From Planctomycetota bacterium (GTDB taxonomy: Bacteria; Planctomycetota; Phycisphaerae; Sedimentisphaerales; Anaerobacaceae): 64,000 nucleotides of DNA. The notes beneath the pieces were generated by a model. It worked only from the letters and a program-made list of their open reading frames with translations. It was not told the origin of the DNA and made no database searches. Position numbers and translations under genes: made by a program. This document shows, in pieces, positions 1-64,000 of this stretch. How positions within the stretch are numbered: the stretch's first letter is position 1; the number at the start of each line of letters is the position of its first letter. The stretch is taken from NCBI GenBank assembly GCA_022566315.1, contig JADFJC010000003.1:6109-70108 (forward strand). The letters run 5' to 3'.

Positions 1-23
1 ACCAATGGAGAAAGACTGATATA

Positions 24-1124
24 ATGCCAACTCAAGGCAAGATTGTTAAATGGGCGAGACAGCTTAACTCCAAGGTGCCATTCTTGACATCTTATATTTG
101 TCGTACTGCGTGTCGAAAACTGGCGGCCAACACAACAACACGGACGGTTCCATTCCTCATATCCGCAATTGCCAACAGCGACGAAGAAGTTAGACGCATC
201 GCTGAGGGTGCTCTCAGATCCTTAAATATTCCAGAAGCCATTGACACCCTGCTGTTGGGTTACATTTTCACCAAGAAAGATTCTTTGCATCAAATCCTGA
301 CAGTTTTGGGACGCACTGTGCCGGAAGATACTAAACTACCAGTACCGCAACCTTATGAATCTATAGGATTGCTTTGTCCTGCCGAACGAGCTTGGCAATT
401 TCAAAACAGTAAAGATGATACGCTCTTGGCCTTTGTGCCTGAAGGAGATTTCTTAGCGGGCGCCGAAGGGTTCGGCGTGCATCTGTACCCGTATTACCTG
501 GCACTTGCGTGTGTGACTAACGCTCAATACGCCCGTTTTCTAACCGAGCGTCGCCCGGATTCTTCGAAGTTGGCATACTGGATCAATATTCAACGTCAGG
601 ATGCCGCAATCCATAAAGAAAATAGTATCTATAAAGTGGATCCCGAGAAGGCTGAGTTGCCTGTGGTGTGGGTTACCTGGAATGGCGCTGTAGCATACTG
701 CAAGCGGGCTGACCTGCGACTGCCTACAGAACTGGAATGGGAAAAAGGTGCAAGGGGAGTTGACGGAAGACTGTATCCATGGGGCGATGAATGGGAGGCA
801 GGGAGACCGCAGCCTCCGGCAGGAAAGCTAAAACAGGAGGAAATAACCAGTGTATGGGCATACCCAACGACTCGCAGCCCTTATGGACTGTACCAGATGA
901 TCGGAAACATACACGAATGGTGTGCCGACTCATACGCAGAAGATGCATACCAACGTTATTCCCAAGGCGATCTAAGGCCACCGCGACACGGAGAGCACAA
1001 GGTACTGCGAGGAGGCCCTTGGCGTTTTGGTACTCCTGTCCACCTGAGAACAGAATATCGCAAAAGTACTGTCTGGCGTGCCGGCACCCCACTTTGTGGT
1101 TTTAGATGTGCCAAGAGTCTTTAA
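24..1124 (+). CDS. HEAT-repeat + formylglycine-generating-enzyme-like (SUMF1/FGE-sulfatase) domain protein
   Basis: 366-aa ORF. N-terminal HEAT-like repeat (PFLISAIANSDEEVRRIAEGALRSL). The C-terminal half carries FGE-sulfatase hallmark stretches (VTWNGAVAYCKRADLRLPTELEWEKGARG, YGLYQMIGNIHEWCADSY, VLRGGPW...CGFRCAKS). No signal peptide seen; the 5' end is close to the window edge. Confidence 0.75.
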   Translation: MPTQGKIVKWARQLNSKVPFLTSYICRTACRKLAANTTTRTVPFLISAIANSDEEVRRIAEGALRSLNIPEAIDTLLLGYIFTKKDSLHQILTVLGRTVPEDTKLPVPQPYESIGLLCPAERAWQFQNSKDDTLLAFVPEGDFLAGAEGFGVHLYPYYLALACVTNAQYARFLTERRPDSSKLAYWINIQRQDAAIHKENSIYKVDPEKAELPVVWVTWNGAVAYCKRADLRLPTELEWEKGARGVDGRLYPWGDEWEAGRPQPPAGKLKQEEITSVWAYPTTRSPYGLYQMIGNIHEWCADSYAEDAYQRYSQGDLRPPRHGEHKVLRGGPWRFGTPVHLRTEYRKSTVWRAGTPLCGFRCAKSL

Positions 1125-1311
1125 TCCTCAAGAATCTCAACACAATGAGAGACTATTGGAAGTTTATCAGGAAGAAAAACAATGCTGCTGTTTGAAAAAA
1201 CCTTGGATACCGTTTTAATTTCGGCTTTGCCGCTCGGTACCGAACGTGTCGGTATCATCGGTGTGGCTGAAGTTTAAAAGGGAACGTCTGTAACGGTTAG
1301 GCTGATTTAAT

Positions 1312-2265
1312 ATGAAAATAGATTATCTGAGAGTATCGGTTACTGACAGGTGCAATTTGCGGTGTGTGTACTGCCACCCGCTTTGCGGCTGTGATTTTAT
1401 AGAACGTAAAGAAGTTCTAAGGCTCGAAGAGATATACCGTATTGTCCGGCTTTTTGTTGAATGCGGTATTCGAAAAGTCCGGCTGACCGGTGGGGAGCCT
1501 TTGGTTAGAAAAAATATTGTTTATCTCGTCAAGAAACTGGCTGGGATTGAGGAAATTGAGGAGCTAACGCTTACGACTAATGGTATCTTTCTTGAGTCGT
1601 TAGCAGCAGAACTTAAGAATGCAGGTTTACAGCGAGTCAATATAAGCGTGGATTCTGCTGAAAACCAAAGCTACAAAGAAATTACAGGCTTTGATTTGTT
1701 GCCAAGAGTAACCAAAGGCATTTACAAAGCATTAGAAGTTGGTCTAAAGCCTGTTAAAATTAACAGTGTTATAATAAAAGGTATCAATGTTTCACAAATT
1801 CTGCCGCTTGCACAGATGAGTGTCTATTTACCTGTGGTGGTCAGATTTATTGAATATTGCCCAACCAGCAAATATACGAAGCCGGCAAGTGACTATGTAC
1901 CCACAAGCGAAGTCCGTGAGATTATCGAAAGCAAATTCGGACCGCTTTCGACTATGCTTACTGGTGCTAATAATGGCCCTGCTTTGTATTTCAGAATTAA
2001 GAACTCAGCGGGAACTATAGGTTTTATAAGCGGTCGATCTTCAACATTTTGCCGGTCGTGCAATCGGCTTCGGTTGACCAGTGACGGAAAGCTCATGCCA
2101 TGTTTGTATTCGGCTCATACCTACGATCTTAAAAGACTAATCCGTAGCCGAGCAGGCGACCATCAGATGCGAGATTTGCTAAACAGCATAATTAGCGAAA
2201 AGGGCAGCTTTACAAAACTGAACTCGTTTAAAGAAGAATTTTCTATGTGCAGAGTTGGAGGTTGA
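1312..2265 (+). CDS. moaA: GTP 3',8-cyclase MoaA (molybdenum cofactor biosynthesis, radical SAM)
   Basis: 317-aa ORF. It has the CNLRCVYC radical-SAM motif (CX3CX2C), GGEPL, the C-terminal second-cluster motif CRSCNRLRLTSDGKLMPCL and a terminal GG, all typical of MoaA. Confidence 0.9.
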   Translation: MKIDYLRVSVTDRCNLRCVYCHPLCGCDFIERKEVLRLEEIYRIVRLFVECGIRKVRLTGGEPLVRKNIVYLVKKLAGIEEIEELTLTTNGIFLESLAAELKNAGLQRVNISVDSAENQSYKEITGFDLLPRVTKGIYKALEVGLKPVKINSVIIKGINVSQILPLAQMSVYLPVVVRFIEYCPTSKYTKPASDYVPTSEVREIIESKFGPLSTMLTGANNGPALYFRIKNSAGTIGFISGRSSTFCRSCNRLRLTSDGKLMPCLYSAHTYDLKRLIRSRAGDHQMRDLLNSIISEKGSFTKLNSFKEEFSMCRVGG

Positions 2266-2270
2266 AAATT

Positions 2271-2387
2271 GTGGCGAACAATGGCGGCATGATGGATGTA
2301 AGCACCAAAAATATTACCCTCAGGATTGCAAGGGACGGCTCGATAAATGTTAGCGACGTTATAGAAGTCATTGCTGATAATGATTAG
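2271..2387 (+). pseudogene. Truncated moaC-like remnant (first ~38 codons only)
   Basis: GTG-initiated short ORF 6 nt after the moaA stop. GGMMDVSTKNITLRIARDGSINVSDV resembles the MoaC N-terminus (MVDVSxKxxTxRxAxAxG) as I recall it. A TAG follows after 38 codons and no frame continues a ~160-aa MoaC. Confidence 0.45.
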
Positions 2388-2708
2388 AGTAACGGGGGTT
2401 ATTAACCGGAAGGGTATGATTTCTCCATTCAGTTGAAGTCACGCCCGGAATCACAAATAAAGCCCATCCACGCGTTATTTCACTACCTTTCCATCTACAA
2501 TATGTGGATGTTGCTGCTGTCAGCATAATCTAACAGCCTAATTTTACCAGCGTAATCTAATGTAAAGATTAAAACCACACTTACGATGTTTGAAAGAACG
2601 GCAGAGAAACGCGTAACGAGAAAGCTTTTGAAAAGGAGATTTGAATGAAGGAATGACGTAAATTGAAGTGAAAGAAGAATGTATTGAAAATTTAGAAAGG
2701 ATATTTAC

Positions 2709-4025
2709 ATGAAAAAACGAAGTATTAATGTATTGGGCAAATTGGTGTTTATTACAATAATGGTTGGGGTGTTCACACCGGCGACTGTGTTGGCCCAGCA
2801 GAACGCTGACACAAGGATAGATAAGCTCGAATCGCAGCTTAAATCGCTTCAAGACGAGCTGGCAAAGTTAAAAGCAGAAAGAGCAGCGCCCCCGGTTGAC
2901 CAAAAGCAGATCGAACAACTGGTCAGCAAAGCTTTTGAAGAGAAAAAGGATGAGCTCGGAACCGTACCTGATTGGGTACAGAATATTAAAATTAGCGGTG
3001 ACTTTAGGTATCGCCACGAGCAGCTCGACTCAGAAGACCCAAGCACTGGCAGATGGAACAACGGAGTAACTCGCAATCGGATGCGTGCGAGATTGATGTT
3101 CGATGCAAAGGTCAACGATGACTGGGATATTGCCTTCAGAATCGCAACTGGTAGTGATAAGAGTCCGATTTCAACAAATCAGGACCTTGAAGACTCTTTC
3201 TCAAAGAAGGATGTCTGGGTGGACCTTGCCTACTTCACCTGGCATCCCGCAGCACAGGAAGGACTGAAGGTCTTCGGTGGCAAGATGAAGAACGCCTTTT
3301 ACAGGGCTGGTAAGAGCGAGCTTATTTGGGATACCGACCTTAATCCTGAAGGTCTCGCAGTTCAGTATGTGATGCCCCTAAGTGATGTCGACCAAATATT
3401 CATCAACGGTGGTGGTTTTTGGGTTGATGAAAGTACCAGCGGTGTCGATACGTCACTGTGGGGTCTGCAATCTTACTGGAAGCGCACGATTGGAAATTCG
3501 GATTACATCCTTGCTGGTGCGAGCTACTATGACTTTGGCAACCTGCAAGGGCGGGACGACCTTAAAGGCACTTGGGGATCCTCAAGCTTCTTAGGCAATA
3601 CCTCCTCGGGCGGGCTATACACAAGTGACTATGATATCTTTGAAGGCTTCGCCGAATATGGTTTCCAATGGAGAGGTATGCCACTTGCCGTCTTTGGCAA
3701 TTACGCCCAAAATACCGTTGCGAGCACCTCTGAAGACACAGGCTGGCTGATTGGATGCAAACTCAACAAGGCCAAGGAGCCGGGCTCCTGGGAACTGAGA
3801 TATGACTACAGGGATCTGGAAGCAGATGCCGTAGTCGGTGCTATGAGTGAATCTGATTGGCTTAGCGGTGGAACAGACGGCAAAGGCCATAAGTTCGTCT
3901 TCAAGTATCAGTTAGCCAAGAATGTCCAGGCAGGTCTCACCTATTATCACCTTGAAAATAATCGTAACAGTACTCGTGACGCGGATTATCGAAGGCTGCA
4001 AGCAGACCTGGTTTTCAAGTTCTAA
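2709..4025 (+). CDS. Putative outer-membrane porin with N-terminal coiled coil
   Basis: 438-aa ORF. Signal peptide (…VFTPATVLAQQ), coiled-coil segment (IDKLESQLKSLQDELAKLKAERA), then a beta-strand-rich sequence ending in ...ADLVFKF. A terminal aromatic residue is typical of OM beta-barrels. Confidence 0.6.
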   Translation: MKKRSINVLGKLVFITIMVGVFTPATVLAQQNADTRIDKLESQLKSLQDELAKLKAERAAPPVDQKQIEQLVSKAFEEKKDELGTVPDWVQNIKISGDFRYRHEQLDSEDPSTGRWNNGVTRNRMRARLMFDAKVNDDWDIAFRIATGSDKSPISTNQDLEDSFSKKDVWVDLAYFTWHPAAQEGLKVFGGKMKNAFYRAGKSELIWDTDLNPEGLAVQYVMPLSDVDQIFINGGGFWVDESTSGVDTSLWGLQSYWKRTIGNSDYILAGASYYDFGNLQGRDDLKGTWGSSSFLGNTSSGGLYTSDYDIFEGFAEYGFQWRGMPLAVFGNYAQNTVASTSEDTGWLIGCKLNKAKEPGSWELRYDYRDLEADAVVGAMSESDWLSGGTDGKGHKFVFKYQLAKNVQAGLTYYHLENNRNSTRDADYRRLQADLVFKF

Positions 4026-4087
4026 CTTGGACAAATAACAAGCTGAAACAACGTTAGTGTCGAACAACTAACTTAGCTAATAATTAA

Positions 4088-4128
4088 AGGCAAGCCTACA
4101 GATGAAATTTGTGGGCTTGCCTTTTTTC
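4088..4128 (+). terminator. Rho-independent terminator after the porin gene
   Basis: Stem AGGCAAGCC (4088-4096) pairs with GGCTTGCCT (4113-4121) and is followed directly by TTTTTT. Confidence 0.7.
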
Positions 4129-4388
4129 TTAGTTTTTAGCTAAAGTTGAACGAAGTGAAAGGCTGGAAAAAGGCGAAATGAGGCAGGAGCAGCAGCAGTG
4201 ATAAGGATGCAAAAATACTTGATATCGACAATCCCATTTGCAATCACAGGCCATACTTGGTACAATGTAGTGGTTCCCCCGACACAAAAAAAGACAAAGA
4301 GTATTTTCTCGCTTTACAAAGATCGAACATTTTGTTAGCATAATAATTTATTAGGGATATACAAATAACCCAGTCAGGAAAAAAGTTA

Positions 4389-4546
4389 GGACTGGTAAAG
4401 AAATTAGGTTTCGTTTTTGGCTGAGCGAGGACAAGGCTGGCAAGGAAGCAAAACGCAGGACTACTGGTTGGTAGTCCGAGTTTTGCTGACACCGCCAGCC
4501 GAAGCCGCAGCCAGACAAAAATGGAAGATAATTTATTTACAAGTCC
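4389..4546 (+). mobile_element. MITE-A copy 1 (158-bp palindromic element, flanked by TTA/TTA)
   Basis: Near-identical to 16724-16881 and 58329-58486. The ends GGACTGGTAAAGAAATTAGG... and ...TAATTTATTTACAAGTCC are imperfect inverted repeats (~29/36). The flanking triplet TTA is repeated directly at 4386-4388 and 4547-4549. Confidence 0.75.
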
Positions 4547-4563
4547 TTAGGAAAAGGCGTGGT

Positions 4564-5814
4564 ATGAAAATGAAAAGATTCTGGATTTTAGCAGGAATGT
4601 TAGGGATTTGTGGCAGTTGGGTATGGGTGTTCGAGGTTTATTCGAAACAGCCTAATGATTCTACTGCACCGGCTCCACAGCCAATTCTTACCCAAGCAGC
4701 GAGAGGCTACGCAGGTTCAAAAAAATGTATACACTGCCATCAACAATATTACAAGGGATGGAAATCTACCTTGCACAGCAAGATGGAACAGCCTGTTGTT
4801 TTAAAAGGGCCTGATAAAACAGTAGAAGCAGATTTCTCATCGGACAATCCTATTTTAACCTTTGGGTTAGAAGATGTCGATATGGTGGTAGGAAGTCGTT
4901 TTAAGCAAAGGTATGCCAAGAAAATCGGCGATGATTTCTACATGCTTCCGGCCCAGTGGAATGTAGAAACGAAGCAGTGGGTCAGATATCAACCGAAAAA
5001 TGACTGGTGGGCGGCAGAAAGTGTCTATCCCACGGAGTGGAACAAACGCCCCACGTCAAAATTATGCGAAGGATGCCATACTACAGGTTTTGATATCAAA
5101 ACAAAGGAACCTGTCGAACGAAATATTGCCTGCGAGTCATGCCACGGCGCGGGTGCTCTTCACGCAAAAAGTAAAGAAAAAGCGGACATCATCAATCCGG
5201 CAAAACTTGATCATGAACGGGGAAACATGGTCTGTTTTCAGTGCCATATGAGCGGCAGGCCGCCTGAGGGGGAATTTGAAGCCTATGCCTGGCCGGTTGG
5301 CTATAAGCCGGGAGAGGATTTGAAAGAGTATTGGGTCTATGCGAAGCCAACGGGAAAGAATGCGTATGAGATGTGGGCAGATGGATATGCCCATAAAAAT
5401 CGTGTTCAGGGTAATACCTTTATCAAAAGCAAAATGTATCGTAAGGGGCTTCGCTGTTTTACCTGCCATGACCCACATGGAAGCCGATATACCGCTTTTA
5501 CTGTAAAATCCGGTAAAAACAATTCCCTCTGTCTTTTGTGCCACGCAGAGAACTCTCCTCAGGCCGTATTTAACGTTTCTCTTTCTGAGCACACCCATCA
5601 TAAGGTTGACGGCCCTGGAAGTAGATGCATAGAGTGTCATATGCCGAAGACCGGTAAAAATGCCGTGAAGTGGGATGCAAGGGATCATAGCTTCAAGTTT
5701 ATATCACCACTATCGACCATAAGGTTTGGCACACCTAACGGCTGCAATAATTGTCACACAGACAAAACTCCTGAATGGGCATTTGAAGAAGTTGAGAAAT
5801 GGAAATTTGAGTGA
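4564..5814 (+). CDS. Membrane-anchored octaheme c-type cytochrome
   Basis: Eight CxxCH motifs (CIHCH, CEGCH, CESCH, CFQCH, CFTCH, CLLCH, CIECH, CNNCH). N-terminal hydrophobic anchor MKMKRFWILAGMLGICGSWVWVF. I place the start at ATG 4564 because the upstream part of the 4417 ORF is MITE-A sequence. Paralog of 7565-8902. Confidence 0.85.
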   Translation: MKMKRFWILAGMLGICGSWVWVFEVYSKQPNDSTAPAPQPILTQAARGYAGSKKCIHCHQQYYKGWKSTLHSKMEQPVVLKGPDKTVEADFSSDNPILTFGLEDVDMVVGSRFKQRYAKKIGDDFYMLPAQWNVETKQWVRYQPKNDWWAAESVYPTEWNKRPTSKLCEGCHTTGFDIKTKEPVERNIACESCHGAGALHAKSKEKADIINPAKLDHERGNMVCFQCHMSGRPPEGEFEAYAWPVGYKPGEDLKEYWVYAKPTGKNAYEMWADGYAHKNRVQGNTFIKSKMYRKGLRCFTCHDPHGSRYTAFTVKSGKNNSLCLLCHAENSPQAVFNVSLSEHTHHKVDGPGSRCIECHMPKTGKNAVKWDARDHSFKFISPLSTIRFGTPNGCNNCHTDKTPEWAFEEVEKWKFE

Positions 5815-5840
5815 GGGGTGCGAAGGACGTGAATAGGAGA

Positions 5841-6059
5841 ATGAAAAAAGGGCAGTTGTGGATTATTTTAATCGCCTTTTTTGTGTTAAGACTGCCTTTG
5901 TTACGAACTCCGACAGTATTTGCCCAGGGCGGCCCCCCGCTTATCACGGACGATCCAGGCACGCCTGGTAACGGTAAGTGGGAAATCAATGTAGCGTTCA
6001 CCGTTGAGAAACGTAGGATGGAGCGGTTATATGAGAGCCCAATCCATCACTTTAGCTAA
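5841..6059 (+). pseudogene. Truncated outer-membrane beta-barrel gene (N-terminal ~70 codons; paralog of 8974-9759)
   Basis: AGGAGA SD upstream of ATG 5841. QGGPPLITDDPGTPGNGKWEINVAFTVEKRRMERLYESP aligns with QGGPPLITDDPATPGDGNWEINLAFTAEKRRTGREYESP of the 261-aa paralog. It then diverges and stops where AT-rich DNA begins. Confidence 0.65.
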
Positions 6060-6273
6060 CTGCTCTGCCCTAATCTTCACATCCTTGTTCATAACCTTAT
6101 CTGCTTTTGCCAAAACAAAAAATTCACCCCAGAGTAGGAACTCATAAGGCCAGTATACAAAGGCACTTATAGAGCATCATCAAAGGTTTAACACCTCATC
6201 CAAAAAAAATATAAAAAACTTCTTGGCTGACTTAGATACGTTTGTTACGATAAGTAACAATCGTTACAAAATA

Positions 6274-7308
6274 ATGAGCAAGCTTATGAATAAATCTGTT
6301 TCTGGGAAAGGTTACAAATGGATTCTCCTGGTTCACCAGATGCCACCAAAACCAACAAGCAGCCGGGTGAAAGTGTGGCGTAGACTCCAGAATATAGGCG
6401 CTGTGCCGATTAAGAATTCTGTCTACGTTTTACCATTTACAAAAGAAGCCTCAGAAGACTTCCAATGGCTTAGACAGGAAATAATTGCCCAAAAAGGTGA
6501 TGCAACTATTTTCAAGGTGGATTCTACAGAAGGAATGAGCGATCAAGATATTATCAGCCAATTCCATAGAGTAAGAGATAAGGCTTATGATGAAATAGTT
6601 TCCAAGACCTTACAGCTCAAAGAGAATATCCAAGGAAGTATTAATAAGAGGCGTGTCTCTATTGCTCAGAAAGAAAAGTATGAGGCTGAATTAAAGAAAT
6701 TGAAGAGACACCTAAATGAAGTTATCTCTCTTGATTTTTTTCAAGCACCAAATAAACAAAAGGCAGAAAATACTATAACGAATTGTAACAAAATAATTGA
6801 AAGTCTTAAAGTATCTGGAAAAAGAGCCCAATCTGTTGAAAAAATCCGTTCGATTAGGATTCATAATAAAAATGAATTTCAGAATAAGAGATGGGTAACT
6901 CGGAAAGGACTTCATATTGACAGAATCTCCTCCAGTTGGCTTATAAAAAGATTTATCGATAAAGGAGCAAGTTTCTCTTTTGTTGGGGAAGATGACGTTG
7001 TAAAAAATGACGTTGGTTTTGATATCTACAATACAGAATTTAGCCACCATGGAGAAGACTGCACCTTTGAGACTCTGCTTAAAAGTTTTAATATAAAAGA
7101 CCCTGTTTTAGTTGAGATAGCTCAAATAGTTCATGACATTGATCTTAAGGATGGCAAGTTTGGTCGCAAGGAGGCTGAAGGGATTAATCAAATAATTATT
7201 GGACTCGGCCAGAAGCTAAATAATGATAAGAAATTACTTGAAAGAGGCATAGAGATATTTGATTCGCTTTATCAATATTACTCTTCAAAAAAACGGAAAA
7301 AGAGGTAG
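6274..7308 (+). CDS. chrB: ChrB-like chromate resistance protein (orphan; no chrA in the window)
   Basis: N-terminal KWILLVHQMPPKPTSSRVKVWRRLQNIGAVPIKNSVYVLP matches the ChrB N-domain pattern. C-terminal WVTRKGLHIDRISSSWLIKRFIDKGASFSFV matches the chromate-resistance C-domain pattern. The gene is very AT-rich (~27-33% GC by eye). ATG 6274 is preferred over TTG 6223. Confidence 0.7.
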   Translation: MSKLMNKSVSGKGYKWILLVHQMPPKPTSSRVKVWRRLQNIGAVPIKNSVYVLPFTKEASEDFQWLRQEIIAQKGDATIFKVDSTEGMSDQDIISQFHRVRDKAYDEIVSKTLQLKENIQGSINKRRVSIAQKEKYEAELKKLKRHLNEVISLDFFQAPNKQKAENTITNCNKIIESLKVSGKRAQSVEKIRSIRIHNKNEFQNKRWVTRKGLHIDRISSSWLIKRFIDKGASFSFVGEDDVVKNDVGFDIYNTEFSHHGEDCTFETLLKSFNIKDPVLVEIAQIVHDIDLKDGKFGRKEAEGINQIIIGLGQKLNNDKKLLERGIEIFDSLYQYYSSKKRKKR

Positions 7309-7313
7309 CAAAT

Positions 7314-7568
7314 ATGAAAAAATTCGTAATATCGCTTGTTTTTTTATCCCTGTGTTTAAAATATGGATGGAGCGCCCTGCATCGAGACGACAAGATCGAG
7401 GGCTGGCTCAACGGAAAGAAACTTCTTGAGGCTACCGATATGACCTTTATAGAAGCTGGTGGCGTGGGAGTTTGGACGAAGGCCGATGCGGCGACCTCGT
7501 TCGACGATCTTACAGTAAAGTCGGCTCACAACAGGACAACAACAGTTCGTAGCAGAGACACGGAATGA
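7314..7568 (+). pseudogene. Chimeric 84-codon ORF: AT-rich signal-like head fused to the C-terminal remnant of a DUF1080/LamG-like gene
   Basis: Composition switches at ~7370. The tail IEGWLNGKKLLEATDMTFIEAGGVGVWTKADAATSFDDLTV resembles the last strands of DUF1080-type (3-keto-disaccharide hydrolase-like) proteins. The stop overlaps the next ATG (ATGA). Confidence 0.4.
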
Positions 7569-8902
7569 TCGCGAATACCAAAATGAAGAGAGTGCTCATA
7601 ATCGCTTTATTATTGGCCGCATTATTGGCCGCTTTGGGCGTTGGAGTCGGCGGATATGTTCTTTTCACTAAAGTACGGAAGCTTCTCCCGTTTATTTCAC
7701 AACTTACCAGAGAGCGTGTGGGAACGGCTGTTTCCCTGCAACCTGAAGGGCAAAGGTCTGCCTATTTTGTAGGTTCACAGAAGTGTATGGACTGTCATGA
7801 GGAGGAGTATGAAGCGTGGAGATCTTCGTACCACTCCAAGATGATTCAGTCCGTCAAAGAGCGTCCTGAAGCGATTGTTGGAGATTTTTCAAAGCTTCCC
7901 GAGGATGCAGATTTCTCACAAGACGAGATTGTTTATACGATTGGCGGAAAATTCAAGCAGCGATATATGCTCCTGTCATATAACAAGGGAACTGAAGATT
8001 ACGTTATCGGCAACTACCAGTGGAATACCCAGTTGCAACATTGGCAGCCATATGCGCCGTATAAGGATTGGTACATTGACGGTTTTGTCCACGATAACAA
8101 GCAGGTGCACACCTCCAGAACGTGTGACGGCTGCCACTTTGTCGGGTTTATGAGTCGAGAAAAACGTATTGAACCGGCCATCGCCTGCGAAAGCTGCCAT
8201 GGACCAGGCAGTGTCCACGTCGATGATGAACGAAAGGAGAGCATCTACAAGGCGACCAATTATGATCCACACCGGGCCACCGAGGTTTGCCTTCAGTGTC
8301 ATATGAGAAACCGCGACAAGCGTCTTGAGACAGTGAATCTGCAAGATCTTTTCGGTGATGTTAGAGACTATCCTAAAGGATTTGAACAGGGGAAACCCTT
8401 GATCGATTACAAAATGCAGGCACCATTTGAACCAGGTCAGGAAACCAAAGAGTTCTACGGCAACGGGACCGGAAAGAAGAACAGGATGCAGGGCAACGAA
8501 TATATCCACTCGATCATGTACAGACACGGTATTACCTGCGTTAACTGCCACAATCCGCACAAGCTGGATGCCACTACGACCACCCCAACAGGGGACGCCC
8601 TGTGTATGAAATGTCACGAGTTCGGTTCCATATTAGGACCCCACCAGAAAAATCTGGAAGCCCATACTCACCACAAAGCAGATTCAAAAGGTTCTTCGTG
8701 TATCGAGTGCCATATGCCGAAAACCGGCAGACATCTTAGAAGCTCTCCGCTGACGGTCAGAACACACGTTTTTGGGTTTATTACACCGGATGAGACGCGA
8801 AAATACGGAGTCCCCAATGCCTGTACCAACTGTCACGACGACAAGGATCTTGTATGGTCGGAAAAGAGTCTGAAAGAATGGGGAATGGCTCAGTGGAAAT
8901 AA
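7565..8902 (+). CDS. Membrane-anchored octaheme c-type cytochrome (paralog of 4564-5814)
   Basis: Eight CxxCH motifs (CMDCH, CDGCH, CESCH, CLQCH, CVNCH, CMKCH, CIECH, CTNCH). N-terminal TM segment VLIIALLLAALLAALGVGVGGYVLF. The motif order and spacing are the same as in the first copy. Confidence 0.85.
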   Translation: MIANTKMKRVLIIALLLAALLAALGVGVGGYVLFTKVRKLLPFISQLTRERVGTAVSLQPEGQRSAYFVGSQKCMDCHEEEYEAWRSSYHSKMIQSVKERPEAIVGDFSKLPEDADFSQDEIVYTIGGKFKQRYMLLSYNKGTEDYVIGNYQWNTQLQHWQPYAPYKDWYIDGFVHDNKQVHTSRTCDGCHFVGFMSREKRIEPAIACESCHGPGSVHVDDERKESIYKATNYDPHRATEVCLQCHMRNRDKRLETVNLQDLFGDVRDYPKGFEQGKPLIDYKMQAPFEPGQETKEFYGNGTGKKNRMQGNEYIHSIMYRHGITCVNCHNPHKLDATTTTPTGDALCMKCHEFGSILGPHQKNLEAHTHHKADSKGSSCIECHMPKTGRHLRSSPLTVRTHVFGFITPDETRKYGVPNACTNCHDDKDLVWSEKSLKEWGMAQWK

Positions 8903-8973
8903 CCACAGATGGCAACGGATAGATCACTGGACTTTGATTTCAAACAAAGTCACCGAAAAGGAGATGTCAGAGG

Positions 8974-9759
8974 ATGACAAAAAGTTCACGGCTTGTAGCC
9001 TCATTAAAGTTTCTCATATGCCTGATGTGCTTGGCGGGCTCCATGCTGGTCGCGTCACAGCCAGCATACGGTCAGGGCGGGCCTCCGCTCATCACGGACG
9101 ATCCCGCCACCCCGGGCGATGGCAACTGGGAAATCAATCTCGCTTTCACCGCTGAGAAACGCAGGACGGGACGTGAGTACGAGAGTCCGCTTCTCGACAT
9201 CAATTACGGGCTTGGCGAGCACATACAGTTGAAATATGAAGTACCATGGCTGGTCCTGGATGAACGTGGCCAGCGAACGAAAACCGGACTGGGCAACTCG
9301 ACTTTCGGTGTTAAGTGGCGTTTTTTTGACGAAGACAGGCACGGAATCGACATGTCGGTCTACCCCCAGTTTGAATTCAATAATTCCGACTCCGCTACAG
9401 ATCGCGGGCTGGTTGACCGAGGAGTCGAGTTTGTTTTGCCGTTCCAGATAGAAAAGTCCTTCGGCCCCATATCCCTAAATCCGGAATTCGGATACGTGTT
9501 TAAGGAGTACAATAACAATGAGTGGATTTATGGTCTGGCGATAGGATATGAGGCATCAAGCAATCTTGAATTACTGGCGGAGATTAGTGGAACGACAGAC
9601 CAGGATTTTGAAGATGATGAGCTCCTGTTCAATCTTGGCGCCAGATGCGAACTGAGTGAAACCCACACTTTGCTGCTGTCAGCAGGAAGAAGTTTTCGCT
9701 CTGCAGCAAGCGGTGAGCCGGAATTCCTGCTCTACGTAGGCATACAGTTTAACTTTTAG
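8974..9759 (+). CDS. Small outer-membrane beta-barrel protein (MetA-pathway/'transporter'-like family, tentative)
   Basis: 261-aa ORF. Signal peptide ending ...ASQPAYGQ, then the conserved PPLITDDPATPG motif, alternating strands and a C-terminal ...GIQFNF. Confidence 0.65.
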   Translation: MTKSSRLVASLKFLICLMCLAGSMLVASQPAYGQGGPPLITDDPATPGDGNWEINLAFTAEKRRTGREYESPLLDINYGLGEHIQLKYEVPWLVLDERGQRTKTGLGNSTFGVKWRFFDEDRHGIDMSVYPQFEFNNSDSATDRGLVDRGVEFVLPFQIEKSFGPISLNPEFGYVFKEYNNNEWIYGLAIGYEASSNLELLAEISGTTDQDFEDDELLFNLGARCELSETHTLLLSAGRSFRSAASGEPEFLLYVGIQFNF

Positions 9760-10160
9760 CAAGCATGAAGAATAAGCACTTGAAGTAAGACCGCAAACAG
9801 TTGCAGCTAATCAATCGGATAATCGTGCGGGAGATGTTGGTTACGAGGAAGACTTTTGCAACAGTATCTGTTATTGTTCTTATAGTGTTAATGTGGGGCT
9901 TTGGCTGCTGGACTTGTGGATGGCTCGCTGGGTTGCTGCGCGATATCTGAAGAGCAGGACCGAAAAGGACAGGCACAAACGCCATGGGGAGTTACAAAAT
10001 GGTTTTTGGCAACCAGAGAAATAAAATAGTATCTTCTTGCAGTCCAGGGTAAATATTGATATTATGATGGGTTTGAAAAGTAGAAAAACATTTCTAAAAG
10101 TGTTAAATGGGAATGTCAGATTAGTAGAAGTAAGACAAGAAATGAAAAGGAGACACAAAT

Positions 10161-10301
10161 ATGGAAAACAAACAGGTGGAAATTGAGCAAAAGCAATGTA
10201 ATGTCAGTAAAGAAAATAAAGCAAAAAAGAAATGGCAAAGGCCCAAACTTGAGGATGTTTCCGGCAAAGTGATGGCCCAGCCTTACATTAGGTTCACTTA
10301 A
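10161..10301 (+). CDS. Unannotated 46-aa PqqA-like precursor peptide candidate
   Basis: It falls below the ORF-track size cutoff. AAGGAG lies 8 nt upstream of ATG 10161. Translation: MENKQVEIEQKQCNVSKENKAKKKWQRPKLEDVSGKVMAQPYIRFT. It lies 138 nt upstream of a PqqD-like gene and a radical SAM gene. Confidence 0.5.
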   Translation: MENKQVEIEQKQCNVSKENKAKKKWQRPKLEDVSGKVMAQPYIRFT

Positions 10302-10330
10302 TTGATTATTGATTATCGGCAATAATCAAT
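10301..10330 (+). promoter_or_regulatory. Stem-loop directly after the peptide ORF (possible attenuator or mRNA-stabilising hairpin)
   Basis: ATTGATTATTG (10301-10311) pairs perfectly with CAATAATCAAT (10320-10330), with an 8-nt loop. There is no U-tract, so it is not a canonical terminator. Confidence 0.4.
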
Positions 10331-10439
10331 CAGTGTGTATATGTAATAAGTACGCAAGCTGTAAGTGCACAAATCCTAAGTGTTGCCGTGCACCTGTGTG
10401 TTTATGCGCTAATGTCCTTGTAAGGAAAGAGAGGTTTGG

Positions 10440-10691
10440 ATGAATTTTACTGAACATACGAAAATCAGAAAAGAAAAATTCGGAACAGTGGTATTTGATA
10501 CCCTGACCGAAAAGATCTTTATAACTGACCAGATAGGTGGGGATATCTTGCAGTTAATTGAACAGGGTAAAGATTTGCCTGAGATGCTGAACGTGCTGGG
10601 CGATAACTACGATGGCGATAGGCAAACTATCAAAAAAGATGTTGTCGAGTTTACCGATCAATTGAAATCTGACAATATAGTCAGTGTATAG
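10440..10691 (+). CDS. PqqD-family protein (RiPP recognition element / peptide chaperone)
   Basis: 83 aa. KFGTVVFDTLTEKIFITDQIGGDILQLIEQGKDLPEML...IKKDVVEFTDQLKSDNIV fits the PqqD winged-helix pattern. It sits 8 nt before the radical SAM gene. Confidence 0.7.
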   Translation: MNFTEHTKIRKEKFGTVVFDTLTEKIFITDQIGGDILQLIEQGKDLPEMLNVLGDNYDGDRQTIKKDVVEFTDQLKSDNIVSV

Positions 10692-10699
10692 GAGAGAAC

Positions 10700-11716
10700 A
10701 TGGGTATTGTAGCTGAAGAAAAAAAACTGAGTCGTTTAACCAATGCAGGGCCGGATGATCAGTTGCGAGCAATCCTTCAAGGCAGTGATTTCCAGGATTA
10801 TAAGTCCCCGCTTTTTATTGCCTGGCAACTAAATTCAGCCTGCAACTTAGGATGTCTGCATTGCTGCGAGGAAGCTGGCCACAGTATGCCTGATGAGATG
10901 ACCAAAGAGCAGGCTCTTGATTTCTGCAGGCAAATTGCGGATTTGGATGTTCCTTATATGGCTATCTCGGGCGGAGAACCGTTGCTTTGTCCTCATGTTT
11001 TTGATGTTTGTGAGTTTATCAGGGACAAGAATATAAGCCTTAAGATAGAGACCAACGGTGAGTTTATTGATGAAGATGTAGCTCGCAGATTTGCTGGGTT
11101 GAGAATGCGTTCGGTACAAATAAGCCTTGATGGTGCAACGCCGCAAACCCACGAGAAATTAAGACTGCGAGGGGACTGGGCAAAAGCTGTAGCGGCCTGC
11201 AAATCTCTTATAAAACATGGTGTTAATACCGAAATCGTTTTTGTTCCAACACAGTTCAATATCCACGAAATCGGCGAAATCATCGATCTTGCCTACTCAT
11301 TAGGTGTTTATGGCTTTTATACGGGCAAAACAATGCGAATCGGCCGAGCAGCTCAAAACTGGGATGTTATATGTCCATCTGAGGAAGAATATGCCAAGTT
11401 CTTTGAAGTGTTGCAGGAAAAGACCGCTCAGTACGAGGGTAAGATGAAGGTTTACTATTATCCTTACGATGTGATTGAAGAATTGAAGTATAGGCTGGAA
11501 TATCCATCAGCAAGTCTTTTGGTTGTGCCCAACGGCAAAGTTAAGCTTATAGGCCCACTGCCTTTTATCTGTGGTGATATGAAGAAACAGAGCCTAAGCC
11601 AAATTTGGGAAAATTACAAAAATGCCTGGAAAAAGTCAGAGGTGATTGAATTCACAAAGAAAGTAATCGCCGAACCAAAACTTTTAGCTGAGTCAAATAA
11701 CTGGATAGAGATTTAA
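10700..11716 (+). CDS. Radical SAM enzyme, PqqE/SPASM-like architecture but with a Cys-poor C-terminal domain
   Basis: 338 aa. It has CNLGCLHC (CX3CX2C), GGEPLL and a TIM-barrel-like core. The C-terminal LLVVPNGKVKLIGPLPFICGDMKKQSLSQIWENY is shaped like a SPASM/twitch tail, but only 2 Cys occur after residue 200. Confidence 0.8.
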   Translation: MGIVAEEKKLSRLTNAGPDDQLRAILQGSDFQDYKSPLFIAWQLNSACNLGCLHCCEEAGHSMPDEMTKEQALDFCRQIADLDVPYMAISGGEPLLCPHVFDVCEFIRDKNISLKIETNGEFIDEDVARRFAGLRMRSVQISLDGATPQTHEKLRLRGDWAKAVAACKSLIKHGVNTEIVFVPTQFNIHEIGEIIDLAYSLGVYGFYTGKTMRIGRAAQNWDVICPSEEEYAKFFEVLQEKTAQYEGKMKVYYYPYDVIEELKYRLEYPSASLLVVPNGKVKLIGPLPFICGDMKKQSLSQIWENYKNAWKKSEVIEFTKKVIAEPKLLAESNNWIEI

Positions 11717-11723
11717 TTTTACT

Positions 11724-12599
11724 ATGAGCCTCATAAAACTAATAAGATATCGGTTCTTTCTTTTCGCCGGTATACTTCCTTTCTTTTTAGGTCAGGCCAT
11801 TGCTTTTAATGTTCAGCAAGCACTTAATTGGTCTCGTTTTGGGTGGGGATTTATGGGCATCTTCTTTGTTTTGGTCGCTGTTGAGTTGTTCAATGAGTAT
11901 TTTGATGCAAAGGAAGGCGGCGACAGAATTTTTGCACAGCAGCAACCTGAAATTCCTGATTGGTTTTTTAAGTTGGCAGTTTCAACTCTTGGGCTTGCTT
12001 TCCTTGTCTGCGTTTATTTAACTTTGCAGACAGGTTGGCCTGTGCTTTTGTTTTCCTTCCTTGGATTTCTTGGCGCGTATTTTTACGTTGGCCCTCCGAT
12101 TAGATGGGCATACCGCGGATTTGGGGAAATCGTGATAGGCCTTTGCTATGGCCCGTTTATGGTATTGGGCAGTTACTACATTCAAACTCAAAAGATTGAT
12201 TTCGTGCCATTTTATGTCTCTGTGATTAGCGGATTGAGTGTGTTTTGCCTGGCTGTTTTGAACGAAATACCGGACTATTATCAGGACACGCTGGTTGGAA
12301 AACGAAATTTAGTAGTAAAACTCGGAAAACGAAAAGCGATTTTACTGTTAAAGTCAGGGTTGGCGGGCGTATTTGTGCTTTTGATCTTGGGTGTCGTGAC
12401 AAAAACAATTCCCGTATTGGCAATATTCGCTGTGGCGACACTACCATGGCTTTTAAAGAGCATAAAAAGAGTCGAGAAAAACTATGATAATCCTACAGTG
12501 TTTCTTTCCTCAGTGAACACGATTGTTGTTACTCACATTGTGATTATTTTGTCTTTAGGTATAGGTTTTTTGAAGGCTGATTTCTTTACCAGTCCTTAG
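11724..12599 (+). CDS. UbiA-superfamily membrane prenyltransferase, MenA-like
   Basis: 291 aa and polytopic. The Asp-rich motifs NEYFDAKEGGD and NEIPDYYQDTLVGKRNLVVKLGKRKA resemble the MenA NxxxDxxxGxD and NxxxDxxxDxxxGKxTLxVxLG motifs. Confidence 0.75.
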   Translation: MSLIKLIRYRFFLFAGILPFFLGQAIAFNVQQALNWSRFGWGFMGIFFVLVAVELFNEYFDAKEGGDRIFAQQQPEIPDWFFKLAVSTLGLAFLVCVYLTLQTGWPVLLFSFLGFLGAYFYVGPPIRWAYRGFGEIVIGLCYGPFMVLGSYYIQTQKIDFVPFYVSVISGLSVFCLAVLNEIPDYYQDTLVGKRNLVVKLGKRKAILLLKSGLAGVFVLLILGVVTKTIPVLAIFAVATLPWLLKSIKRVEKNYDNPTVFLSSVNTIVVTHIVIILSLGIGFLKADFFTSP

Positions 12600-12726
12600 A
12601 TTGAATGAATCTTGAGAAGATTTATCAGCCGATTGTAGATGATCTAAAAACAGTGGAAAATCTTGTAGTGTCCTCCATTGGCTGATTATATTACTCAAAA
12701 AAATTTTAAAGATTGTGAAGTAAGTT

Positions 12727-13125
12727 ATGGAAAATGCAAAGATTCTGATTGTAGATGATGATCCGGATCTTATCAAGGTACTCCAGACTATTCTGGAAAG
12801 CGAGCAGTATACTGTAATCACAGCCGCCAACAGAACAGAAGGTATGGAAAAAATTAGGATTAACAAACCCGATTTAGTCATACTGGATGTTATGATGGCT
12901 ACGTGCCAGGATGGCTTTGAAATGTCCATAGAGTTGAAGCAAAACTCCGAATGTAAAGACATACCCATTCTAATGCTGACCGCTGTCAAGGGCAAGTTTG
13001 GTATAGATTTCAAATCTTCTGCTGGAGATCCTGTCTGGCTACCGGTGGACGAGTTCTTGGACAAGCCCGCAGAACCCAACGTGTTACTAACCAAGGTCAA
13101 AAAACTTCTGTCAAAGAAAACTTGA
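12727..13125 (+). CDS. Stand-alone response regulator receiver (CheY-like)
   Basis: 132 aa. It has KILIVDDDPD, the phospho-acceptor context DLVILDVMM, LMLTAV and a conserved Lys region. No output domain. Confidence 0.85.
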   Translation: MENAKILIVDDDPDLIKVLQTILESEQYTVITAANRTEGMEKIRINKPDLVILDVMMATCQDGFEMSIELKQNSECKDIPILMLTAVKGKFGIDFKSSAGDPVWLPVDEFLDKPAEPNVLLTKVKKLLSKKT

Positions 13126-13154
13126 CATGGAACAAGTACCCCAAGATACCAGAC

Positions 13155-13643
13155 TCATTGAACGGGCTTATTGGCTTCGATTAAACTCCGATGGATAGCC
13201 ATAGTAGGGCTCAGTTGTAGCCACTGTTTTCGCCAGTAATGTCCTGGGCGTATCGTTACAGGTTGTACCGCTTTATTGCATCGCCGCAGCGATGCATACA
13301 ATTCGACCAACCAGTAACCGTTCACCAATTCACCAGTACTGCCATCGCGAACTTTAGCCAGATAATCCATCTTCTTTGCTAACGGCTTGGCAATGTCCGA
13401 AAGGTCAAGAATAATGGGTGTATCATCCTGGATAAAGCCCAGCCATACTTGCGGCAATGCGGCCTCGACCTTGTCATCAAAGTCGCTATCCTTTACAAGG
13501 TGTGCTTCGAGACGATCCAGTCGTGAGAGGAACTTCGTGCGTTGATTTGGCAGGTGCCGTGCCATTTGACAAACGATAGGTTTGCCGCACCGAAGCAGTC
13601 CTATGAGGCTGTCTCGCAGGAACTTTTTGTCCGGCACTGACAA
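13155..13643 (-). pseudogene. DDE transposase fragment (IS4/IS5-superfamily-like N-terminal part)
   Basis: 162-aa ORF with DLSDIAKPLAKKMDYLAKVRDGSTGELVNGYWLVELYA, typical of the first catalytic-Asp region. No ATG start (TTG), an upstream frame break, and the remaining DDE residues are missing. Confidence 0.55.
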
Positions 13644-13995
13644 ATTATTGCCTATTTTTTTGAGAAAGTTGTGCAGGTTTGACGATATTGATTACATTAG
13701 AACTCTACGCTTCAACATAATGCATCTCCTTGTGTAATAAGGGTTTACAGAAGATTGTTAACTACCCCTTATATCGTCATACACAAGGAGTGCGTCTTGA
13801 GTGAATCATCCCCCCAAAAATCTTTTTCAAAAAACCCCTAAGTTTCCTAAATCAAAGAGACATCTGACAACTCGCAATTGACCTAATTTTTTACTTGACG
13901 CCGAGTCTGGGCGTGTGGTAAACTACATATCAGCGATATTGTGAAAAGCCGTTTATTGACCTGTTATACAAAAATGGGGGCTGGAGGATAAAAAA

Positions 13996-16641
13996 ATGAA
14001 GGAGGTAATAACGTCACGAATCCTGCGGACAATCCTTTTAATGCTCATCGTGGTGGTGCTGTGCCCGTTTGCCCATGGCAAGATCATCTACGTTGATGTC
14101 GATGCCACTGGTGCGAATGATGGCTCGTCATGGGCGGATACATACTGGTGCCTGCAGAGTGCTCTTGCCGATGCACAGTCTGGCGACGAAATCTGGGTGG
14201 CAAAGGGCATATATAGGCCTGACCGCCAGTTCGTAAGAGGACGGTCTCCCCGAATAGTGGCTTCCGGTGACCGCACAGCCACATTCCAGCTCAAAAACGG
14301 GGTGACCATTAAGGGCGGCTACGCCGGCTTTGGCGAACCAGACCCCGATGTGCGAGATATCGACCTGTACAAGACCATCCTCAGCGGCGACTTGAACGGC
14401 GATGATGGGCTGAACTTCGCGAACAACGCCGAGAACAGCTACCACGTAGTGACCGGGAGCGGAACGGATGCAACAGCCGTGCTGGATGGCCTTACTATCA
14501 CTGCTGGTAACGCCAATGGCTCCTGGCAGGACCAAACTGGGCGTGGCGGTGGGCTATACAACAGCGGTGGGAGCCCAACAATCACCAGATGCGTGTTCAG
14601 TCGGGACTCGGCTCAGTGGGGCGGCGGGATGTACACCGAGTACGGTGACCCGACGCTAACCAATTGCGTGTTTAGTTTGAACTCGGCGCTCTATGGCGGT
14701 GGAATTTACTTCTATTTTTCTCCGGCCGCGATTACGAACAATACTATCACGGGTAATTTGGCTACGGGCTATGGTGGCGGCGGAATTTATTGTGGCAATT
14801 CTTCGCCAACGGTAGTCAATACTATCCTATGGAACAACAGTCCGGACGAGATTTATCTTAAGCAAAGTTCCATCGCAGTCACCTATTCCGATGTTCAAGG
14901 TAGTTGGTCTGGGGTCGGCAATATTAACGCTGACCCAATGTTTGTGGACGCAGATGGGGCCGATGACGTGATCGGCACAGAGGATGATAACTTGCGTTTA
15001 TTGCCAGGCTCTCCCTGTATTGACGCAGGTAATAACGAAGCGGTTCCTTCATCAGTGATTCTGGATCTTGATGGAAATCCACGCATTATGAACGGTATCG
15101 TGGACATGGGTGCGTATGAAAGGATTCCTACCCCAAACGTCTATTACGTAAATGCAGGTAACGGAGACGATAACGACGACGGATTAACACCTCAAGCAGC
15201 TTTCGCAACCATTCAGAAGGGTATCGATGCAGCAGTGAATGGCGAAGTAGTTCTGGTCTATCCGGGTCTGTACCAGGAAGAAATCAATTTTCTGGGTAAA
15301 AAGCTAACAGTGCAAGGCGTCGCTGCAGGTCCTGCTGGTGTGCCTGTGCTCCAGAATCCCGGCGATTTTGCAGTTTCATTTTACTACGGCGAAGGCCCCG
15401 AGAGTGTGTTGAAGAATTTTATCATAAGAAATAATTTCATGGGTATTTTTATTGCGGGTAGTTCTCCGACGATAAGCAATGTAACAGTGGTTGATAACAA
15501 ATACGCCATTGAGGCCTATGCCGGAGCAGAGCCGGATATCAGCAACAGTATCTTCTGGAACAACTCTGATGGCGACCTGTTCCAATGCCAGGCACGATAT
15601 AGCTGCATCGAACGAGGAGACGAAGGCGAAGGCAACATTTATGCCAATCCGCTCTTTGTTGATCCCGACACCGGTGACTATCATCTACGCTCCGAGCGAG
15701 GCCGATATTGGCCAGAGCATGATGTATGGGTCCTCGACAAGGTAACCAGCCCTTGTGTTGACGGCGGCGATCCTAACGCTGATACATTAAATGAGCCGAT
15801 GCCCCACGGCAGTCGGATTAATATTGGTGCCTACGGCGGCACGAAGGAAGCCAGCCTGTCACCGAGCGAACAACCGTGTCCCCTGTCTGACAAGGCTTTT
15901 AATCCATATCCTGCCGACGGAGCCATCGACGTTGAGGAACCTGTCGAACTTGTCATATTGACTTGGACCGCTGGCCTCAACGCCGCCTCCCACGATGTGT
16001 ACTTCGGCATTGATGGAGACGCTGTTGCCAATGCCGATACATCCGATACGACCGGCACATATCGAGGCCGCCAGGCTATTACCAGCTATATGCCACCCGA
16101 AGGTTTTGGAGGGCGCACTATCACTTACTACTGGCGGATAGATGAGGTCGATAGCGAGGGCAATAAGACAACAGGTGACGTTTGGACATTTACAACAATC
16201 CCTCCACCACCGCCCAAAGGCAGGGCTTGCTTCCTCGGTGATACGTCTGTGTGGGTGAATGGGGCACTTGTGCAGATATCAAACGTTGTCTCGGGGCAGA
16301 TGGTTGGTGGGCCTCATTGTGACCTGGCAACAGACTGCTTAGAGCAGATTGAGAAAGTCGAAGAGCACGAAGGGACGTTCGAATGTCGTGACATAGTGCT
16401 CGAAAGCGGAAACCGCATCAGCGTTGTGGATGCACACTGCTTCATGCTCGATTCCGGACAGTGGATCGCGGCACAAGACTTAAGAAGTGGCCTCCGATTG
16501 AAAACATTAAGCGGCACAGTCGGTATCAAAAGCGTTGCAACAAGAGCCGTGCCTTTTGTCGGCAAGGTGTACAATCTAAAGGTTACAGGAGTAGATCGGT
16601 ATTTAGTAAGCGAAGATGGGGTAATTGTACGTGACTATTGA
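13996..16641 (+). CDS. Secreted right-handed beta-helix repeat protein with Ig-like module and C-terminal Hint (bacterial intein-like) domain
   Basis: 881 aa with a signal peptide. Repeated GGG(I/M)Y...NC(V/I)F...N units indicate a parallel beta-helix (Pmp-like). It also carries the PADGAIDV...HDVYFG...YYWRIDEV...WTFTT module and a PPPPP linker. From Cys745 the sequence is CFLGDTSVWVNG...VVDAHCF...VYNLKVTGVDRYLVSEDGVIVRDY, i.e. Hint blocks. Confidence 0.8.
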   Translation: MKEVITSRILRTILLMLIVVVLCPFAHGKIIYVDVDATGANDGSSWADTYWCLQSALADAQSGDEIWVAKGIYRPDRQFVRGRSPRIVASGDRTATFQLKNGVTIKGGYAGFGEPDPDVRDIDLYKTILSGDLNGDDGLNFANNAENSYHVVTGSGTDATAVLDGLTITAGNANGSWQDQTGRGGGLYNSGGSPTITRCVFSRDSAQWGGGMYTEYGDPTLTNCVFSLNSALYGGGIYFYFSPAAITNNTITGNLATGYGGGGIYCGNSSPTVVNTILWNNSPDEIYLKQSSIAVTYSDVQGSWSGVGNINADPMFVDADGADDVIGTEDDNLRLLPGSPCIDAGNNEAVPSSVILDLDGNPRIMNGIVDMGAYERIPTPNVYYVNAGNGDDNDDGLTPQAAFATIQKGIDAAVNGEVVLVYPGLYQEEINFLGKKLTVQGVAAGPAGVPVLQNPGDFAVSFYYGEGPESVLKNFIIRNNFMGIFIAGSSPTISNVTVVDNKYAIEAYAGAEPDISNSIFWNNSDGDLFQCQARYSCIERGDEGEGNIYANPLFVDPDTGDYHLRSERGRYWPEHDVWVLDKVTSPCVDGGDPNADTLNEPMPHGSRINIGAYGGTKEASLSPSEQPCPLSDKAFNPYPADGAIDVEEPVELVILTWTAGLNAASHDVYFGIDGDAVANADTSDTTGTYRGRQAITSYMPPEGFGGRTITYYWRIDEVDSEGNKTTGDVWTFTTIPPPPPKGRACFLGDTSVWVNGALVQISNVVSGQMVGGPHCDLATDCLEQIEKVEEHEGTFECRDIVLESGNRISVVDAHCFMLDSGQWIAAQDLRSGLRLKTLSGTVGIKSVATRAVPFVGKVYNLKVTGVDRYLVSEDGVIVRDY

Positions 16642-16723
16642 GGGTCATGACTATCCAGACTAACTTTGGAGCCGGTCGAAAACGACTCGACGGCGTTGGC
16701 TCACTCGAAGGGGTTAGCAGTAA

Positions 16724-16881
16724 GGACTGGTAAAGAAATTAGGTTTCGTTTTTGGCTGAGCGAGGACAAGGCTGGCAAGGAAGCAAAACGCAGGCCTACT
16801 GGTTGGTAGTCCGAGTTTTGCTGAGGCCGCCAGCCGAAGCCGCAGCCAGCCAAAAATGGAAGATAATTTATTTACAAGTCC
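16724..16881 (+). mobile_element. MITE-A copy 2 (flanked by TAA/TAA)
   Basis: 158 bp, collinear with copies 1 and 3 with no indels. TAA occurs at 16721-16723 and again at 16882-16884. Confidence 0.75.
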
Positions 16882-17294
16882 TAAGGTGCAAAGGAACGAT
16901 AAGGCATTAGCCGTACACTGATGCGGATTAACTAATGCTGATGAATCGCTCCTTATATCGATAGTCTTCAGGTGACCATTGGTTCTTTAGATATCGACAT
17001 CCGTTACTTCTCCCGGGATTTTGTGATCAATCAAAATACAGGCGGTGATGACAGGGGGATCTGTCCGGGATGTATTTATCTTTACGTATTAGAAATCGAT
17101 TTAAAAAGAGGTTCCCCGTTTTTCCGTAATTAGTATCTGTTGCGGAAAGCAACAGGTACTTCTTAGCCACTCACAGCCAAAATTCGACGGCCTCAAGGCT
17201 GATTTTATCCCTTGAATTGTTATACCCCTGGTGGTATTATCACTCCTGTATGTTGAAGTCAAATTTCATAGTCAAACATTAAGGATATAGAAAA

Positions 17295-19322
17295 ATGAAG
17301 ACGGAACGCTTTCTTACAATCGCTTGCTTGTTCAGCTTGTATCTCGTAAACGTCGCGCGGTGCGAAGACCAGGCCTCTCAGTGGTGGCTGAAGCCGCATC
17401 GCATGTTGCAAACCAATTTGCGCGAGATCGACGCGACGATGGACGTCGATAAATATATCCAAGACCTGAAGGACTGGAAAATAAATGTGGTGAAGTTCAA
17501 TGTGGGCGGAATTGTGGCGAACTACCCGACCGAGGTGAAGTACCACTGGCGCAACACGTTTATGAAGGGTGACTTGACCGACACCGTGCTGAAGCGTCTG
17601 CACGCCGAAGGGATTCGCATGGCCGGCCGGTTCGACGTGAGCAAAATCAACGAAAAGTTCGCCGCCGAGCATCCCGAGTGGCTTTATGTCAGCGAAGCGG
17701 GAAAGAACGTAAATTACAACGGCCAGGTGCATACGTGCCTCAGCGGCGGATATCAGCAGGAGTACATGTACAAGTTCCTGGCCGAAGCCCTTGACCGCTA
17801 TCCGCTCGACGGCGTGTTCTTCAACATGAGCGGATACCAACGCAGAGACTACAGCCGCAATTATCACGGCATCTGTCAATGCGATAACTGCCGGAGGTTG
17901 TTCAAGGAATACAGCGGCCTGGACCTGCCGCCGACGCAAGACAACAGCGCCGTGTACCGGAAGTACGTCAAGTTCACCCGTGATATGACGACGAAACAGA
18001 ACAACAAGGTGAAGAAGTTCTTTAAGGACAAACGACCCGGTCTCATGCTCTACGTAATGGACGTGATCCGCAGCGAATCCGGCGCTCCCCTTGGCAGGGG
18101 CGCTTACTACGACACGGACAAGGTCAAATCGGCGATGTTGACCATGGGACGAAAACAATACAACAACACGGCGAACCATTTTTTTGAAATGCCCTATCGG
18201 CACGCCGGCTCCGCTCCCTCTCTGCAAGCGCGGCGTCTCTGGGCGCAGGCAGTCAACGGTGCCTGGCTGGGATTCTATATCATGGGGCCGCTCAATCGCC
18301 TGGAAGACCGCGCAGCGCTCAACGTGCTGAAGAACATCTATCGATTTCACGAAGCCAATGAACAGTGGTTCCTCGACACCAAACCAGCCGGCGACGTCGG
18401 AGTGGTTCGCCGAGGCGGAAACGAGTACCAGGGAATTCTCCAAATCCTCTGCGAAGGGCAGGTCAGCTTTGATCTGACCGAACTGGATCCGGAACAGCTC
18501 GACCGGTTCCCGCTGGTCATCGCGCCCGCCGCGGGCGGACTGAATCGAGAGGAGACCACGGTTCTGGACGATTACGTGAAACGGGGCGGGAAACTGCTGC
18601 TGACGCAAAAAGTCCCGAAATATCTGAAGAGCCTTGGTAAAGTCAAACTCCTCGAATCCCGTCCCTCGGAAATGGGCGCCTACGTTCGCATTCGACCGGA
18701 GGACAAAACCGCGTTAGCCAAGCCCTCGCTCGACGACCTGGACCTGGTCTTCTTGGGGGGTGAGTTCCAGGTGTATGAGACGGATAATGACGTCGCGAAG
18801 ATGCTGCGGCTGATTCCGGCAGACATGTTTGGCCCGCCCGAGAAATGCTACTATCGCCACGTGTCGGACCATCCGGCCCTGATCGGCCGCAAGCACGGCA
18901 AAGGCGCGGTCGCCTGCTTCACCTTCGGCATCGGCGAGCACTACGCCAGGTGGGCCCATCAGGGGCACGCCGCTCTGTTGCTCGGCGCCATTGACAACAT
19001 CTTGGGGCTCGAGCGCCGCGCGGTCGTCACGGCGCCGCCCCTGGTCGAGATCAACCAACGCGCCAGTCGGCACGGCAAATTCGAATGGATCAGCCTCTAC
19101 AACCACATCGGCCAACGCGGCAACGCGATGCACATGCCGGTTCCCATTTCCGGCATCCGCATCGATTTCAAACCCCAAAAGTCCGTGCGAGCCATCCGTC
19201 TCCTGGGCGCCAATCAGGAATTGACGTTCACCAAGCGAAATGACGGTCGCATCACGATAGTCCTGCCGCCGTTGAATCACTATGAGATCGTAGTCTTCGA
19301 ATACCAGGACGAACGAGACTGA
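17295..19322 (+). CDS. Secreted putative glycoside hydrolase (GHL6-like TIM barrel + beta-galactosidase-trimerisation-like domain; tentative)
   Basis: 675-aa high-GC ORF with a signal peptide. The middle PLVIAPAAGGLNREETTVLDDYVKRGGKLLLTQ resembles the GATase1-like trimerisation domain of GH42-type enzymes. The family call is from memory only. Confidence 0.5.
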   Translation: MKTERFLTIACLFSLYLVNVARCEDQASQWWLKPHRMLQTNLREIDATMDVDKYIQDLKDWKINVVKFNVGGIVANYPTEVKYHWRNTFMKGDLTDTVLKRLHAEGIRMAGRFDVSKINEKFAAEHPEWLYVSEAGKNVNYNGQVHTCLSGGYQQEYMYKFLAEALDRYPLDGVFFNMSGYQRRDYSRNYHGICQCDNCRRLFKEYSGLDLPPTQDNSAVYRKYVKFTRDMTTKQNNKVKKFFKDKRPGLMLYVMDVIRSESGAPLGRGAYYDTDKVKSAMLTMGRKQYNNTANHFFEMPYRHAGSAPSLQARRLWAQAVNGAWLGFYIMGPLNRLEDRAALNVLKNIYRFHEANEQWFLDTKPAGDVGVVRRGGNEYQGILQILCEGQVSFDLTELDPEQLDRFPLVIAPAAGGLNREETTVLDDYVKRGGKLLLTQKVPKYLKSLGKVKLLESRPSEMGAYVRIRPEDKTALAKPSLDDLDLVFLGGEFQVYETDNDVAKMLRLIPADMFGPPEKCYYRHVSDHPALIGRKHGKGAVACFTFGIGEHYARWAHQGHAALLLGAIDNILGLERRAVVTAPPLVEINQRASRHGKFEWISLYNHIGQRGNAMHMPVPISGIRIDFKPQKSVRAIRLLGANQELTFTKRNDGRITIVLPPLNHYEIVVFEYQDERD

Positions 19323-19494
19323 CGTGCAGCGAGAATGGGCAGTAGTCAACATGAGTCGGTTTCTTCTCGTCGCGTTTTATTTTGATGGGTGTTCCACCCC
19401 CGTTGGGAAGAGGGCAGGTACCCTGTCCATGAAGGCAAATGGGAAATCCAAGCTGATATGTGATCAAAGAAGGACAGACGCAAAGGAAAAAGCA

Positions 19495-21267
19495 ATGCGA
19501 AGGTTTATGCAGACACTTTGTACAGTGGCATTTGCCATTATGCTCCCTGGCCTTGTGTCCCAGGTTCAGGCGGCTGAACAAAAGGTAAAAGTATTTATTC
19601 TAGCAGGTCAGTCCAATATGGAAGGTCATGGCCAAGTTCGCAGTCTCGATGTGGACACGGATCTTGCCATGACGCCGCCGATGGGCTGGAACAGTTGGAA
19701 TGCGTTTGAAAAAGAGATTAACGAGAAGAAGATTAAGGCAATCGCCGACGCGATGGTGACCTCCGGCATGCGTGACGCGGGCTACATATACCTGGTCCTC
19801 GACGACGCGTGGATGGCAAGCGAGCGGGACGAAGCCGGCCGCCTCGTCGCGGACCCCGAGAAATTCCCGAGCGGAATGAAAGCGATCGGGGACTACATTC
19901 ATAGCAAGGGGCTGAAGTATGGCATCTACCAGGACCGCGGAAAGATGACGTGCCAGCAGTTGCCGGGAAGCTTCGGGCACGAGCGGATCGACATGGAGAC
20001 CTTCGCCGAGTGGGGCGTGGATTACATCAAGATGGATAGTTGCTTCGCCGAGAGCAACGGGAGGATGAGTTCAGAGGATTATGCTCTTTATCGTAAGCAT
20101 ATCCAGGCCACGGGCCGACCGATTGTGTTAAGTATCTCGGATTTTGGGAATGCTGCCTGGGCTTGGGGCGGGAAGGAATCCGCCCAACTATGGCGGACTT
20201 CAAATGACATCTACCCTTGGATGGATTCGGTCTATGCCTGTGCGGAAACTTCAGCCGGCGACAGGGCCATTCATCCGGCCTTTAACGGACTCTGGCAGTT
20301 TGCCGCCCCCGGTCATTGGAACGATCCGGACATGCTGCATGTGGGCAACCTGAGGCACATCGACAACGAGCGCAAAGACATTGCCGATCGAGCACACTTC
20401 AGCCTGTGGTGCATTCTCGCCGCCCCCTTGATGGCAGGCAACGACCTCCGCACAATGAGTGATAAGGTGCGCAATGTCCTAACGGCGCCCGAGGTTATCG
20501 CTGTGAACCAGGACAAGCGTGGGATCCAGGGTTACAAGGTCATTGATGATGGTGGCTGTGAGGTTTACAACAAGCCGCTGGCGGATGGGACGACAGCCGT
20601 CTTGCTCCTTAACAAGGGACGTGAAAAAACGGACATTACCGTGCAGTGGGACCAGATCGGTCTTTCGGGCGATCAGCCCGTGCGCGATCTCTGGGCGCGC
20701 GAAGATATCGGAGAATTCAAGGATTCCTTCACGGCCCACGACCTCGGTCTGCATGAGCACCGAATGATCAAGGTAGGCAGGCCTGGACCGCCACTGCCCA
20801 CACCCGCGCCGATGCCGCTTGAGAAATACACCGTGACCCGCAAAGGGGAGACTTACCTGAGCGATCTCTACTACATCTGGAAGGCGGGCAACGTACCGGT
20901 TTACGACGCCACATTCGGCGGCGAACCGATCCGGGTCGCCGGCCAGACCTTCAGCAAGGGAATAGGCGCAAAGGGGAAATGCGCCGTGATGTTCAAGGTC
21001 ACTGGTCGCGCCGACCGCTTCCGGGCGATGGTGGCAATGGACAAATCCTCCCAGGAAGACGCTAAGGGACGGTTCCGCGTGTACAACGAGGACTTCTTTG
21101 CCAACCAGGTCTTATGGGACAGTGGCAAGATGACGAAGGATTCACCCGCCAAGGAAATCGACATCGAGTTGAACGACGTTCAGTGCCTGATGCTGGTCTT
21201 CGATGGAAAAAATGCTCTGGGCAACTGGGCCGATGCGCGTGTGATTAACGAAGCTGAAAGTGACTAA
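19495..21267 (+). CDS. GH27 alpha-galactosidase with C-terminal NPCBM-like carbohydrate-binding module
   Basis: PPMGWNSWNAF, YLVLDDAWMA, FPSGMKAIGDYIHSKGLKYGIY and WGVDYIKMDSC are GH27 hallmarks. The C-terminal TYLSDLYY...GIGAKGKCAVMFKV...FRAMVAMD is NPCBM-like. Start chosen at MRRFMQTLC (signal peptide). Confidence 0.85.
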   Translation: MRRFMQTLCTVAFAIMLPGLVSQVQAAEQKVKVFILAGQSNMEGHGQVRSLDVDTDLAMTPPMGWNSWNAFEKEINEKKIKAIADAMVTSGMRDAGYIYLVLDDAWMASERDEAGRLVADPEKFPSGMKAIGDYIHSKGLKYGIYQDRGKMTCQQLPGSFGHERIDMETFAEWGVDYIKMDSCFAESNGRMSSEDYALYRKHIQATGRPIVLSISDFGNAAWAWGGKESAQLWRTSNDIYPWMDSVYACAETSAGDRAIHPAFNGLWQFAAPGHWNDPDMLHVGNLRHIDNERKDIADRAHFSLWCILAAPLMAGNDLRTMSDKVRNVLTAPEVIAVNQDKRGIQGYKVIDDGGCEVYNKPLADGTTAVLLLNKGREKTDITVQWDQIGLSGDQPVRDLWAREDIGEFKDSFTAHDLGLHEHRMIKVGRPGPPLPTPAPMPLEKYTVTRKGETYLSDLYYIWKAGNVPVYDATFGGEPIRVAGQTFSKGIGAKGKCAVMFKVTGRADRFRAMVAMDKSSQEDAKGRFRVYNEDFFANQVLWDSGKMTKDSPAKEIDIELNDVQCLMLVFDGKNALGNWADARVINEAESD

Positions 21268-21298
21268 AGACAGGGCTGTCTAATTTTATCCCTTAGAA

Positions 21299-21577
21299 TT
21301 GGAGACCATTATGAGAAATTCATTACTTATTATCCTTGCCTTTATGGTCCTACCCTGGACGTGCGAAGGTAAAGAAAACGCAGCCAACAGAGAGGATGCA
21401 AGGGCAGGTGTTGTCACTTCATCTTCCCGCGGCCTACACGGGTACGTCGGTTACAGTGCATCCCGGCCGCCGGCCCGGGCCAACTACAGTGCGGGCATGG
21501 GCTTTTATTCCGCCGGATGCACTGCCAGCATAGCCGTTCCTCCCACAATTACAGGACCGCCGAGGGTGATGTTATGA
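21299..21577 (+). pseudogene. 5' fragment duplicate of the 24780-26435 gene
   Basis: MRNSLLIILAFMVLPWTCEGK...GVVTSSSRGLHGYVGYSASRPPARANYSAGMGFYSA parallels MRTSLLVILILTTLPWACEGK...GVVTSSSRGLHGYISYSATRPPDRATYSAGMGFYAA. It then diverges and terminates. Confidence 0.6.
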
Positions 21578-21706
21578 TCGGCTTCAACTGTCAAAGAACC
21601 TTGGCCGAACAAGAACCTGTCACAAGAGTAGCATTTGTGAAGTCAAATGGAAAATCTCGGTTCAAGATAATAATTGGATTAGAACTTTCAAGAAAGGAAA
21701 CGAATA

Positions 21707-24382
21707 ATGGATAAGTTGATCTGGAAACACATTGTTGGATTTTTTCTGTGTGTGGTTGTTGTCCTTTTGATGAACATTTCTGCTTATTCACAGTCTTCCG
21801 ATTTCTATGCCTACTATACAAGGCTGGATTATGAGGACGGGAACAATACAGGAAAATATGCTGATATTGTCGTCAATGTAGGACAACTGGGAAAATTTGT
21901 ATTCAGCCGTGAATACAGTTATTTGCCGTACTGGCAAGCATCAGAAACGAAGCACTTTCTTGACAAAATAATACCTATCAATGGTGACGGACCTGCTGAG
22001 AGACCCGATAAAATCAACAAATGCTCTTATGTCAGGGTAATTAAAAATTCATCTGCTAAGGTTATCATTCACTGGAGGTATGCCCCGGACCAAAACAGTG
22101 AAAACTTTACAGATTTCAAGAAAAGTTATGATGGCGATATTGGGAAGTATTTTGCCGATTATACGGACGAATATTTTACCATTAATGCAGATGCAACTGT
22201 TATTAGAAGAGTAAAAAAAGGCTGTTATAAACTTGATGACTGGAATGATCCCTTGAATGAAATCAGGCAGGAATTGGAACTTACATCCTCAGGCATTACA
22301 ATTAAAAATACCACACCGGCAAAGTTGCAGAATCTCCCGGGAGAAGCAGTTCCGGGGCCTGTAATTATCAATAAGGGGGTCCAATCTCCGGTGGTATGGA
22401 TGAGGTTTGATGAAGGATTAAACACTAATTATAATCTTACAAAAGAGAGTGTTCATGGCTATAATTGTGTTATCAGCGGTATGGATAGCTATTGGAGAAC
22501 AGGCGTATCCGGAACATGTCTGTCATTTGACGGTTATACCAATAAAGTAACTCTGCCTGCTCCAGAACTGCCGGATATCAGTGGTAATTTTACAATAGAA
22601 GCCTGGATCGCTCCTCAGGAATATTCCTGGAACTGGTCAGGTATTGTTGATCATGACCAGGATAAACGGGCCGGATATTCCCTGGGGATAAATCATTTAG
22701 GTCAAATAGGACTGCATGCTTATGTAAACGGAGAATGGCAGGGATTAACCACGAGTGAAACGGCTGACCTGTTAAAATGGACCTTTGTCACCGGTGTTTA
22801 CGAAAAAACAAAAGGCTTCTCTATTTATTTCGACGGAGTCTTAGTGGGTACCAAACCGGCATCAGGGGCAGTCAGAGATGCAAGGAATCTGGATCTTTAT
22901 ATCGGTATGGCTCATGAAAAAAAACATCCATGGGCTTTTGAACGTAACATCACAAAGTCTTTCCTTTCAAATATGGTTTTCAGTGGTCTGATCGATGAAG
23001 TACGGGTATTTGACAGAGCCCTGAATGCGTCAGAAATATACTCGGATTACCTTGTTTTTAAGCCTGATGTCCTGGAACCTTTGCAATATTGGGTTTTGCC
23101 GGCAGGACCGGACAAGTCAGGCGATTTTGGTGCTACTTATACAAAACTCAAATGCAGCCCGGAGTGGGATGGCCTTTGGCGCGTGGGTGACTATGCGGAT
23201 ATAGTTGTATCCTTTGACGATAAACCTAACCGGTTCGTTTTTTGGCGGGGCACAAATTATCTGCCCAGCCTGGTTACTGAACCGGGTCCGGGAGGTATCT
23301 GGGTAAGTGACCAGGGCCCAGAAAATTATACCAACCAATGCTATGAGCATATGTCCGATAAGATATGCCGCTACTCACACGTCCGGCTAATTGAGAATAC
23401 TGATGCAAGGGTGGTTGTTCACTGGCGGAATGCAAGCGTAAGTATTAGTTATGACTGGATGCAAATAGATAAAAACGGATGGGGTTTGTGGACTGATGAG
23501 TATTGGTATATATATCCGGATGCTGTATCTGTACGTTATCAGGTGAGCAGAAGATTAGCCGACCTCCCAGCACAAACACAACAAAATGAACTGCTCAGCC
23601 AACCAGGAACCAGGCCTGAAGACAATGTTTCGTATGATGCCATCACCCTTTCCAATATGGCAGGAGAAACAGAAATATGGAATTATTCCGTTGGGCCAAC
23701 CTTTAGGAAAGGTGCACCGATTGCTGAAAATAAAAATCTGGTATATATGAATCTTAAATCTGAATATAAACATTTCAATATTGGAGAAATCGGTTCAAAT
23801 TGGGTGCCATATAGTCAATGGGAATCAATGAGATTGGCTTATGGCTATTCAAAGTATAATGCATGGAACCATTATCCTTTTGGCCTTTTGCCAAGTGATG
23901 GCACGGTAACAACCGGAAGAGACCGGACAAGCTCTTCATGCCTGGGGACACTTTATGGCTTGAAGCATCTTCTGGACGATGGTCGAACAGAGCTATATAA
24001 TATTTATGGAATAACAAAGCTTCCGGCAACCGAGCTTAAGATTCTCAACCGTTCATGGAATTCACCTCCTGTTATAGCTGATTTGAATGGATGTGAAAGT
24101 ACTGGATATGATAAAAGACAAAGGGCTTATTTGATAAAAAAAGAATCTGACGAGTTATCATTTAGCCTGAATGGTACTGAAAAAAATCCCGTAATGAATC
24201 CTTGTTTTATTATTAAGGACTGGGGTAATCAGCCTTTGGCTCACCTGGAAATAAACGGGGAGAAACAAGTTCCAGACACGAATTTCAGGCAAGGGATCAT
24301 AAGGGATACAGACGGTACAGAAACGATGATAATCTGGATCAAGCAAAAAACATATAAACGGATAAGTTATAAAATTTACTGA
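21707..24382 (+). CDS. Secreted LamG (concanavalin-A-like) domain protein with internally duplicated flanking domains
   Basis: 891 aa, AT-rich. LamG core SFDGYTNKVTLP...FTIEAWIAP...FDGVLVG...LYIGM...GLIDEVRVFDRALNASEI. The N-terminal YADIVVNVGQLGKFVFSREYSYLPYW...CSYVRVIKNSSAKVIIHWRY is repeated as YADIVVSFDDKPNRFVFWRGTNYLPSL...CRYSHVRLIENTDARVVVHWRN. Confidence 0.7.
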   Translation: MDKLIWKHIVGFFLCVVVVLLMNISAYSQSSDFYAYYTRLDYEDGNNTGKYADIVVNVGQLGKFVFSREYSYLPYWQASETKHFLDKIIPINGDGPAERPDKINKCSYVRVIKNSSAKVIIHWRYAPDQNSENFTDFKKSYDGDIGKYFADYTDEYFTINADATVIRRVKKGCYKLDDWNDPLNEIRQELELTSSGITIKNTTPAKLQNLPGEAVPGPVIINKGVQSPVVWMRFDEGLNTNYNLTKESVHGYNCVISGMDSYWRTGVSGTCLSFDGYTNKVTLPAPELPDISGNFTIEAWIAPQEYSWNWSGIVDHDQDKRAGYSLGINHLGQIGLHAYVNGEWQGLTTSETADLLKWTFVTGVYEKTKGFSIYFDGVLVGTKPASGAVRDARNLDLYIGMAHEKKHPWAFERNITKSFLSNMVFSGLIDEVRVFDRALNASEIYSDYLVFKPDVLEPLQYWVLPAGPDKSGDFGATYTKLKCSPEWDGLWRVGDYADIVVSFDDKPNRFVFWRGTNYLPSLVTEPGPGGIWVSDQGPENYTNQCYEHMSDKICRYSHVRLIENTDARVVVHWRNASVSISYDWMQIDKNGWGLWTDEYWYIYPDAVSVRYQVSRRLADLPAQTQQNELLSQPGTRPEDNVSYDAITLSNMAGETEIWNYSVGPTFRKGAPIAENKNLVYMNLKSEYKHFNIGEIGSNWVPYSQWESMRLAYGYSKYNAWNHYPFGLLPSDGTVTTGRDRTSSSCLGTLYGLKHLLDDGRTELYNIYGITKLPATELKILNRSWNSPPVIADLNGCESTGYDKRQRAYLIKKESDELSFSLNGTEKNPVMNPCFIIKDWGNQPLAHLEINGEKQVPDTNFRQGIIRDTDGTETMIIWIKQKTYKRISYKIY

Positions 24383-24779
24383 ATAAAGTGATTCTATAAA
24401 GAGATAATAGAGTGATTACTATTTCCTGTAATGGAATATTTTTATACGATTGATGGAATTTCCCGTGTCCCACCGAAAAACCTCATCTGCCTTGTCTCTC
24501 AAGGGGTTATGTGACCTTACCACGTGCGACTAAGCATGTGTTTGTAATAAGTGTGCTCAGTTCAAAGCCAGATGTCTCACCCATGAGTTTCTTCGGACAC
24601 ACAATTGTGACAGCCTCAATTGGCATGGCTAATTGTTCTTGTGATACAGGGTTGCTGCTCCGCAGGAATCCGCCTATAATTAGAGCATATGCTTAAACTT
24701 AGGTGTTGCCGGCAAGACGCCGGCGTTACGTAGCTTTCGCAACAGTAACTAAATAACCATCTTAATTAAGGAGAAAGAC

Positions 24780-26435
24780 ATGAGAACTTCATTATTAGTA
24801 ATCCTTATCCTCACAACCCTGCCGTGGGCTTGTGAAGGGAAGCAGAATAATTCAGACAACGCCGGGAAAGGTCAAGCAGGTGTCGTTACTTCATCTTCCC
24901 GAGGTCTGCACGGTTATATAAGCTACAGTGCAACCCGTCCGCCGGACCGGGCTACTTACAGTGCGGGCATGGGTTTTTATGCCGCGGTCTGGCCGCTGAT
25001 TGACAAGCCGATTGCCCGTTTTCAGATCGGCCTGCCCAGTGCCTGGATATCACCGGACAATTCCGACAACAAGGATAAGCCGCTCGCTCCAATCGGTACA
25101 CATGCCAGGGATAACTGGCCGGAGCGGGGGCCTACCTGGGGGAGCGTTTTTCAGACCGTGGAAGGAGGCCTGGGTTATTGGGCTCGCAATCACTTCCGCT
25201 ACGGCCCGCCTAAATTCAGCCTGAACGCCACCCCGCAATGTTACGATTACGAGGTCGGATCACCTGGGTGGTCGTTCTTTTACAGCAACGAAGCCCTGCC
25301 GGATAATCGATTGGGAATTGCTCAATTGAGCAATCGTCTGCTCATTCCGCCGGACGCACTGCCTTTCGAGGGCAATCCCAACGGCAAATTCCTGGGGATC
25401 ACCTACATGGCCTTACCCTTTACCGAGCCTACCACCGGGGACCCGCCAACCGGCGATCAGGCCTGGACCTGTTTTCTCAGTGCGGCTAACTTCAAAGGAC
25501 CGATGGCCTATTATATCCCGGAGACATGGAGCAAGATCGGTAAGCTGTTTAATTATCCCTTTATCTATGGACGTGGACTCGACGCCCGGCCTGGCAGGAT
25601 GGGCGGCGGCGCCATGGAGATCAACACCGTGCCGTGTTTCCGGTCCCAGGACTCCAAAGGTGTCGTTTATTCGAAGCTGCCGAAGTTGCAGTTTCCGGTA
25701 GACGACCAGGGAAGAACCCTGCTCGTGCAGGACGTGACGTATTATTCCAAAGCAGCCCTTTATGATGCCTTCAAGGCATGGCGGGACGGTGGCCCGGCCT
25801 GCTCCGGACGGTTCGACGAGAAGGGCGTCTGGAAGTCCACGTTGAAGACGCGTACACCGCGTTTCGATCAAGCCGGCAAGAGAATCACAGGTGTTGACAA
25901 AATCTTTAACACCAAGGTCTTTGAATCCAATGTGTGGGGCCTGGAGTGGTACGATGGCACTACCAACACCAATGGCTATTTTCCACAATATTTCAAACAT
26001 GTCGGGGATGAGCGTGTGGCCGTGTCCGCTGCGGACGTGCCCGCGGAGACGCAGCTCCTGACCAAGGAATTCAAACTGGCGAGTCGGGGCCAGCCCTACA
26101 CTTCACCGGCCGCCGGAGCCTGGAGCAATCCCGGCCCGGCGCGGGGACCGTTCACGGCCACTCTCGCCGACAGTTCTATGGTCACCTATTCCTGGTATCG
26201 TTTTGTCGATCAGCCGTCTTTCCAGCAATATAAGTGGAGTGACGATAAAAAGGCGAAATTGCAGTCCTTTGTCGAAAAAATACACGCCAATTGGCCGATC
26301 GACAGGGATTACATGGCACCACCCAGCAGCGGAGAATTGGCGACACTCGATCCGGCCCTGCTCGTGACACCGCCGAATGGCCTGGAAGTTGGCTACGTGC
26401 CGATCGTGACACGTCAGGAAGATGCTGATCAATAA
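24780..26435 (+). CDS. Secreted hypothetical protein (high GC)
   Basis: 551-aa ORF with AAGGAG SD and a signal peptide. No family recognised. Confidence 0.6.
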   Translation: MRTSLLVILILTTLPWACEGKQNNSDNAGKGQAGVVTSSSRGLHGYISYSATRPPDRATYSAGMGFYAAVWPLIDKPIARFQIGLPSAWISPDNSDNKDKPLAPIGTHARDNWPERGPTWGSVFQTVEGGLGYWARNHFRYGPPKFSLNATPQCYDYEVGSPGWSFFYSNEALPDNRLGIAQLSNRLLIPPDALPFEGNPNGKFLGITYMALPFTEPTTGDPPTGDQAWTCFLSAANFKGPMAYYIPETWSKIGKLFNYPFIYGRGLDARPGRMGGGAMEINTVPCFRSQDSKGVVYSKLPKLQFPVDDQGRTLLVQDVTYYSKAALYDAFKAWRDGGPACSGRFDEKGVWKSTLKTRTPRFDQAGKRITGVDKIFNTKVFESNVWGLEWYDGTTNTNGYFPQYFKHVGDERVAVSAADVPAETQLLTKEFKLASRGQPYTSPAAGAWSNPGPARGPFTATLADSSMVTYSWYRFVDQPSFQQYKWSDDKKAKLQSFVEKIHANWPIDRDYMAPPSSGELATLDPALLVTPPNGLEVGYVPIVTRQEDADQ

Positions 26436-26697
26436 TGTGAAACATGTGGCTTCAATTGGTTGCAATTCGAGGATGATTTTGATATTATCGTGGGGTTGGA
26501 GGGCTTGGTTGTGTAGCCAAGCTTTTATGGGAAATATCGAATAAGAGAAAGGAGAGCCCATACAACCCAAATATGAATACAAGGCAACGGCAAAGGCCAG
26601 TATCTGTACGATCATTATCCTTTCGTTCAACCTGATAGCAAACGGTGAGGGAGGAAAGGTTAACTGGAATCAATTTCGCGGCCCCAATGGACAGGGA

Positions 26698-28089
26698 GTG
26701 GCGGAAGCGGATTGCATTCCTGTTCATTTCAGTCCGGAAGCGAACGTTTTGTGGAAAACCGTTATTCCCGCGGGCCACTCGTCTCCTGTCATCTGGAACA
26801 ATCGCATCTTTCTTACCGCCAGTGAACCAGCCAATAAAAAGGAACTCATTACGTTAGCCATCGATCGCCAAGACGGCAAAATCCTATGGCGACAGGTTGT
26901 TCAGGCCGAAACAAAGGTAAGGTTTCATCCACTGAATAATCCCGCATCTTCCACGCCGACCGCGGACGATAAGCATGTTTATGTCTATTTCGGGACCTAC
27001 GGGCTGATTTGTTACGACCATGCGGGAAACGAGGTCTGGCAGCGTAAAATCGACACGCCGAAAAGCAAATATGGAATGGCGACCTCGCCTATATTGTATG
27101 AAGACAAAGTGATCCTGGTTTTGGACGGCGACGGCGGTTCCTCTCGTTTGCTGGCGCTCCATCGAGACACCGGTAAGACGGTCTGGGAACAGCCGAGATC
27201 GTTGTTCAAGGCCGGCTGGTCAACGCCCGTGATCTGGCGTCATGGTGAGGCCGAAGAGCTTGTCGTGTTGGGTTCCAAACGGCTGACGTCCTACAACCCG
27301 TCCACCGGCGAGGAGATATGGTGGGCCGGTGGTTTTTCGCGCGAAACAGTCGGTATCCCCATAACCGGCGATGGGCTTCTGTTTGCCGGCGCCGCGGCCC
27401 TGGGTGGACGCGGAGATGATAAGTTGGATGCCGCTGGAACCTGGAAAATCACCGTCGAGGAGTTCGACCGGAATCACGACAATCAAATACAGCGCGACGA
27501 AATGACGAAAGGCTTTGCTTTTATACAGCGACCGGAGTTGCCCAAAGACAATCCCGGTTATGGGTTGCCGGTCAAAAACATGGACACTCTGCTGAAAATC
27601 TTCGACCATGACAAGAACCGGATCATCAGTGAAGCCGAATGGATGCAAACGATGTCAGGCTTCGCCGCCCATAGCCAACCCAACCTGGTGGCAATTCGTC
27701 CCGGAGCGACAAAGGATGCCCGAAAATCGCATGTGGCCTGGGAAATTCGGCGCGGCATTCCCGAGACGCCCTCGCTGCTCTATTGTCGGGGAAAACTCTA
27801 CCTCCTGCGGGCAGGCGGTGTGTTAACCTGCCTGGAGGCATCAACCGGAAAAGAACTCTTCCGCGAACGAATCGGGGCTGCGGGGCAATATATCGCATCA
27901 CCCATTGTTGCGGGCGAGAAGATTATCGCTGCCTCCGTGCGAGGCGTCGTGACGATCATCCAGGTTGATGACAAACTGCACGTTCTGGCGAGGAACGATT
28001 TCGGAGAAAAGATTTTTGCCACTCCGGCGGTTGCCGAAAATAAAATATATTTGCGGACAACCGGTCATTTGTACGCCTTGGGCGAGTGA
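26698..28089 (+). CDS. PQQ-like beta-propeller repeat protein with inserted EF-hand pair; 5' end unresolved
   Basis: BamB/PQQ-like repeats (SSPVIWNNRIFLTAS, YVYFGTYGLICYD, ...KIYLRTTGHLYALG). EF-hand loops DRNHDNQIQRDE and DHDKNRIISEAE. The conserved N-terminal WNQFRGPNGQG lies upstream of the GTG at 26698 in the same frame, with no canonical start codon before it. Confidence 0.65.
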   Translation: MAEADCIPVHFSPEANVLWKTVIPAGHSSPVIWNNRIFLTASEPANKKELITLAIDRQDGKILWRQVVQAETKVRFHPLNNPASSTPTADDKHVYVYFGTYGLICYDHAGNEVWQRKIDTPKSKYGMATSPILYEDKVILVLDGDGGSSRLLALHRDTGKTVWEQPRSLFKAGWSTPVIWRHGEAEELVVLGSKRLTSYNPSTGEEIWWAGGFSRETVGIPITGDGLLFAGAAALGGRGDDKLDAAGTWKITVEEFDRNHDNQIQRDEMTKGFAFIQRPELPKDNPGYGLPVKNMDTLLKIFDHDKNRIISEAEWMQTMSGFAAHSQPNLVAIRPGATKDARKSHVAWEIRRGIPETPSLLYCRGKLYLLRAGGVLTCLEASTGKELFRERIGAAGQYIASPIVAGEKIIAASVRGVVTIIQVDDKLHVLARNDFGEKIFATPAVAENKIYLRTTGHLYALGE

Positions 28090-28344
28090 ATCGCATCTCG
28101 GATGAATTCTTGTACTCTACGACCTTCAGATACCCTTCATCTTAAGTTTGGCCATTGTAGAACGCTAAAACACCTCTCAGAGCAGTCCTACAGAAAATCC
28201 TGAGCCTGTCTAACTTTCTCATTGAATCCTGGGCTAAAGAGAAAACGACAAAATGTTTGATTAGAAGGGCCTTGTTCGTTAGACTACTCTGAGTACTTAT
28301 TGGAGTGATACTGCTGTTATGATAAATCATTTTAGAGGTAACCT

Positions 28345-28659
28345 ATGTCAACTATCACGAAAAGAGAACTTATCGACAGAATTGCTAAAAATACTCAGGC
28401 TAAGCGTGCGTTGGTTAAAGCTACAATTCAGTACGTTTTCGATGAAATCACCTCTGAACTTACCAAAGGCAACCGCTTGGAGTTCCGCGACTTTGGGGTT
28501 TTTGAAACTAAAACACGGGCAGCCAGAACAGCACAGAACCCAAAGACTCTGGAAAAAGTTCATGTTCCAGCTAAGCTAACAGTCAAGTTCAAGATGGGTC
28601 GGTTGATGAAGCAGAAGGTAAATACTCCCAAAAACGCAGGAGCGCGGTTGACAAAATGA
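28345..28659 (+). CDS. HU/IHF-family DNA-binding protein
   Basis: 104 aa. ITKRELIDRIA...VFDEITSELTKGNRLEFRDFGVFETKTRAARTAQNPKTLEKVHVPAKLTVKFKMG is the bacterial histone-like fold pattern. Confidence 0.85.
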   Translation: MSTITKRELIDRIAKNTQAKRALVKATIQYVFDEITSELTKGNRLEFRDFGVFETKTRAARTAQNPKTLEKVHVPAKLTVKFKMGRLMKQKVNTPKNAGARLTK

Positions 28660-29090
28660 CAGAAATACAGCCAATTCTATTATCGGCAATCACTTGTAAT
28701 AGAGTCATTTTTGACAAAGTCTCTGGTATGCCGAGTATTATAGATATTGTTCAAACTATCAATGCTCCAAGATACCCGGCAAGACATCCACAAATTGTCT
28801 TCTTCTGTGAGCTAACGAATGGGCATGGCGCAACGAAAGCGAAAATAAGACTCGTTGATGCTCAGGAAGAGGAGAAAATTATATTTGAGAAAGAAGGAAC
28901 AGTACAGTTTAAGGATGTTAAGCAAATCGTTACTTTAGCGATGGATTTGCGCGGCATTGTCTTCCCCCACCCTGGAGAGTATCGTTTTCAGCTATTTGCC
29001 GGAGGATATTTACTCGGGGAAAGACGAATTACTTGTCGAAAGATTAAACTGCTACCAAATGCCGGGGCTAATGAGCGCAAAGAAGACTGA
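28656..29090 (+). CDS. Hypothetical protein, translationally coupled to the HU/IHF gene
   Basis: 144-aa ORF. Its ATG overlaps the HU stop (ATGA). No family recognised. Confidence 0.55.
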   Translation: MTEIQPILLSAITCNRVIFDKVSGMPSIIDIVQTINAPRYPARHPQIVFFCELTNGHGATKAKIRLVDAQEEEKIIFEKEGTVQFKDVKQIVTLAMDLRGIVFPHPGEYRFQLFAGGYLLGERRITCRKIKLLPNAGANERKED

Positions 29091-29123
29091 GAGTGTAATT
29101 ACAAACAGCAGTTTTCTCATATT

Positions 29124-29372
29124 ATGACTATTAGGAAACCTATGGATACTGTTCTCTATATCATTGCCGGCCCGCTTTTTCTAATATCCATAGCTGCACA
29201 TTTGTATGTAAAACTTCGCCTGCGACCAAAAGAAAACTCAGCTTTAGAGGACTATTACCACGAATTCGAAGACCAGCAGCCAGATTTCGCAAGGTATGTA
29301 AAATGGTCAAGAATTACTTTCAGCGCTGCTGCTGCAGGCGCTTTACTGTTGTTTATTGCCGCAGTAATTTAA
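29124..29372 (+). CDS. Small two-TM membrane protein (hypothetical)
   Basis: 82-aa ORF with two hydrophobic segments (VLYIIAGPLFLISIAAHLYV, FSAAAAGALLLFIAAVI). Confidence 0.4.
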   Translation: MTIRKPMDTVLYIIAGPLFLISIAAHLYVKLRLRPKENSALEDYYHEFEDQQPDFARYVKWSRITFSAAAAGALLLFIAAVI

Positions 29373-29464
29373 CTTCTGAAGGGCTAATACTCAAGTAGTC
29401 TGATTGAGAATTGATAAATGCAGGTGAGCCCCTGCTCGATGAAAAAATTCTTAGGAGGTATGAG

Positions 29465-30784
29465 ATGTTTATACGAAAGTATTATACTTTTTTGGTACTT
29501 GTATTGGCAGCCTTGTCCGCAGCTCAAGCCAGCGATTGGCCGCAGTGGCGTGGTCCTTACTTCAACGGTTCCACCGACGAAAAGAACCTGCCCTCAAATT
29601 GGAGCAAAACCGACAAAATCGTCTGGAGTGTCGATTTAGCCGGCTCCTCCGCCGCTACTCCGATTATTTCGGGAAATAGGGTCTTTCTGTCGGGTGTTGA
29701 TTCTGACAGAGACATGCTATTGGCGATGTGTTTCGATCGCACCAGTGGAAAACTTCTATGGCAACACGACATTGGGAAAGGTATCAGCAAAGATAGGCGC
29801 AGTACCTGTGCAGCTGCCTCCCCGGTTACTAATGGCAAGATCGTTGTCTTCTTCTACGCCAATGGTGACCTCATATGCTTTGATCTGAACGGTCATCGCC
29901 AATGGGCACGCAATATTCGTGATGACTATGGACCCTTCGCGTTTCTGTGGACTTTCAGCAGTAGTCCCACATTGTTTAACGGCAAACTATATTTGCAGGT
30001 ATTACAACGAGATGTGCCGGTGCAAGGTCGTGGTCTGAAAGATAAGAAGAACGAATCATACCTTTTAGCTATGGATCCGGGTACCGGCAAGACCCTATGG
30101 CGTCAGATCCGTCCAAGTAAAGCCCGGTCCGAATCGCGTGAAGCGTTTAGCACGCCGATTCCTTTTTCTTTCAATGGGAATCAACAGTTGTTGATTGTTG
30201 GAGGTGATGTGCTGACCGGACATGACCTTGAAACAGGCAAGGAATTGTGGCGATGGGGCACCTGGAATCCCAGACGCATTACACATTGGCGGCTTGTACC
30301 TTCTCCGATTACAGGCGACGGCGTCATCCTCGTCTGCGCTCCCAAGAATTATCCGGTCTATGCTATTCGGCCCACAGGAACCGGTGTGCAGGATGACAGT
30401 GCCATCGTTTGGGTCAGCCAGGAAGTTCGAGAAGTCTCATCTGATGTGCCAACACCGGCCTATTATGACGGCGATTTTTTCGTGCTCAGCGACTTGCGGA
30501 AGCGTCTGTCGCGAGTGGAACCGCAAACGGGTAAGGTAAAGTGGACCATCCAGACACCGGGCAGAGCCAAATATGAAGCTTCGCCACTTGCCGCAGATGG
30601 AAAAATTTACATAATCAATCACGCTGGAGAAGTTGCCGTGGTCAATGCAGCAAATGGTGAGATCATCAACTTGATTTCCATGGACGAACCTATCGGTCGA
30701 GAAGTCGTTCGCGCATCTATCAGCGCCGCATATAGTCAGCTATTCATACGTACGACACGCCGGTTATACTGCGTGGGTAAGTGA
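29465..30784 (+). CDS. Secreted PQQ-like beta-propeller repeat protein (BamB-like)
   Basis: Signal peptide MFIRKYYTFLVLVLAALSAAQA, then DWPQWRGPYFNG and repeated propeller blades (ATPIISGNRVFLSG, GKIVVFFYANGDLICFD, ...LFIRTTRRLYCVG). Paralog of 26698-28089. Confidence 0.75.
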   Translation: MFIRKYYTFLVLVLAALSAAQASDWPQWRGPYFNGSTDEKNLPSNWSKTDKIVWSVDLAGSSAATPIISGNRVFLSGVDSDRDMLLAMCFDRTSGKLLWQHDIGKGISKDRRSTCAAASPVTNGKIVVFFYANGDLICFDLNGHRQWARNIRDDYGPFAFLWTFSSSPTLFNGKLYLQVLQRDVPVQGRGLKDKKNESYLLAMDPGTGKTLWRQIRPSKARSESREAFSTPIPFSFNGNQQLLIVGGDVLTGHDLETGKELWRWGTWNPRRITHWRLVPSPITGDGVILVCAPKNYPVYAIRPTGTGVQDDSAIVWVSQEVREVSSDVPTPAYYDGDFFVLSDLRKRLSRVEPQTGKVKWTIQTPGRAKYEASPLAADGKIYIINHAGEVAVVNAANGEIINLISMDEPIGREVVRASISAAYSQLFIRTTRRLYCVGK

Positions 30785-30939
30785 CACCAGTTGTCACAAC
30801 ATCAGCCGGGCCCAGTACATGAATTAGCAAAATGATTCATTTGAATCTCACTTTTTCTCTTGCATCCTATTGTCATAATACGTAAAATTAATGCTTTCAG
30901 CTTTATAGCAAACAACTAAAACCATAATAAAGGAGAAAA

Positions 30940-32286
30940 ATGATGAAGACCAACATCGTTCAACGACGCCAGTTTCTGAAATCCACCGCGGCCACAGGAA
31001 TCGGATTGCTCATTTTACCCAGCGGTACACTCTCCGGCGCCAACGCACCGAGCAACAAGCTCAATATCGCCATGATCGGTACATGGGGCCGGGCCGATGC
31101 GCATTTCGGCGCGATCTCGAGCGAGAACGTCGTAGCCCTGTGCGACGTGGACGAGAACCACATCGCCCACGCCGCCAGGAAGTTCCCAAAAGCCAAAACA
31201 TACGTCGATTGGCGTAAATGCCTCGAACAAAAGGACATCGATGCCGTGATTTGCTGCACCACGGACCACACCCACGCTTTCATAGCCAATTGGGCGTTGA
31301 ATCGCGGCCTGCACTGCTACTGCGAAAAGCCCCTGGGCAATACCGTTGAAGAAGCACGCATCGTCCGCTTAAACTACCTCAAGAACAAACATAAACTGGC
31401 CACGCAGGTCGGCACGCAGCGTCACGCCAAACCAAACTTCGAGCGTGTGCGCGAGCTAATCAAAGACGGAGCGATTGGCGAGCTAACAGATGCCTACGCC
31501 TGGGGCAATCGCCAGCTTCGCAGGTCCGGCTACCTGCCCGCAAAAGGCACGCCGCCAAAGACCTTCCACTACGACTTGTGGATTGGGCCGGCACCCTTCC
31601 ATCCGTACAATCCCGGCTATTTCAAAGGCGGTCCCGGTATGAATTGCCTCTCGTGGAATATGTACTGGGATTTCGGCACCGGCCAGGTCGGCGATATGGG
31701 CAGTCATACGATCGACCTGGTGTGGAATGCGATTGACGCGGGTCTTCCGACGACCGCAGAAGGCCAGGGCGAGAAGTTCAATCCTGAAGTCTCACCCGTC
31801 GAATTGCACATCTCTTTCGATATCCCCGCGAACGATTGGCGCGGGCCTATCCGCGTCCACTGGTACCAGGGCGGCATGATGCCAAGATCGCCGAAGAAAT
31901 ACATCGATCTTAAAAGGATCGGACACGGTGCTATGTTCAAGGGCACCAAGGGTTATGTTATCTGTGATTACGATTCTCGGATTCTGCTGCCGTTCGGCGA
32001 CGACGCCGACCTGACGTATCACAAGAGACGGACAAAGGATGAGGTGATTCCGCCGTTAGGTCACTTCCAGAAGGAATGGGTCAATGCGTGCAAGGGCGAC
32101 CTGAAGACGCATTGTGATTTCGACTACGGCGGCAAGGCGATCGAGATGATGCTGCTGGGTCTTGTTGCCTACCGTGTTGGCAAGAAGCTTGATTACGACG
32201 GTGCGGCGGGTCGTGTCACCAACAGCGCTGAGGGCAACGATCTCCTGCGCCGCCAGTACCGCCCCGGCTGGATCCTCAACGGGTAA
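30940..32286 (+). CDS. Gfo/Idh/MocA-family oxidoreductase with TAT signal
   Basis: RRQFLKSTAATGIGLLILP twin-arginine signal. Rossmann segment LNIAMIGTWGRADAHF, VVALCDVD and CEKPL are typical of the family. Confidence 0.85.
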   Translation: MMKTNIVQRRQFLKSTAATGIGLLILPSGTLSGANAPSNKLNIAMIGTWGRADAHFGAISSENVVALCDVDENHIAHAARKFPKAKTYVDWRKCLEQKDIDAVICCTTDHTHAFIANWALNRGLHCYCEKPLGNTVEEARIVRLNYLKNKHKLATQVGTQRHAKPNFERVRELIKDGAIGELTDAYAWGNRQLRRSGYLPAKGTPPKTFHYDLWIGPAPFHPYNPGYFKGGPGMNCLSWNMYWDFGTGQVGDMGSHTIDLVWNAIDAGLPTTAEGQGEKFNPEVSPVELHISFDIPANDWRGPIRVHWYQGGMMPRSPKKYIDLKRIGHGAMFKGTKGYVICDYDSRILLPFGDDADLTYHKRRTKDEVIPPLGHFQKEWVNACKGDLKTHCDFDYGGKAIEMMLLGLVAYRVGKKLDYDGAAGRVTNSAEGNDLLRRQYRPGWILNG

Positions 32287-32304
32287 AGCGATAACAGATA
32301 AGAG

Positions 32305-33123
32305 ATGAAACGTTATATTGTTCACGGGTTGTTCTGTTTATTCATTGTCAGTATATCAGGATGTACGAAGTCTGTCGAAATCATCGCACACCGTGGGGCA
32401 TCATACATAGCTCCGGAGAACACCATGGCTTCAGTCATGCTTGGTTGGGAAAAAGGAGCTGATGTGGAGATAGACGTGCACTTGTCGAAGGATAATCGCA
32501 TTGTCGTTATTCATGATAGCTCGACAAAACGTACAGGTGAAATAGATCTTGAGGTTAAAGAGGCTACCTCCCAGGATCTCCGCAAGCTTGATGTGGGGCG
32601 TTTCAAATCGGAAGAATATGCTGGAGAGCAAATCCCTTTTCTGGACGATATTATCGAGACAATACCTCCTGGACGGAAACTCTATGTTGAAATAAAATGC
32701 GGGAAAGAGGTTTTGCCCATTCTCCGGAAACTCATCATCCAGAGCGGTAAAATGTCTCAAATAGTCATTATCGGTTTCGACCTGGAAACAGTGGCAATGT
32801 CCAGGGAGCTTATCGATGTCCCCACATATTGGCTCAAGGGAACCGAAAAAGACGAAGAAACCGAGGAATGGATTCCGCACGACCCGCAACTTGTTCAAAT
32901 AGCTAAGAATAAAGGCCTCGACGGTCTTGATGTTCATTACGCTGGTGTTACGAAGGACTTTATGGATGCCGTTAAAGCTTCGGGACAAAAGCTCTATGTC
33001 TGGACAGTGGACAAGCCAGAACAAGCAATTCGGCTGATCAAACTTGGTGTAGATGGAATAACTACCAATCGTCCCGCCTGGCTTAGAAAGCAGTTGAGGA
33101 CAGAGGACAGAAAACAGAACTGA
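32305..33123 (+). CDS. Glycerophosphodiester phosphodiesterase (GDPD family), lipoprotein-like signal
   Basis: IIAHRGASYIAPENTMAS, EIDVHLSKDNRIVVIHD and ...VWTVD...GVDGITTNRP are GDPD hallmarks. SISGC lipobox. Confidence 0.85.
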   Translation: MKRYIVHGLFCLFIVSISGCTKSVEIIAHRGASYIAPENTMASVMLGWEKGADVEIDVHLSKDNRIVVIHDSSTKRTGEIDLEVKEATSQDLRKLDVGRFKSEEYAGEQIPFLDDIIETIPPGRKLYVEIKCGKEVLPILRKLIIQSGKMSQIVIIGFDLETVAMSRELIDVPTYWLKGTEKDEETEEWIPHDPQLVQIAKNKGLDGLDVHYAGVTKDFMDAVKASGQKLYVWTVDKPEQAIRLIKLGVDGITTNRPAWLRKQLRTEDRKQN

Positions 33124-33147
33124 TTTCTGACCTCTGACTTCTGATTT
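33097..33147. repeat. 7-nt-periodic imperfect palindrome (CAGAGGA / TCTGACT type), copy at the GDPD 3' end
   Basis: CAGAGGACAGAAAACA (33101-33116) pairs with TGATTTCTGACCTCTG (33121-33136), giving 14/16 bp and a GAAC loop. The GDPD stop codon lies in the right arm. Same sequence type as 46041-46133. Confidence 0.65.
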
Positions 33148-33168
33148 TAGGAACAGGAGAAACGGCAA

Positions 33169-33393
33169 GTGAATATGCTGCGAGTTTGGCCGATTGTCTG
33201 CCAGTTCGGTATTGGTGCATTATTATGCCTCATCGGAATCTGGGGTGGATTACGCGGGGGATACCTTAACCTTAAAATCGCCGAAGACCGCCGGTTCGTA
33301 GTGATACTCGTCGCTGGTTTCTTGTTAATGCTGGCCATCGTATGTATCTTTACATTTCTGGCACCCTATTGGGCAAACGGAGAATCGTTATGA
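33169..33393 (+). CDS. Small membrane protein preceding the SSS transporter (possible small subunit)
   Basis: 74 aa with two TM segments. Its stop overlaps the transporter ATG (ATGA at 33390-33393). Confidence 0.45.
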   Translation: MNMLRVWPIVCQFGIGALLCLIGIWGGLRGGYLNLKIAEDRRFVVILVAGFLLMLAIVCIFTFLAPYWANGESL

Positions 33394-35225
33394 TTGCTCA
33401 AGCTATCGGCGGAAATCTCGACTACGCAGTTATGCTGTGCTATTTCGTTGCGGTGCTTGGGTTCGGCCTGTATTTCGGTCGATATACTACCACTACCAAA
33501 GACTTCTTTTTCGGAGGACAGAGATTTTCATGGTGGCTGATTTCTTTTTCATGTATCGCCACAGTCGTTGGAAGTTACAGTTTCATAAAGTACAGCACGG
33601 TCGGATTTAAATATGGCATTTGCAGCACGCAGTCCTACCTCAACGATTGGTTCTGGATGCCAATCCTCGTGCTGGTCTGGATACCAATAATATATTACAG
33701 AAAGATTCAATCGATTCCCGAGTATTTGGAAGCTCGATTCGATAGAAAGACACGCATCGCTGCCACGTTTATTATCCTGCTCTACCTTATTGGATACATC
33801 GGTATCAACCTCATCACGTTGGGCAGGACGCTGCACACGCTGTTAGGCTGGCAGGTTGTAACCGGAGCGGTAATAACAGCAGTAGCTGTGGCTTTATATG
33901 TTTACATTGGTGGACAAACAGCGATTATTATGACCGACCTTGTCCAGGGACTAATATTGCTCATTGCGGGCCTGGGGCTGTTCGCTGCCGCTATTTATCA
34001 TTTCGGCGGTTTTGGCGAATTCTGGTCACTGCTTCCGCAGGAACATAAATATGCTTTTTCGGATTTCAATGCACCGCCCAAGTTCAGTTTTATCGGTATC
34101 TACGTCCAGGACGGGCTGGCCAATACCGGAGCACTCATGCTCATGCACCAGGGTTTTATCATGCGATTTCTCTCGCTCAAGAGTGTTAAAGATTCGCGTC
34201 GGATGGTGGTCTGCTGGATCCTCGTGCTGGCTCCACTGGCTGCCATCGCCACCAGTTGCGGCGGATGGATTGCCAGGGCGCTGGTTAACAATGGCGAGCT
34301 GACCACTGAAGCCTCGGATTCTTTTGTCAAAGCCGCTCATTTTATATGTGCCCCGGGTATTTTCGGTTTTGTGCTCGCAGCCTTGACCGCAGCGTTAATG
34401 AGTACTGCCGATACGCTTATCAATGCTGTAAGCGCAATATTTGTCAACGACGTCTGGAGACCATACGTCAAGCCTGGAAGCAGCGACAAACACTATCTGC
34501 GGGTGGCGCGAATAACGAGTTTGTGCGCAGCCGGTTTGGGCCTGGCTTTAGTACCTATATTTATGAAAGATACCATTTATGGGGCGCACAGTATGTTTAC
34601 GGCTGCCGTTACACCGCCGGTTCTGACAGCTATCTTTCTGGGGATTATCTGGAAGCGATATACCCCTGCGGCTGCCTTTGTAACCATCGTCGGTGGGGCT
34701 GTCCTGATTGGTTTGTCTTTCATCTGGCCGGATGCGCTGGTGGGGCCTTTTGACTTCGGAATGGGGCCGGACAGCTACAAGTTCATGCGGGCTTTATTCG
34801 GCTTGTTAGCGGCAGGGACTCTTGGTGTTTCTGTAACATGCTTTACCAAACCGAAACCAGAGGCTGAATTGAAAGGACTCGTTGCCGGGACCCAAATTTA
34901 TGCTATGCGTAAGTTCAAAGGAGGCCAACCCAATCTAAAACCCGGTGGAAAAGTGCGACTCCAGACCAAACTTGACAAAAGCCTCGCAGGGGAAAACGTC
35001 GTTATCGTTTCTCAACCGGCATTAGACAAAATGGCTGCCGAACCAGGTGACCTGCTTTATGCCAGTCATATCCGCTGGTGGTATGGAGGGTTGCGCTCCG
35101 TCCATGTCAAAGCCGGCCCGCCCGCCGGCTCGGACCAAAGTGAACTTATATTAATCAGTCCGGAAGACGCCGCCACGGCACACTTTACTGAAGGACAACA
35201 AGTGGTGGTTGAAAAGATTATGTGA
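33390..35225 (+). CDS. Sodium:solute symporter (SSS) family transporter with ~120-aa cytoplasmic C-terminal extension
   Basis: Polytopic. FFGGQRFSWWLISFSCIATVVGSYSF, IPEYLEARFD and MSTADTLINAVSAIFVNDV are SSS-type motifs. Start chosen at MIAQAIGG. Confidence 0.85.
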   Translation: MIAQAIGGNLDYAVMLCYFVAVLGFGLYFGRYTTTTKDFFFGGQRFSWWLISFSCIATVVGSYSFIKYSTVGFKYGICSTQSYLNDWFWMPILVLVWIPIIYYRKIQSIPEYLEARFDRKTRIAATFIILLYLIGYIGINLITLGRTLHTLLGWQVVTGAVITAVAVALYVYIGGQTAIIMTDLVQGLILLIAGLGLFAAAIYHFGGFGEFWSLLPQEHKYAFSDFNAPPKFSFIGIYVQDGLANTGALMLMHQGFIMRFLSLKSVKDSRRMVVCWILVLAPLAAIATSCGGWIARALVNNGELTTEASDSFVKAAHFICAPGIFGFVLAALTAALMSTADTLINAVSAIFVNDVWRPYVKPGSSDKHYLRVARITSLCAAGLGLALVPIFMKDTIYGAHSMFTAAVTPPVLTAIFLGIIWKRYTPAAAFVTIVGGAVLIGLSFIWPDALVGPFDFGMGPDSYKFMRALFGLLAAGTLGVSVTCFTKPKPEAELKGLVAGTQIYAMRKFKGGQPNLKPGGKVRLQTKLDKSLAGENVVIVSQPALDKMAAEPGDLLYASHIRWWYGGLRSVHVKAGPPAGSDQSELILISPEDAATAHFTEGQQVVVEKIM

Positions 35226-35286
35226 GGTCGGGATAGGCCAACGCAGCACACCGGGCTTATAACCGAAACTGAATAACACTGAGACA

Positions 35287-36633
35287 ATGAATCCCAAAGA
35301 ACTGCTCGATACAACCTTTAATTGCGAATGCGGACGCAGCCACAAGGTTCCCATCAAAAGCCTCATCTATTCAGAGGATGCCCTGGAGCGTTTACCCAAT
35401 TTTTTAGAATCCCTTGTTGATGGACGCCGTGTTCTCATAGTAGCCGACCAGCGGACTTGGGTCATCGTCGGCGAGCGTGCCAGGCAGGTCCTCGAACAAA
35501 CGGGCTGGTCTGTACACCATATCATTGTTCCTGATACTAATCATGGCAGTCCTGTTTGCGATGACACCACTCATGACTGGCTCAATGGCCGGTTGCCTCC
35601 TATCGACATTGCCCTTGCAGTCGGTTGCGGCGTCATCAACGACCTGACTAAATGGTCCGCCTTTGAACATGACCTGCCTTACGCTGTTATTGCGACCGCT
35701 GCAACTATGAATGGTTTCACTGCCGCCAATGTCGCTCCAGCTATAAAAGGTGTTAAAACCATAATTCCTGCCAAACCTCCCCTGGCTGTATTTGCTGTCC
35801 CTTCGGTCATTGTCAATGCCCCTTTTGAATTGACTGCCGCCGGTCTTGGCGATACCATCGCCAAACCCCTCAGCACCGCCGACTGGCTGCTCAACCATAT
35901 CTTTTGCGATGAATACTTCTGCCGTTACTGCAGCAAGATAATCAACGACCTGGAGACTTACTATTTTGACCACCCCGAGGACATCAAGAACCGTCAGCCT
36001 GCCGCGATAGAAGCCCTTTTCAATGCTCTATTGTATTCCGGCATCGCCATGACTATCGTAGGTACCTCAGCGCCGGCTTCAGGTGGCGAGCACCTCCTCA
36101 GCCATACTCTGGACATGATGTCCGGCATTGATGGCGCTGCTCACGACCTTCATGGCCGACAGGTCGGCCTCGGCGCTATATTTTCCGCGGCCATCTATGA
36201 GCGCATCTTCCAGACCGAAATCCCCATCTGCCACCCTTTTCCATCTGACATCGATAGCACCTTCTGGGGCAGCTTGGCCGAGAATGTCCGTCAACAATAC
36301 GAACAGAAGAAACCCATGCTCAAAACTATGTGCGAAAAACTAACCGATGGTAAAACCTGGCGGGTCTTTCTTGCTGCCGTCCAGGACCAGGTTCGTTCTC
36401 CCCACGAAATTAAGAACTGCCTTAAAACTGCCGGTGCCGCCCACACGTTTGCGGATATTGGATGCTCCCGTGAGCGTTTGCTTGCTGCTGTCCTCCACAT
36501 GCACGAAATTCGCACGCGCCCCACGATTATTGATCTCGCCTGGGTCCTCGGCATTCTTCCCAAGGCCGCGGATGAAATCATAGACCACTGGCTTAGTCCT
36601 GGTATCTATCGTGATAAGTCCAAAACCTCGTAA
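35287..36633 (+). CDS. Iron-containing alcohol dehydrogenase superfamily protein, glycerol-1-phosphate dehydrogenase (AraM/EgsA)-like
   Basis: 448 aa. Dehydroquinate-synthase-like fold signatures are GCGVINDLTKW, TAAGLGDTIAKP and SGGEHLLSHTLDM. These resemble G1P dehydrogenases as I recall them. The subfamily call is tentative. Confidence 0.55.
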   Translation: MNPKELLDTTFNCECGRSHKVPIKSLIYSEDALERLPNFLESLVDGRRVLIVADQRTWVIVGERARQVLEQTGWSVHHIIVPDTNHGSPVCDDTTHDWLNGRLPPIDIALAVGCGVINDLTKWSAFEHDLPYAVIATAATMNGFTAANVAPAIKGVKTIIPAKPPLAVFAVPSVIVNAPFELTAAGLGDTIAKPLSTADWLLNHIFCDEYFCRYCSKIINDLETYYFDHPEDIKNRQPAAIEALFNALLYSGIAMTIVGTSAPASGGEHLLSHTLDMMSGIDGAAHDLHGRQVGLGAIFSAAIYERIFQTEIPICHPFPSDIDSTFWGSLAENVRQQYEQKKPMLKTMCEKLTDGKTWRVFLAAVQDQVRSPHEIKNCLKTAGAAHTFADIGCSRERLLAAVLHMHEIRTRPTIIDLAWVLGILPKAADEIIDHWLSPGIYRDKSKTS

Positions 36634-36685
36634 ATGGACTTGGCCATCCCTTTCGGGAGTGCCAACACGCTTCTGGGTTTCCTCT

Positions 36686-38059
36686 TTATTCCAGAGCAAA
36701 CTCAACATGGTATTTTTCAGGATTCCTAATCGCTTTTATCGAATCATCCAGCAGGGAAAGCTCGGTGGCCAGTCTTTCTTGTATCGTTTGTATTGGTTCG
36801 ACAGGCTCACCATCCTGAGCAGAGTCGAAGGACTGTTCAACTGATTCTCCGAAAGGAGTCCCTATGACAAACGGCTTTAACAAATCGTCCCCGCCAACGG
36901 CGGGTTTTGATCGGGACCCAGTGTTGCTGGGCTGAGATTGTAGTGGTGAAATAATGTCCCTCTCGTAATATTTACCCTTAATTCTGATAATTGTCTTTCT
37001 GCCGGGGCGGGTCTGTTTGCCGGGCGAGCTCTTAAATACCCCTTTGCTGCCATATTGGACGATTTTGTAGATTATCTCGATCGCAGGGGCAAAGCGAGAT
37101 ACCGCGAAGCGGGTTCCAATGCCAAACCCATCAATTTGCCCACCCTGCTTTAGCAAATCATCGATTTTGAATTCGTCGAGGTCACCGCTTACGAAAATCT
37201 TTAGAAAAGACACGCCTTTTTCCTGAAAATGTCTGCGGGCAAAGTTGCTGAGCTTGACCAGGTCGCCGCTATCAATACGGATACCCCGTATTTTTATATC
37301 CTTTTCTTCATGGAATTGTCTTGCCAGGTTGGCGGCTGCTTTTATTCCTTCAACAGAGTCGTACGTATCTACAAGTAGAATGGAGTTTTCACCGTAAGCC
37401 TCAGTGAAATTGCGAAAAGACTGTTCCTGCGATTCGTGAACATGGACAAACGAATGGGCCATCGTGCCCGAAGGGGCGAAGTTCAGCTCTTTTGCCGCAA
37501 ACATATTACTGGTCGCCCGAAAACCTGCTATTTGGGCACCTCTTGCCGAGCGTAAAGAGGCAACAGGGCCCTGGCAGCGTCTAAGACCAAAATCGACCAC
37601 CGCAGCCCCTTTGGCAGCGATGGAAATTCTTGTTGCGAGTGTCGCCTGGATAATTGAAAAGCCGAGTATATTTAAAATATAGCTTTCCAGCAACTGTGCA
37701 CAAATCAAGGGGCCGGTCACCTCAAAAATAGGCTCATTCGGGAAAAACACAGTTCCTTCAGTTAATGACCGTATTTTTACATCAGGTTTAAGAGTTGCGA
37801 GGAATTGTAGAAAATCATCTGAGAATAGTTTTGTGGACCGCAGGAAATTGATGTCGGCCTTAGAAAATCGGAACTCACGAAGATATGAGTCAACCTCACT
37901 AAGGCCGGCCATCACGAAAAAACCCCAATTTTCGGGGAGCCTCCTGACGGAAACTTCAAAGTAGGCGGTGTCGGTCATTTGCTTTTTGAAATAGACCTGA
38001 GCCATCGTCAGCTCATACAAGTCTGTAAAAAGTGATGGAGTATCCTTCATCAACCACAT
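36686..38059 (-). CDS. pncB: Nicotinate phosphoribosyltransferase
   Basis: 457 aa. SLFTDLYELTMAQVYF N-terminus, GTMAHSFV, LLVDTYD and IRIDSGDL are NAPRTase hallmarks. The start overlaps pncA by 10 nt. Confidence 0.85.
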   Translation of the reverse strand: MWLMKDTPSLFTDLYELTMAQVYFKKQMTDTAYFEVSVRRLPENWGFFVMAGLSEVDSYLREFRFSKADINFLRSTKLFSDDFLQFLATLKPDVKIRSLTEGTVFFPNEPIFEVTGPLICAQLLESYILNILGFSIIQATLATRISIAAKGAAVVDFGLRRCQGPVASLRSARGAQIAGFRATSNMFAAKELNFAPSGTMAHSFVHVHESQEQSFRNFTEAYGENSILLVDTYDSVEGIKAAANLARQFHEEKDIKIRGIRIDSGDLVKLSNFARRHFQEKGVSFLKIFVSGDLDEFKIDDLLKQGGQIDGFGIGTRFAVSRFAPAIEIIYKIVQYGSKGVFKSSPGKQTRPGRKTIIRIKGKYYERDIISPLQSQPSNTGSRSKPAVGGDDLLKPFVIGTPFGESVEQSFDSAQDGEPVEPIQTIQERLATELSLLDDSIKAIRNPEKYHVEFALE

Positions 38060-38694
38060 CGCAGATCCCTCTTTAGCGCACTTAGTTCGGTGATTTCAAC
38101 CCCCATCTGCCCAAACTCATCGAGTATTTCATGCTCAGGCCTGACTCCAAGGCCCTTGACCACGTCCTTGAGAAGGCAGAGTTTTATATCAGAGAACCTC
38201 CTAAGCCCCTGCACTACATAATATACGCAGAAATCAAGAGCAACACCGAAAATCACTACCTTTTTGGGGCTAATTAGTTCAACAAGTTTGTCTGTATTGC
38301 AGTTCGAGAAAACGTCAATGCTGTCCTTTTTTATGACAATATGAAACTGCTCTTTGCAGATAAGATTTTGTATAGCTTCGGCGTCCATCTTATCAATTTG
38401 AACGTACTCAATCGGTAGTTTGCCCAGGAAGCCCACCCTTTCACTGCCAGGCTCGCCAGCCATGCAGTGGGGAGGAAAGGTCTCTTTGAAATCAGGCGCC
38501 TCTGAAATCTCCTTGTTATCCAGGCTATGCCAATCGATGTCAGCGATAATGGAGTAGCCATTTTCGAGGGCAAATTTACGGACTTCGCTTACCTTCGCGA
38601 TAATGTCTTCAGCACCGGTAACGTACAATTTACCCTGGGGCCGCATAAAGTCAAACTGCGTGTCAACATCCCAAAAAATTGTATCTTTTTTCAT
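38050..38694 (-). CDS. pncA: Nicotinamidase / isochorismatase-family hydrolase
   Basis: 214 aa. WDVDTQFDFM, DWH, FPPHCM and VVIFGVALDFCV (catalytic Cys context) are typical of PncA. It forms an operon with pncB. Confidence 0.8.
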   Translation of the reverse strand: MKKDTIFWDVDTQFDFMRPQGKLYVTGAEDIIAKVSEVRKFALENGYSIIADIDWHSLDNKEISEAPDFKETFPPHCMAGEPGSERVGFLGKLPIEYVQIDKMDAEAIQNLICKEQFHIVIKKDSIDVFSNCNTDKLVELISPKKVVIFGVALDFCVYYVVQGLRRFSDIKLCLLKDVVKGLGVRPEHEILDEFGQMGVEITELSALKRDLRCG

Positions 38695-38788
38695 AAATTG
38701 CCCCTTTATGCAGCAAGGTTAACATAAACCCTTGATTCTGCAAGAAATCAATGGTATAGTTCATGAAGTGATATAGAAGGAGATTCCT

Positions 38789-41700
38789 ATGAAATCTAAA
38801 CGGTGTTTTGTAATCAATTTGAGTCTTGTGTTACTTGTAGGCGCGGCTGTTGTCCCATCGACTATTGCCCGGGAGAATGCCGAGCGCCTGCTCAAAAAGC
38901 TGGAGGCCAAGAATGGAATCTGCGTTGTTCTCGGAGATACGAGTTGTGAATTGGCAATAGAAATGGCTCACAAAAGCGACTGGTTGTTCTATGTGCAGCT
39001 ACCCAGCTCCGAGGACGTCGATCGCGCCCGCCGGACGGCTGAAGCAGCCGGGCTTAATGCGACCCGTCTGCAAATCGACCAGGGAGACCTGAGCCATCTT
39101 CACTTGGCCAACAACGTGGCGGACGTCCTCATTGCAGTGGGCGGCGCAAGCAAGCTGTCCGAAGCAGAAGCGTTACGCGTCCTGCGACCTCAGGGTCGTG
39201 CGTCCCTTTCGGGACGAGAGCTGGTCAAGCCCGTCCCCGACGGCATGGACGACTGGAGTCATCCTTATCACGGTCCGGACAACAACCCACTCTCAGAAGA
39301 TAGCCTCATCCGCGCACCATACTTGACGCAGTTCCTCGCTGAACCTCGCTATGGTCCTGCGCCGCAGTTGGCTGTTGCCGCCGGTGGCCGCGTGTTCAAG
39401 GCCTTCGGCCATATTGCCTGGCACAAACGCGAGGAGCCTTTCCTGAACACACTTGTGGCGTTCAATGGGTTCAACGGCACGATGCTCTGGAAACAACCGC
39501 TGCCGGAAGGACTCATGGTCCATCGTAATACCATGATCGCCACGCCGGACACGCTCTTCCTGGGCGACGAGGAGTCCTGCAAACTTATCGATACCGTGAC
39601 GGGCCGGAGAAAAGGCGAAATCATTCCACCCGTGGACATAGCGGGAGGCACGTTCTGGAAATGGATGGCGCTGGAAGACGGCGTCCTCTACGCTCTCCTT
39701 GGAGAAGCGGAGCAGGTGGACGCAACAATGCGGTGGAAACGTCAGGCTCACGGCTGGCCCTGGACTGGTATATCAAAGGGCTACAATCAGCCCGAGCAGC
39801 CCTGGGGATTTGGCCGTAACCTGCTGGCCATCGACCCTAAGACCAAGACTGTTTTGTGGCACTATCACGAAGACGAGCCGATAGACGGCCGTGCCGTCTG
39901 CATGAAGAACGGGCGGATTTTTGCCTTCCGGTTCGGGACTTATTTGACCTGTCTCGACGCGAAGACTGGCCGGGTCATATGGCGCAAGACGAAGGATAAC
40001 GCGCCCGAGCTCTTCGAGACCCTCGGTGAATACCTTCCTCGTCAGAGCTGGCAGACAAACTGGCGCACGACGGTCTATTTGAAGTGCAGCGATCGCGCGC
40101 TGTACTTCGCCGGTCCGCAGATAGGAAAACTGCTGGCCGTTTCCACCGAAGACGGTCGGATAATCTGGCAGCACCCGTACGACAACTTCCAATTGATAAT
40201 TTATTCCGATGGCTTATATGCCATCAGTGGTCCATGGGGGAACAACCTCAGCAAAAAGTTTGACCCACTGACCGGAGAGGTCCTGGCGGAGCTGCCGATT
40301 GGTCGCCGAGCGTGTACCCGCCCCACGGGCACCCCGGACAGCATCCTGTTCCGGGCCATGGGTGGCTCGATTCGTTTCGATCTGGCCAGTGCTCGTCCGC
40401 GATGGTTATCTCCCATGCGTCCTCCTTGCCATGACGGGGTGACGGTGGCCAACGGTCTGCTCTACTGGTGGCCCTATACCTGTGACTGCCAGTTTACGCT
40501 GAATGGCCTGACTTGCCTTGGTTCGGCTGGCAACTTCGACTTCACCCCGAACATCGCCCGGCAGAATCGGCTCGAGAAGGGGCCCAGCGGGACTGAACTT
40601 ATTGAGACGCTGACTCCATCCGGCGCCGACTGGCCCACCTTCAGGGCAAACAACCAACGAACCACTACAACCATGGCGGTCATCCCTGAGACCAGTCGCC
40701 AGCTTTGGCGAACGAAGCCGTCCGCTCTGGCAGGTGTCCGACCCACAGCTCCTGTGGCGGTCGGCGGTCTTGTCCTGCTGGCCGGCTCGGACGGAGTCGT
40801 TCGGGCTTTGGACAGTGACACCGGGCGCGAGCAATGGAAGGCCTACACCGGCGGTGAGATCCGAATCCCGCCGACCATCTGGAAGGGCCGGGCCCTCGTC
40901 GGTTCGGGTGATGGTTGGGTGTACGCCTTTGAGGTCACTACGGGGCGGCTGCTTTGGCGCTTCCGGGCCGCACCGGCAGAACGCAAGATACCGGTCTATG
41001 GAAAACTGCTCTCCACCTGGCCCGCGGCAAGCGGCGTACTTGTAGAAGACGGAACCGCCTATGTCGCAGCCGGTCTTGTGAACTACGATGGGACCTATGT
41101 GTATGCGCTCGATCCGGCTACCGGAAATGTCCGATGGTGCAACGACACGTCCGGACATTTGGATCCGGAGGCTAACACCGGCGTTAGCGTACAGGGGCAC
41201 CTGTTGCTCTACGAGGACAAGCTCTATCTTGCCGGCGGGAATGCCGTTTCACCTGCCGTCTATGATATACAAAGTGGAAGGTGTCTCAACGACCCGGCAC
41301 CTCTGGCTAATTGTGAGTCAGCCAGTCCGCGTGGTTGGGAGCTTTCCCTTGTAGGCAATCGAGTTATTGCCTGCGGGCGCCCTTTCTATTCGCGTCCGGA
41401 TATCCCCGTGTACGACCACACAGTGACCAAGAAGCTGCTGCATGCGTCAACCGGACAGCGCGACATTGTCTGGATAGATAACAGCAAGCTGCTTTGCTTT
41501 GAGCCGCTCGACAAGGACGCGTTGAGCCGATGCGTAACGGACGAAAAAATCCCCAAGCATATCACACAGGCGTGGGGCCAATTCAAGGTCTCCGAGAAAC
41601 CATTATGGCAGCATGACTGCCCTAACAGTATTGCTGTTGCGATAACTAAAAATGCCGTCGTGATCGCTGATGCGTCACAAGTCACCGCACTGGAGCTTCG

Positions 41701-41920
41701 CAGCGGCAAACAGCTTTGGAATCACACACTCCCGTCTGCTCCCGTGCCATGGGGCATGGCTGTGGACGGCACGGGCCGCGTGTTCCTGACTCTGGTTGAT
41801 GGTCAGGTGCTCTGCATCGGCAGGCGATTGGAACAGGTCGTAAAGCACCGTTCTGTCCAAACAGGTCACCATGACCCGCGACCAGATGTGCCGGGTTCCG
41901 TGGAGTCGATTTCGTTATGA
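38789..41920 (+). CDS. Large secreted PQQ-like beta-propeller repeat protein (multiple propellers) with Rossmann/methyltransferase-like N-terminal segment (tentative)
   Basis: 1043 aa, high GC, with a signal peptide. Many BamB/PQQ-like blades (GRVFKAFGH, DGVLYALLG, GRIFAFRFGTYLTCLDAKTGRVIW, GLVLLAGSDGVVRALDSDTGREQW, GWVYAFEVTTGRLLW ...). Confidence 0.7.
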   Translation: MKSKRCFVINLSLVLLVGAAVVPSTIARENAERLLKKLEAKNGICVVLGDTSCELAIEMAHKSDWLFYVQLPSSEDVDRARRTAEAAGLNATRLQIDQGDLSHLHLANNVADVLIAVGGASKLSEAEALRVLRPQGRASLSGRELVKPVPDGMDDWSHPYHGPDNNPLSEDSLIRAPYLTQFLAEPRYGPAPQLAVAAGGRVFKAFGHIAWHKREEPFLNTLVAFNGFNGTMLWKQPLPEGLMVHRNTMIATPDTLFLGDEESCKLIDTVTGRRKGEIIPPVDIAGGTFWKWMALEDGVLYALLGEAEQVDATMRWKRQAHGWPWTGISKGYNQPEQPWGFGRNLLAIDPKTKTVLWHYHEDEPIDGRAVCMKNGRIFAFRFGTYLTCLDAKTGRVIWRKTKDNAPELFETLGEYLPRQSWQTNWRTTVYLKCSDRALYFAGPQIGKLLAVSTEDGRIIWQHPYDNFQLIIYSDGLYAISGPWGNNLSKKFDPLTGEVLAELPIGRRACTRPTGTPDSILFRAMGGSIRFDLASARPRWLSPMRPPCHDGVTVANGLLYWWPYTCDCQFTLNGLTCLGSAGNFDFTPNIARQNRLEKGPSGTELIETLTPSGADWPTFRANNQRTTTTMAVIPETSRQLWRTKPSALAGVRPTAPVAVGGLVLLAGSDGVVRALDSDTGREQWKAYTGGEIRIPPTIWKGRALVGSGDGWVYAFEVTTGRLLWRFRAAPAERKIPVYGKLLSTWPAASGVLVEDGTAYVAAGLVNYDGTYVYALDPATGNVRWCNDTSGHLDPEANTGVSVQGHLLLYEDKLYLAGGNAVSPAVYDIQSGRCLNDPAPLANCESASPRGWELSLVGNRVIACGRPFYSRPDIPVYDHTVTKKLLHASTGQRDIVWIDNSKLLCFEPLDKDALSRCVTDEKIPKHITQAWGQFKVSEKPLWQHDCPNSIAVAITKNAVVIADASQVTALELRSGKQLWNHTLPSAPVPWGMAVDGTGRVFLTLVDGQVLCIGRRLEQVVKHRSVQTGHHDPRPDVPGSVESISL

Positions 41921-42035
41921 TGTGGAAACAAGACTCTCACCACAAGGTGCTGACGGCCCGAAGTGAAAATTGCCCGTCGAAAACCGTTTGTGCATCACTC
42001 CCGATGTTCCGGCGCGCCGGGACGTACTCCAACCT

Positions 42036-43481
42036 TTACAAGTAAGCGATGTTCAGGTTCTTTGCTGCGATAGTCTCATTCGGACGACAAACCACAGCAG
42101 TTGTTGGAGCAGTCTTCAGCTTTTCCGGCTCATTCTCAGCCTGCTCTGCAATTTCTATCATCGCATCGATAAAGCTATCGAGTGTCTCTTTGCTTTCGGT
42201 CTCGGTGGGCTCGATCATCATTGCGTCCTTGACAATCGTTGGGAAATAAACGGTCGGGGGATGGAACCCTTTGTCTATGAGGGCCTTTGCAATATCTACT
42301 GCGTGAATTCCATTTTGTGCCATACGCTCCGATATGGTGAAAACGCACTCGTGTTTACAAAGCCTGTCAAAGGCGAGTTTGTAATGACCCTTGAGTCTCT
42401 CTTTCACGTAATTAGCGTTAAGAACGGCATTTTCCGCCACTCGGCAGAGACCTTCTTTGCCGAGCATCAGGATATAGACGTAAGCTTTCAGGACGACGCC
42501 AAAGTTGCCGTAGAATGGTGCAATATAGCCAATAGATTTAGGGCGGTCGTATTGCAGCGCGTACGTACCGTCGTTACGTTTTATTACAACGGATACGGGC
42601 AGGAACGGCACCAGCTTTTTCTTAACACCCACGGGGCCGGCTCCCGGTCCACCTCCGCCATGCGGTGTGGCGAAGGTCTTGTGCAGGTTCAGATGCACGA
42701 TGTCGAAACCGAAGTCACCGGGCCGAGCCTTGCCGACTATCGCATTTAGATTGGCTCCGTCGTAGTAAGTTAATCCATCAACGCTATGGATTAGATCGCA
42801 GATATCCTTAACATGCGGATTGAATAGGCCCAGGGTATTCGGGCAGGTCAGCATTAGTCCGGCAACCTCATCGTTCAGATGTTGCCTGACCGCTTCAATA
42901 TCCATGACACCATTCTCGTTGCTGGGTATGGAGACAACGCTGTAGCCGGCGATTGCAGCGCTGGCGGGATTCGTCCCGTGAGCGCTGTCGGGAATAAGAA
43001 TAGTCGTTTTCTTATTGCCTTGCTCCCGATGGTAAGCCGCCATAATCATCATACCGGTCAGCTCCCCGTGTGCTCCTGCCAGAGGCTGCATGGTAAATTC
43101 TGCCATGCCGGTTATTTCGCGAAGCAGCAGATCAATCTCGTGGAGGACTCGCAGTGCGCCCTGCGTGAGCATTCCGCCCATCCTTAGCTGAGGCAGCAAA
43201 GGATGTAAGTCGGCAAAGCCGGGATAGGAGGCAATATGCTCGGCAACTTTGGGATTGTATTTCATTGTGCATGAGCCAAGTGGGTAGAAATTATTGTCAA
43301 CGCCGAAATTCCGACGCGACAGTTCAGTGAAGTGCCTTACCACATCAAGCTCACTAAGTTCCGGCAGATTTGCAGGTTTTTGCCGCAGCAGATCACTTCT
43401 TATGTTTATCCTCGGGACATTAGCTGGAGCTATTCGAACCGCTCTGCGTCCGGGAACGCTCTTTTCAAATACAAGCTTCAT
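42036..43481 (-). CDS. gcvPB: Glycine dehydrogenase (decarboxylating) subunit 2
   Basis: Start at MKLVFEKSVPGRR, with the ATG overlapping the gcvPA stop as ATGA. PLGSCTMKYNP, HLNLHKTF (PLP-Lys context) and GGGGPG match the P-protein beta subunit. Confidence 0.9.
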   Translation of the reverse strand: MKLVFEKSVPGRRAVRIAPANVPRINIRSDLLRQKPANLPELSELDVVRHFTELSRRNFGVDNNFYPLGSCTMKYNPKVAEHIASYPGFADLHPLLPQLRMGGMLTQGALRVLHEIDLLLREITGMAEFTMQPLAGAHGELTGMMIMAAYHREQGNKKTTILIPDSAHGTNPASAAIAGYSVVSIPSNENGVMDIEAVRQHLNDEVAGLMLTCPNTLGLFNPHVKDICDLIHSVDGLTYYDGANLNAIVGKARPGDFGFDIVHLNLHKTFATPHGGGGPGAGPVGVKKKLVPFLPVSVVIKRNDGTYALQYDRPKSIGYIAPFYGNFGVVLKAYVYILMLGKEGLCRVAENAVLNANYVKERLKGHYKLAFDRLCKHECVFTISERMAQNGIHAVDIAKALIDKGFHPPTVYFPTIVKDAMMIEPTETESKETLDSFIDAMIEIAEQAENEPEKLKTAPTTAVVCRPNETIAAKNLNIAYL

Positions 43482-44809
43482 AAAACACTCTCCAGGGCTT
43501 CGGCCAACATGCCAATTTCTTGTTTGGTTCTCTTCTCGGTTACAGAGATCAAAATAGAATTCTCCATACCATCGTAATATCTGCCTAAAGGGAAACCTGC
43601 AGCAAAACGCTTTTCGATCAACTTGGCAATCACATCTGCCGCCTCGCACGGCAGGTCCAGCACAAATTCGTTGAAGAACCATTTTCCCCTGAAATGCGGT
43701 TCTACGCCCGGTATTGCCGTCAGTCGCTCGTATGCATAGTTTGCCTTATCGGCGCAGAGTTGTGCCGTTTCCTTGAGGCCTTCTTTGCCGAGCAGCGAGA
43801 GATAGACAAGTGCAGTCAGCGCACACAGAGCTTCGTTTGAGCAAATGTTCGAGGTCGCTTTGTCTCTACGTATGTGCTGTTCGCGCGTCTGGAGCGTAAG
43901 GACGTATGCTTTCTGACCGGACATATCGACCGTTTCACCTGCGATCCGCCCCGGCATCTTTCGAACGTATTGCTTTCGCGACGCCATAAAACCCAGGTAC
44001 GGTCCGCCAAACGACATCGGTATGCCCAGGCTTTGCCCTTCGCCCGTTACTATATCGGCACCCATCGCTGCCGGCGTTTTCAGTATCCCCAGCGAAACGG
44101 GATAGGACGAGACAATTAACAAACTCCCTTTGTCGTGTGCAGCATCGGCAATGTCGCTGAACTCGTCGATGCACCCGAAAAAGTTAGGGTTCTGTACAAT
44201 AACCGCAGCAGTCTTGTCATCGATTATCTGCAATATCTGGTCGCGGTTGGTTAAGCCGTCTTCGCAATGGGTCTGTTCAAGCTCAATCTTGAGATTCTGC
44301 GTGTACGAATGGATCATTACGCGGTAAATAGGATTGACACTGTCGTCAACAATTACTTTGTTTCGGTTTGTAATACGCAGAGCCATCATCATTGCTTCAT
44401 AGAGAGCGGTCCCGCCATCATATAGTGAGGCGTTCGCAACCTCCATTTCCGTCAACCGACAAATCATCGACTGGTATTCGTAAATTGCCTGGAGAACGCC
44501 CTGCGATAGTTCAGGCTGATAAGGTGTGTATGCAGTATAGAATTCGCTGCGTGAAACAATAGAATGGACCGCAGCAGGGATGAAATGATCGTAGAAACCG
44601 CCGCCCAGAAAACAGGTAAGGTTTGTGGCATTCTTTTCAGCCAATTCCGTAAGTCTGCTTCGGACTTCCTGTTCGCTCAGACCCCGCGGCAAATTAAATG
44701 CCTTGGCCATGAGCTCTGCAGGAATATCGCCGAAAAGCTCATCCATTGTCAGCCCGATCTCTGCAAGCATCTGCTTTTGCTGCTGTGGTGTATTTGATAT
44801 AAAAGGCAT
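43478..44809 (-). CDS. gcvPA: Glycine dehydrogenase (decarboxylating) subunit 1
   Basis: 443 aa. FLGGGFYDHFIPA, YTPYQPELSQG and GEGQSLG are typical of the P-protein alpha subunit. Confidence 0.9.
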   Translation of the reverse strand: MPFISNTPQQQKQMLAEIGLTMDELFGDIPAELMAKAFNLPRGLSEQEVRSRLTELAEKNATNLTCFLGGGFYDHFIPAAVHSIVSRSEFYTAYTPYQPELSQGVLQAIYEYQSMICRLTEMEVANASLYDGGTALYEAMMMALRITNRNKVIVDDSVNPIYRVMIHSYTQNLKIELEQTHCEDGLTNRDQILQIIDDKTAAVIVQNPNFFGCIDEFSDIADAAHDKGSLLIVSSYPVSLGILKTPAAMGADIVTGEGQSLGIPMSFGGPYLGFMASRKQYVRKMPGRIAGETVDMSGQKAYVLTLQTREQHIRRDKATSNICSNEALCALTALVYLSLLGKEGLKETAQLCADKANYAYERLTAIPGVEPHFRGKWFFNEFVLDLPCEAADVIAKLIEKRFAAGFPLGRYYDGMENSILISVTEKRTKQEIGMLAEALESVL

Positions 44810-44887
44810 CTTCCAGACTCCTGACGAAATTACCGAATCGACTTCGAAGCCGTATTTGCTGTTGTTAGGACGTCGTCCGTTTGGACT

Positions 44888-45268
44888 CTACAGACCACCA
44901 ACATACTCTTCATACCGCTTTGAATCCATCAAGTTCTCAACGGATTTCGTATCAGTAATTTGCAATTTACAAATCCAGCCCGCGTTGTAGCAATCTTGGT
45001 TAATCAGCTCCGGTTGAGACTCAAGTTCGCCGTTGACTTCGATGACTTTTCCCGCCACTGGAGAGTAGATATCGTTTGCTGCTTTGGTACTCTCTACGAT
45101 AGCCAGCTCATCGTGTCCGGCAAATTCCTTCCCGATGGCGGGCAGTTCCACGAATACGAGTTCGCCCAACATCTGCTGGGCATAATCCGTGATCCCAATT
45201 GTTGCGACGTCCGCATCAATCCTTGCCCACTCGTGGTCCTTTGTGTAAAGTAATCCCTCTATGACCAT
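44888..45268 (-). CDS. gcvH: Glycine cleavage system H protein
   Basis: 126 aa. YTKDHEWA and the lipoyl-lysine motif VESTKAANDIYSPVAGKV. Confidence 0.9.
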   Translation of the reverse strand: MVIEGLLYTKDHEWARIDADVATIGITDYAQQMLGELVFVELPAIGKEFAGHDELAIVESTKAANDIYSPVAGKVIEVNGELESQPELINQDCYNAGWICKLQITDTKSVENLMDSKRYEEYVGGL

Positions 45269-45282
45269 ATTGTTCTCTCCGA

Positions 45283-46575
45283 TTAGAATTTGGCAAATCG
45301 AACCACGACCTTGCCTGTAAGGTCCGGTTCCAGAAGCTCTCCCTTATCAATGCTCTGTTTCCTGCCTTGCTGGATATGACTGCGGCTTCTTGCCGAATAA
45401 TAAAGCCCCACTGCGTCGTTCTCTTCTAAAGATTTCCTGTCCACATAAACCAGAGCAATTTGTTTTTCACCTATTCTTGCACAACTCAACACCCAACCAA
45501 TACTTCGGCCGTGTTTGTCCAGCACACCATCGTTTTGTCGAACAGGTCGGATACCCTTTGTTCCCGGCAATTCAATCCTGGCAACCTTCATATCATATTC
45601 TCTGGATATCCGCTCCATAGCCGTCTTGCCGATAAAGAACTTTTTTTCCAACTTGACGGCCCAGCCGTATCCAGCCTCGAATGGTGAAATGCCAAACTTG
45701 CCTGCCAGCTCATGTCCGTAAAGTGGAAGACCAGCCTCGATTCTCAGGCTATCACGCGAACCCAGACCGCACGGCAGCAGCCCCAATGGCTTTCCCGCCT
45801 GGAGAATCGTTTCCCACAGTTGCGATGCCCTCTCCGGGTGCACGAACAATTCAAATCCGCTTTTGGCACCCGTGTAGCCGGTGCGCGAGATTAAGCATCC
45901 AATGCCCTTAATATCCGTCTCCATGAACTGAAACGGTCGCAAATCGGCAATTTTCGACTGGGTTTCTTTGTTTTGGGTCAAGACAGAAAACACGTCCAGT
46001 GATTTGGGGCCTTGCAGGGCAATGTCAACCATGCAATCATAGGACAGAGAACAGATGACAGAGGACAGAGGACAGATAATCTGACCTCCGACTTCTGACT
46101 TCTGTCTTCTGACTTCTGACTTCTGACTTCTGTTTTTAAGCAGAGCATTGATCCAATTTTTTATCTTGGTATTATTCGCAGCATTAACGACAACGAAAAA
46201 CTTGTCCCGGTCCTTGCGATAGACTATAACGTCATCAAGAACACCTCCGGATGCATCCAAAATAAAAGAATATTGTGCGTGCTTGACCTTAAGGTTCGTG
46301 ATGCTATTGGTGGTGAGCTGGTCTATGAACTCGGCAGCATCAACTCCGGAAATCTCCAATACGCCCATGTGAGTACAATCAAAAATACCGGCTGCTTCTC
46401 GTGCGGCGGTGTGCTCACTGGTAATAGACGAATACCACAGCGGCATAAGATATCCGGCGAATGAGACGATGTGGGATTTGTCGGTCAGTCCAACATTCTG
46501 ATCGTATAAGACAGTTTGTTTGGGAGCTTTCTCGGCTTCACGCAATTGAGACTTATTGGCATCGTTCTGTAACAC
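45283..46575 (-). CDS. gcvT: Aminomethyltransferase (glycine cleavage T protein) carrying an in-frame repeat-derived insertion
   Basis: 430 aa. FAGYLMPLWY, GIFDCTHMG, ALQGP, ISRTGYTGAKSGFELF, GLGSRDSLRIEAGLPLYGHEL. It is ~60 aa longer than typical GcvT as I recall it. Residues ...KNRSQKSEVRRQKSEVGGQIICPLSSVICSL... are encoded by the 46041-46133 repeat. GTG start is uncertain. Confidence 0.85.
   Translation of the reverse strand: MLQNDANKSQLREAEKAPKQTVLYDQNVGLTDKSHIVSFAGYLMPLWYSSITSEHTAAREAAGIFDCTHMGVLEISGVDAAEFIDQLTTNSITNLKVKHAQYSFILDASGGVLDDVIVYRKDRDKFFVVVNAANNTKIKNWINALLKNRSQKSEVRRQKSEVGGQIICPLSSVICSLSYDCMVDIALQGPKSLDVFSVLTQNKETQSKIADLRPFQFMETDIKGIGCLISRTGYTGAKSGFELFVHPERASQLWETILQAGKPLGLLPCGLGSRDSLRIEAGLPLYGHELAGKFGISPFEAGYGWAVKLEKKFFIGKTAMERISREYDMKVARIELPGTKGIRPVRQNDGVLDKHGRSIGWVLSCARIGEKQIALVYVDRKSLEENDAVGLYYSARSRSHIQQGRKQSIDKGELLEPDLTGKVVVRFAKF
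46041..46133. repeat. 7-nt-periodic imperfect palindrome (ACAGAGG x n / TCTGACT x n), copy inside gcvT
   Basis: AGGACAGAGAACAGATGACAGAGGACAGAGGACAGATAAT | CTGACCTCCGACTTCTGACTTCTGTCTTCTGACTTCTGACTTCTGACTTCTG. It is 93 nt (31 codons) with the frame preserved. Confidence 0.7.
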
Positions 46576-46629
46576 TAACCGGCCCTATTCAAAGACTCCA
46601 GACGAACATACACTGGTTTCGCAACCAAA

Positions 46630-46810
46630 ACTATGTCCCTCTGTCCTTTTACCTGAGAGAATTATCCCTTCGGTACCTGCAGTATCTACAGTTTCTCCAG
46701 AGAGCCGTCCGACCAGGATCCTTTTGCCTGAGAGTTTCCCTGCTGCTATTTTAGACTACAGGTTACACCTTCGGCGCCCCAAATTCGGGGACTCTCTCCT
46801 GGCCATCATC
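46630..46810 (-). promoter_or_regulatory. Tandem glycine riboswitch (two aptamers) in the gcvT leader
   Basis: Minus-strand reading. Aptamer 1: CCAGGAGAGAGTCCCCGAATTTGGGGCGCCGAAGGTG...CTCTCAGGCAAAAGGATC. Aptamer 2: CTCTCTGGAGAAACTG...GGTACCGAAGGGATAATTCTCTCAGGTAAAAGGAC. These match the GGAGAG...CCGAAGG...CTCAGGCAAAAGGAC consensus cores. Confidence 0.8.
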
Positions 46811-46824
46811 CAGGTTTTTCGCAG

Positions 46825-46852
46825 AGTATAGCGCCCAAAGATCACTTGTCAA
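46825..46852 (-). promoter_or_regulatory. Sigma70-like promoter for the riboswitch-gcv operon
   Basis: On the minus strand: TTGACA (46852-46847), a 16-nt spacer, then TATACT (46830-46825). This lies ~10-15 nt upstream of the first aptamer. Confidence 0.6.
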
Positions 46853-46894
46853 GCTGAAAATCTCGATTTTCCTGCTATATGCGCTCAGCGGTCG

Positions 46895-48691
46895 CTATTC
46901 GCTGGTATCGAGGATCGTCATAAACGCTTCCTGCGGTATCTGAACGTTGCCAACGCTTTTCATACGCTTTTTACCTTCTTTTTGTTTTTTAAGCAGCTTC
47001 ATCTTACGCGTTACATCTCCGCCATAGAGCTTTTGCGTTACGTCTTTGCGAAAACCTTTGATGGTTTCTCTTGCGATGATTTTTCCGCCAATAGCAACCT
47101 GCAGAGGAATTTCAAACTGATGCCGTGGAATTGCTCTTCGCAGCTTTATGATCAGCTTACGGCCTCGAGCCTCTGCTTTACTGCGATGGACGATCAAACT
47201 CAAGGCATCGACTGCAACCTTATTTACAAGAATATCAATCTTAACAAGGTCACTGGCCTGGAAACCGGCAAACTCATAATCCATCGTTGCATAACCTCGA
47301 CTGATGCCTTTGAGAAGATTATAGAAATCATATACGATTTCGGCAAGCGGGGCTTTATACTCAAGCATCACTCTGGTCGTACTCAGATAATCGGTCTTTA
47401 CGAGCTTGCACCGCCTGGACTCTGTAAGTTTCATAATCGGCCCGATTGTATCTGTCCCAGTTATGATTTCAAGCTGGACAAAAGGCTCGCGAAGCTCTTC
47501 GATGTGACTCGGATCAGGCAATTGACCAGGCGATTCTATCCTCTTAATACTACCATCCTTTGTTAGGACCTCATAACTGACCGTCGGCGCCGTCTGAACA
47601 ACCTCTATATCATTCTCACGTTCCAAACGTTCCTGGACTATCTCCATATGAAGCAAGCCAAGAAAACCGCACCGAAAACCGAAACCAAGCGCAGGCGAAT
47701 TCTGAGGGCTGAATGAAAAACTTGCATCGTTAAGGGCAAGCTTATCAAAGGCATCTCTCAGCTTTGAATAATCCGTATTATTACCAGGATAAAAATCTGA
47801 AAATACCATCTGCATCGGCGCTTTATAGCCCGGCAGTGCCTCCGAAGCCGGCTTAGCATAATCTGTAATTGTGTCACCTATCGTCACATCCGCCAGCTCG
47901 CGAATATTTGCGATAACATAACCAACCTCTCCGGTGCCAAGTTCGTCAACAGCGGTCATCTCAGGTTTGAATTTTCCCAGCTCGGTAATAATATAAGTTT
48001 TGCCGCTTCGCATAAAGCTGACCTTTTGCTTTACCTTCAATGAGCCGGCAAAAACTCTAACATAACATATCACTCCTCTGTACTGGTCGCAATGGCTATC
48101 AAAAATCATCGCTGCGGTTGGCTGGTCACTTTTGTCCTCCGGCGCAGGAAGAAATGTCACAATCGCCTCAAGAAGTTCAGCAATTCCCAATCCGCTCTTT
48201 GCGCTTATCTTGAAACACTCATTAGCCCTGACCCCAATTACATGATTTATCTCTTCGGCAACCCGAGCGGGATCTGCTGCGGGCAAATCAATCTTGTTGA
48301 TTACGCTTAAAAGTTCAACATTGTTTTCGACCGCCAGATAAGCGTTAGCCACGGTCTGTGCCTCAACACCCTGGCTGGCATCAACCACGAGCAGCGCACC
48401 CTCACAAGCAGCCAATGCCCGTGAAACCTCATAATGAAAATCAACATGTCCCGGAGTATCGATCAGGTTCAGCATATATGTTTTGCCCTGGTGCTGGTAA
48501 TTCATCGTTACCGCTGAGGCCTTGATAGTTATTCCTCGTTCACGTTCGAGATCCATATTGTCAAGAAGCTGGTCAACCTTTTGACGGTCAGAAATCGTGC
48601 CGGTCAACTCAAGCATACGGTCGGCCAGCGTGCTCTTGCCGTGATCAATATGTGCTATAATCGAAAAATTTCGTATATATTTCGTATCCAT
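46895..48691 (-). CDS. lepA: Elongation factor 4 (LepA)
   Basis: 598 aa. IRNFSIIAHIDHGKSTLADR, DTPGHVDF, NKIDL and the characteristic LepA C-terminal domain. Confidence 0.92.
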   Translation of the reverse strand: MDTKYIRNFSIIAHIDHGKSTLADRMLELTGTISDRQKVDQLLDNMDLERERGITIKASAVTMNYQHQGKTYMLNLIDTPGHVDFHYEVSRALAACEGALLVVDASQGVEAQTVANAYLAVENNVELLSVINKIDLPAADPARVAEEINHVIGVRANECFKISAKSGLGIAELLEAIVTFLPAPEDKSDQPTAAMIFDSHCDQYRGVICYVRVFAGSLKVKQKVSFMRSGKTYIITELGKFKPEMTAVDELGTGEVGYVIANIRELADVTIGDTITDYAKPASEALPGYKAPMQMVFSDFYPGNNTDYSKLRDAFDKLALNDASFSFSPQNSPALGFGFRCGFLGLLHMEIVQERLERENDIEVVQTAPTVSYEVLTKDGSIKRIESPGQLPDPSHIEELREPFVQLEIITGTDTIGPIMKLTESRRCKLVKTDYLSTTRVMLEYKAPLAEIVYDFYNLLKGISRGYATMDYEFAGFQASDLVKIDILVNKVAVDALSLIVHRSKAEARGRKLIIKLRRAIPRHQFEIPLQVAIGGKIIARETIKGFRKDVTQKLYGGDVTRKMKLLKKQKEGKKRMKSVGNVQIPQEAFMTILDTSE

Positions 48692-48699
48692 CTCGTATA

Positions 48700-49920
48700 T
48701 TACCGACCAGTTTTGTGTCTGTGACGCCGTCTATCTGTTTCTTTTAACTGCCTTTTGCGGCTGGTATTGAATCGGCGGGGTCTATTTTTTGGCTTTCTGA
48801 TATTATTCAACTGGGGATCGGCAGATAGCCAGACGGGGTCAATATTGTTATTTTTTATAATTGTTTTTAATGTATGCAAATCATGTGTGCTGAAGAATGT
48901 AACGGCAATGCCTTTTCTTCCCATTCTGGCGGTTCGGCCTGTCCGATGCGTATATGCCAGCGGGCTGTCAGGGAAATCATAATTAATCACATGTGTTACA
49001 TAGCTAAAATCGAGACCTCTGCTTACAATGTCGGTGGCGACAATTGTTTTGAGCTGCTTTTTCTTAAATCGATTGAAAAGTGACGACCGCCTCGACTGTT
49101 CCATGCCTCCATGCATGATATCGACTGAATCAATTTCCTTTTTTAATTTATCAAACAGATTTTCGCAGTTCCTTCGAGATTTACAAAATATTATTGCCTG
49201 GGTTGGCTTTGTGTTCTTTATGTATTGAAGCAGCGAGGCAAATTTCTTGCGTCCGGTGGTCTGCTGGAAATGGTGGCAGAGACTTAGGGGTGCTACCTGA
49301 ACGACATTGAGCTCAAGAGTGACAGGATTCTTGAGGTATTTTTTTGCCAGGTGTTTAATCTCTTTCGGCATTGTCGCAGCAAAAAGCAGCGTCTGGTGTT
49401 CATGTATCAGGCATGAAATAATAAATTCGATATCAGTGATAAAGCCCATATTCAGCATTTCGTCCGCTTCGTCAAGTATAAAGGTCTGAACCTGCGACAG
49501 GCTCAAAGGGCTGTTACGGAGAAGATCGATAAGACGGCCGGGAGTGGCAATGAGGATATTTACACCATGGGACAGCTTTGCTTTCTGGATCTCGATGGGA
49601 AAACCGCCATAGACTGCAAATGGGGTGATACGAGTGAATTTGGCGACATCTGAGATGGCAGTTACGTATTGTAGAGCAAGCTCACGTGTGGGTACCAGGA
49701 CTAATGCCTGTATCTGGTTCTTGGCGGGGTCAATCGATTGGACGATTGGTATTCCACACGCAGCAGTCTTTCCGGAACCGGTCTCTGCCAGGGCAATCAT
49801 GTCTTTGCCTGCGATAATGTGTGGAAATGTTTCTTCCTGTATCGGGGTTAATTCCCTGTACCCGAGCTGCTTAAGGGCTTTTAATATCTGAGGTTTTAAG
49901 TTAAGTTCGGCGAATTTCAT
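48700..49920 (-). CDS. DEAD-box ATP-dependent RNA helicase with basic C-terminal tail
   Basis: Q-motif context (FAELNL...TPIQ), AETGSGKTAA, PTRELA, ILDEADEM (DEAD), FAATMP (SAT-like), HRTGRTAR. ATG 49920 is preferred over TTG 49932. Confidence 0.9.
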   Translation of the reverse strand: MKFAELNLKPQILKALKQLGYRELTPIQEETFPHIIAGKDMIALAETGSGKTAACGIPIVQSIDPAKNQIQALVLVPTRELALQYVTAISDVAKFTRITPFAVYGGFPIEIQKAKLSHGVNILIATPGRLIDLLRNSPLSLSQVQTFILDEADEMLNMGFITDIEFIISCLIHEHQTLLFAATMPKEIKHLAKKYLKNPVTLELNVVQVAPLSLCHHFQQTTGRKKFASLLQYIKNTKPTQAIIFCKSRRNCENLFDKLKKEIDSVDIMHGGMEQSRRSSLFNRFKKKQLKTIVATDIVSRGLDFSYVTHVINYDFPDSPLAYTHRTGRTARMGRKGIAVTFFSTHDLHTLKTIIKNNNIDPVWLSADPQLNNIRKPKNRPRRFNTSRKRQLKETDRRRHRHKTGR

Positions 49921-50017
49921 GTATAAAAGCAATTACTTTCTTTTTTCAAATTGTCATAGTGAGCAATTTTCGCATTATACACAAAATGTCGTCATTAACG
50001 AAACATAAATTAAATCT

Positions 50018-50255
50018 GTTGATACAGCCGGGTGCATGTCATGATTGTAGGTGGATTTTTCAGGCCTTTAGCGGTCTTTCAGCTAATAATACACGCTACC
50101 CCACGCTGCTATTTTGGGTAGGATGGGCTTTAGCCCATGCTGTTTTTTCACGAGTATCGAGCATCCAGCATTGAGACAAGCCATCCCCAAACTGCGCCTG
50201 AGGCTGCCACCCATTAAATAACGTGGTTTCTACCTACAAAGATGACATGCACCCG
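50018..50255. mobile_element. MITE-B: ~238-bp element with 27-bp imperfect terminal inverted repeats and ATACAG flanking duplication
   Basis: CGGGTGCATGTCATGATTGTAGGTGGA (50018-50044) matches the reverse complement of TCTACCTACAAAGATGACATGCACCCG (50229-50255) at 24/27. ATACAG occurs at 50011-50016 and 50256-50261. An internal hairpin plus T-run lies at ~50121-50148. Confidence 0.6.
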
Positions 50256-50416
50256 ATACAGACTACCTACTCATGGGCAATAAGGAGTTGTCTGCAAAAA
50301 TTGGACTAAAAGCCTTTCGCCGCATGGTATTCTACAACGGTAATATCGAGTGTCGCCTGCTGAAATACGAACTCTACAAAGGAACAAAACAACCGCGAAA
50401 CAGCGGGCAAGACTAA
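50256..50416 (+). pseudogene. Duplicate 3'-end fragment of the THUMP methyltransferase gene (52746-53924)
   Basis: Encodes ...LMGNKELSAKIGLKAFRRMVFYNGNIECRLLKYELYKGTKQPRNSGQD*, compared with LMGNKELAVKIGLKASRRMVFYNGKIECRLLKYELYKGTKQPRNSDQD* in the full gene. Identity is ~85-90% nt by eye. Homology continues ~80 nt past the stop, to ~50497. Confidence 0.8.
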
Positions 50417-50488
50417 CCCCAACCTTGCTAAGATGTATCATTGTGATTTTACTGGTAATGGATATAATACCGCTATGAACTGCCTTTA

Positions 50489-50507
50489 GGCAGATAAGTA
50501 ATGATTG
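50489..50507 (+). repeat. Cassette-boundary motif, degenerate copy (GGCAGATAAGTAATGATTG)
   Basis: It aligns with GGCGGATAAATATTGAAG of the other copies (~14/18), at the position where rlmL-3' homology ends. Confidence 0.4.
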
Positions 50508-50660
50508 TAAAGGGGACAGCCAAAGAGATGAAAGAATCATTAGCACATTTGCCGGAATTAAAATGGGATGAATTAGAACAACTCGCCCCCCTGCGTTAAA
50601 AAACTACATGAAGTGACAGAAAAGAATCTGTAAACAAAAAATAGGTGGCATTGTGTAGAT

Positions 50661-51509
50661 ATGAAAAAAGTTATTGATATCAATTACCTCCAGAAGCCCG
50701 TGTTAGAAGACTATCTTGCAAAAAATAGAGATAACTATGTTGTCTTTACCGACTTTGCCTGTATGGAAATTTATAAATGCAATGCATTGAAGAACCTTGC
50801 TTGCAAACTCAAAATTGTCTCCCAGTACCCTGATCAAGTAATTGTACTCAAAGGAACGCGAGAGATAGTTAGCCTAACTCTTGCCCCCAACAAGCTACCA
50901 CAAAGCCTTATAGACAACGCACAAACCATAGGTTTTCCTGAATTCTGTAATCAGACTAAATCTGCTTGCGAAGGTAACAATTTGCTTTCAAAGGAAGTGA
51001 GATTAAAAGAATCTTATGCGTCTCATTATCTTGAAGAACAAATGATATCTCATCAACTCATCGTTAATGCAATTAAAGGATTTGCCAAATCATATGGCCC
51101 ATCTTATTTAAGAGCACTTAGAACTGGCAAAAAGCTTCCTCCAGACATGCAGGAGAAGATAACTGAACATATCTATCTTATAACACTTAATTTTTTTAAA
51201 GGACATCCTGATGTTCAAGCCCAACCTGAATTTGATTCTTTAAAGAACAGCTACGTTTTTCGCTACTCAGTAAGCATATATCTTTTGTCACTAAGATGGA
51301 TAAAGGATGGAGGCATAGAGCAAGTCTCTGCAAAAAAACTACGTAATGACGCTGTAGACATGAGCTATGTCACCTACGCAACATATTTTGATGGCCTATT
51401 GTCCCTGGATAAGAAGCTCAATGCAATATATCGAGACACCTTAAATTATCTTCATTACTTTAACAGCCCTCAATTAATACAAGAGATTGGACCCTCCTTC
51501 GTCCCTTAG
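50661..51509 (+). CDS. PIN-like nuclease domain protein with large insertion (tentative); cargo of junction copy 1
   Basis: 282 aa. The N-terminal KKVIDINYL...VVFTDFACMEIYK and C-terminal RNDAVDMSYVTYATYFDGLLSLDKKL resemble the first Asp/Glu and last Asp strands of PIN domains. Motif-level call only. Confidence 0.4.
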   Translation: MKKVIDINYLQKPVLEDYLAKNRDNYVVFTDFACMEIYKCNALKNLACKLKIVSQYPDQVIVLKGTREIVSLTLAPNKLPQSLIDNAQTIGFPEFCNQTKSACEGNNLLSKEVRLKESYASHYLEEQMISHQLIVNAIKGFAKSYGPSYLRALRTGKKLPPDMQEKITEHIYLITLNFFKGHPDVQAQPEFDSLKNSYVFRYSVSIYLLSLRWIKDGGIEQVSAKKLRNDAVDMSYVTYATYFDGLLSLDKKLNAIYRDTLNYLHYFNSPQLIQEIGPSFVP

Positions 51510-51574
51510 GGACTACGGAGGACAGGCGAGTCCGCCCCCATAAATAAGGGGTAAATACCTGGGGCACAAGCTCC

Positions 51575-51629
51575 GGCGGATAAATCCGCCACACGGATGG
51601 CGGATAAATATTGAATAAGCAACGGGAAC
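51575..51629 (+). repeat. Cassette-boundary motif copy A (hairpin arms + GGCGGATAAATATTGAATAAGCAACGGGAAC)
   Basis: GGCGGATAAATCCGCC ACACGGAT GGCGGATAAATATTGAATAAGCAACGGGAAC. The same motif occurs at 54009-54063 and 54807-54837. Confidence 0.7.
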
Positions 51630-51745
51630 TTTTTTGCACAGGTGTTTTTTTTGTCATTTCGACCGAAGTGGAGAAATCTGTTTAAATAGACCTCTCGACT
51701 GCGCTCGAGGTGACAATGGGGCGCAATAATTAACTTTACTTGGCC

Positions 51746-51868
51746 TTACTGATGTTTTTTGCGGGCCTGGCGACGGCGGTCGGTTTCTTTTAACAGCCTT
51801 TTGCGGATTCTAATTGAATTAGGGCAAATCTCAACAAGCTCATCCTCTTGAAGGTACTCCATCGCCGT
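51746..51868 (-). pseudogene. Duplicate 3'-end fragment of typA
   Basis: Encodes AMEYLQEDELVEICPNSIRIRKRLLKETDRRRQARKKHQ*, compared with AMEYIQEDELVEICPSSIRIRKRLLKETDRRRYERKKPQ* at the typA C-terminus. Identity is ~80-85% nt by eye. The upstream part of the 89-aa ORF is unrelated. Confidence 0.8.
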
Positions 51869-52263
51869 GGCTGAAGACGCGCAGGAGGGGCTGGAACCAG
51901 CAACCGGAGCATGGCCGAATGGGTCGAATGGATCCGTGGCGTTAAAATAGGTAAAATATCTACGATTTTTCAACCAAAAGCGATGATACCTTCGAACAAA
52001 AATTAAATTTTTCAAAAATTCTTTAACTCTCTTGTTGACATCGAGTTACGAGAATCCCGAATCTCGATTCGATGACTTTTTTCGTATCAAACGTGCAGGT
52101 AGCTCTAATTATAGAGGCACTACTTTTTTCGCCTCCGGCAATAAGAAGACAAATAACCAATTAACTATGAACTATGAACCATTTACAAGCATCGAGAATC
52201 TCGGAGCGCAGCGCAGACCCCGCACCAATTGAGCTTAGCTCACGACTAATTGGTGCTGGGCAA

Positions 52264-52289
52264 GGCATCTCTACAATTGTAGAGATGCC
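52264..52289. repeat. Perfect 26-bp palindrome
   Basis: GGCATCTCTACAATTGTAGAGATGCC. REP-like hairpin or operator upstream of the methyltransferase gene. Confidence 0.6.
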
Positions 52290-52313
52290 TCTACAAATCA
52301 ACCCTTTTTATGC

Positions 52314-52680
52314 AAAACAAACCCAATTTCCAAAAAAGTCAAATGAACGTAAGTATCTATTTACAGACGGATTATGAAAATAAATCGCATTGGACACTTA
52401 GTGAAAACAAACCCAATACAAACCCAATCAAACCCAATTTCCAAAAGGCCAAAATGAACGTAAACTTATATGTTATAGAGGATTACAGAAAAAAAGATGA
52501 TTTCTTAGTCCGAATAAACAAACCCAATTGCCGAAAGGGTAAAAATTGATGCAAAGTTTGTATTTACAAAGGATTATGAAGAATAATGCGGATATGGGCT
52601 ATGAAAAAACAAACCCAAACAAAGCCAATTTCTTCAAAGGCCGAAATGAACTTAAAATCGATTGCCAAAAAATCTGGCCA
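52314..52680 (+). repeat. Degenerate tandem repeat, ~90-110-nt unit x ~4
   Basis: Units start at ~52314, 52404, 52514 and 52604. Each begins AAAACAAACCCAATTTCCAAAAGGCCAAAATGAACGTAA-like and continues ...TTACAGAGGATTATGAAAA... Confidence 0.65.
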
Positions 52681-52745
52681 CACCCTGATACAGCATCCGC
52701 CGCTTTGGTGTTGACAAAAGATGCAATTGAACGTAAATAATTTAG

Positions 52746-53924
52746 ATGGATATTAAAGAGCGCAAAAATATATTAGTTACCTGTGGGCCGGGGCTTAAAG
52801 AATATCTGCAGGCAGAACTTGAAGGATTAGGCTTTGAGATAGTCGGAAGTCACGTCGGAAGTGTTGTCACACGCGGGTCGTTTATCGATTGTATGAAACT
52901 GAATTTCTGTCTGCGAACCGCTTATAACGTCCTTTATCTTCTAAAAGAGTTTCGTTGCGGCAGCAGCGAATCACTCTACAAACAAATCAACAGACTGCCA
53001 TGGGAAAATATCATCGCCCCTGAAGAATATCTATGCGTACTCTCGCGGGTCGATACCTGGTCGATTAACAACAGCATGTATCCGAGCCTCAAGGTCAAAG
53101 ATGCAATCGTTGACCGCATATACAAAAAGACCGGCTCCAGGCCTGATAGCGGCCCGGACAGAAACAAGGTCGTCGTCAATCTTTTCTGGAAGGAGCACAG
53201 GGCATGGATATATCTTAATACTTCCGGCGTAAAACTTTCTGACCGTAACTATCGTAAGATGCCGCACAAAGCACCGCTTCGCGAATCGTTGGCGGCCGGG
53301 ATTATCATGGCGACAGGATATGACGGTTCACAAGATATCGTGCTGCCGATGTGCGGCAGTGGTACGCTTGCTATCGAAGCTGTTCTTTTAGCGATGAACA
53401 GGCCGGCCGGCAGCCTGCGCAGCAATTTTGGTTTTAAACATGTGAAAGTTTTTGATGAGCAGATATGGCAGGAAATACGAAATAGTGTTCGCAAGAATAT
53501 ACGCAAGGACGGGCTGCGAAAACGTGTTATCGCCACGGATATAGATGAACAAGCTATCGAAGCGGCCAGGCAGAACGCGCGAACGGCGGGAGTCGAACAG
53601 TTGATAGAATTTGATGTGTGTGACTTCGCCGATACCGAAGTGCCGGAAGGTAAGGGGATTGTGGTGATGAATCCGGAATACGGGCTGCGGCTGGGCGAAC
53701 TTGAACAGCTCGAAAAAGAGTATAAACGCATTGGCGACTTTCTCAAACAGAAATGCGCCGGTTATACAGGCTATCTACTCATGGGCAATAAAGAGCTGGC
53801 TGTAAAAATTGGATTAAAAGCTTCTCGCCGTATGGTATTCTACAACGGCAAAATAGAGTGCCGTCTGCTGAAATATGAACTCTACAAAGGAACAAAACAA
53901 CCGCGAAACAGCGACCAGGACTAA
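52746..53924 (+). CDS. THUMP-domain class I SAM-dependent RNA methyltransferase (RlmL/UPF0020-like)
   Basis: 392 aa. N-terminal ferredoxin-like/THUMP region, PMCGSGTLAIEA (SAM motif I), ATDID and VMNPEYGLRLG (NPPY-type motif IV). Confidence 0.85.
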   Translation: MDIKERKNILVTCGPGLKEYLQAELEGLGFEIVGSHVGSVVTRGSFIDCMKLNFCLRTAYNVLYLLKEFRCGSSESLYKQINRLPWENIIAPEEYLCVLSRVDTWSINNSMYPSLKVKDAIVDRIYKKTGSRPDSGPDRNKVVVNLFWKEHRAWIYLNTSGVKLSDRNYRKMPHKAPLRESLAAGIIMATGYDGSQDIVLPMCGSGTLAIEAVLLAMNRPAGSLRSNFGFKHVKVFDEQIWQEIRNSVRKNIRKDGLRKRVIATDIDEQAIEAARQNARTAGVEQLIEFDVCDFADTEVPEGKGIVVMNPEYGLRLGELEQLEKEYKRIGDFLKQKCAGYTGYLLMGNKELAVKIGLKASRRMVFYNGKIECRLLKYELYKGTKQPRNSDQD

Positions 53925-54008
53925 CCCTAACCTCACGTTGTGGCTTACTAAGATATATCGTTGTGGTTTTACTGGTAATGGATATAATGCCGTTATGAAC
54001 TAACTTTA

Positions 54009-54063
54009 GGCGGATGAATCCGCCACACGGATGGCGGATAAATATTGAAGAATCAACGGGAAC
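54009..54063 (+). repeat. Cassette-boundary motif copy B
   Basis: GGCGGATGAATCCGCC ACACGGAT GGCGGATAAATATTGAAGAATCAACGGGAAC. It lies immediately after the end of rlmL-3' homology and 8 nt before the HEPN gene ATG. Confidence 0.7.
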
Positions 54064-54070
54064 AGGGAAT

Positions 54071-54682
54071 ATGAATTCTAAAAAAAAATGGGAATACTTT
54101 AGCAAGAGGCTTGAAACCATGTGGGATGTATACCGCGAATGTATGGAACACTTTGATGCAAAATTTTCAGAAAAGTGGAAAGTATTTTGCGAAAGTAGAG
54201 ATGAGCAAAAATACAAAGAATACCTTCGTGAGATTGAATTCCCATACATAAATACTCTGAATAGCGCAATGCTAATTGCATTTTGTTCGCTAACAGAACA
54301 TGTGGTGGCTGATATTACGAATGAAAATGTGCCGGGATATGAAGAAAAGAAGAAACGGAAAAGAGGAAATTGGCTTGTTAGAAATATTAAACTTCTAAAC
54401 GAACGCGGGTTTGATATAGACCAAAATGGCGAAGATGTCAGACTTTTCTCCTATTATATACAAATTAGAAATTGTGTAGTCCACAATGGAGGAAAGATTT
54501 CGAATTCAAAACATTCGAAGCAGCTTAAAGAGGCGATTGATGCTGTTGAGAAGTATGCTAAAGACCCTAATTATAATATGATAAAAATTAAAGATGATTA
54601 TTTGATGTTAGGGAGTGGTTTGATTTCGGATGTTGTTGAAAAAAGTGAAGATATAATAGAAAGAATTCTTGAAAAAATATAG
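54071..54682 (+). CDS. HEPN-domain protein (predicted RNase; Rx4H motif)
   Basis: 203 aa from MNSKKKWEYF; the upstream part of the ORF is the boundary motif. It is all-alpha by composition. YYIQIRNCVVHNGGKIS carries the R-x4-H HEPN signature in the expected C-terminal helix. AT-rich. Confidence 0.55.
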   Translation: MNSKKKWEYFSKRLETMWDVYRECMEHFDAKFSEKWKVFCESRDEQKYKEYLREIEFPYINTLNSAMLIAFCSLTEHVVADITNENVPGYEEKKKRKRGNWLVRNIKLLNERGFDIDQNGEDVRLFSYYIQIRNCVVHNGGKISNSKHSKQLKEAIDAVEKYAKDPNYNMIKIKDDYLMLGSGLISDVVEKSEDIIERILEKI

Positions 54683-54806
54683 CTCGGTAGGGTGCGCAGC
54701 AGGCTTGCCTGTGCTTCAGGTACTTGTTTGCACACGCGGAATCATTCAATAAAAGAGATTGGACGAGTCCACCATCCGTCTTTGCTAAAGCTACGCCGGA
54801 CAAGTA

Positions 54807-54837
54807 GGCGGATAAATATTGAAGGACCAACGGGAAC
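54807..54837 (+). repeat. Cassette-boundary motif copy C
   Basis: GGCGGATAAATATTGAAGGACCAACGGGAAC, 125 nt after the HEPN gene stop. Confidence 0.7.
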
Positions 54838-55104
54838 TTGTTATACAGAAAGAAACTTCTCTGTCTTTCCCGTCTTATACAGACTATATAATCGGTATTA
54901 GATATTTGATAACAGGAATATGTGATGAGCAAGAACAAGCCAGAAGTTTTTATTATTGAATCTCTGGGAATGAATGATGAAAGGAAAAACCTAATTAGTG
55001 AACTTCTACAATACTGTCTGGGCTGCTGTACAATTCAATAAACCACACAATAAGTAACTTATCAGCAACATGGCATTCTGTACTTTAGAAAAGTTAATAC
55101 TTTT

Positions 55105-55665
55105 TTAAGCGGGGAACAAGCTATTTTCCTTATACTTAAGTGACTCAATTTTCCTCTTCAGCCCTATTTTTTTATCAGCCTTTACAAGGACATTTTCTGA
55201 CATATAAGAAATCAATTTTTCAAAATCGTTTGCATTAGAAATTTCGACAAATTCTTTAATCTTATTTATGAACACTACTGTTTTTTTCTTATTAGCCAGC
55301 ATTTCAATTGCATTACATAAAGTACCTGTACTCTTGGTATCCCATACCATTAAGCCATAGTCAGCGATGGATGCCATCTCTATGTCTTTTGCAGTAAAGA
55401 AAGCACGGGTACCTGGCTTATACTTCGAATAAGTGTTATGTGTTTTCCAGTGGCCCAAATTATTTCTAAGTGAATCGCCGCTATGAAATATTGTTACATT
55501 CTGATAGGATGCTTTGCATAAATAATCTTGAATTGAACTGTCAACACCGCTGGCATCTCCCAATACAATATCAAATCCCGAGCTAATAATGTTGTCAATC
55601 CTATCTTTGACTTTTTTATCAATGTTCTTAATTTGCATTGAACCAGATATGAAAACAGTTGTCAT
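55105..55665 (-). CDS. DprA/SLOG-superfamily (Rossmann-like nucleotide-binding) protein
   Basis: 186 aa. VFISGS..., IVLGDASGVDSSIQDYL (the GxAxGxD motif of DprA/Smf-type SLOG domains) and WDTKSTGTLCNAIEM (the second glycine-rich SLOG motif). It begins 2 nt after the PRTase stop. Confidence 0.55.
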   Translation of the reverse strand: MTTVFISGSMQIKNIDKKVKDRIDNIISSGFDIVLGDASGVDSSIQDYLCKASYQNVTIFHSGDSLRNNLGHWKTHNTYSKYKPGTRAFFTAKDIEMASIADYGLMVWDTKSTGTLCNAIEMLANKKKTVVFINKIKEFVEISNANDFEKLISYMSENVLVKADKKIGLKRKIESLKYKENSLFPA

Positions 55666-55667
55666 AA

Positions 55668-56252
55668 TTATCTTTTCCTGGTAAACGCAACAACATAGAT
55701 ATTATTAACTTTGGAATATGTCTTAAGAGTTAGAGCAGCAGCATTTAGTGAAGTCCCTGAACCATAAATATCATCAATTAACAGCACATCCCAGCAATCT
55801 TCACCGACTATTTCGTCTTTAATAGAAAATGCAGTTGCTAATACTTTTATCTTTTCTTTGATGGATTCTATATCTTTCATTTGAGGAGTTCTAACTTTTT
55901 TGATTAATATGTTTTCACATAGTGGAACATCCATCTTTTTAGCAATTTCCTTGGCTAATTCTGTTAAAGGCTGAAATACCCTTCGTTTTGAAGGTGGCAT
56001 AGGAACAATAAATCCTACTGAACTAAGTTTTGATTTCAAATTTTCGATAAATGCATCAACAAGAAGAGGGATCTTTTTACGATCGTTTTTATACTTCAAT
56101 TGATACATTGCTTCACCTACATCTGTTCTAACGGTATCAAAGTCAGGATGACCATATTGGTTATCACCGATAAATACTGAAGATTTTACGTGTTTGTCTA
56201 AGGTATAACCAGCATGCCAGTTACCATTAATTATTTTAACATTAACATCCAT
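55668..56252 (-). CDS. ComF-like phosphoribosyltransferase (PRTase) lacking the N-terminal zinc finger
   Basis: 194 aa. The PRPP-binding loop VLLIDDIYGSGTSLNAAALTL sits near the C-terminus, preceded by VPMPPSKRR...QPLTELAKEIAKKM, as in ComF/GntX-family proteins. AAGGA SD. Confidence 0.7.
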   Translation of the reverse strand: MDVNVKIINGNWHAGYTLDKHVKSSVFIGDNQYGHPDFDTVRTDVGEAMYQLKYKNDRKKIPLLVDAFIENLKSKLSSVGFIVPMPPSKRRVFQPLTELAKEIAKKMDVPLCENILIKKVRTPQMKDIESIKEKIKVLATAFSIKDEIVGEDCWDVLLIDDIYGSGTSLNAAALTLKTYSKVNNIYVVAFTRKR

Positions 56253-56452
56253 ATTATAATCCTTAAAAATTTGGAGAAAATTAAAGGGGTCAGTTTACCC
56301 CCAAGGGGCTTTGCCCCCTAAGTGACACCTTTTTTGTAAGAGCACGGCCCATATAACTCCACTTTTCTTTGAAAAGCCTAACCTACAACCCCCAATTTGT
56401 CAAGAAATCTGCGTAATCAGCGCAATCTGTGGCTAATTCTTTTCGTGTTGTC

Positions 56453-58312
56453 TTACTGCGGTTTTTTGCGTTCGTAACGCCGTCTATCCGTTTCTTTTAA
56501 CAGCCTTTTGCGGATTCGAATCGAAGATGGGCAAATCTCAACAAGCTCATCCTCTTGAATGTACTCCATCGCCGCTTCAAGACTCATCTTTCTTGCAGGT
56601 CTGACCTTGGCTGCATCGTCTTTGCCCGCTGCCCGAATGTTGGTAAGCTGCTTGCTTCTTACAACGTTTACAGTTATGTCCTTCTCCTTGCAGTGTTCCC
56701 CGACTACTTGTCCTTCATATACTTTTTCTCCCGGCTCAACAAAGAAAATGCCGCGGTCGTATAAGGCATCAAGTGCATAAGCGGTAACTTGTCCCATAGT
56801 GGTCGCAATCATAACTCCCGCCTTCCGCTGAGGTATCGCTCCCCGCATCAGCTCATATCTTTCAAACGTATGATGCATAATCGCTCTGCCGCTGGTCGCA
56901 TTCATCATCCTGGCATTTAGGCCGAACAAACCCCGCGAAGGTATCAAAAATTCCATGTGAATAAAATCACTCGCTCCGCTTTTGGGATCTATTTTAATTA
57001 TTTCACTTCTACGGTCGCCAAGAAGACTCATCACGGAATTCTGGCAATCCAACGGGCAATCCACCGCAAGTAATTCTATTGGTTCATGCCGCCTCTCATC
57101 GACTATTCTCAAAATCACATTCGGCTTGCCCACACAAACCTCATACCCTTCACGCCGCATATTCTCTAACAATATCCCAAGATGCATCAGCCCTCTGCCC
57201 GAAACATTGAATTCTTCAGGACTCTGCCCCTCTTCCACCCTTAACGCAACATTCTGCTGAAGCTCCTTTTCAAGCCTTTCTCCAATTTGTCTGCTTGTTA
57301 CATATTTGCCGTCTCTGCCTGCGAAAGGCCCATTATTAACTCTGAATGTCATTGTCATCGTCGGCTCATCAATAGAGATGACCGCAAGCCTCGAAGGTTT
57401 ATCCGCACAGGCAATCGTGTCACCTATCTCAACAGGATCAAGTCCCGATATCGCACAGATATCACCTGCCTGAACGCTTGAAACCTGCTTTCTGCCAAGG
57501 CCGTGAAACTGATGAATATGCATAACTTTCTGCTGGGTATGCAGACTTTCGGCGTCAATTACTGTAACTAACTGACCTTCGGTTATTGTTCCCGCGAAAA
57601 CCTTGCCAATTGCTATTCGTCCAACATACTCCGAATACTCCTGGTTTGTCACTAACATTTGCAACGGCGCGTCCTGGTCAACTTTTGGCGAGGGAATATT
57701 GTTTATTATCGCATCGAATATTGCCTGGACATTATCGGTTTTATTAGCCAGATCTGTTGTTGCCCAACCCTCTTTGGCTGATGCGTAAACAAGTGGAAAA
57801 TCGAGAGCATCATCATCTGCGCCGAGTGATACGAGCAGATCGAATACTTCATTTACGACATCGTCTGGCCTGCTGTTTTCGCGGTCAACTTTGTTTATGA
57901 CTACTACTAATTTTAGTTTGTGTTCGAGGGCTTTGGTCAATACAAATCTTGTTTGCGGCATTGGGCCTTCAAATGCATCTACCAGGACTAATACGCCGTC
58001 TGCCATTTTTAAAACTCGTTCGACCTCGCCGCCAAAATCGGCATGGCCTGGAGTGTCGATCAGATTGATCTTATATTCATCGCCTTTTGAGTCGGTATAG
58101 TTGATCTCGCAGTTTTTGCTTAGGATTGTTATGCCGCGTTCTTTTTCGAGGGGGTTTGAATCCATTATCAAATTGTGCTGGCCGCCGGCTAATTTGTCGA
58201 GATCTTCGGTTCTGAACATGCCGGACTGGTAGAGAAGCTGGTCTACGAGCGTTGTTTTGCCATGATCAACATGGGCGATTATTGCTACATTACGAATATA
58301 ATCTGAATACAT
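56453..58312 (-). CDS. typA: Translational GTPase TypA/BipA
   Basis: 619 aa. IRNVAIIAHVDHGKTTLVD, DTPGHADFGGEVER, NKVDR and the BipA-specific C-terminal domain ending ...ICPSSIRIRKRLL. Confidence 0.92.
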   Translation of the reverse strand: MYSDYIRNVAIIAHVDHGKTTLVDQLLYQSGMFRTEDLDKLAGGQHNLIMDSNPLEKERGITILSKNCEINYTDSKGDEYKINLIDTPGHADFGGEVERVLKMADGVLVLVDAFEGPMPQTRFVLTKALEHKLKLVVVINKVDRENSRPDDVVNEVFDLLVSLGADDDALDFPLVYASAKEGWATTDLANKTDNVQAIFDAIINNIPSPKVDQDAPLQMLVTNQEYSEYVGRIAIGKVFAGTITEGQLVTVIDAESLHTQQKVMHIHQFHGLGRKQVSSVQAGDICAISGLDPVEIGDTIACADKPSRLAVISIDEPTMTMTFRVNNGPFAGRDGKYVTSRQIGERLEKELQQNVALRVEEGQSPEEFNVSGRGLMHLGILLENMRREGYEVCVGKPNVILRIVDERRHEPIELLAVDCPLDCQNSVMSLLGDRRSEIIKIDPKSGASDFIHMEFLIPSRGLFGLNARMMNATSGRAIMHHTFERYELMRGAIPQRKAGVMIATTMGQVTAYALDALYDRGIFFVEPGEKVYEGQVVGEHCKEKDITVNVVRSKQLTNIRAAGKDDAAKVRPARKMSLEAAMEYIQEDELVEICPSSIRIRKRLLKETDRRRYERKKPQ

Positions 58313-58328
58313 AACAAACTTTCAATTA

Positions 58329-58486
58329 GGACTGGTAAAGAAATTAGGTTTCGTTTTTGGTTGAGCGAGGACAAGGCTGGCAAGGAAGCAAAACGCAGAC
58401 CTACTGGTTGGTAGTCCGAGTTTTGCTGAGGCCGCCAGCCGAAGCCGCAGTCAGCCAAAAATGGAAGATAATTTATTTACAAGTCC
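58329..58486 (+). mobile_element. MITE-A copy 3 (flanked by TTA/TTA)
   Basis: 158 bp between the MFS stop and the typA start. TTA occurs at 58326-58328 and 58487-58489. Confidence 0.75.
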
Positions 58487-58517
58487 TTATGGAATATTAA
58501 GATAAAAAAATAAACAA

Positions 58518-59795
58518 CTATTCAGAATTTGCTCGATCATCCTTATGTAAATCAATCATTTTACCCTTATTTTCAGCCCCGTCAATACAAAACCATATAA
58601 TCACTTGAGCCATCAGGCCAAGAGCAAGAACAACGACAGCGAACCAATAGGGCCAGTAGATTCCAAAGTTTCTGGACAGGTATCCCCCTGCTCCGGCGCC
58701 GACGATAACGCCAAGTGAAATTGTAACTTCGTGTATTGACATCTGGGTGGAGCGTTTCTTGCTGCCGCAGGCACCGTAATAGAGGCCGGAGCTATAGGCA
58801 AAGCCAAAGCCGGAGCCCATAATCACAAATGCAGGAACAAAGGCCCAGAGCGTACGGCCGAAGATGATCAAAAAAAGAGAGAGGGCAAGGACCATTTGAA
58901 CACCGAGAAGCAGCACCGGTTTGAAATGCCAGAAGCCGAAGCGGCCTGCGCAGGTCAAGACGACAAAGTTGCAGATTCCAAATAAAGTAATAATTATCCC
59001 GAACTGCATTTCCGAGAATCCCATACTCGTAAACAACAGTGCAAATTGCGAACGCGACACGCCCAGGCAGACCCAGGAGCAGAACAGGGCAACGCGGGCC
59101 ATCCACCTGAAGCGCAATAGCAGATTTCGGTCAAAGCGGACTTCCGGTGCATCAGCCGGTCTTACAGAAGCAGCGGGACCAGCAGACCCGTCATGAGCGA
59201 GACAGAGTAGGACAAAGCAAACCGCCAGACACGCCATACCTGCCACGATCGGCCCCAAGGTGTTCATTTCTACGAGCACACCACCTATCAGAGGGCCCAT
59301 AATCGCGGCAGCAGACCACGTGCCGTTGTAGGTTCCGAGGCGACGGTTCAGGATAGCACCCTCGTAGTCGGACGAAACCCAGGTCATAAGAAAAGGCCAG
59401 AAGAGCGACATAGCTGCTCCGGCGAGTGTGCTTGCGGCGATCATCATCCAGATGAGCATGGGCCTGCCGAACTGGTTGCAGGCTATTGCGTAGTAAACCA
59501 AAACGGCCATCACGAGGGTTGCCAGGAACATAGCGGCGGCAGCTGTGCGGGCCGTACGGCGGGGATTGAGATGGCCTAACATCGATGCGGCAAACAACAA
59601 GCATAACAGATAGCCAAGCATGTTGGCGGCCCAGACATATCCAACGTGCTCTTCGGTTCCACCGATGTTGCGTACGATAAACGGCATGGCTGTCCACAAC
59701 ACGCTTAGACTTATAGCCATCGCGAAAACTGCCCCGTACAAGGGCCAGATGTTTGCGAGAGCTTGACGAACGCATTTAGAAAATGTTTTCTTCAT
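58518..59795 (-). CDS. MFS transporter
   Basis: ~12 predicted TM segments and a typical MFS loop (FIVRNIGGTEEHVGY). Start placed at MKKTFSKC (ATG 59795), because the longer ORF runs into MITE-A copy 4. Confidence 0.8.
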   Translation of the reverse strand: MKKTFSKCVRQALANIWPLYGAVFAMAISLSVLWTAMPFIVRNIGGTEEHVGYVWAANMLGYLLCLLFAASMLGHLNPRRTARTAAAAMFLATLVMAVLVYYAIACNQFGRPMLIWMMIAASTLAGAAMSLFWPFLMTWVSSDYEGAILNRRLGTYNGTWSAAAIMGPLIGGVLVEMNTLGPIVAGMACLAVCFVLLCLAHDGSAGPAASVRPADAPEVRFDRNLLLRFRWMARVALFCSWVCLGVSRSQFALLFTSMGFSEMQFGIIITLFGICNFVVLTCAGRFGFWHFKPVLLLGVQMVLALSLFLIIFGRTLWAFVPAFVIMGSGFGFAYSSGLYYGACGSKKRSTQMSIHEVTISLGVIVGAGAGGYLSRNFGIYWPYWFAVVVLALGLMAQVIIWFCIDGAENKGKMIDLHKDDRANSE

Positions 59796-59800
59796 TTCAG

Positions 59801-59895
59801 AACGCAGGCCTACTGGTTGGTAGTCCAAGTTTTGCTGAGGCCGCCAGCCAAAGCCGCAGCCAGCCAAAAATGGAAGATAATTTATTTACAAGTCC
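59801..59895 (+). mobile_element. MITE-A copy 4, 3'-terminal 95 bp only
   Basis: It aligns with positions 64-158 of the full copies and is followed by TAA (59896-59898). The 5' 63 bp are absent, and the MFS start codon lies 6 nt to the left. Confidence 0.7.
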
Positions 59896-61166
59896 TAAGC
59901 CTTCTCTTCAACAACGACTTGTACTTTCTGAATAGCGTTATGCCCTGACTTGAGGAATGGACGTGGCATGGGCTGAGCGATGCCGTTAGCATCGATTGTG
60001 CGGCAGCGAAGGTCGTATTTTCCGGGACGAGGGACGCAAAGCAGTGCTGCCCAATGGACAATCGTGTTGAGAATCGGCCAGCGGTGCGGTTTACCCGTGG
60101 TTGTGTCAAACTGGCGCGGGATTGACGGCAGCTTGCCATCAGGAAGTCCTCCTCCCCAAAGTTCCGGAGGCGGCAGAATATCCGCGTCCTTCCATTGCCT
60201 TTTACTGAAGTAAGGGTCATTCTCCGGAAGCAGTTCATCCTGCGGATGAAGCCAGTACTGGACCTTGCTCAAGCCGGACATACCCACCTGTGCCACTCCA
60301 GTTATCGGCACAGGCTGTCCCACATCGATTTTTTGGGGAGTATGAATAAAGCGAGCACAGGTCTTTATATGACTGACAGTATCGTTATTCCAAGTCGCGT
60401 ATGTATCATTTGCCTGGTAGTTATTCGTCAGTATGATGCGCTGAAGCCACTTCACCGACTTGTTGCCATACGCATCAGGGACCAGCATACGAACTGGCCC
60501 GCCTCGCTTAGGTGTGAGCCACTCACCGTTAAGCTTATAACAGAGGATGACCGGGTGTTCCCCCGGAGGATCTTCCAGGACACGACCGATAGGCAGAGAA
60601 CTCTGGAATCGTTGTTCCGGGTCATCGTTGTGGTAGCCATAATAAAAGACACGCCGGACATTGCCTGTCGGACGAACCAGCCATACAACTTCTCTCAAAG
60701 GCAAGCCCTCCCACAGCCCCATGCCACATGGAGAGCGGCCATTCGTGCAGGACATCACGCTCATGAAACGCACGGCAGACGTCTTGGCAAGCTCCATAAG
60801 CCTATCCCAGTTCAGAGCTGTGCCCGAAGCTTTAGAAAGGGGCCGATCCACTTTGGCATTACTCTCCGGGTCCGGCAGAACCTCCAACTCCCAGGTCTCA
60901 CGTACCAGCCCCACTTCGCGACGTTTCTCAAGGGGCAATTTGTGCGGTGGCGGTTTACCTCGACCGTAACTAATGAAATTCTCCTCTCGGGTAAGATACT
61001 CCAGCTTTGAAATGGCCTCAGCGAGCAGAGGGTGGGTCTTATTTTCATGCTCCTCAGCCCAAAGTCGGGTAGTCCCCAAGCCCGCAACTCCTGTCGCCAT
61101 GAGCTGGAGGAAGTAACGCCGGGAAACGTCGGCATGTTCTCTTGCGATTCGTTCTATTTGATCCAT
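59895..61166 (-). CDS. Sulfite-oxidase-family molybdopterin oxidoreductase with TAT signal
   Basis: 423 aa. SRRYFLQLMATGVAGLG twin-arginine signal, the Mo-ligand Cys context SVMSCTNGRSPCG, a Moco-binding core and a C-terminal dimerisation-like domain. Confidence 0.8.
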   Translation of the reverse strand: MDQIERIAREHADVSRRYFLQLMATGVAGLGTTRLWAEEHENKTHPLLAEAISKLEYLTREENFISYGRGKPPPHKLPLEKRREVGLVRETWELEVLPDPESNAKVDRPLSKASGTALNWDRLMELAKTSAVRFMSVMSCTNGRSPCGMGLWEGLPLREVVWLVRPTGNVRRVFYYGYHNDDPEQRFQSSLPIGRVLEDPPGEHPVILCYKLNGEWLTPKRGGPVRMLVPDAYGNKSVKWLQRIILTNNYQANDTYATWNNDTVSHIKTCARFIHTPQKIDVGQPVPITGVAQVGMSGLSKVQYWLHPQDELLPENDPYFSKRQWKDADILPPPELWGGGLPDGKLPSIPRQFDTTTGKPHRWPILNTIVHWAALLCVPRPGKYDLRCRTIDANGIAQPMPRPFLKSGHNAIQKVQVVVEEKA

Positions 61167-61270
61167 GATCGAAAACCGCTCCTCATTAAAAGCACTTCAA
61201 ATATCCCTTCTGTCTCTGTAACTTATCTGTTGCAGTAACAAAGGCCAACACAGCCGCATGAATTATAGTC

Positions 61271-63457
61271 TTATTGAGTATTATTCTCATCCGAATTTAC
61301 GGAGGTTCGAATCGTTTCCACTTCTTCTTTCACGTTATCCAACAGTTTCTCCCAGTTCATGTAATGCGTGCGGGAAAATAGTTGCGGGCGATACTGGCTG
61401 GTAGCCACGCGAGCATAGGCTTCCCATTCCTTGACGGCATTGCTCAGATGGCGGACGGCACTTGCCTGATGCTCTTTGCGTCTTGGGTCGGCCCGGAAAA
61501 CTGCCAGTTCGGCTGCACCTCGTATCTTGTCGGCGTAGTAACGGCCTAAATAGGCCATAGATTCTATATCCGTCAACGTAGCGGCTAACTCTTTATTAGT
61601 GTCGGAATTTCTTCTCAAGACCTTAACACCATTTAGGGCCTTTTCCGCCAGCCTATCCAGGTTGTCCGACACCTCCATGGGCGTGATACCATCAGACGCT
61701 TCTTCCTTGATGATGGATGACGCATATTCCTGAATCGAGAGGATTCCTGAGCCACGCAGGGGAGGATGCTGGAAAAACTGTTCCACCGACAGGAAGCCTT
61801 GATTGTAGATGCAGCCTTCGGGGGAAAATTGAAAGTCGTTAACTCGGAAGAAGAAACGATTAACCTGGGGGACAATCTGCGATGCGGCCGCCCAGGTATC
61901 GTAAAGTAGTGCAGGTTCAGCCTGCGGGAAGCGATTCTTTAAACGTTTTTCAAAAAAGTCATTGGTTAGGAACAGGTCGTAAGCCAGCCGGCCCCAAAGC
62001 ATAAAACGATACCAGTGCTTACTGATTTCCAGCTCACCTGATAGGTCGGTATCCTTGCTGATGAATTCACGGCCCCAGACAAAACCGTCCGGTCCCATAT
62101 AGAAGCCTGCTTCAAACCGCATCAAGTCACGAGGAACGTTTTGAAGGAATTCGCGTACGTAATCGGCATCTCCCCAGCGAAACACGAAAAGATCATCGTT
62201 ACGAAGGTTCAACCAGCATGGCACCTTGTGCCGCTCCAGATCCTCTCTGTATTCAATATCGAGATAAGGAGACGTGGTTGTCGAATAGAGGCGGGCCCGG
62301 GCGTATTTATGCCCTGTGTTGAAAGGACCATCGAAGTCCTTAAAAGCATCTACGATCTTGCTGAGATTGGCCTGATGCTGACGGAAGATGAAGCGAAGCT
62401 CGCGCTTGGGATTTGCTCGCTTTGCATCCATAACACCTTGACCATAGGTGCGCCAGAGCCATTGCTCGATACCGCCGACGTTCTTAACGCGTTGTCGATC
62501 TACATGCTCGCCGGCGGTGACCCCGATTCCGTCGACCTGGGGATAGGTCTTCAGGAACTCGCCAATGCAATAACGCATGTATTCGATGGTCTTTTCATTG
62601 TCCGGCCTATCGTCGATTCCGTACTTTCCTTTTGCGCCAAAAGTAAAGATATTCCAGTGAAATATATAGACTTCAATCCCCCGGTCATCCGCGAGTTGGA
62701 ACACTTTTTGCCAGAATGCAATCTTTTCATCCAGAGATATCTTTTTGACAACCTTGAAATTATCTCCATCGTACATATCCATCCCGTCCCACTGACGGTT
62801 GCTTGTTGTTGTAACCTCATCCTTGAGGACACAGACGTCGTCGTAACCTATTTCCGGATACTTCTGGAGCTTCAACCAACCCGGATATGGATGTTTAGTC
62901 CAGAGCGTGAGCACATTGTAGCGGTTCCGCGCCAGCGTATCGAGGAACTCTTGCCAGAAATCAAAATCCCACATAACAGGGATATTCTTCTGAGCGGCAG
63001 TACCTGTATCATCATAACTTGGTGAGCGGGCATCCAGCGGAATATTGAATTTCAGACCGCGGCGGAATATATAAGGCTTCCTGGCCTTTTCCGGCACCCC
63101 AAGGAGATCCCCACCCAGCGTAACCATCTCAGCCAGTTCCAGACCTCCATACATAGCGCCTAATGAATCGCCCCCCACAATCCGGATTACATTGTCGCCT
63201 TCTCTGCGAATGCGGAACGCTTGGGGTCCCATACCGGTCCTGAAAATCTCGAAAACGATTTTCAGATCCGCTCGTGTACCTTCTACGGCGTAACCCGCAT
63301 CGGCCAAGGCCCTTTTGATGTCTCCAACGGCAAAGGCAATCCTCGGATCATTTTCGTTGAAAATGATCGCTACTTTCTGTTCGGCGTCGCAATTGTCCCT
63401 CGTAGTCAGAACAATAACGAATACGGCGAGAAATAACAGTGCCATTTTACTTTGCAT
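61271..63457 (-). CDS. Secreted hypothetical protein, possible glycoside hydrolase (GH20b/GH67N-like N-domain + TIM-barrel-like core; tentative)
   Basis: 728 aa with a signal peptide. The N-terminal GGDSLGAMYGGLELAEMV resembles the small alpha/beta N-domains of GH20/GH67/GH115-type enzymes. No catalytic motif was confidently recognised. Confidence 0.45.
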   Translation of the reverse strand: MQSKMALLFLAVFVIVLTTRDNCDAEQKVAIIFNENDPRIAFAVGDIKRALADAGYAVEGTRADLKIVFEIFRTGMGPQAFRIRREGDNVIRIVGGDSLGAMYGGLELAEMVTLGGDLLGVPEKARKPYIFRRGLKFNIPLDARSPSYDDTGTAAQKNIPVMWDFDFWQEFLDTLARNRYNVLTLWTKHPYPGWLKLQKYPEIGYDDVCVLKDEVTTTSNRQWDGMDMYDGDNFKVVKKISLDEKIAFWQKVFQLADDRGIEVYIFHWNIFTFGAKGKYGIDDRPDNEKTIEYMRYCIGEFLKTYPQVDGIGVTAGEHVDRQRVKNVGGIEQWLWRTYGQGVMDAKRANPKRELRFIFRQHQANLSKIVDAFKDFDGPFNTGHKYARARLYSTTTSPYLDIEYREDLERHKVPCWLNLRNDDLFVFRWGDADYVREFLQNVPRDLMRFEAGFYMGPDGFVWGREFISKDTDLSGELEISKHWYRFMLWGRLAYDLFLTNDFFEKRLKNRFPQAEPALLYDTWAAASQIVPQVNRFFFRVNDFQFSPEGCIYNQGFLSVEQFFQHPPLRGSGILSIQEYASSIIKEEASDGITPMEVSDNLDRLAEKALNGVKVLRRNSDTNKELAATLTDIESMAYLGRYYADKIRGAAELAVFRADPRRKEHQASAVRHLSNAVKEWEAYARVATSQYRPQLFSRTHYMNWEKLLDNVKEEVETIRTSVNSDENNTQ

Positions 63458-64000
63458 AAAGCTACCTCCTTAAGTCACAGTGCTCTGTGTTACTTGTGGG
63501 CTTTAATTCTCTGCGTCAACACGTTTTCACCTGACAGAAACTATGTAACCGGGGCCTCCCAAGTCAGCCGCGATACGTGGTTGTTTGATTAAAACCACAA
63601 TAACCTTTATTACAGGAGGCTCTTACGAACAAGTATATTGAATTCGATATAGATAGCAAGAAAACAATAGCGCCTGTCGTGCAAAATGTCTCGGCACGCA
63701 GTTCAAATTAAAATGCGCAAGTTAAAAATAAGTAGCGGATTAAACACGTGAAGGCGCGAATCGTTGAACTGGTCATGGCACATTCTCCTCTTAATGAAAA
63801 CAGCATAGTAAAATCGCTTTTATCCAAGGCAATATTATACAAGGGAAAATGATGATATGTCCACTAATTCACAACTAATCCCAGGGCAAACGCATCTAAA
63901 TTATCGAATTCGAATTCGAGCTATTTTCGTCGATGTTTCCTATGTAAATCCTTTTTTATTTGGAAGACCGGCCCGATTCAAAATTTGGCTTTACTGCTTC

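Follow-up and report, generated by a model that had tools for sequence, protein, structure and literature searches.

A compact group of four co-directional genes (10161-12599), encoding a small peptide, a PqqD-type RiPP recognition element (RRE), a radical SAM enzyme (rSAM) and a UbiA-superfamily prenyltransferase, lies in the window, that is, the whole 64,000-nucleotide stretch of Planctomycetota bacterium DNA that was analysed. The cassette is real; the observation is confirmed and goes far beyond chance. On balance, we lean towards reading it as a self-contained, RiPP-type cofactor pathway whose polyprenylated, membrane-bound, peptide-derived product serves anaerobic respiratory electron transport, most probably as a quinone-like carrier whose scaffold is the invariant Tyr; this chemistry is inferred and has not been shown. 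No curated family (equivalog) model reaches its cut-off for the cassette proteins, and a literature search found no paper describing the system. The results suggest an undescribed route by which a lipid-anchored electron carrier is made from a ribosomal peptide in hundreds of uncultured bacteria.

The cassette and its two gene orders

The features of the cassette and the adjoining region are as follows.

10149-10152, + strand: Shine-Dalgarno GGAG, 8 nt 5' of the peptide ATG (direct sequence reading)
10161-10301, + strand: precursor peptide gene, 46 codons (ORF listing)
10233-10262, + strand: putative RRE-recognition segment W25-Q-R-P-K-L-E-D-V-S34 (motif conservation; binding inferred)
10272-10298, + strand: invariant core M38-A-Q-P-Y-I-R-F-T46, with the stop codon directly after (72-sequence comparison)
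10440-10691, + strand: stand-alone PqqD-family RRE, 83 aa (PF05402, E 1.4e-10)
10700-11716, + strand: radical SAM enzyme, clade R1, 338 aa, with CNLGCLHC (PF04055, E 1.1e-23)
11724-12599, + strand: integral-membrane UbiA-superfamily prenyltransferase, MenA/UBIAD1 type, 291 aa (PF01040, E 5.4e-26)
12727-13125, + strand: single-domain response-regulator receiver (PF00072)
13127-13285, + strand: truncated 5'-end remnant of the partner histidine kinase gene (tblastn)

Direct reading of the sequence bore out the four reading frames of the initial annotation at their positions, together with the gaps of 138, 8 and 7 nt that it had reported. The precursor peptide (10161-10301) has the sequence MENKQVEIEQKQCNVSKENKAKKKWQRPKLEDVSGKVMAQPYIRFT, in which the N-terminal leader (residues 1-24) is Lys-rich and variable. 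Upstream of the cassette, the window encodes a porin and two multihaem cytochromes. The absence of pqqB and pqqC that had been claimed holds for the window, which lacks pqqE as well, and no men, mqn or ubi gene was found in it. Three genes that had been put forward as PQQ-like propellers (26698, 29411 and 38789) encode BamB-like PQQ_2 repeat proteins (PF13360) and not PQQ dehydrogenases, and are irrelevant to the cassette.

More than 200 cassette loci were recovered, with record labels that span more than 10 phyla. All of them come from metagenomes or MAGs, the taxon labels are those of the MAG records, and binning errors are possible. The complete loci show two architectures: type A, pep-PqqD-rSAM-UbiA, as in the window (57 loci), and type B, PqqD-rSAM1-UbiA-rSAM2-pep-rSAM3 (29 loci), in which UbiA is positioned between two rSAM genes. 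The small ORF proposed as the precursor is indeed conserved beside homologous PqqD/rSAM pairs, in 77 loci when the survey starts from the rSAM; when it starts from the peptide, a cassette partner adjoins 115 of the 120 metagenome matches. PqqD adjoins rSAM in 38/38 type A loci with adequate flanks. The prenyltransferase, whose co-variation with menaquinone genes had been named as a possible refutation, tracks the rSAM and not men genes in 38/38 type A and 21/21 type B loci with adequate flanks. Because the two gene orders are conserved, UbiA is linked to rSAM in 59/59 loci with sufficient flank and the flanking genes are otherwise unrelated between loci, the cassette can be regarded as a unit. 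Within the surveyed loci, no conserved exporter, transporter or immunity gene accompanies it, and no men or mqn gene recurs nearby. An FeS-flavoprotein operon also ends in orphan peptide genes, which are extra copies.

The precursor peptide and the cassette proteins

The 72 distinct peptide sequences share the ending W-x-x-P-x-L-x-[DE]-V-S-x-x-[VI]-M-A-Q-P-Y-I-R-F-T-stop, with A-Q-P-Y-I-R-F-T present in 72/72 and the preceding M in 71/72. The recognition segment follows the family consensus W-x-x-P-x-[LMF]-x-[DE]-V-S, and its W, P, V and S do not vary among these sequences, nor does their spacing to the C-terminus. Across the last 9 codons, the minor-allele fractions at codon positions 1, 2 and 3 are 0.045, 0.002 and 0.427, respectively; the freely varying third positions imply strong purifying selection on the peptide, and on the strength of this codon-level selection the peptide is translated. 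As judged from the alignment, its conservation is cofactor-like, with a core that is invariant across more than 10 phylum labels and a variable leader. The homologues form 386 protein clusters, every one of which is named 'hypothetical' and none of which has a Pfam match. The initial annotation saw in the peptide a mirror of PqqA. What produces this likeness is no more than a generic RRE-recognition motif, W/Y-x-x-P, that lasso and sactipeptide leaders have as well: in an NCBIfam scan at E<=10, the PqqA model gave no match for four family members, whose sole match was a weak one to the start of the paeninodin lasso leader (E 0.013-0.09). It was correct, on the other hand, that the cross-link Glu of PqqE is missing, as 71/72 sequences have Met four residues ahead of the invariant Tyr. 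A W/Y/L-x-x-P recognition class of PqqD-like RREs has been described (PMC12710340).

The PqqD protein passes the PF05402 gathering score (41.8 bits vs 23.4), and its type B orthologues are likewise annotated PF05402. It does not reach the cut-off of PqqD sensu stricto (TIGR03859, 27.8 bits vs 46) and is also below the WgkC and lasso equivalog cut-offs.

The rSAM passes the PF04055 threshold (84.7 bits vs 29.5), and the CX3CX2C triad is kept in 255/255 family members, whose three orthologous clades (R1, R2 and R3) agree with gene position. The supposition that it is no known maturase was upheld, since all of its NCBIfam matches are under half of their cut-offs; the best is the mycofactocin rSAM MftC (TIGR03962, 124.9 bits vs 265, residues 35-243 only), and PqqE (TIGR02109) scores 75.3 bits vs 381. 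In an alignment of 15 rSAMs (31-87% identity), the only invariant cysteines are C48, C52 and C55, no C-terminal Cys that could serve as a SPASM/twitch auxiliary-cluster ligand is conserved, and the SPASM profile has no match in the rSAM. In the AF2 model (pLDDT 88), the C-terminal domain adopts a Cys-less twitch/SPASM-like fold that superposes on SkfB, PqqE and SuiB, and these are also the nearest structures to the model as a whole (SkfB at TM 0.71, Foldseek E 1e-16). PDB sequence matches obtained by hmmsearch were to SkfB (1.6e-37) and PqqE (4e-25), with coverage of the core only.

The UbiA protein passes the PF01040 gathering score (91.8 bits vs 34.2) and carries, in the window, the motifs NEYFDAKEGGD and NEIPDYYQD..GKRNLVVKLG. 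The Asp-rich motifs N57-x-x-F-D61..G65-x-D67-R68 and N180-x-x-P-D184-x-x-x-D188 are invariant in types A and B. Its AF2 model (pLDDT 83) is all-helical and is nearest to the menaquinone-4 synthase UBIAD1 (TM 0.70); DGGGPS, AfUbiA and ApUbiA are further near structures. The best NCBIfam matches are MenA models, none of which reaches its cut-off (NF004749, 124.5 vs 277; TIGR02235, 120 vs 225; TIGR00751, 62.3 vs 102), and the type B orthologue is likewise under the MenA cut-offs. To our knowledge, no UbiA-family enzyme has a peptide substrate, which weighs against the favoured reading. With the triad kept and the Asp-rich motifs invariant, both the rSAM and UbiA look active; no chemistry has been observed.

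Gene neighbourhood and the proposed role of the product

The neighbourhood of the related loci points to a lipoquinone-type role. A polyprenyl synthetase (PF00348), which best resembles heptaprenyl and octaprenyl synthases, is found in 16/59 loci. NQR adjoins the cassette in 12/38 type A loci, and in three loci the cassette is inserted between nqrE and nqrF; the neighbouring NqrB reaches the TIGR01937 cut-off (358.6 vs 349.9), NqrF is just under its model cut-off (281 vs 295), and NqrA, which has an RnfC-like 4Fe-4S insert, scores 178 vs 450. In all, 20 loci contain a NapC/NirT tetrahaem gene, and five loci have it inside the cassette, in the interval between rSAM2 and the peptide. In single loci, FrdCAB, fumarase and DcuAB are immediately upstream of the cassette, or UbiB is immediately downstream with NapC and NrfA close by. 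A Coq10-like START protein is encoded directly upstream in one locus and is present in 6 others; the UbiB and START proteins occur in fewer loci than the other recurrent neighbours. MtrB and MtrC adjoin the cassette in 5-6 loci, Mo-oxidoreductases with cytochrome b are also among its neighbours, and FNR/CRP-type regulators are upstream in two loci. With the first marker set, respiratory neighbours were found in only ~40-55% of the well-flanked loci (15/38 type A, 12/21 type B). Independent support for the earlier idea of a polyprenylated, quinone-like product, its chemistry still inferred, comes from neighbours beyond the sequence on which that idea was based, namely the polyprenyl-PP synthase, NQR, NapC/NirT and fumarate reductase, together with UbiB and the Coq10-like START proteins.

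By homology to PqqD/PqqE, lasso B1 and SkfB, the PqqD-type RRE would bind W-x-x-P-x-L-x-D-V-S and present the C-terminal MAQPYIRFT to the R1 rSAM, whose 5'-deoxyadenosyl radical may take hydrogen from the core, resulting in a new bond or fragmentation at or near the Tyr. The lack of an auxiliary Fe-S cluster makes a redox-neutral or self-contained reaction likelier than the classic SPASM oxidative cross-link. In type B loci, the paralogues R2 and R3 might add or share radical steps. UbiA is predicted to equip the modified aromatic ring with a polyprenyl chain of medium or long length and so anchor the product in the membrane, the donor presumably coming from the often adjacent polyprenyl-diphosphate synthase. 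Gene neighbourhood suggests that the product could exchange electrons, as acceptor or donor, with NQR-type NADH dehydrogenases, NapC/NirT(CymA)-type quinol dehydrogenases, fumarate reductase and Mtr conduits. It counts against this explanation that homology and gene context are the sole basis for all of the enzymatic steps. Moreover, the excision and oxidation of a free quinone head group are hard to explain, because none of the genes that regularly accompany the cassette in the surveyed loci encodes a protease, hydroxylase or methyltransferase.

The product may instead remain a prenylated lipopeptide that is no redox carrier but a lipid-anchored subunit, assembly factor or stabiliser of respiratory complexes, which we consider unlikely. 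The lack of a conserved protease or ring-oxidising enzyme would fit such a product, as would the embedding of the cassette within nqr operons and the invariance of all nine core residues, of which a head-group precursor might need only one or two. However, what NQR, NapC/NirT, fumarate reductase and the Mo-oxidoreductases with cytochrome b share is a quinone pool and no common subunit; the neighbouring UbiB and Coq10-like START proteins are quinone-handling proteins, and the UbiA is of the MenA/UBIAD1 type.

The same similarity to MenA raises the improbable, and less well surviving, case that UbiA is an ordinary MenA for menaquinone, that a second cofactor, soluble, peptide-derived and of the PQQ or mycofactocin type, is made by the peptide, PqqD and rSAM, and that the operon is shared merely since both serve respiration. 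MenA models are the best HMM matches, JGI pipelines label the UbiA homologues 'DHNA octaprenyltransferase', and the precedent RiPP cofactors are soluble. Yet UbiA is under every MenA equivalog cut-off, including that of TIGR00751 (62 vs 102), its linkage to rSAM is complete across phyla with its place kept in both gene orders, and no men/mqn gene recurs near the cassette.

Regulatory genes bring in a further candidate, very doubtful in our view, namely a ComX-like prenylated signalling peptide sensed by an adjacent histidine kinase and response regulator. Orthologues of the receiver (65-76% identity) follow UbiA in five other loci, a multi-TM kinase and receiver come after the cassette in 14/38 type A loci, and an adjacent polyprenyl-synthase-fold gene recalls ComQ in ComQXPA. 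On the other hand, the pair is missing from type B (0-1/21), and in the window, where the receiver is present, the cassette is intact and the kinase truncated: by tblastn, the remnant matches the N-terminal 52 aa of the kinase of one of the five loci at 43% identity, and stop codons break its frame after ~22 codons. Pheromones diversify between strains, whereas the core peptide is identical across phyla; there is no conserved exporter, and what the kinase senses could equally be the product's redox state. It is hardly credible that the genes form an ordinary antimicrobial RiPP natural-product cluster: RRE, radical SAM and small precursor are the standard RiPP gene set, but 72 distinct sequences from many phyla share an invariant core, transporter, immunity gene and protease are lacking, and the setting is consistently respiratory.

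Relation to known systems

The cassette has the generic gene set of an RRE-dependent RiPP, in that a precursor with an invariant W-x-x-P lies beside an RRE and a modifying enzyme in an order conserved in ~200 loci; the modification itself is inferred. As in PQQ biosynthesis, it has a short precursor in which a conserved Tyr comes after a W-x-x-P type RRE motif, a stand-alone PqqD-family RRE (PF05402), an rSAM structurally near PqqE, and a peptide as strongly conserved as expected of a cofactor rather than an antibiotic. PqqA has a conserved Glu-x-x-x-Tyr pair that is cross-linked by PqqE, whereas the cassette peptide has Met in place of the Glu; the rSAM is without SPASM cysteines, pqqB/C/F are not nearby, and a membrane prenyltransferase is obligatory.

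As in the mycofactocin system (MftA/MftB/MftC), an RRE and a radical SAM enzyme would make a redox cofactor from an invariant core at the C-terminus of a small peptide, an inference for the cassette product, and the MftC model is the top NCBIfam match of the rSAM. However, this match covers only the N-terminal core, auxiliary-cluster cysteines are absent, the core ends ...YIRFT and not ...GVY as in MftA, MftD/E/F homologues are lacking, and a prenylated, membrane-bound product is predicted rather than a glycosylated, soluble one.

Among the twitch/SPASM RiPP maturases (SkfB, SuiB, CteB and anSME), the one closest to the cassette rSAM in both structure and sequence is SkfB, and both enzymes are RRE-dependent, by inference in the case of the cassette. 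Unlike this group, the cassette rSAM has lost all auxiliary-cluster cysteines from its C-terminal domain, and unlike in SkfB its RRE is a separate protein. Auxiliary-cluster cysteines have also been lost in BlsE and DesII, both of which are among its fold matches. ComQXPA similarly places a ribosomal peptide beside an isoprenoid donor gene and, as in some type A loci, a membrane histidine kinase and response regulator; its prenyltransferase is a soluble ComQ-type enzyme in contrast to the integral-membrane UbiA, ComX is hypervariable where the cassette peptide is invariant, and radical SAM and RRE are found in the cassette.

The menaquinone routes differ in that the cassette UbiA is below all MenA cut-offs, the rSAMs are in the peptide-maturase (SkfB/PqqE) structural group and are accompanied by an RRE and a ribosomal precursor, and no chorismate-derived pathway genes are near. 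Nevertheless, the cassette shares with them a MenA/UBIAD1-like prenyltransferase whose Asp-rich motifs are intact, a neighbouring polyprenyl-PP synthase of the long-chain type and nearby users of low-potential quinones (NapC/NirT, fumarate reductase and NQR), and it resembles the futalosine route (MqnE and MqnC with a UbiA-type prenyltransferase) in pairing radical SAM enzymes with a UbiA-family enzyme.

A conserved peptide gene and its partner genes

Four genes on the forward strand of the window, hereafter the cassette, occupy the positions assigned in the initial annotation, and the gaps of 138, 8 and 7 nt between them were confirmed. A fifth gene follows.

10161-10301, +, peptide ORF encoding MENKQVEIEQKQCNVSKENKAKKKWQRPKLEDVSGKVMAQPYIRFT, with GGAG 8 nt upstream of the ATG
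10440-10691, +, PqqD protein (Pfam PF05402)
10700-11716, +, radical SAM (rSAM) protein (Pfam Radical_SAM, PF04055), SPASM domain absent
11724-12599, +, UbiA protein (Pfam PF01040)
fifth gene, lone receiver domain (Pfam)

The order peptide-PqqD-rSAM-UbiA is termed type A, and the order PqqD-rSAM1-UbiA-rSAM2-peptide-rSAM3, found elsewhere, is termed type B. Related loci from genome and metagenome scans carry the handles L001-L216, with coordinates after a colon given within the locus. A protein search from the rSAM returned 1839 relatives, the best 120 of which (71-91% identity) come from metagenomes labelled Planctomycetota, Phycisphaerae and Sedimentisphaerales, and scanning one genome per GTDB species revealed no fewer than 380 loci encoding it, 80 of which were retrieved. 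Retention of the small ORF beside homologous rSAM genes, on which its proposed role depended, was borne out by tblastn: the peptide ORF, PqqD and UbiA were found wherever the contig was long enough.

The leaders of the extracted peptides are Lys-rich and free to vary, and the C-terminal 22 residues are fixed in length, with the pattern W-x-x-P-x-[LMF]-x-[DE]-V-S-x-x-[VI]-M-A-Q-P-Y-I-R-F-T-stop. Comparison of 72 distinct DNA versions shows no change at W, P, V or S or at any residue of A-Q-P-Y-I-R-F-T, and 71 of the versions keep M. Over the final nine codons, the minor-allele fraction is 0.045 at position 1, 0.002 at position 2 and 0.427 at position 3. Since the residues are invariant and the third codon positions of the gene vary freely, the small ORF is a translated, strongly constrained peptide. 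The reverse approach led to the same set of genes. When 241 million metagenome records were scanned with the back-translated MAQPYIRFT-stop pattern, for which we estimate well under one chance match, a PqqD, rSAM or UbiA homologue adjoined the pattern in 115 of 120 among the matches listed, and most of the five exceptions without a cassette partner lie near contig ends.

Orphan peptide genes, with no adjoining PqqD, rSAM or UbiA, occur in L129, which is genuine, and in L208-L210, found via a 98%-identical peptide. All of them follow a Fer2/Fer4 gene that ends an FeS-flavoprotein operon; in L001 this gene stands ahead of the full cassette. The orphans suggest a second precursor copy supplied in trans. 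In these Planctomycetota (L001:1-7442, L208:335-6977, L129:317-892), the Fer2/Fer4 protein has 186-191 aa and the operon is Rnf-like or NuoF-like.

We rejected the idea that the peptide gene is followed by a conserved hairpin acting as terminator or attenuator: the intergenic region in the window has no unusual degree of structure (z = -0.6), the 50 nt downstream show no general tendency to fold across 191 distinct loci (mean z = -0.7), and a scan for consensus promoters and terminators matched the shuffled expectation. A perfect AT-rich hairpin of 10-11 bp directly follows the peptide stop codon in the window (10302-10332); it is common only to the close relatives L008, L012 and L013 and is not family-wide.

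Family relationships of the enzymes and the recognition motif

No curated NCBIfam model reached its cut-off for any of the four cassette products. The top matches of the rSAM were the mycofactocin maturase (125 bits, cut-off 265) and AhbD (123, cut-off 500), both confined to the N-terminal core, and the PqqE model scored 75 bits against a cut-off of 381. The rSAM thus does not score as a known maturase, as the initial annotation required. For UbiA, the top matches were MenA models (124 against 277; 62 against 102), and for the peptide there were none.

Catalytic motifs are intact in all the enzymes. CX3CX2C is kept in all 255 rSAM sequences, and in an alignment spanning 31-87% identity these three radical SAM cysteines are the only invariant ones; as no C-terminal cysteine is conserved, the rSAM has no auxiliary Fe-S cluster. 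An exhaustive representative search delimits a distinct full-length family down to approximately 30% identity. The AF2 model, which is confident (pLDDT 88), is closest to the RiPP maturases SkfB (TM 0.71), PqqE and SuiB, followed by BlsE and DesII, MoaA, viperin and anSME, and a sequence profile search of the PDB agrees (SkfB 1.6e-37, PqqE 4e-25). The nearest solved relative of UbiA, by sequence and by fold (TM 0.70), is human UBIAD1, and both Asp-rich motifs and approximately 50 further positions are invariant across types A and B.

The peptide had originally been read as mirroring PqqA. Membership of the PqqA family was rejected, since the PqqA model gave no match, and the W-x-K-P-x-L segment matches, weakly, only the start of the paeninodin lasso leader. 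According to a 2025 survey, many groups of RiPP recognition elements (RREs), including PqqD, lasso FusE and McjB, and sactipeptide StsC, bind a W/Y/L-x-x-P/L/I sequence (PMC12710340). The likeness is therefore that of a generic chaperone-docking motif and not of PqqA homology.

In total, membership tests failed for PqqA, PqqE, strict PqqD, MftC, SPASM and MenA, and only superfamily-level definitions were met. No description of the system, or of the motif QPYIRFT, was found in full text, subscription-only literature not being covered; a full-text search combining Sedimentisphaerales, Nqr and quinone also returned nothing, and the RRE genome-mining literature that was checked mentions neither prenyl nor UbiA. 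To our knowledge, no characterised pathway couples an RRE/radical SAM pair to an integral-membrane UbiA prenyltransferase. On these grounds we rate the system as new in kind, its product being unknown.

Architectures, hosts and gene neighbourhood

Complete type A loci number 57, and in 5 more the rSAM gene is duplicated in tandem; for type B there are 29 complete loci along with many that are partial. Three rSAM clades track gene position (R1 after PqqD, R2 after UbiA, R3 after the peptide gene), with approximately 40% identity between clades; the window enzyme belongs to R1. Tandem duplicates of R1, in the order peptide-PqqD-rSAM-rSAM-UbiA, occur in several type A loci (L006:9037-10056, L018, L021, L049, L051, L200); they are approximately 67-70% identical to the window rSAM and do not belong to R2 or R3, the additional type B clades. 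Spurious antisense ORFs called in high-GC type B loci (clusters 'c4' and 'anti') were excluded.

Type A loci are labelled Planctomycetota, Omnitrophota, Elusimicrobiota, Lentisphaerota, Acidobacteriota, Nitrospirota, Nitrospinota, Thermodesulfobacteriota, WOR-3 and others; type B loci, mostly from soil, are labelled Elusimicrobiota and Pseudomonadota (Steroidobacteraceae, Burkholderiales, Casimicrobiaceae). Since every record is a MAG or a metagenome, isolated odd labels (a lone 'Hadarchaeota' and a lone 'Bacillota') should be distrusted. No cultured host appears among those entries carrying a source name in the 80 genome loci, the best 120 rSAMs, the best 120 peptides or the best 120 type B UbiA proteins.

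What surrounds the cassette varies greatly from locus to locus (enolase, GlmS, Rnf-like operons and others), which indicates that the four genes travel as a unit. All flanking ORFs were clustered and then checked against Pfam and NCBIfam to identify recurrent neighbours. These are a polyprenyl synthetase most like heptaprenyl and octaprenyl diphosphate synthases; an NQR-type operon, whose NqrB exceeds the TIGR01937 cut-off and whose NqrF falls just below its own; a multi-TM histidine kinase with a receiver (HK/RR); NapC/NirT tetrahaem cytochromes; MtrB/PioB porins; and MtrC/OmcA-like cytochromes.

Gene counts after de-duplication, for loci that span 8 kb or more and have no less than 2.5 kb on either side (38 of type A, 21 of type B)
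UbiA: type A 38/38; type B 21/21
PqqD: type A 38/38; type B 16/21 (divergent)
NQR: type A 12/38; type B 0/21
Polyprenyl synthase: type A 10/38; type B 6/21
HK/RR: type A 14/38; type B 0 HK and 1 RR of 21
NapC/Mtr: type A 0/38; type B 6/21

The association of the four genes is obligatory. A respiratory neighbour is present in only about half of the well-flanked loci; a closer NapC query located the NapC gene in 20 loci. No protease, hydroxylase or methyltransferase is conserved with the cassette.

In L048, L057 and L184, nqrE and nqrF flank the cassette within the nqr operon. In L100, L132, L170, L185 and L191, rSAM2 and the peptide gene are separated, within the cassette, by a co-directional NapC/NirT gene, an order checked by reading the ORFs in L132 and L185. 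On longer contigs annotated with Pfam, FrdC-FrdA-FrdB, fumarase and DcuAB stand directly upstream in L213, with NarXL-like regulators and NarK-like transporters downstream; L214 has a Mo-oxidoreductase, cytochrome b, NapC/NirT and a Coq10-like START protein upstream and MtrB downstream; L215 has NrfA, a flavoprotein and NapC/NirT upstream and UbiB immediately downstream; and L211 and L216 have CRP/FNR-type regulators just upstream. The neighbourhood is consistently respiratory, isoprenoid and quinone-handling, and what the partners share is the membrane quinone pool, especially in low-potential anaerobic use.

Several features of these neighbours were observed in passing. The embedded NapC/NirT proteins (L132:2697-3272, L185:3162-3758) have an unusual first haem motif, C-G-T-A-C-H or C-S-G-A-C-H, with three residues between the cysteines, the other three motifs being the usual CXXCH. 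The NQR-type operons of L016:10-4739, L019:20-5446 and L026:5-5480 look hybrid: the A subunit matches NqrA models but has a 4Fe-4S dicluster insert like that of RnfC, the NqrB score reaches the nqrB cut-off, and the last subunit is NqrF-like (Fer2, FAD and NAD domains). These operons could be an RNF/NQR intermediate. In several type A loci (L184:8014-8466, L057:9047-9499, L016:4795-5229 and 5 others), a conserved protein of approximately 150 aa, without a Pfam or NCBIfam match, is encoded in the interval that separates nqrF from the kinase or the peptide gene.

Upstream of the cassette, the window itself encodes the following:

2709-4025, Porin_5 porin
4417-5814, multihaem c-type cytochrome
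6223-7308, ChrB protein
7565-8902, multihaem c-type cytochrome
8974-9759, MetA-pathway-type outer-membrane barrel

The cytochromes show weak MtrC/MtrF- and DmsE-like matches, and the genes of 2709-9759 may form an outer-membrane electron conduit. Directly after the receiver gene (region 13127-13643), the partner histidine kinase is reduced to its first ~22 in-frame codons, after which the frame breaks; the tblastn match to the kinase N-terminus spans approximately 50 aa, and a 162-aa ORF without a Pfam match lies on the opposite strand (13155-13643). A rearrangement probably removed the kinase. This remnant was the sole extra match when neighbour proteins from elsewhere were queried against the window by tblastn; NQR A/B/F, polyprenyl synthase, NapC, MtrB and MtrC gave none, and the window's large ORFs include no other quinone or PQQ genes. 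The three PQQ-like propellers noted circumstantially in the initial annotation (26698-28089, 29411-30784, 38789-41920) proved to be BamB-like PQQ_2 repeat proteins (PF13360); they are not PQQ-dependent dehydrogenases, have no link to the cassette and were rejected as its partners. The FGE-sulfatase-domain gene at the start of the window (24-1124) and a gene for the GTP 3',8-cyclase-like radical SAM protein MoaA (1312-2265), which clustered with the rSAM through generic radical SAM similarity only, are also unrelated to the cassette.

Proposed product and alternatives

We infer a pathway in which PqqD would dock the W-x-x-P segment, the R1 rSAM (with R2 and R3 in type B) would perform radical chemistry on the MAQPYIRFT core, probably at Tyr, and the MenA/UBIAD1-like enzyme would polyprenylate the modified aromatic group, yielding a putative membrane redox carrier. 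The chemistry is inferred and the product itself unknown, and we lean slightly towards a membrane molecule that derives from the peptide, is prenylated and serves respiration. Counting against this view are the lack of a conserved protease, hydroxylase or methyltransferase, the absence of any known UbiA enzyme that accepts peptides, and the restriction of respiratory neighbours to about half of the well-flanked loci. That the molecule is a genuine lipoquinone, standing in for menaquinone or working alongside it, is a narrower inference that we consider less likely than not. Equally doubtful at present is the reading of the cassette as a third, chorismate-independent route to a low-potential lipoquinone, with a head group carved by the rSAM from the Q-P-Y...F-T core and polyprenylated in MenA-like fashion. 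If this route were real, NQR, CymA/NapC-type cytochromes, fumarate reductase and Mtr conduits in many uncultured anaerobes and soil Proteobacteria would use the product as their membrane quinone or would depend on it as a quinone-like cofactor.

Among the other explanations, all of which we regard as unlikely, the one that survives best is that the molecule is a non-redox lipopeptide subunit or assembly factor. It is a little harder to accept that UbiA is an ordinary MenA merely co-located with a pathway for a soluble peptide cofactor, given its perfect linkage to the cassette and the interleaved gene order. That the product is a prenylated signal of the ComX kind, with the adjoining kinase as its sensor, appears improbable, as the peptide is invariant across phyla, type B lacks HK/RR and the kinase is truncated in the window. 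An antimicrobial RiPP deserves hardly any credence.

A prenylated peptide-derived carrier may explain how many uncultured lineages (including Omnitrophota, Elusimicrobiota, sediment Planctomycetota and soil Steroidobacteraceae) run quinone-dependent enzymes under anoxia, among them NQR, CymA/NapC, fumarate reductase and Mtr-type extracellular electron transfer. The peptide gene is usually uncalled or 'hypothetical' in annotations (all 386 peptide clusters are named 'hypothetical protein') and the UbiA homologues are automatically named MenA or merely 'prenyltransferase', so metabolic reconstructions from the MAGs concerned may misjudge quinone biology.

Parts of the proposed route have precedents. 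UbiA-family enzymes accept Tyr-derived prenyl acceptors, namely homogentisate (plastoquinone, tocopherol) and, in eukaryotes, 4-hydroxybenzoate from Tyr, and in the futalosine route radical SAM enzymes build the quinone ring before UbiA-type prenylation. We know of no UbiA enzyme with a peptide substrate, and the superfamily would gain a new kind of substrate. The only redox cofactors derived from ribosomal peptides known to us are PQQ and mycofactocin, both soluble; to these the cassette would add a lipid-anchored peptide-derived cofactor, and thereby a peptide origin for a respiratory membrane carrier.

Follow-up and report, generated by a model that had tools for sequence, protein, structure and literature searches.

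In a clade of Sedimentisphaerales (Planctomycetota), the interval in which an rlmL-like methyltransferase gene and typA converge is a variable cargo slot, and the window analysed here (a whole stretch of 64,000 nucleotides) carries, 2.5 kb upstream of its resident slot, a second copy that is a 1.6-kb piece of another lineage's slot. The reading that we favour, namely a hotspot with turnover by homologous recombination and a foreign piece of the slot captured through a microhomology join at a MITE, has in our estimate a joint probability of about 0.62.

Table 1. Features of the resident slot, the ectopic copy and their surroundings, in window coordinates
Feature	Position	Strand	Evidence or remarks
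DEAD-box helicase gene, left conserved neighbour	48700..49932	-	Pfam DEAD 2.7e-47, Helicase_C
Left target repeat	50020..50029	.	TGATACAGC (50020-28) = 52686-94 at 9/9
ISKra4-family MITE, 225 bp	50030..50254	+	termini GGGTG...CACCC, ~26-nt inverted repeats
Foreign rlmL 3' fragment, preceded by G; last 53 codons and stop	50255..50416	+	88% to 53764-53933
Conserved rlmL-downstream segment, promoter-like site TTGTGA-16-TATAAT	50417..50495	+	matches 53925-54015
Conserved leader of first cassette position, not in resident copy	50496..50660	+	similar to L001 9640-10053, L073 1-351, L002 2832-2894
Cargo gene of ectopic copy, 282-aa protein, family not assigned	50661..51509	+	identical protein P0121 on 18 contigs
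Inter-cassette element copy 1	51470..51634	+	part of left module (TCAATTAATACAAGAGATTGGAC), hairpin modules, core GGCGGATAAATATTGAATAAGCAACGGGAAC
typA-proximal spacer of foreign allele	51635..51744	+	
Foreign typA 3' fragment, last 39 codons and stop	51745..51867	-	85% to 56452-56574
Interspersed repeats 'X', 0.8 kb	51868..52685	+	ends ...CACACCC
Right target repeat	52686..52695	.	TGATACAGC; GATACAGCA = native sequence
Resident THUMP/RlmL-like RNA methyltransferase gene, left hotspot border	52746..53924	+	Pfam UPF0020 5e-40, THUMP, RlmL_1st
Resident rlmL-downstream promoter-like segment	53925..54063	+	runs straight into inter-cassette core (54009-54063)
HEPN-like cassette gene, motif RNCVVH, cores on both sides	54071..54682	+	PADLOC RTasHEPN 9.2e-6
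Inter-cassette element copy 3	54737..54837	+	left module, degenerate hairpin, core
ShosA/DprA-like SLOG-fold protein, 186 aa	55105..55665	-	AlphaFold2 model pLDDT 94.6
Phosphoribosyltransferase, ShosT/PsyrT-like toxin candidate, 194 aa	55668..56252	-	PADLOC PsyrT 7.6e-14, ShosT 2.9e-10
Resident typA/bipA gene, right hotspot border	56453..58312	-	Pfam GTP_EFTU, BipA_C; synteny

Results

The slot and its cargo

Pfam supports the initial annotation in its calls of the THUMP methyltransferase and typA, and the AT-richness it had noted in the resident cargo is evident (31-39% GC, against 45-51% in the flanks). A PADLOC scan for defence systems returned RTasHEPN, PsyrT and ShosT matches, and the pair described as DprA/SLOG-like plus phosphoribosyltransferase (PRTase) can now be named ShosTA-like from PADLOC and PDB fold matches. 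The best fold match of the SLOG-like protein is ShosA (8zva, E 8.3e-5), with DprA structures next and no ShosA match in PADLOC, while its comF-like PRTase neighbour reaches 21.8 bits with Pfam Pribosyltran, below the cut-off.

That the interval between these borders is a variable cargo site holds across relatives: at least 11 related genomes have the same flanks and differing content of 0.65-4.6 kb (the rlmL-like methyltransferase has thousands of homologues, from which 73 loci were retrieved). The order LepA-DEAD, rlmL-like gene, cargo, typA-MFS is kept in related Sedimentisphaerales genomes, the DEAD-box gene being syntenic in L001, L003, L005-L009 and L011 and, in relatives, divergent from rlmL over ~150 nt. 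Cargo is unrelated even between genomes whose rlmL is 93-96% identical, and the alternatives found include type II restriction-modification (REase_II 1e-115), Mrr_cat, a KAP NTPase (QatA/PifA-like), HEPN, zeta toxin, HNH_5, HTH-ResIII helicase and Bro-N. The duplicate had been offered as direct evidence of an exchange hotspot; the hotspot stands on this comparison of relatives, but the duplicate alone does not prove it.

Within the slot, a conserved promoter-like segment and leader adjoin rlmL and are followed by co-directional single-gene cassettes, and the typA-proximal part can hold opposite-strand cargo, which here is the ShosTA-like pair. A 31-nt motif reported as common to both copies does exist, but it is really a conserved inter-cassette element of these hotspots, 70-165 nt long, that follows each cassette and separates it from the next. 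It combines a left module with a GC hairpin (TCCGCC...GGCGGA), to which further hairpins may be added, and with the core GGCGGATAAATATTGAAGAAGCAACGGGAAC; the left module always accompanies the core and the modular hairpins are visible in alignment. The core has 19 matches in 1.75 Mb of fetched loci, in addition to 3 copies in the window, and all of them fall within rlmL-typA intervals or the ectopic copy, on the rlmL strand, apart from an unplaced match on the short contig L103. The best sigma-70-like reading of the core (TTGAAG-17-TATACA) fails a consensus scan, and no Rfam family matches it.

From these sequence comparisons we infer that homologous recombination drives cargo turnover: incoming DNA would most likely replace or add cargo, with the conserved ends of the two genes and the recurrent inter-cassette elements as the stretches of homology. 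Gene-end fragments also pile up inside the hotspot of L020, where the ancestral empty junction (rlmL stop, 13 nt, typA stop) can be seen, and the whole HEPN cassette of the window, including the element on either side (54008-54849), is 84% identical to L073 859-1696, which has another array context and other neighbours.

Integron arrays and integrase-less attC clusters consist of co-directional, mostly single-gene cassettes after a fixed promoter region, with a structured repeat of variable centre. The slot resembles them in its cassette layout and in the conserved structured repeat, with variable central modules, after each cassette, and it is conceivable, if improbable, that turnover, including that of the gene-end fragments, is the work of a site-specific recombinase whose gene lies elsewhere in the genome and which acts on the inter-cassette element or on the rlmL and typA ends. 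The same cassette does occur in different array positions, the cargo blocks of L020 lie between direct junction repeats of 91 nt and 223 nt, reminiscent of attL/attR, and the motif GTTATACAG recurs at the 3' edge of the core and at the rlmL breakpoint. However, neither gene calling nor Pfam showed a recombinase gene in the flanks or tested cargo of the hotspots examined, with no integrase within ~8 kb to the left or ~5 kb to the right. Unlike attC, the element has no complementary R''/R' ends (its two conserved halves are not complementary), no long hairpin but a stem of 6-7 bp only, and no GTTRRRY core, which GTTATAC does not fit. The repeats flanking the L020 blocks are only ~85% identical, which is more in keeping with homologous exchange between diverged alleles than with a short identical core.

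The ectopic copy

The repeats first described by eye are all present, essentially at the positions given, and far above chance. In a self-comparison of the window, 50256-50495 aligns with 53764-54015 at 83.7% identity (252 columns, E 6e-76; the ungapped blocks 50256-50425 and 50424-50495 are each 88% identical to the resident rlmL end and downstream region), and the typA 3' ends (51745-51867 and 56452-56574) at 85.4% over 123 nt (E 3e-35). The shared motif (51575-51629 and 54009-54063) is 95% identical and has a partial third copy at 54783-54837. On the typA side homology ends, very near the stop codon as had been stated, 1 nt beyond it; on the rlmL side it does stop at GGC(A/G)GAT, the first 7 nt of the motif, but the motif is a cassette-boundary element and more than an end-point of homology. 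What had been called a junction present twice is so in its sequences, but the second is not a junction in place: it is a passenger of an insertion in the DEAD-rlmL intergenic region.

The 1.6-kb piece holds an rlmL 3' end, promoter and leader, one cassette, an inter-cassette element and a typA 3' end. Its rlmL-downstream segment, whose promoter-like site scores 10/12 in the promoter scan, is also found 3' of rlmL in L001, L003, L008, L011, L020 and L073, and the leader holds a 32-codon ORF (50501-50599, MIVKGTAKEMK...) with the same beginning as the L002 ORF at 2854-3360. Homologues of the 282-aa protein (74-79% identity) occur in other genomic contexts, the nucleotide homology being confined to 50619-51473, and D6, E36, D230, D233 and D250 are invariant. 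Its earlier label, PIN-like, is not confirmed: Pfam, PADLOC and NCBIfam give no match, and its model, though confident (pLDDT 89), matches no PDB fold significantly. Since the captured cassette has kept its own promoter-like segment and an intact ORF, it may, by prediction, still be expressed.

Both gene-end fragments are in frame with a stop codon, and synonymous changes account for 20 of their 31 altered codons (12 synonymous versus 6 non-synonymous changes in rlmL', 8 versus 5 in 'typA); an ORF at 51746-52015 matches BipA_C. The 269 nt at 51599-51867 are 91.5% identical to L011 15627-15895, compared with 85% to the resident typA end. Together these comparisons point to a captured foreign allele, one of two origins that had been proposed. 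The other, by which the rlmL-typA region was long ago duplicated in tandem on the spot and the copy then diverged and mostly disappeared, is contradicted and, in our judgement, has next to no chance of being right. The equal orientation and the spacing of 3.5-4.7 kb would suit it, but the site is empty in relatives with flanks 90-96% identical, a MITE and a target repeat mark the boundaries, parts of the fragment are nearer to other lineages than to the resident genes, and the fragments, being intact, in frame and mainly synonymous in their differences, diverged as functional genes.

An assembly chimera of two co-occurring strain variants is hardly credible either, even though the source is a metagenome-type assembly and several related contigs stop at the rlmL 3' end (L069, L071-L073). 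Four contigs from other assemblies, and from at least two further samples, cross the left or the right junction at 98-100% identity, and the junctions are made of unique sequence (MITE and X) in which there is no allelic collapse. Three of these contigs, from ENA (L074, L075 and L077, with L074 and L077 from different samples), have the order DEAD, MITE, rlmL', cargo gene labelled PIN-like, 'typA, up to ~52130, at 99.0-99.6% identity; in L075 and L077 the foreign typA fragment has a resident-like patch at 51755-51779. The fourth (L076, NCBI GCA_022561195.1) matches 50042-52135 at 99.8% and, after a 133-nt stretch unlike the window, 52269-53875 at 98.0%, into the resident rlmL.

Route of insertion

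The insertion comprises 2,657 bp (50029-52685) at a site that is empty in relatives, and contains an ISKra4-family MITE, the hotspot piece and 0.8 kb of interspersed repeats. The latter consist of a ~220-nt conserved element (51938-52155), a 28-nt palindrome (52263-52290) and ~100-nt tandem repeats (52315-52656), with copies elsewhere in L073, L091, L011, L092 and L187. The terminal repeat of the MITE is present in at least 120 metagenome stretches; full-length copies are ~1396 bp and their transposase is ISKra4 by NCBIfam (293.5 bits), and many copies of the MITE family have a 9-bp target duplication. Alignment to the empty sites of L001, L003, L006 and L007 defines the target repeat. As a whole, the insertion lies between copies of TGATACAGC (9/9), with outer ends GGGTG...CACCC, and GATACAGCC (50021-29) matches 50255-63 at 8/9. 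Because GATACAG occurs three times (50021, 50255 and 52687), two alternative target duplications of the MITE can be read, each at 8/9.

The insertion could have come about by a microhomology join at the MITE end or by composite transposition. Under the first route, the MITE would have inserted at GATACAGCA, duplicating 9 bp, and a foreign fragment of 2.43 kb (hotspot piece plus 0.8 kb of interspersed repeats) would then have joined 1 nt from its right end, through ATACAG, 6 nt of microhomology that the target duplicate shares with rlmL. Either the repair of a break made by the transposase or homology-facilitated illegitimate recombination could give such a join, and the opposite order, fragment before MITE, would fit equally well. 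The foreign rlmL fragment indeed starts with ATACAG, and base 50255 is G, as in the intergenic target, whereas 22 of 22 relatives have T there in rlmL. Neither a MITE-only nor a fragment-only intermediate was found.

Composite transposition would mean that MITE, hotspot fragment and repeat block (50030-52685) moved as one unit, with an ISKra4-family transposase acting in trans on the left end of the MITE and on ...CACCC at 52685 as a cryptic right end, and duplicating 9 bp. The outer GGGTG and CACCC are the conserved termini of the family, the 9-bp direct repeat around the unit is perfect at a site empty in relatives, and 9-bp duplications are made by the ISKra4 family (PMC3942029). In L091, moreover, the closest relative of the MITE (95.7%) and a copy of the 51938-52155 element of X stand in the same orientation, 126 nt apart, an arrangement which fits a single unit and hints that MITE and X may have travelled together. 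Against this, the right end matches 5 nt of a ~26-nt terminal repeat, with no other IS similarity by blast, and the perfect repeat leaves an extra C before GGGTG that is absent from other copies with a clear duplication. Movement as one unit also fails to explain why GATACAGAC, right of the MITE, matches the new target at 7-8/9, and why the first base right of the MITE is the target's G and not the T of rlmL. We consider it unlikely, and favour the microhomology join.

Discussion

Published ISKra4-type elements have 8-9-bp repeats and move via circles (PMC3942029). The MITE described here is like other ISKra4 MITEs in its terminal inverted repeats, common to full-length copies with the transposase, and in the 9-bp target duplications, and it shares with ISKra4 elements a location in a promoter-bearing intergenic region (PMC3942029). 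Unlike them, it abuts captured chromosomal DNA of another lineage, and the distance from the right edge of the insertion to the rlmL -35 box is ~28 nt, compared with the published 13-17 nt (PMC3942029). The resident pair resembles the toxin-antitoxin defence system ShosTA (PMC11961720) in that a PRTase-domain protein lies beside a DprA-fold protein, although the two are short, at 194 and 186 aa, ShosA's SAM domain is apparently missing, and ShosT's N-terminal pyrophosphatase domain is probably absent as well.

As described in PMC3787668, the minimal mobile elements (MMEs) of Neisseria (Saunders & Snyder 2002; Snyder 2007) are variable regions between specific conserved genes, with content that differs in close relatives and no mobility genes of their own, and their exchange is ascribed to homologous recombination in the flanks. 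The slot shares these traits and differs from that description in its internal order, given by a recurring inter-cassette element together with a conserved promoter and leader, and in that truncated ends of the flanking genes persist both inside the slot (L020) and outside it (the window). Nor is this clade known to be naturally transformable. Hotspots of defence genes have also been described as defence islands in E. coli (PMC10121019) and as the core defence hotspots cDHS1/2 in Pseudomonas aeruginosa, for which a median of 26 kb is given and transfer through flanking homology has been proposed (PMC10250203). Like core defence hotspots, the slot has consistent core-gene flanks and highly variable defence cargo that is not clearly of one class of mobile element. 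It differs in phylum, in size (0.65-4.6 kb), in its single-gene cassettes and dedicated repeat, and in the displaced copy of both borders. The rlmL-typA slot is, in this light, a variant of the core-gene-flanked hotspots already known, one whose defence and toxin genes change quickly in these sediment Planctomycetota.

Results

Homologues and fetched loci place the window among metagenome-assembled genomes of the Sedimentisphaerales/Phycisphaerae (Planctomycetota). In related genomes LepA-DEAD (DEAD being a helicase gene) stands upstream of the hotspot and MFS downstream, in the order LepA(-), DEAD(-), ~150 nt, rlmL-like(+), a variable interval, typA(-) and MFS(-). The interval, bounded by rlmL-like and typA in the related loci L002, L004, L006, L008, L011, L020, L073 and L209, varies in length, and its cargo is unrelated from genome to genome (table below), with at least seven cargo sets where rlmL is 93-96% identical. 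Because several genomes with unlike cargo share an rlmL this similar, turnover of the hotspot is fast. The initial annotation had proposed a site of cargo exchange from its duplicate; comparison of related genomes bears this out independently of that duplicate.

Length and cargo of the rlmL-typA interval in the window and in loci of related genomes
Locus	Interval	Cargo
L006	0.65 kb	
L004	1.5 kb	RlmN-like radical-SAM protein
L209	~1.7 kb	HNH_5 protein (L208/L209)
Window	2.5 kb	
L073	at least 2.6 kb	HEPN + zeta-toxin-like kinase
L008	3.1 kb	type II restriction-modification pair (REase_II, 1e-115)
L020	3.2 kb	
L002	3.3 kb	Bro-N protein
L011	4.6 kb	many small proteins without known family
L210		many small proteins without known family
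L001		Mrr_cat protein
L007		HTH-ResIII helicase (HTH_17)
L071		KAP NTPase, QatA/PifA-like

No integrase or transposase domains were found in the cargo of the window, L001, L002, L008, L011, L073, L208 or L210, and the same check of the L007 cargo returned only the HTH_17-helicase. Unlike in an integron/attC cluster, no adjacent integrase gene is encoded within ~8 kb to the left of the slot, where the flank consists of Gcv genes, LepA and DEAD, or within ~5 kb to the right, where MFS, a Mo-oxidoreductase and an uncharacterised 728-aa protein are found. The region was also scanned for tRNAs and against Rfam (E up to 1); nothing matched, so neither known RNA families nor integration sites of the tRNA type are involved. 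An exact-protein look-up found neither the window's rlmL protein nor its DEAD protein on record. An interspersed repeat of ~150 nt has four copies in the window (4388-4533, 16721-16868, 58328-58473 and 59834-59882) and another at the end of L091 (94-100% identical). It coincides in part with the ORF starts MAGCGFGWRPQQN / MADCGFGWRPQQN, next to typA and the MFS gene.

Earlier gene calls hold for the methyltransferase, typA and the typA-end fragment, and the resident cargo has a GC content of 31-39% against 45-51% in the flanks. The DprA/SLOG-like + PRTase pair named in the initial annotation is borne out by PADLOC for the PRTase and by a fold match for its partner. The phosphoribosyltransferase scores 21.8 bits on Pfam Pribosyltran, below the gathering score, and its ShosT profile match spans only 83-210 of 237 positions. 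The partner is modelled as a single Rossmann-like domain with C-terminal helices, and the top PDB fold match of the model is ShosA 8zva (E 8.3e-5, probability 1.00), with DprA structures next. ShosTA is a PRTase/DprA-like toxin-antitoxin defence system, described with an N-terminal pyrophosphatase domain in ShosT and a SAM domain in ShosA (PMC11961720). The resident genes share with it a PRTase-domain toxin candidate and an adjacent DprA-fold partner, but their proteins, of 194 and 186 aa, are shorter than the described ones; full membership is for this reason not established, and sequence and predicted structure point to a compact ShosTA relative, a putative member of the system. The 186-aa protein belongs to a very conserved family (database proteins P0241-P0360; 872 homologues found) that is without Pfam annotation, one member being labelled DUF2493 by UniRef. 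Identities of 55-64% are seen in Proteobacteria, Bdellovibrionales and Desulfobacteraceae, a distribution that suggests wide horizontal transfer of the compact module.

Coordinates of features around the two copies of the rlmL and typA gene ends
Feature	Position	Detail
GATACAG copy, left of MITE	50021-29	GATACAGCC
Insertion part a, 225-bp MITE	50030-50254	termini GGGTG...CACCC
GATACAG copy, right of MITE	50255-63	GATACAGAC; ATACAGAC = rlmL sequence
Insertion part b, hotspot piece	50255-51867	
Short ORF	51746-52015	matches BipA C-terminal domain
Insertion part c, interspersed-repeat block (X)	51868-52685	
GATACAG copy, insertion right edge	52687-95	GATACAGCA, native sequence
THUMP/RlmL-type methyltransferase	52746-53924	
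HEPN-like protein, motif RNCVVH	54071-54682	weak PADLOC RTasHEPN match
Predicted ShosA/DprA-fold protein	55105-55665	no profile match; model pLDDT 94.6
Phosphoribosyltransferase	55668-56252	PADLOC PsyrT 7.6e-14, ShosT 2.9e-10
TypA/BipA	56453-58312	

The duplicated gene ends are real, as repeat finding and blastn recovered both sides: 50256-50495 aligns with 53764-54015 on the rlmL side (83.7% over 252 columns, E 6e-76, in two ungapped blocks of 88% each) and 51745-51867 with 56452-56574 on the typA side (85.4%, E 3e-35). A 55-nt motif at 51575-51629 occurs again at 54009-54063 (95%), with a partial copy at 54783-54837. The second junction copy had been described as an rlmL-like/typA junction with cargo of its own; its gene ends and cargo are present, but it is not a junction in place, since it lies within an insertion in the DEAD-rlmL intergenic region. 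This intergenic sequence is uninterrupted in relatives (...AAATCTGTTGATACAGCATCC...), and the window carries there an insertion of 2,657 bp (50029-52685) with TGATACAGC on either side and the internal junction sequences CACCCGATACAGACTACC and GGCCACACCCTGATACAG. The hotspot piece within it comprises, in order, the rlmL 3' end (last 53 codons), a promoter-like segment and leader, a 282-aa cassette, an inter-cassette element, the typA-proximal spacer and the typA 3' end (last 39 codons).

That this copy is an assembly artefact is contradicted by contigs from other assemblies that reproduce it. The ENA contigs L074, L075 and L077, of which L074 and L077 come from different samples, extend from LepA/DEAD across the entire copy to ~52130 at 99.0-99.6% identity, and L076 (NCBI GCA_022561195.1) matches 50042-52135 at 99.8% and, after 133 nt unlike the window, 52269-53875 at 98.0%, into the resident methyltransferase gene. 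The junction sequences are the same in all contigs covering them, and the 282-aa cargo protein is 100% identical to the database protein P0121, which is found on 18 contigs. The PIN-like label given to its gene (50661-51509) is unsupported by Pfam, PADLOC, NCBIfam, PDB sequence search and fold search, the best PIN structure match of its model having a probability of 0.16 and an E of 1.9; set against the four conserved acidic residues of a PIN fold, the protein has invariant D6, E36, D230, D233 and D250 and four short strands. Homologues might be expected in the same hotspot of relatives, but the three looked up all lie in other genomic contexts. Identity of the closest homologues is 74-79%, and homology in nucleotides extends only over 50619-51473; the ORF ends in 36 nt of inter-cassette sequence.

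The gene-end fragments rlmL' and 'typA both retain frame and stop codon, and their codon changes relative to the resident genes are mostly synonymous (12 synonymous against 6 non-synonymous in rlmL', 8 against 5 in 'typA), from which it follows that they were functional genes of another lineage while they diverged. Over its typA-proximal 269 nt the fragment is 91.5% identical to L011, and the typA tail is an L011-type allele. Two origins had been offered for the copy: capture of a foreign allele of the slot, which the in-frame, mostly synonymous changes and the L011 likeness support, and an old local duplication, which we reject on the same synonymous-dominated divergence and L011-type tail. 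Gene-end fragments are not confined to the window. The slot of L020 contains nested additional copies of the rlmL and typA 3' ends (498-720, 1567-1825 and 3891-3982): 13 nt and a short typA end come after a second rlmL 3' fragment (223 nt, 85%), and a third rlmL end (60-90 nt) is placed 13 nt from the real typA stop. The empty slot is therefore presumed to be rlmL stop, 13 nt, typA stop, and the nested copies show what appears to be incoming cargo bringing its own diverged border copies. The ectopic 'typA of L075 and L077 has a 25-nt resident-type patch (equivalent to window 51755-51779, 10 substitutions) with which the fragment is 90% rather than 85% identical to the end of the resident typA; the patch looks gene-conversion-like and is consistent with ongoing conversion between copies. 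Mosaic identities, the L075/L077 patch and the diverged repeats of L020 are together consistent with homologous recombination in the flanks as the route of exchange.

Two further observations concern gene ends. The DEAD-box helicase gene tail (window 48697-48777, the last ~20 codons and stop) shares nucleotide homology with the 3' end of typA (88% across 50 nt, against resident typA), likewise in L001 (7239-7319) and far more weakly in L011, and appears to be a third, older typA-tail copy, fused to another gene beside lepA. Contigs L071 and L008 belong to the same MAG, MFD13424_ilm_asm_bin26; L008 has the full rlmL-typA locus, and L071, a second contig, begins at rlmL codon 339, nearly the same point as the window's fragment, and continues after the rlmL end with the inter-cassette element and the KAP NTPase gene. 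L071 may be either a strain variant or another displaced copy.

A shared motif of ~31 nt, at which the homology had been said to stop, is indeed present; rather than a mere end-point of homology, it is a cassette-boundary element of hotspots. This conserved box, the core of the inter-cassette element (GGCGGATAAATATTGAAGAANCAACGGGAAC), occurs 15 times in the window and eight related genomes (nine contigs), always on the rlmL strand and always between rlmL and typA. Its 19 matches in 1.75 Mb of fetched loci all fall in this hotspot or in ectopic-fragment copies, except for the short contig L103, and a scan of viral contigs gave 0 matches and thus no sign of phage carriage. The left module CGGAATCATTTAATAAAAGAGATTGGACGAGTCCGCC precedes the core in every case, and the two are separated by a GC stem, TCCGCC...GGCGGA, with up to three additional hairpin modules in its loop; the minimal element measures 71 nt. 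A copy of the core follows each of five co-directional ORFs in L011 (one copy being a 5-mismatch variant), and the HEPN cassette recurs in L073 with both bounding elements, at 84% over 863 nt and with different neighbours. The element may combine a terminator-like hairpin with a conserved box that possibly promotes expression of the next cassette; the core fails a scan against the sigma-70 consensus, and its role as a promoter would be tentative. Nothing in Rfam matches the element. We rejected an attC-like reading because the two conserved halves are not complementary: where attC has RYYYAAC...GTTRRRY with complementary R''/R', there is only the TCCGCC/GGCGGA stem, and the 3' edge GTTATAC violates GTTRRRY. 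Downstream of rlmL a good promoter-like site (TTGTGA-16-TATAAT) lies in a conserved segment, next to which many genomes have a conserved leader that begins a short ORF, MIVKGTAKEMK. The leader of the ectopic copy holds a 32-codon ORF (50501-50599, MIVKGTAKEMKESLAHL...) whose start is common to a 168-aa cassette gene (L002 2854-3360), which suggests that cassette exchange can also take place inside the first few codons.

The MITE terminal repeat is present in at least 120 metagenome stretches. Full-length family copies of 1394-1411 bp (~1,396) carry a ~420-aa ORF that reaches 293.5 bits against NF033572, the ISKra4 transposase model of NCBIfam (cut-off 205), and the terminal repeats common to these transposase-encoding copies assign the MITE, as judged from sequence, to the ISKra4 family. 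Eight family copies have perfect 9-bp target duplications, in agreement with the 8-9-bp repeats of the ISKra4-type group, for which circular intermediates are also reported (PMC3942029); the duplication of the window MITE is GATACAGCC/GATACAGAC (8/9), or GATACAGCC/GATACAGCA (8/9) with a displaced copy. Copies of the X block are found elsewhere in related genomes (L073, L091, L011, L092 and L187). Tandem units of ~100 nt (AAACAAACCCAATTTCC...AAATGAACGTAA...) at window 52315-52656, which gene callers read as an ORF N-terminus (MQNKPNFQKSQMNV...), stand upstream of unrelated genes in L091 (1302-1673), L011 (19724-19855), L092 (7-318 and 12028-12362) and L187 (5101-5400). Directly before them is a perfect 28-nt palindrome (52263-52290, GGCATCTCTACAATTGTAGAGATGCC core), and the stretch directly upstream of the palindrome, 52136-52268, differs in strain L076. 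A conserved element of ~220 nt (window 51938-52155, L073 9161-9350, L091 4818-5035; 83-87% between genomes) has several hairpins and T-runs, such as CATCGA...TCGATG and GAGGC...GCCTC; nothing in Rfam corresponds to it. The L091 copy precedes a 98-aa gene, and 126 nt separate it from the MITE most closely related to that of the window.

The three GATACAG copies bear on how MITE and fragment came to lie together. The G at 50255 comes from the intergenic target, since this position is T in the rlmL of 22/22 relatives. The most economical route would consist of two events: the MITE would have inserted with a 9-bp duplication, and a foreign fragment of 2.43 kb would have been joined through the ATACAG microhomology, 1 nt away from the end of the MITE. 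The two events fit in either order, with one later substitution needed in each case. The coincidence of MITE and fragment would be accounted for if the transposase had cut at the MITE end and foreign DNA had been used in the repair. The other of the two most economical explanations, that a cryptic CACCC end let MITE, fragment and repeats move in a single transposition, agrees with the perfect 9-bp flank and the proximity of MITE and 51938-52155 element copies in L091, but leaves the extra C and the GATACAG coincidence unexplained; moreover, its right end shares only 5 nt (CACCC) with the family terminal repeat, so that the two recognisable IS ends of a composite transposon are not found round the passenger. 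Blast detected no similarity of the X block or the fragment to a full-length IS, and no MITE-only or fragment-only intermediates at the DEAD-rlmL site were found among the 210 fetched loci. Several event orders were weighed for the three GATACAG copies, and each model leaves some coincidence.

Discussion

Defence-carrying core-gene slots without mobility genes are well documented, and their construction and exchange remain open questions (PMC10250203). Among known systems the locus comes closest to the minimal mobile elements of Neisseria (PMC3787668) and the core defence hotspots of Pseudomonas (PMC10250203), with which it has in common constant flanking genes, variable content and the lack of self-mobility genes. 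Compared with both, it adds a dedicated inter-cassette repeat, retained homology arms and a displaced, MITE-associated copy. We suggest, with a probability of about one in four, that these features may reflect a recombinase-free cassette system in which the inter-cassette element (terminator-like hairpin and 31-nt box) and the housekeeping gene ends would serve as portable homology arms. Short fragments with homology arms would carry single defence/toxin genes from genome to genome, and within the array such genes would change places; fragments would also be captured at breaks at the ends of ISKra4-type elements, giving rise to satellite copies of the slot at other sites in the genome.

The locus is unusually legible, being small, with a defined empty state and a dedicated boundary repeat, and leftover homology arms are kept both in the slot (L020) and in the displaced foreign copy. 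Because these traits occur together, the flanking-homology model is testable here, in an under-studied phylum. The locus also supplies small uncharacterised cassette genes as candidates for defence or toxin functions, and a case in which a MITE lies precisely at the border of captured DNA.

Follow-up and report, generated by a model that had tools for sequence, protein, structure and literature searches.

A compact, mobile phosphoribosyltransferase–SLOG gene pair related to the ShosTA and PsyrTA systems, located 3' of typA in a Planctomycetota genome

A stretch of 64,000 nucleotides from a Planctomycetota contig (hereafter, the window) was analysed. Immediately 3' of typA, two minus-strand ORFs were found with 2 nt between them (55666-55667), an arrangement that a preliminary description of this DNA had given and that the ORF list bore out. 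The upstream ORF encodes a phosphoribosyltransferase (PRTase), and the downstream ORF encodes a SLOG/DprA-like protein. The features of the locus are as follows.

55668..56252, minus strand: PRTase gene, predicted toxin, 194 aa, ATG start (ORF list)
55105..55665, minus strand: SLOG/DprA-like gene, predicted antitoxin, 186 aa, ATG start (ORF list)
55746..55787, minus strand: PRPP loop VLLIDDIYGSGTSL, PRTase residues 156-169 (motif check, family alignment)
55540..55563, minus strand: SLOG motif 1, LGDASGVD, residues 35-42 (alignment; in-register hhalign)
55300..55332, minus strand: SLOG motif 2, STGTLCNAIEM, residues 112-122 (alignment)
55114..55128, minus strand: C-terminal tail E-N-S-L-F, SLOG protein residues 180-184 (family consensus Q-x-x-[LM]-F)
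56253..56452, minus strand: intergenic region from the typA stop to the PRTase start (consensus scans)
56425-56409 and 56302-56285, minus strand: two terminator-like hairpins (consensus scan)

The GC content was 0.33-0.34 across the pair versus 0.44-0.48 across typA, which agreed with the AT-richness noted earlier, and it lay about 12 points under that of the flanking genes. The PRPP loop and both SLOG motifs named in the preliminary description were present at the residues listed above. Next to the pair, that description had also placed a HEPN gene; a plus-strand gene is present (54014-54682), and its HEPN identity is weakly supported (PADLOC RTasHEPN, E 1e-5).

Upstream of the PRTase gene, a consensus scan detected an AAGGA ribosome-binding site 9 nt ahead of the ATG. 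Together with the two hairpins, this site suggested that the pair probably has its own expression signals, as judged from consensus scans, and the SLOG gene is probably translationally coupled to the upstream PRTase gene. A sigma-70 promoter scan yielded sites no more numerous than in shuffled sequence, and the Rfam scan of the window returned only a glycine riboswitch far away from the pair. No tRNA gene was found in the window, indicating that the island is not tRNA-associated. Identical proteins are on deposit as MCH8118309 ('ComF family protein') and MCH8118308 ('hypothetical protein') from a Planctomycetota MAG. In addition, 872 90% clusters were homologous to the 186-aa SLOG protein, and relatives of it were present in at least 430 representative genomes, distributed patchily over Proteobacteria, Acidobacteria, Planctomycetota, Firmicutes and Bdellovibrionota. 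These results indicated that the two ORFs are genuine genes and not chance ORFs.

An anti-phage system composed of a DprA-like protein and a PRTase had been named in the preliminary description; this precedent does exist in the P2 hotspot (PMC9122126), and sources on the system treat it as ShosTA. The reference ShosTA of E. coli APEC O1 consists of ShosT (424 aa) and ShosA (328 aa), with structures PDB 8zva-8zvd. Its mechanism, which had been called unknown, has now been described: the toxin is PRPP-dependent, and the antitoxin binds ssDNA and RecA and does not bind the toxin (PMC11961720, PMC12961424). The toxicity of ShosT requires a DD pair equivalent to D160/D161 of the PRTase studied here (D331A/D332A; PMC11961720) and is boosted by an N-terminal hydrolase domain (PMC11961720), and ShosA is destabilised when its SAM domain is deleted. 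PsyrTA/RqlHI has a DprA-like antitoxin, and its toxin needs the PRTase domain to be toxic; the aspartate at the equivalent position of that domain is needed for RqlH toxicity (D663A), and the RqlH PRTase domain expressed alone is not toxic (PMC4670107). Both ShosTA and PsyrTA defend against phages (PMC11961720 and PMC9122126, among others), and escape mutations reported for ShosTA affect SSB, primase-helicase or host shut-off genes. A preprint assigns the retron type III-A PRTases to the same defence-associated PRTase clade (10.1101/2025.09.30.679545).

The PRTase of the pair comprised an N-terminal beta domain of about 45 aa followed by a type-I PRT core, and its AF2 model had a pLDDT of 92.9. 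The PRPP, PPi and flexible-loop motifs were all intact. Conserved residues included P84, S88, R91, Q94, P95, K126, D160, D161 and G166, and the last three, which belong to the PRPP loop, did not vary in the family. When the window PRTase was compared with the PADLOC models, it matched PsyrT at 7.6e-14 and ShosT at 2.9e-10, and both models matched all family members (28/28). The PsyrT match corresponded to the C-terminal domain (model positions 538-683 of 689). Using hhalign, the PRTase aligned with Pf-phage ShosT at 80% probability (E 1.4e-5) over 116 columns, including the PPi and PRPP loops. The best Foldseek match in the PDB was H. pylori ComF (7p0h, E 8.8e-7, TMq 0.60, 196 columns), and ShosT (8zvb/c/d) was also matched with E of about 4e-5. 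Sequence searches of the PDB with the single PRTase and the family profile returned generic PRPP-loop matches only and did not reach the ShosT structures. The PADLOC PRTase_III-A model matched the window PRTase at about 1e-3 and the best family member at 4e-5. These results demonstrated that the PRTase is a PRPP-binding protein, groups in one clade with the toxin domains of ShosT and PsyrT and is ComF-like by fold, so its earlier designation as a ComF-type PRTase held. The earlier statement that the zinc finger of competence ComFC is missing was likewise correct: residues 1-45 contained no cysteine (0-1 in relatives), which leaves no 4-Cys zinc finger. In the Pfam scan of the PRTase, no hydrolase domain was found, and residues 1-45 formed a small beta domain. 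Since the isolated RqlH PRTase domain is not toxic, a stand-alone PRTase may require this beta domain or another factor for toxicity.

In the AF2 model of the SLOG protein (pLDDT 95.5), residues 1-144 formed a Rossmannoid core, which was followed by three helices and a short, flexible C-terminal tail. Glycine-rich loops followed strands 1 and 2, and a GT loop preceded the long helix; the corresponding motifs were GS, GDAxGxD and SxGT. About 37 residues, mostly polar, were invariant in the family, including G8 and S9; G36, D37, A38, G40 and D42 of motif 1; R67, N68 and N69; W108 and D109; and S112, G114, T115, N118 and E121 of motif 2. The top Foldseek match in the PDB was ShosA (8zva, E 7.8e-5, prob 1.0, TMq 0.53), a link with TM-scores of 0.53-0.59, and the next matches were DprA of H. 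pylori and S. pneumoniae (4ljk, 3uqz). SLOG proteins, including DprA-like, DUF2493 and YAcAr proteins, dominated the viral structure matches in BFVD. At the sequence level, none of the curated Pfam, NCBIfam, PADLOC and PHROG models reached threshold for the SLOG protein, and the PADLOC ShosA and PsyrA models gave no match at E<=1. The Pfam model PF02481 (DNA_processg_A) gave E 0.17 and 11.5 bits versus a cut-off of 29.6, with sub-threshold matches in just 10/48 relatives. In hhalign, the SLOG family aligned with ShosA/DprA-like proteins in register and without significance (E 0.2 and 0.048), and the alignment of motif 1 with the SGxAxGxD of two DprA-like antitoxins was in register and statistically weak. 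Sequence searches of the PDB with the single protein and the family profile produced chance matches only, such as antibody light chains. Because the sequence similarity to DprA and ShosA was not significant, the link rests on structure. According to its predicted model, the 186-aa protein has a SLOG fold, to which ShosA and then DprA come closest among solved structures, and the SLOG/DprA-type identity proposed earlier agrees with this placement.

The SLOG fold also raised the possibility of a nucleotide-metabolite or signalling module, in which the PRTase would make an unusual ribonucleotide and the SLOG protein would hydrolyse or bind this product in a LOG-like manner; neutralisation would then be the chemical reversal of the product. 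The number of invariant, mostly polar residues is more than a simple DNA-binding surface would seem to need, and the nucleotide-binding SLOG domains of ThsA and TRPM proteins were among the structural matches. SLOG-PRTase pairs, including one noted for a YpsA branch, have been predicted in nucleotide-centred conflict systems, according to the passage of PMC6459960 that cites Burroughs 2015, and the absence of binding between the ShosTA toxin and antitoxin would also fit metabolite antagonism. However, the best structural matches were the ssDNA-binding ShosA and DprA and not LOG or ThsA. LOG phosphoribohydrolases carry the catalytic signature PGGxGTxxE, and by inspection this signature is lost in the SLOG family, which reads S-T-G-T-L-x-N-x-x-E with an invariant Asn at the LOG Glu position. 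The family is also basic (median pI 9.1). Weak YAcAr matches occurred in 7/48 relatives, all under the Pfam threshold, and one homologue carries the UniRef name DUF2493; YpsA was absent from the 25 Pfam families listed for the 48 relatives, and no solved YpsA structure was among the 50 PDB matches listed. We regard a metabolite module as unlikely.

The linkage of the two genes was then evaluated across their relatives. In 75/82 genomic loci, the PRTase gene immediately preceded the SLOG gene in the same orientation, and according to the ORF calls the two were separated by a short gap or overlapped briefly. The SLOG gene lay downstream in 23 of the 26 viral PRTase loci. The same PRTase-first order is found in the ShosTA annotated in phage PfAC02a. 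Among decayed loci, an intact SLOG gene was accompanied by a truncated PRTase remnant in five and stood alone in two, while the search for the opposite decay (PRTase retained, SLOG gone) covered the 26 viral contigs only. Loss of the PRTase with retention of the SLOG gene is as expected of a toxin and its antitoxin. The SLOG protein was more conserved than the PRTase in 94/94 pairs (median identity to the window proteins 52.7% vs 42.4%), which fits an antitoxin whose target is conserved machinery of the host rather than the toxin. A long C-terminal extension was present in 11 SLOG homologues, and an HTH_37 DNA-binding domain was detected in the extension of all those scanned (6/6), an antitoxin-like kind of fusion. 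Furthermore, in loci L135-L137, a 196-aa PRTase of the same architecture was paired with a canonical DprA-like protein that matched PsyrA at 1e-62 (L136: 1.1e-62), ShosA at 3e-42 and Pfam DNA_processg_A at 2e-43. These loci bridge the compact pair to the canonical systems. Both the fusion of a DNA-binding HTH to some SLOG homologues and the ability of the same PRTase type to pair with a canonical DprA-like protein argue against a metabolite module. A conserved third component was considered and rejected, as no family occurred in more than 8 of the 143 neighbouring proteins in the nearest-neighbour survey.

The genomic context indicated that the pair is mobile. It was found on 101 plasmids, of which 55 are conjugative, and the carriers included clinical Klebsiella, Enterobacter and E. 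coli plasmids. The copy on an E. coli IncFII plasmid adjoined restriction-modification genes, whereas a Methylorubrum plasmid copy adjoined resolvase and ParAB genes near a RelE/ParE toxin gene. Homologues of both genes are carried by E. coli plasmid NZ_CP021538 (PRTase WP_032635041, and WP_032635040). An inovirus prophage had a copy at one end, and the subfamily occurred in at least 24 viral contigs. IMG/VR prophage-type contigs carried the pair; a tblastn search of 50,697 genomes of isolated phages with the SLOG protein gave no match. Among the nearest neighbours in 36 loci, phage integrases were most abundant, and RosmerTA, Lamassu, Hachiman, CBASS, Kiwa and type IV restriction proteins also occurred. 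The cargo of the RlmL-typA interval differed between related genomes, and relatives 80-89% identical occupied other chromosomal contexts. Thus the variable hotspot and the mobile, defence-associated setting of the preliminary description were confirmed, and a fixed position of the housekeeping kind was not seen. Collectively, the two genes are almost always co-inherited and move among plasmids, prophages and defence islands.

The carriage on plasmids, more than half of them conjugative, the Methylorubrum copy beside partitioning and toxin genes, and the copy at the prophage end would also be consistent with an addiction-only module that stabilises plasmids, prophages and islands by post-segregational killing and has no role in phage defence. 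However, genes of Lamassu, Hachiman, CBASS, Kiwa, RosmerTA and restriction systems recurred as neighbours, and the characterised relatives ShosTA and PsyrTA are phage defence systems. Moreover, addiction and defence are mutually compatible roles. A function restricted to addiction therefore appears improbable to us.

A role as housekeeping competence genes, with ComFC and DprA handling incoming ssDNA in natural transformation, was also weighed. The pair resembles ComFC in its ComF fold, with N-terminal strands extending the PRT sheet and PRT core loops, and DprA in its Rossmannoid core with motifs in the same order. ComF was the top structural match of the PRTase, and DprA was among the best matches of its partner. 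A functional pairing of both protein types is known from natural transformation, and an interaction between ComFC and DprA is documented for C. jejuni and S. pneumoniae (PMC9005727). However, ComFC requires a 4-Cys zinc finger (PMC9005727), which is missing here, and both proteins score far under the family cut-offs (29.6 bits versus 233.55 for TIGR00201 comF, in addition to the Pfam DprA score above). Unlike a competence locus, the pair is AT-rich relative to its flanks, does not keep its position even between relatives that are 80-89% identical, is carried by plasmids and prophages and is patchy across phyla. These results left a housekeeping competence function extremely improbable.

The pair was further compared with the characterised conflict systems. 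Like ShosTA, it consists of two adjacent co-oriented genes, PRTase first and DprA-fold partner second, and it is carried by prophages (including inoviruses) and defence islands. Both sequence and fold show the PRTase to be a homologue of ShosT, and it retains the PRPP-binding DD loop; the partner has the DprA Rossmannoid fold, with ShosA 8zva as nearest solved structure. Unlike ShosT, the compact PRTase lacks the N-terminal HAD/pyrophosphatase domain (ShosT residues 1-164; HAD_2 at 3.9e-23 in Pf-phage ShosT), with the beta domain of about 45 aa instead, and it lacks C-terminal zinc ribbons. Unlike ShosA, the partner (186 vs 328 aa) has no SAM domain (ShosA residues 1-94). Its first Rossmannoid beta strand begins at residue 3, so a SAM domain cannot fit N-terminally. 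Neither of the two PADLOC ShosA models detects this partner, nor does Pfam DNA_processg_A. In the comparison with PsyrTA/RqlHI, the PRTase comes closest in sequence to the PsyrT C-terminal domain; however, no RecQ-like helicase precedes the 194-aa PRTase, and the PsyrA model misses the SLOG partner. With the retron type III-A effectors, there is weak similarity in the PRTase domain, whereas here the partner is a SLOG protein and the nearest-neighbour survey gave no conserved third gene adjoining. The SLOG proteins of the YAcAr, DUF2493 and YpsA clades in the Burroughs/Aravind predictions are likewise small and stand-alone and are predicted to pair with PRTases, and viral structural neighbours of the SLOG protein bear YAcAr/DUF2493 names.

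The kinship to the DprA-PRTase system suggested in the preliminary description was thus upheld for toxin homology, fold and gene order, but not for the accessory domains, the SAM domain and detection of the antitoxin by HMMs. With no hydrolase, helicase or SAM domain and with silent antitoxin HMMs, the pair belongs to a distinct compact subfamily and is not a strict ShosTA member. Homology and linkage were demonstrated, and we regard the pair as a new compact form of ShosTA/PsyrTA-type systems.

Taken together, we consider it probable that the pair is a mobile, self-contained conflict module of the toxin-antitoxin type, a minimal version of ShosTA, PsyrTA (RqlHI) or 'DprA-PRTase'. By analogy with these systems, the compact pair would be expected to show toxicity, neutralisation and phage defence. 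Based on ShosTA and RqlHI, the PRTase would spend PRPP in modifying a purine-related acceptor or DNA itself, and this modification would cause replication stress and then growth arrest or death. The SLOG protein would not contact the toxin; it would counter the effect of the toxin at the DNA level, in a type IV-like antagonism, by binding ssDNA and recruiting recombination or replication factors. Phage infection might remove or divert the antitoxin, for example when the host is shut off or when phage ssDNA accumulates in large amounts, and so result in abortive infection. On a plasmid or prophage, the same logic would lead to post-segregational stabilisation.

The C-terminal tail of the SLOG protein was examined in its family. 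A Q..[LMF]F tail was observed in 106/120 homologues; 98 of these tails came no more than 4 residues before the C-terminus, and 63 ended the protein. In the window protein, the tail had a low pLDDT (63), and the copy reads ENSLF, with Glu in place of the consensus Gln. The HTH-fused homologues show EQFSLD instead, and Pf-phage ShosA is without the QxxLF tail conserved in the SLOG family. This conserved tail is previously unreported. The consensus for clamp binding is QL[S/D]LF, or QxxLF (PMC12309361), and the tail of the SLOG family resembles such a beta-clamp-binding motif in sequence; its function in this respect is hypothetical. We tentatively propose, as a rather doubtful extension, that this putative binding motif for the beta sliding clamp (DnaN) anchors the mini-SLOG antitoxin to the replisome. 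Alternatively, the tail could be a protease degron that gives a labile antitoxin. If the clamp tether were true, the module would guard the replication fork, and the damage induced by the PRTase would be neutralised solely while the antitoxin is clamp-bound. Phage takeover of replication would then free the antitoxin from the clamp and trigger the toxin; possible triggers would include clamp poisoning, host DNA degradation and competing phage clamp-binding proteins. Clamp-based sensing has not been described for ShosTA, for which the reported link is RecA binding.

Defence annotation probably overlooks this subfamily: the compact antitoxin is not recognised by any PADLOC v2 model, and public records label the two proteins as 'ComF family protein' and 'hypothetical protein'. 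The higher conservation of the SLOG protein than of the PRTase (94/94 pairs) and the clamp-like tail point to a target in the host machinery. In the compact pair, any toxicity would not be attributable to a helicase or pyrophosphatase domain, nor any neutralisation to a SAM domain. It therefore offers a minimal system for asking what the PRTase toxins of ShosTA, PsyrTA and the retron effectors modify.

The pair lies directly downstream of typA on the same strand and is convergent with a plus-strand gene. The features concerned were as follows:

54014-54682, plus strand: 222-aa HEPN-like gene, AT-rich, convergent on the SLOG gene
55105-55665, minus strand: SLOG ORF, 186 aa
55668-56252, minus strand: PRTase ORF, 194 aa
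56453-58312, minus strand: typA

According to the ORF list and composition of the window, the two ORFs of the pair were separated by 2 nt, and their GC content was 0.33-0.34 versus 0.44-0.48 for typA. The 200-nt spacer between typA and the PRTase gene contained two terminator-like hairpins and, downstream of them, an AAGGA ribosome-binding site located 9 nt before the PRTase ATG; thus the pair probably has its own expression signals, as far as these predicted elements go, which do not include a promoter. Both proteins were already public from a Planctomycetota MAG, as MCH8118309 ('ComF family protein') and MCH8118308 ('hypothetical protein'). Every motif quoted in the preliminary description was found at its position, and the PRTase indeed lacked the zinc finger, with zero cysteines in residues 1-45.

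To the 194-aa PRTase, the Pfam model Pribosyltran gave a sub-threshold score (21.8 bits, threshold 26.3), and TIGR00201 (comF) gave 29.6 bits against a cut-off of 233.55. Among the PADLOC models, the protein matched those of PsyrT (its C-terminal domain, 7.6e-14), ShosT (2.9e-10) and the Retron III-A PRTase (about 1e-3), and all 28 aligned relatives matched both the PsyrT and ShosT models. When the family profile was compared by hhalign with the annotated ShosT of Pseudomonas phage PfAC02a, the probability was 80% over 116 aligned columns, within which both the PPi loop (IVPMPPSK) and the PRPP loop were located. The confident AlphaFold model (pLDDT 92.9) had H. pylori ComF as its top PDB match in Foldseek (7p0h, E 8.8e-7, TMq 0.60, 196 columns), followed by OPRT and APRT enzymes and then by three ShosT structures (E ~4e-5, TMq 0.55). 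The invariant residues of the family included P84, S88, R91, Q94, P95, K126, D160, D161 and G166; therefore, judged from the sequences, the PRPP-binding machinery looks intact. Residues 1-45, which fell outside the coverage of the PsyrT model, formed three or four beta strands; W12, G15, H21 and R42 were invariant here. This N-terminal beta domain may be the counterpart of the 'hood' in type I PRTases and would then shape the acceptor site.

The 186-aa protein had no significant curated model in Pfam, NCBIfam, PADLOC or PHROGs, and across 48 relatives every Pfam match was sub-threshold (DNA_processg_A in 10 relatives, YAcAr/DUF2493 in 7, nucleoside deoxyribosyltransferase in 4). Its AlphaFold model was very confident (pLDDT 95.5, pTM 0.90) and comprised a Rossmannoid core (1-144), three helices (145-180) and a flexible tail. 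The PDB matches of this model were led by ShosA (8zva, E 7.8e-5), followed by DprA of H. pylori and S. pneumoniae and then by the SLOG domains of TRPM channels and ThsA. The named top matches among the viral models of BFVD included DprA-like, DUF2493 and YAcAr SLOG proteins; many phages and giant viruses in BFVD carried such small stand-alone proteins of 100-200 aa, and it is conceivable that some of these act as antitoxin mimics against PRTase-SLOG defence modules. In a weak hhalign alignment (E 0.048) of the family with two DprA-like antitoxins, GDAxGVD fell on SGxAxGxD and KSTGT on KSGGT, in register. The predicted structure places the 186-aa protein in the SLOG superfamily, on the DprA/YAcAr side; the membership originally proposed from motifs holds on structure, which supports it where sequence does not. 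The family was basic (median pI 9.1).

The two genes were linked as one unit. The homologues of the SLOG protein formed 872 clusters at 90%, and at least 430 representative genomes, spread over many phyla, encoded a relative. The PRTase gene was directly upstream on the same strand in 75 of the 82 loci examined, with short gaps or overlaps according to our ORF calls. A PRTase-first search of viral contigs found the SLOG gene directly downstream in 23 of 26 loci. The remaining three (IMG/VR contigs L135-L137) encoded a 196-aa PRTase with the N-terminal domain of the compact family (3968-4558), a divergent member of compact architecture with 34% identity, followed at 4576-5523 by a canonical 315-aa DprA-like protein in place of the mini-SLOG protein. 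This partner matched PsyrA (1.1e-62), ShosA (2.6e-42) and Pfam DNA_processg_A (1.7e-43). These loci are a natural partner swap, a hybrid that ties the compact family to PsyrTA and ShosTA, which indicates that the mini-SLOG protein occupies the functional slot of a bona fide ShosA/PsyrA antitoxin.

Several signs of a toxin-antitoxin pair were observed among the related loci (L-numbers). Seven loci had no intact PRTase. Five of them retained a PRTase remnant, either a C-terminal fragment or an internal deletion, beside an intact SLOG gene (L034, L041, L043 and L053 in Pseudomonas; L070 in Terracidiphilus), and L036 and L059 kept the SLOG gene with no trace of the PRTase. Loss of the toxin with retention of the antitoxin is the decay direction expected of a toxin-antitoxin pair. 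Eleven SLOG homologues of 286-358 aa (as annotated or by our ORF calls) carried a long C-terminal extension; they came from Alphaproteobacteria, a Nitrincola and a Phycisphaeraceae MAG (L032, L037, L038, L040, L045, L049, L060, L065, L067, L074 and L108). The extension contained an XRE-type HTH_37 domain in all six scanned (E 1e-18 to 2e-21), a fusion that is the usual format of autoregulating antitoxins. The database name of such proteins, 'XRE family transcriptional regulator', hides the SLOG domain. In all 94 of the 94 pairs compared, the SLOG partner showed the higher conservation, with a median of 52.7% identity to its window counterpart versus 42.4% for the PRTase. This unusual pattern is consistent with an antitoxin that acts on conserved host machinery instead of binding the toxin, and it parallels the results for ShosA, which forms no complex with ShosT and requires ssDNA and RecA binding for rescue (PMC11961720, PMC12961424).

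The C-terminal tail of the SLOG protein carried a Q-x-x-[L/M/F]-F motif in 106 of 120 homologues, lying within four residues of the C-terminus in 98 of these and at the very end in 63. The intervening positions were variable, and the pLDDT of the tail was low. The motif fits by sequence the bacterial clamp-binding consensus, QL[S/D]LF or QxxLF (PMC12309361). The HTH-fused forms had EQFSLD or EQLSLE internally at the same place, and the window protein and its nearest relatives had ENSLF, and the Pf-phage ShosA had no tail of the QxxLF type. The tail could serve as a clamp tether, or else as a degron.

The pair was also mobile. It was found at the end of an inovirus prophage (Zot, coat B, RstB) and on 101 plasmids; 55 of these were conjugative, and Klebsiella, Enterobacter and E. 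coli were among the plasmid hosts. On an E. coli IncFII plasmid its neighbours were recombinases and type II restriction-modification genes, and on a Methylorubrum plasmid they were resolvase and ParAB genes. Among the proteins encoded nearest to the pair (143 from 36 loci), phage integrase was the most frequent Pfam family (8 proteins), transposases also occurred, and no family was recurrent enough to suggest a third component. PADLOC identified RosmerTA, Lamassu, Hachiman, CBASS cyclase and effector, Kiwa, MADS and type IV restriction proteins among these neighbours. These results demonstrated the horizontal mobility of the pair and its association with defence islands. Its relatives of 89% and 80% identity, from related metagenomes, adjoined an aminotransferase gene or SecDF and a peptidase gene and not typA, so the position is not a conserved housekeeping one. 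Related genomes retained the LepA-DEAD-RlmL ... TypA synteny with wholly different cargo between RlmL and TypA. The 'hotspot' label of the preliminary description is therefore justified.

Part of the hotspot occurred twice in the window (50256-51867 versus 53764-56574). A segment made up of the final ~170 nt of the RlmL-like methyltransferase gene and ~80 nt beyond it (53764-54015) recurred at 50256-50495 (88% identity), as did the terminal 123 nt of typA (56452-56574) at 51745-51867 (85%). Between these, the upstream copy held a different cargo gene, and it looks like the remnant of an earlier RlmL-typA interval after a recombination or replacement event. Two further features of the window were noted:

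50661-51509, plus strand: 282-aa ORF in the upstream remnant, AT-rich (GC ~0.37)
46706-46809, minus strand: glycine riboswitch aptamer (68.2 bits, gathering score 32), upstream of a 430-aa ORF (45283-46575)

The 282-aa ORF matched nothing in Pfam, PADLOC, NCBIfam or PHROGs. The 222-aa HEPN-like gene matched nothing in Pfam or NCBIfam; in PADLOC it weakly matched RTasHEPN, the HEPN model of DRT systems (E 1e-5), and more faintly DzbB. A ~55-nt repeat ending GGCGGATAAATATTGAAG.A.CAACGGGAAC was present at the borders of AT-rich cargo, namely after the 282-aa gene (51575-51629), at the start of the HEPN-like gene (54009-54063) and after it (54783-54837). This repeat matched no Rfam family in the window scan; it could be a boundary marker of cassettes or a site of recombination. 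Upstream of the methyltransferase gene, an AT-rich, A-skewed non-coding region with short ORFs only (52000-52745) contained at least four imperfect ~25-70-nt repeats, 80-190 nt apart (AAACAAACCCAATTTCCAAAA...ATGAACGTAA).

Collectively, the results established that the tightly linked genes encode a SLOG protein with the DprA fold and a PRTase that binds PRPP and belongs to the ShosT/PsyrT clade. The toxicity of ShosT and RqlH depends on the PRPP-loop aspartates and is accompanied by DNA damage, SOS induction and filamentation (PMC11961720, PMC4670107). ShosTA has been proposed to be triggered either by phage ssDNA or by the host shut-off that T7 Gp0.7 causes, to which a labile antitoxin would fall victim (PMC12961424). 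Based on the experiments on ShosT, RqlH and ShosA, whose rescue involves no toxin contact, we propose that the 194-aa PRTase would be a constitutively made, PRPP-dependent toxin, either genotoxic or acting on the nucleotide pool. The SLOG protein would continuously repair or prevent its effect at the DNA, and phage infection or loss of the element would shift the balance to arrest or death. Against this mechanism, the isolated PRTase domain of RqlH is not toxic (PMC4670107), and three accessory domains known from the characterised relatives are missing from the compact proteins: the hydrolase domain of the ShosTA toxin, the helicase of the PsyrTA toxin and the SAM domain of the ShosTA antitoxin. 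The antitoxin HMMs of ShosTA and PsyrTA also miss the compact SLOG protein. An identity as competence ComFC/DprA was rejected, given the missing zinc finger, scores far under the family cut-offs and the mobility of the pair. The pair is evolutionarily tied to ShosTA and PsyrTA and, by analogy, would function like them. According to PMC6459960, which cites Burroughs 2015, SLOG-PRTase gene pairs had been predicted computationally; the searchable literature yielded no experimental study or defence-catalogue entry for the compact subfamily. The pair is a real compact variant of a known defence/toxin-antitoxin kind, ordinary-looking, widespread and under-annotated.
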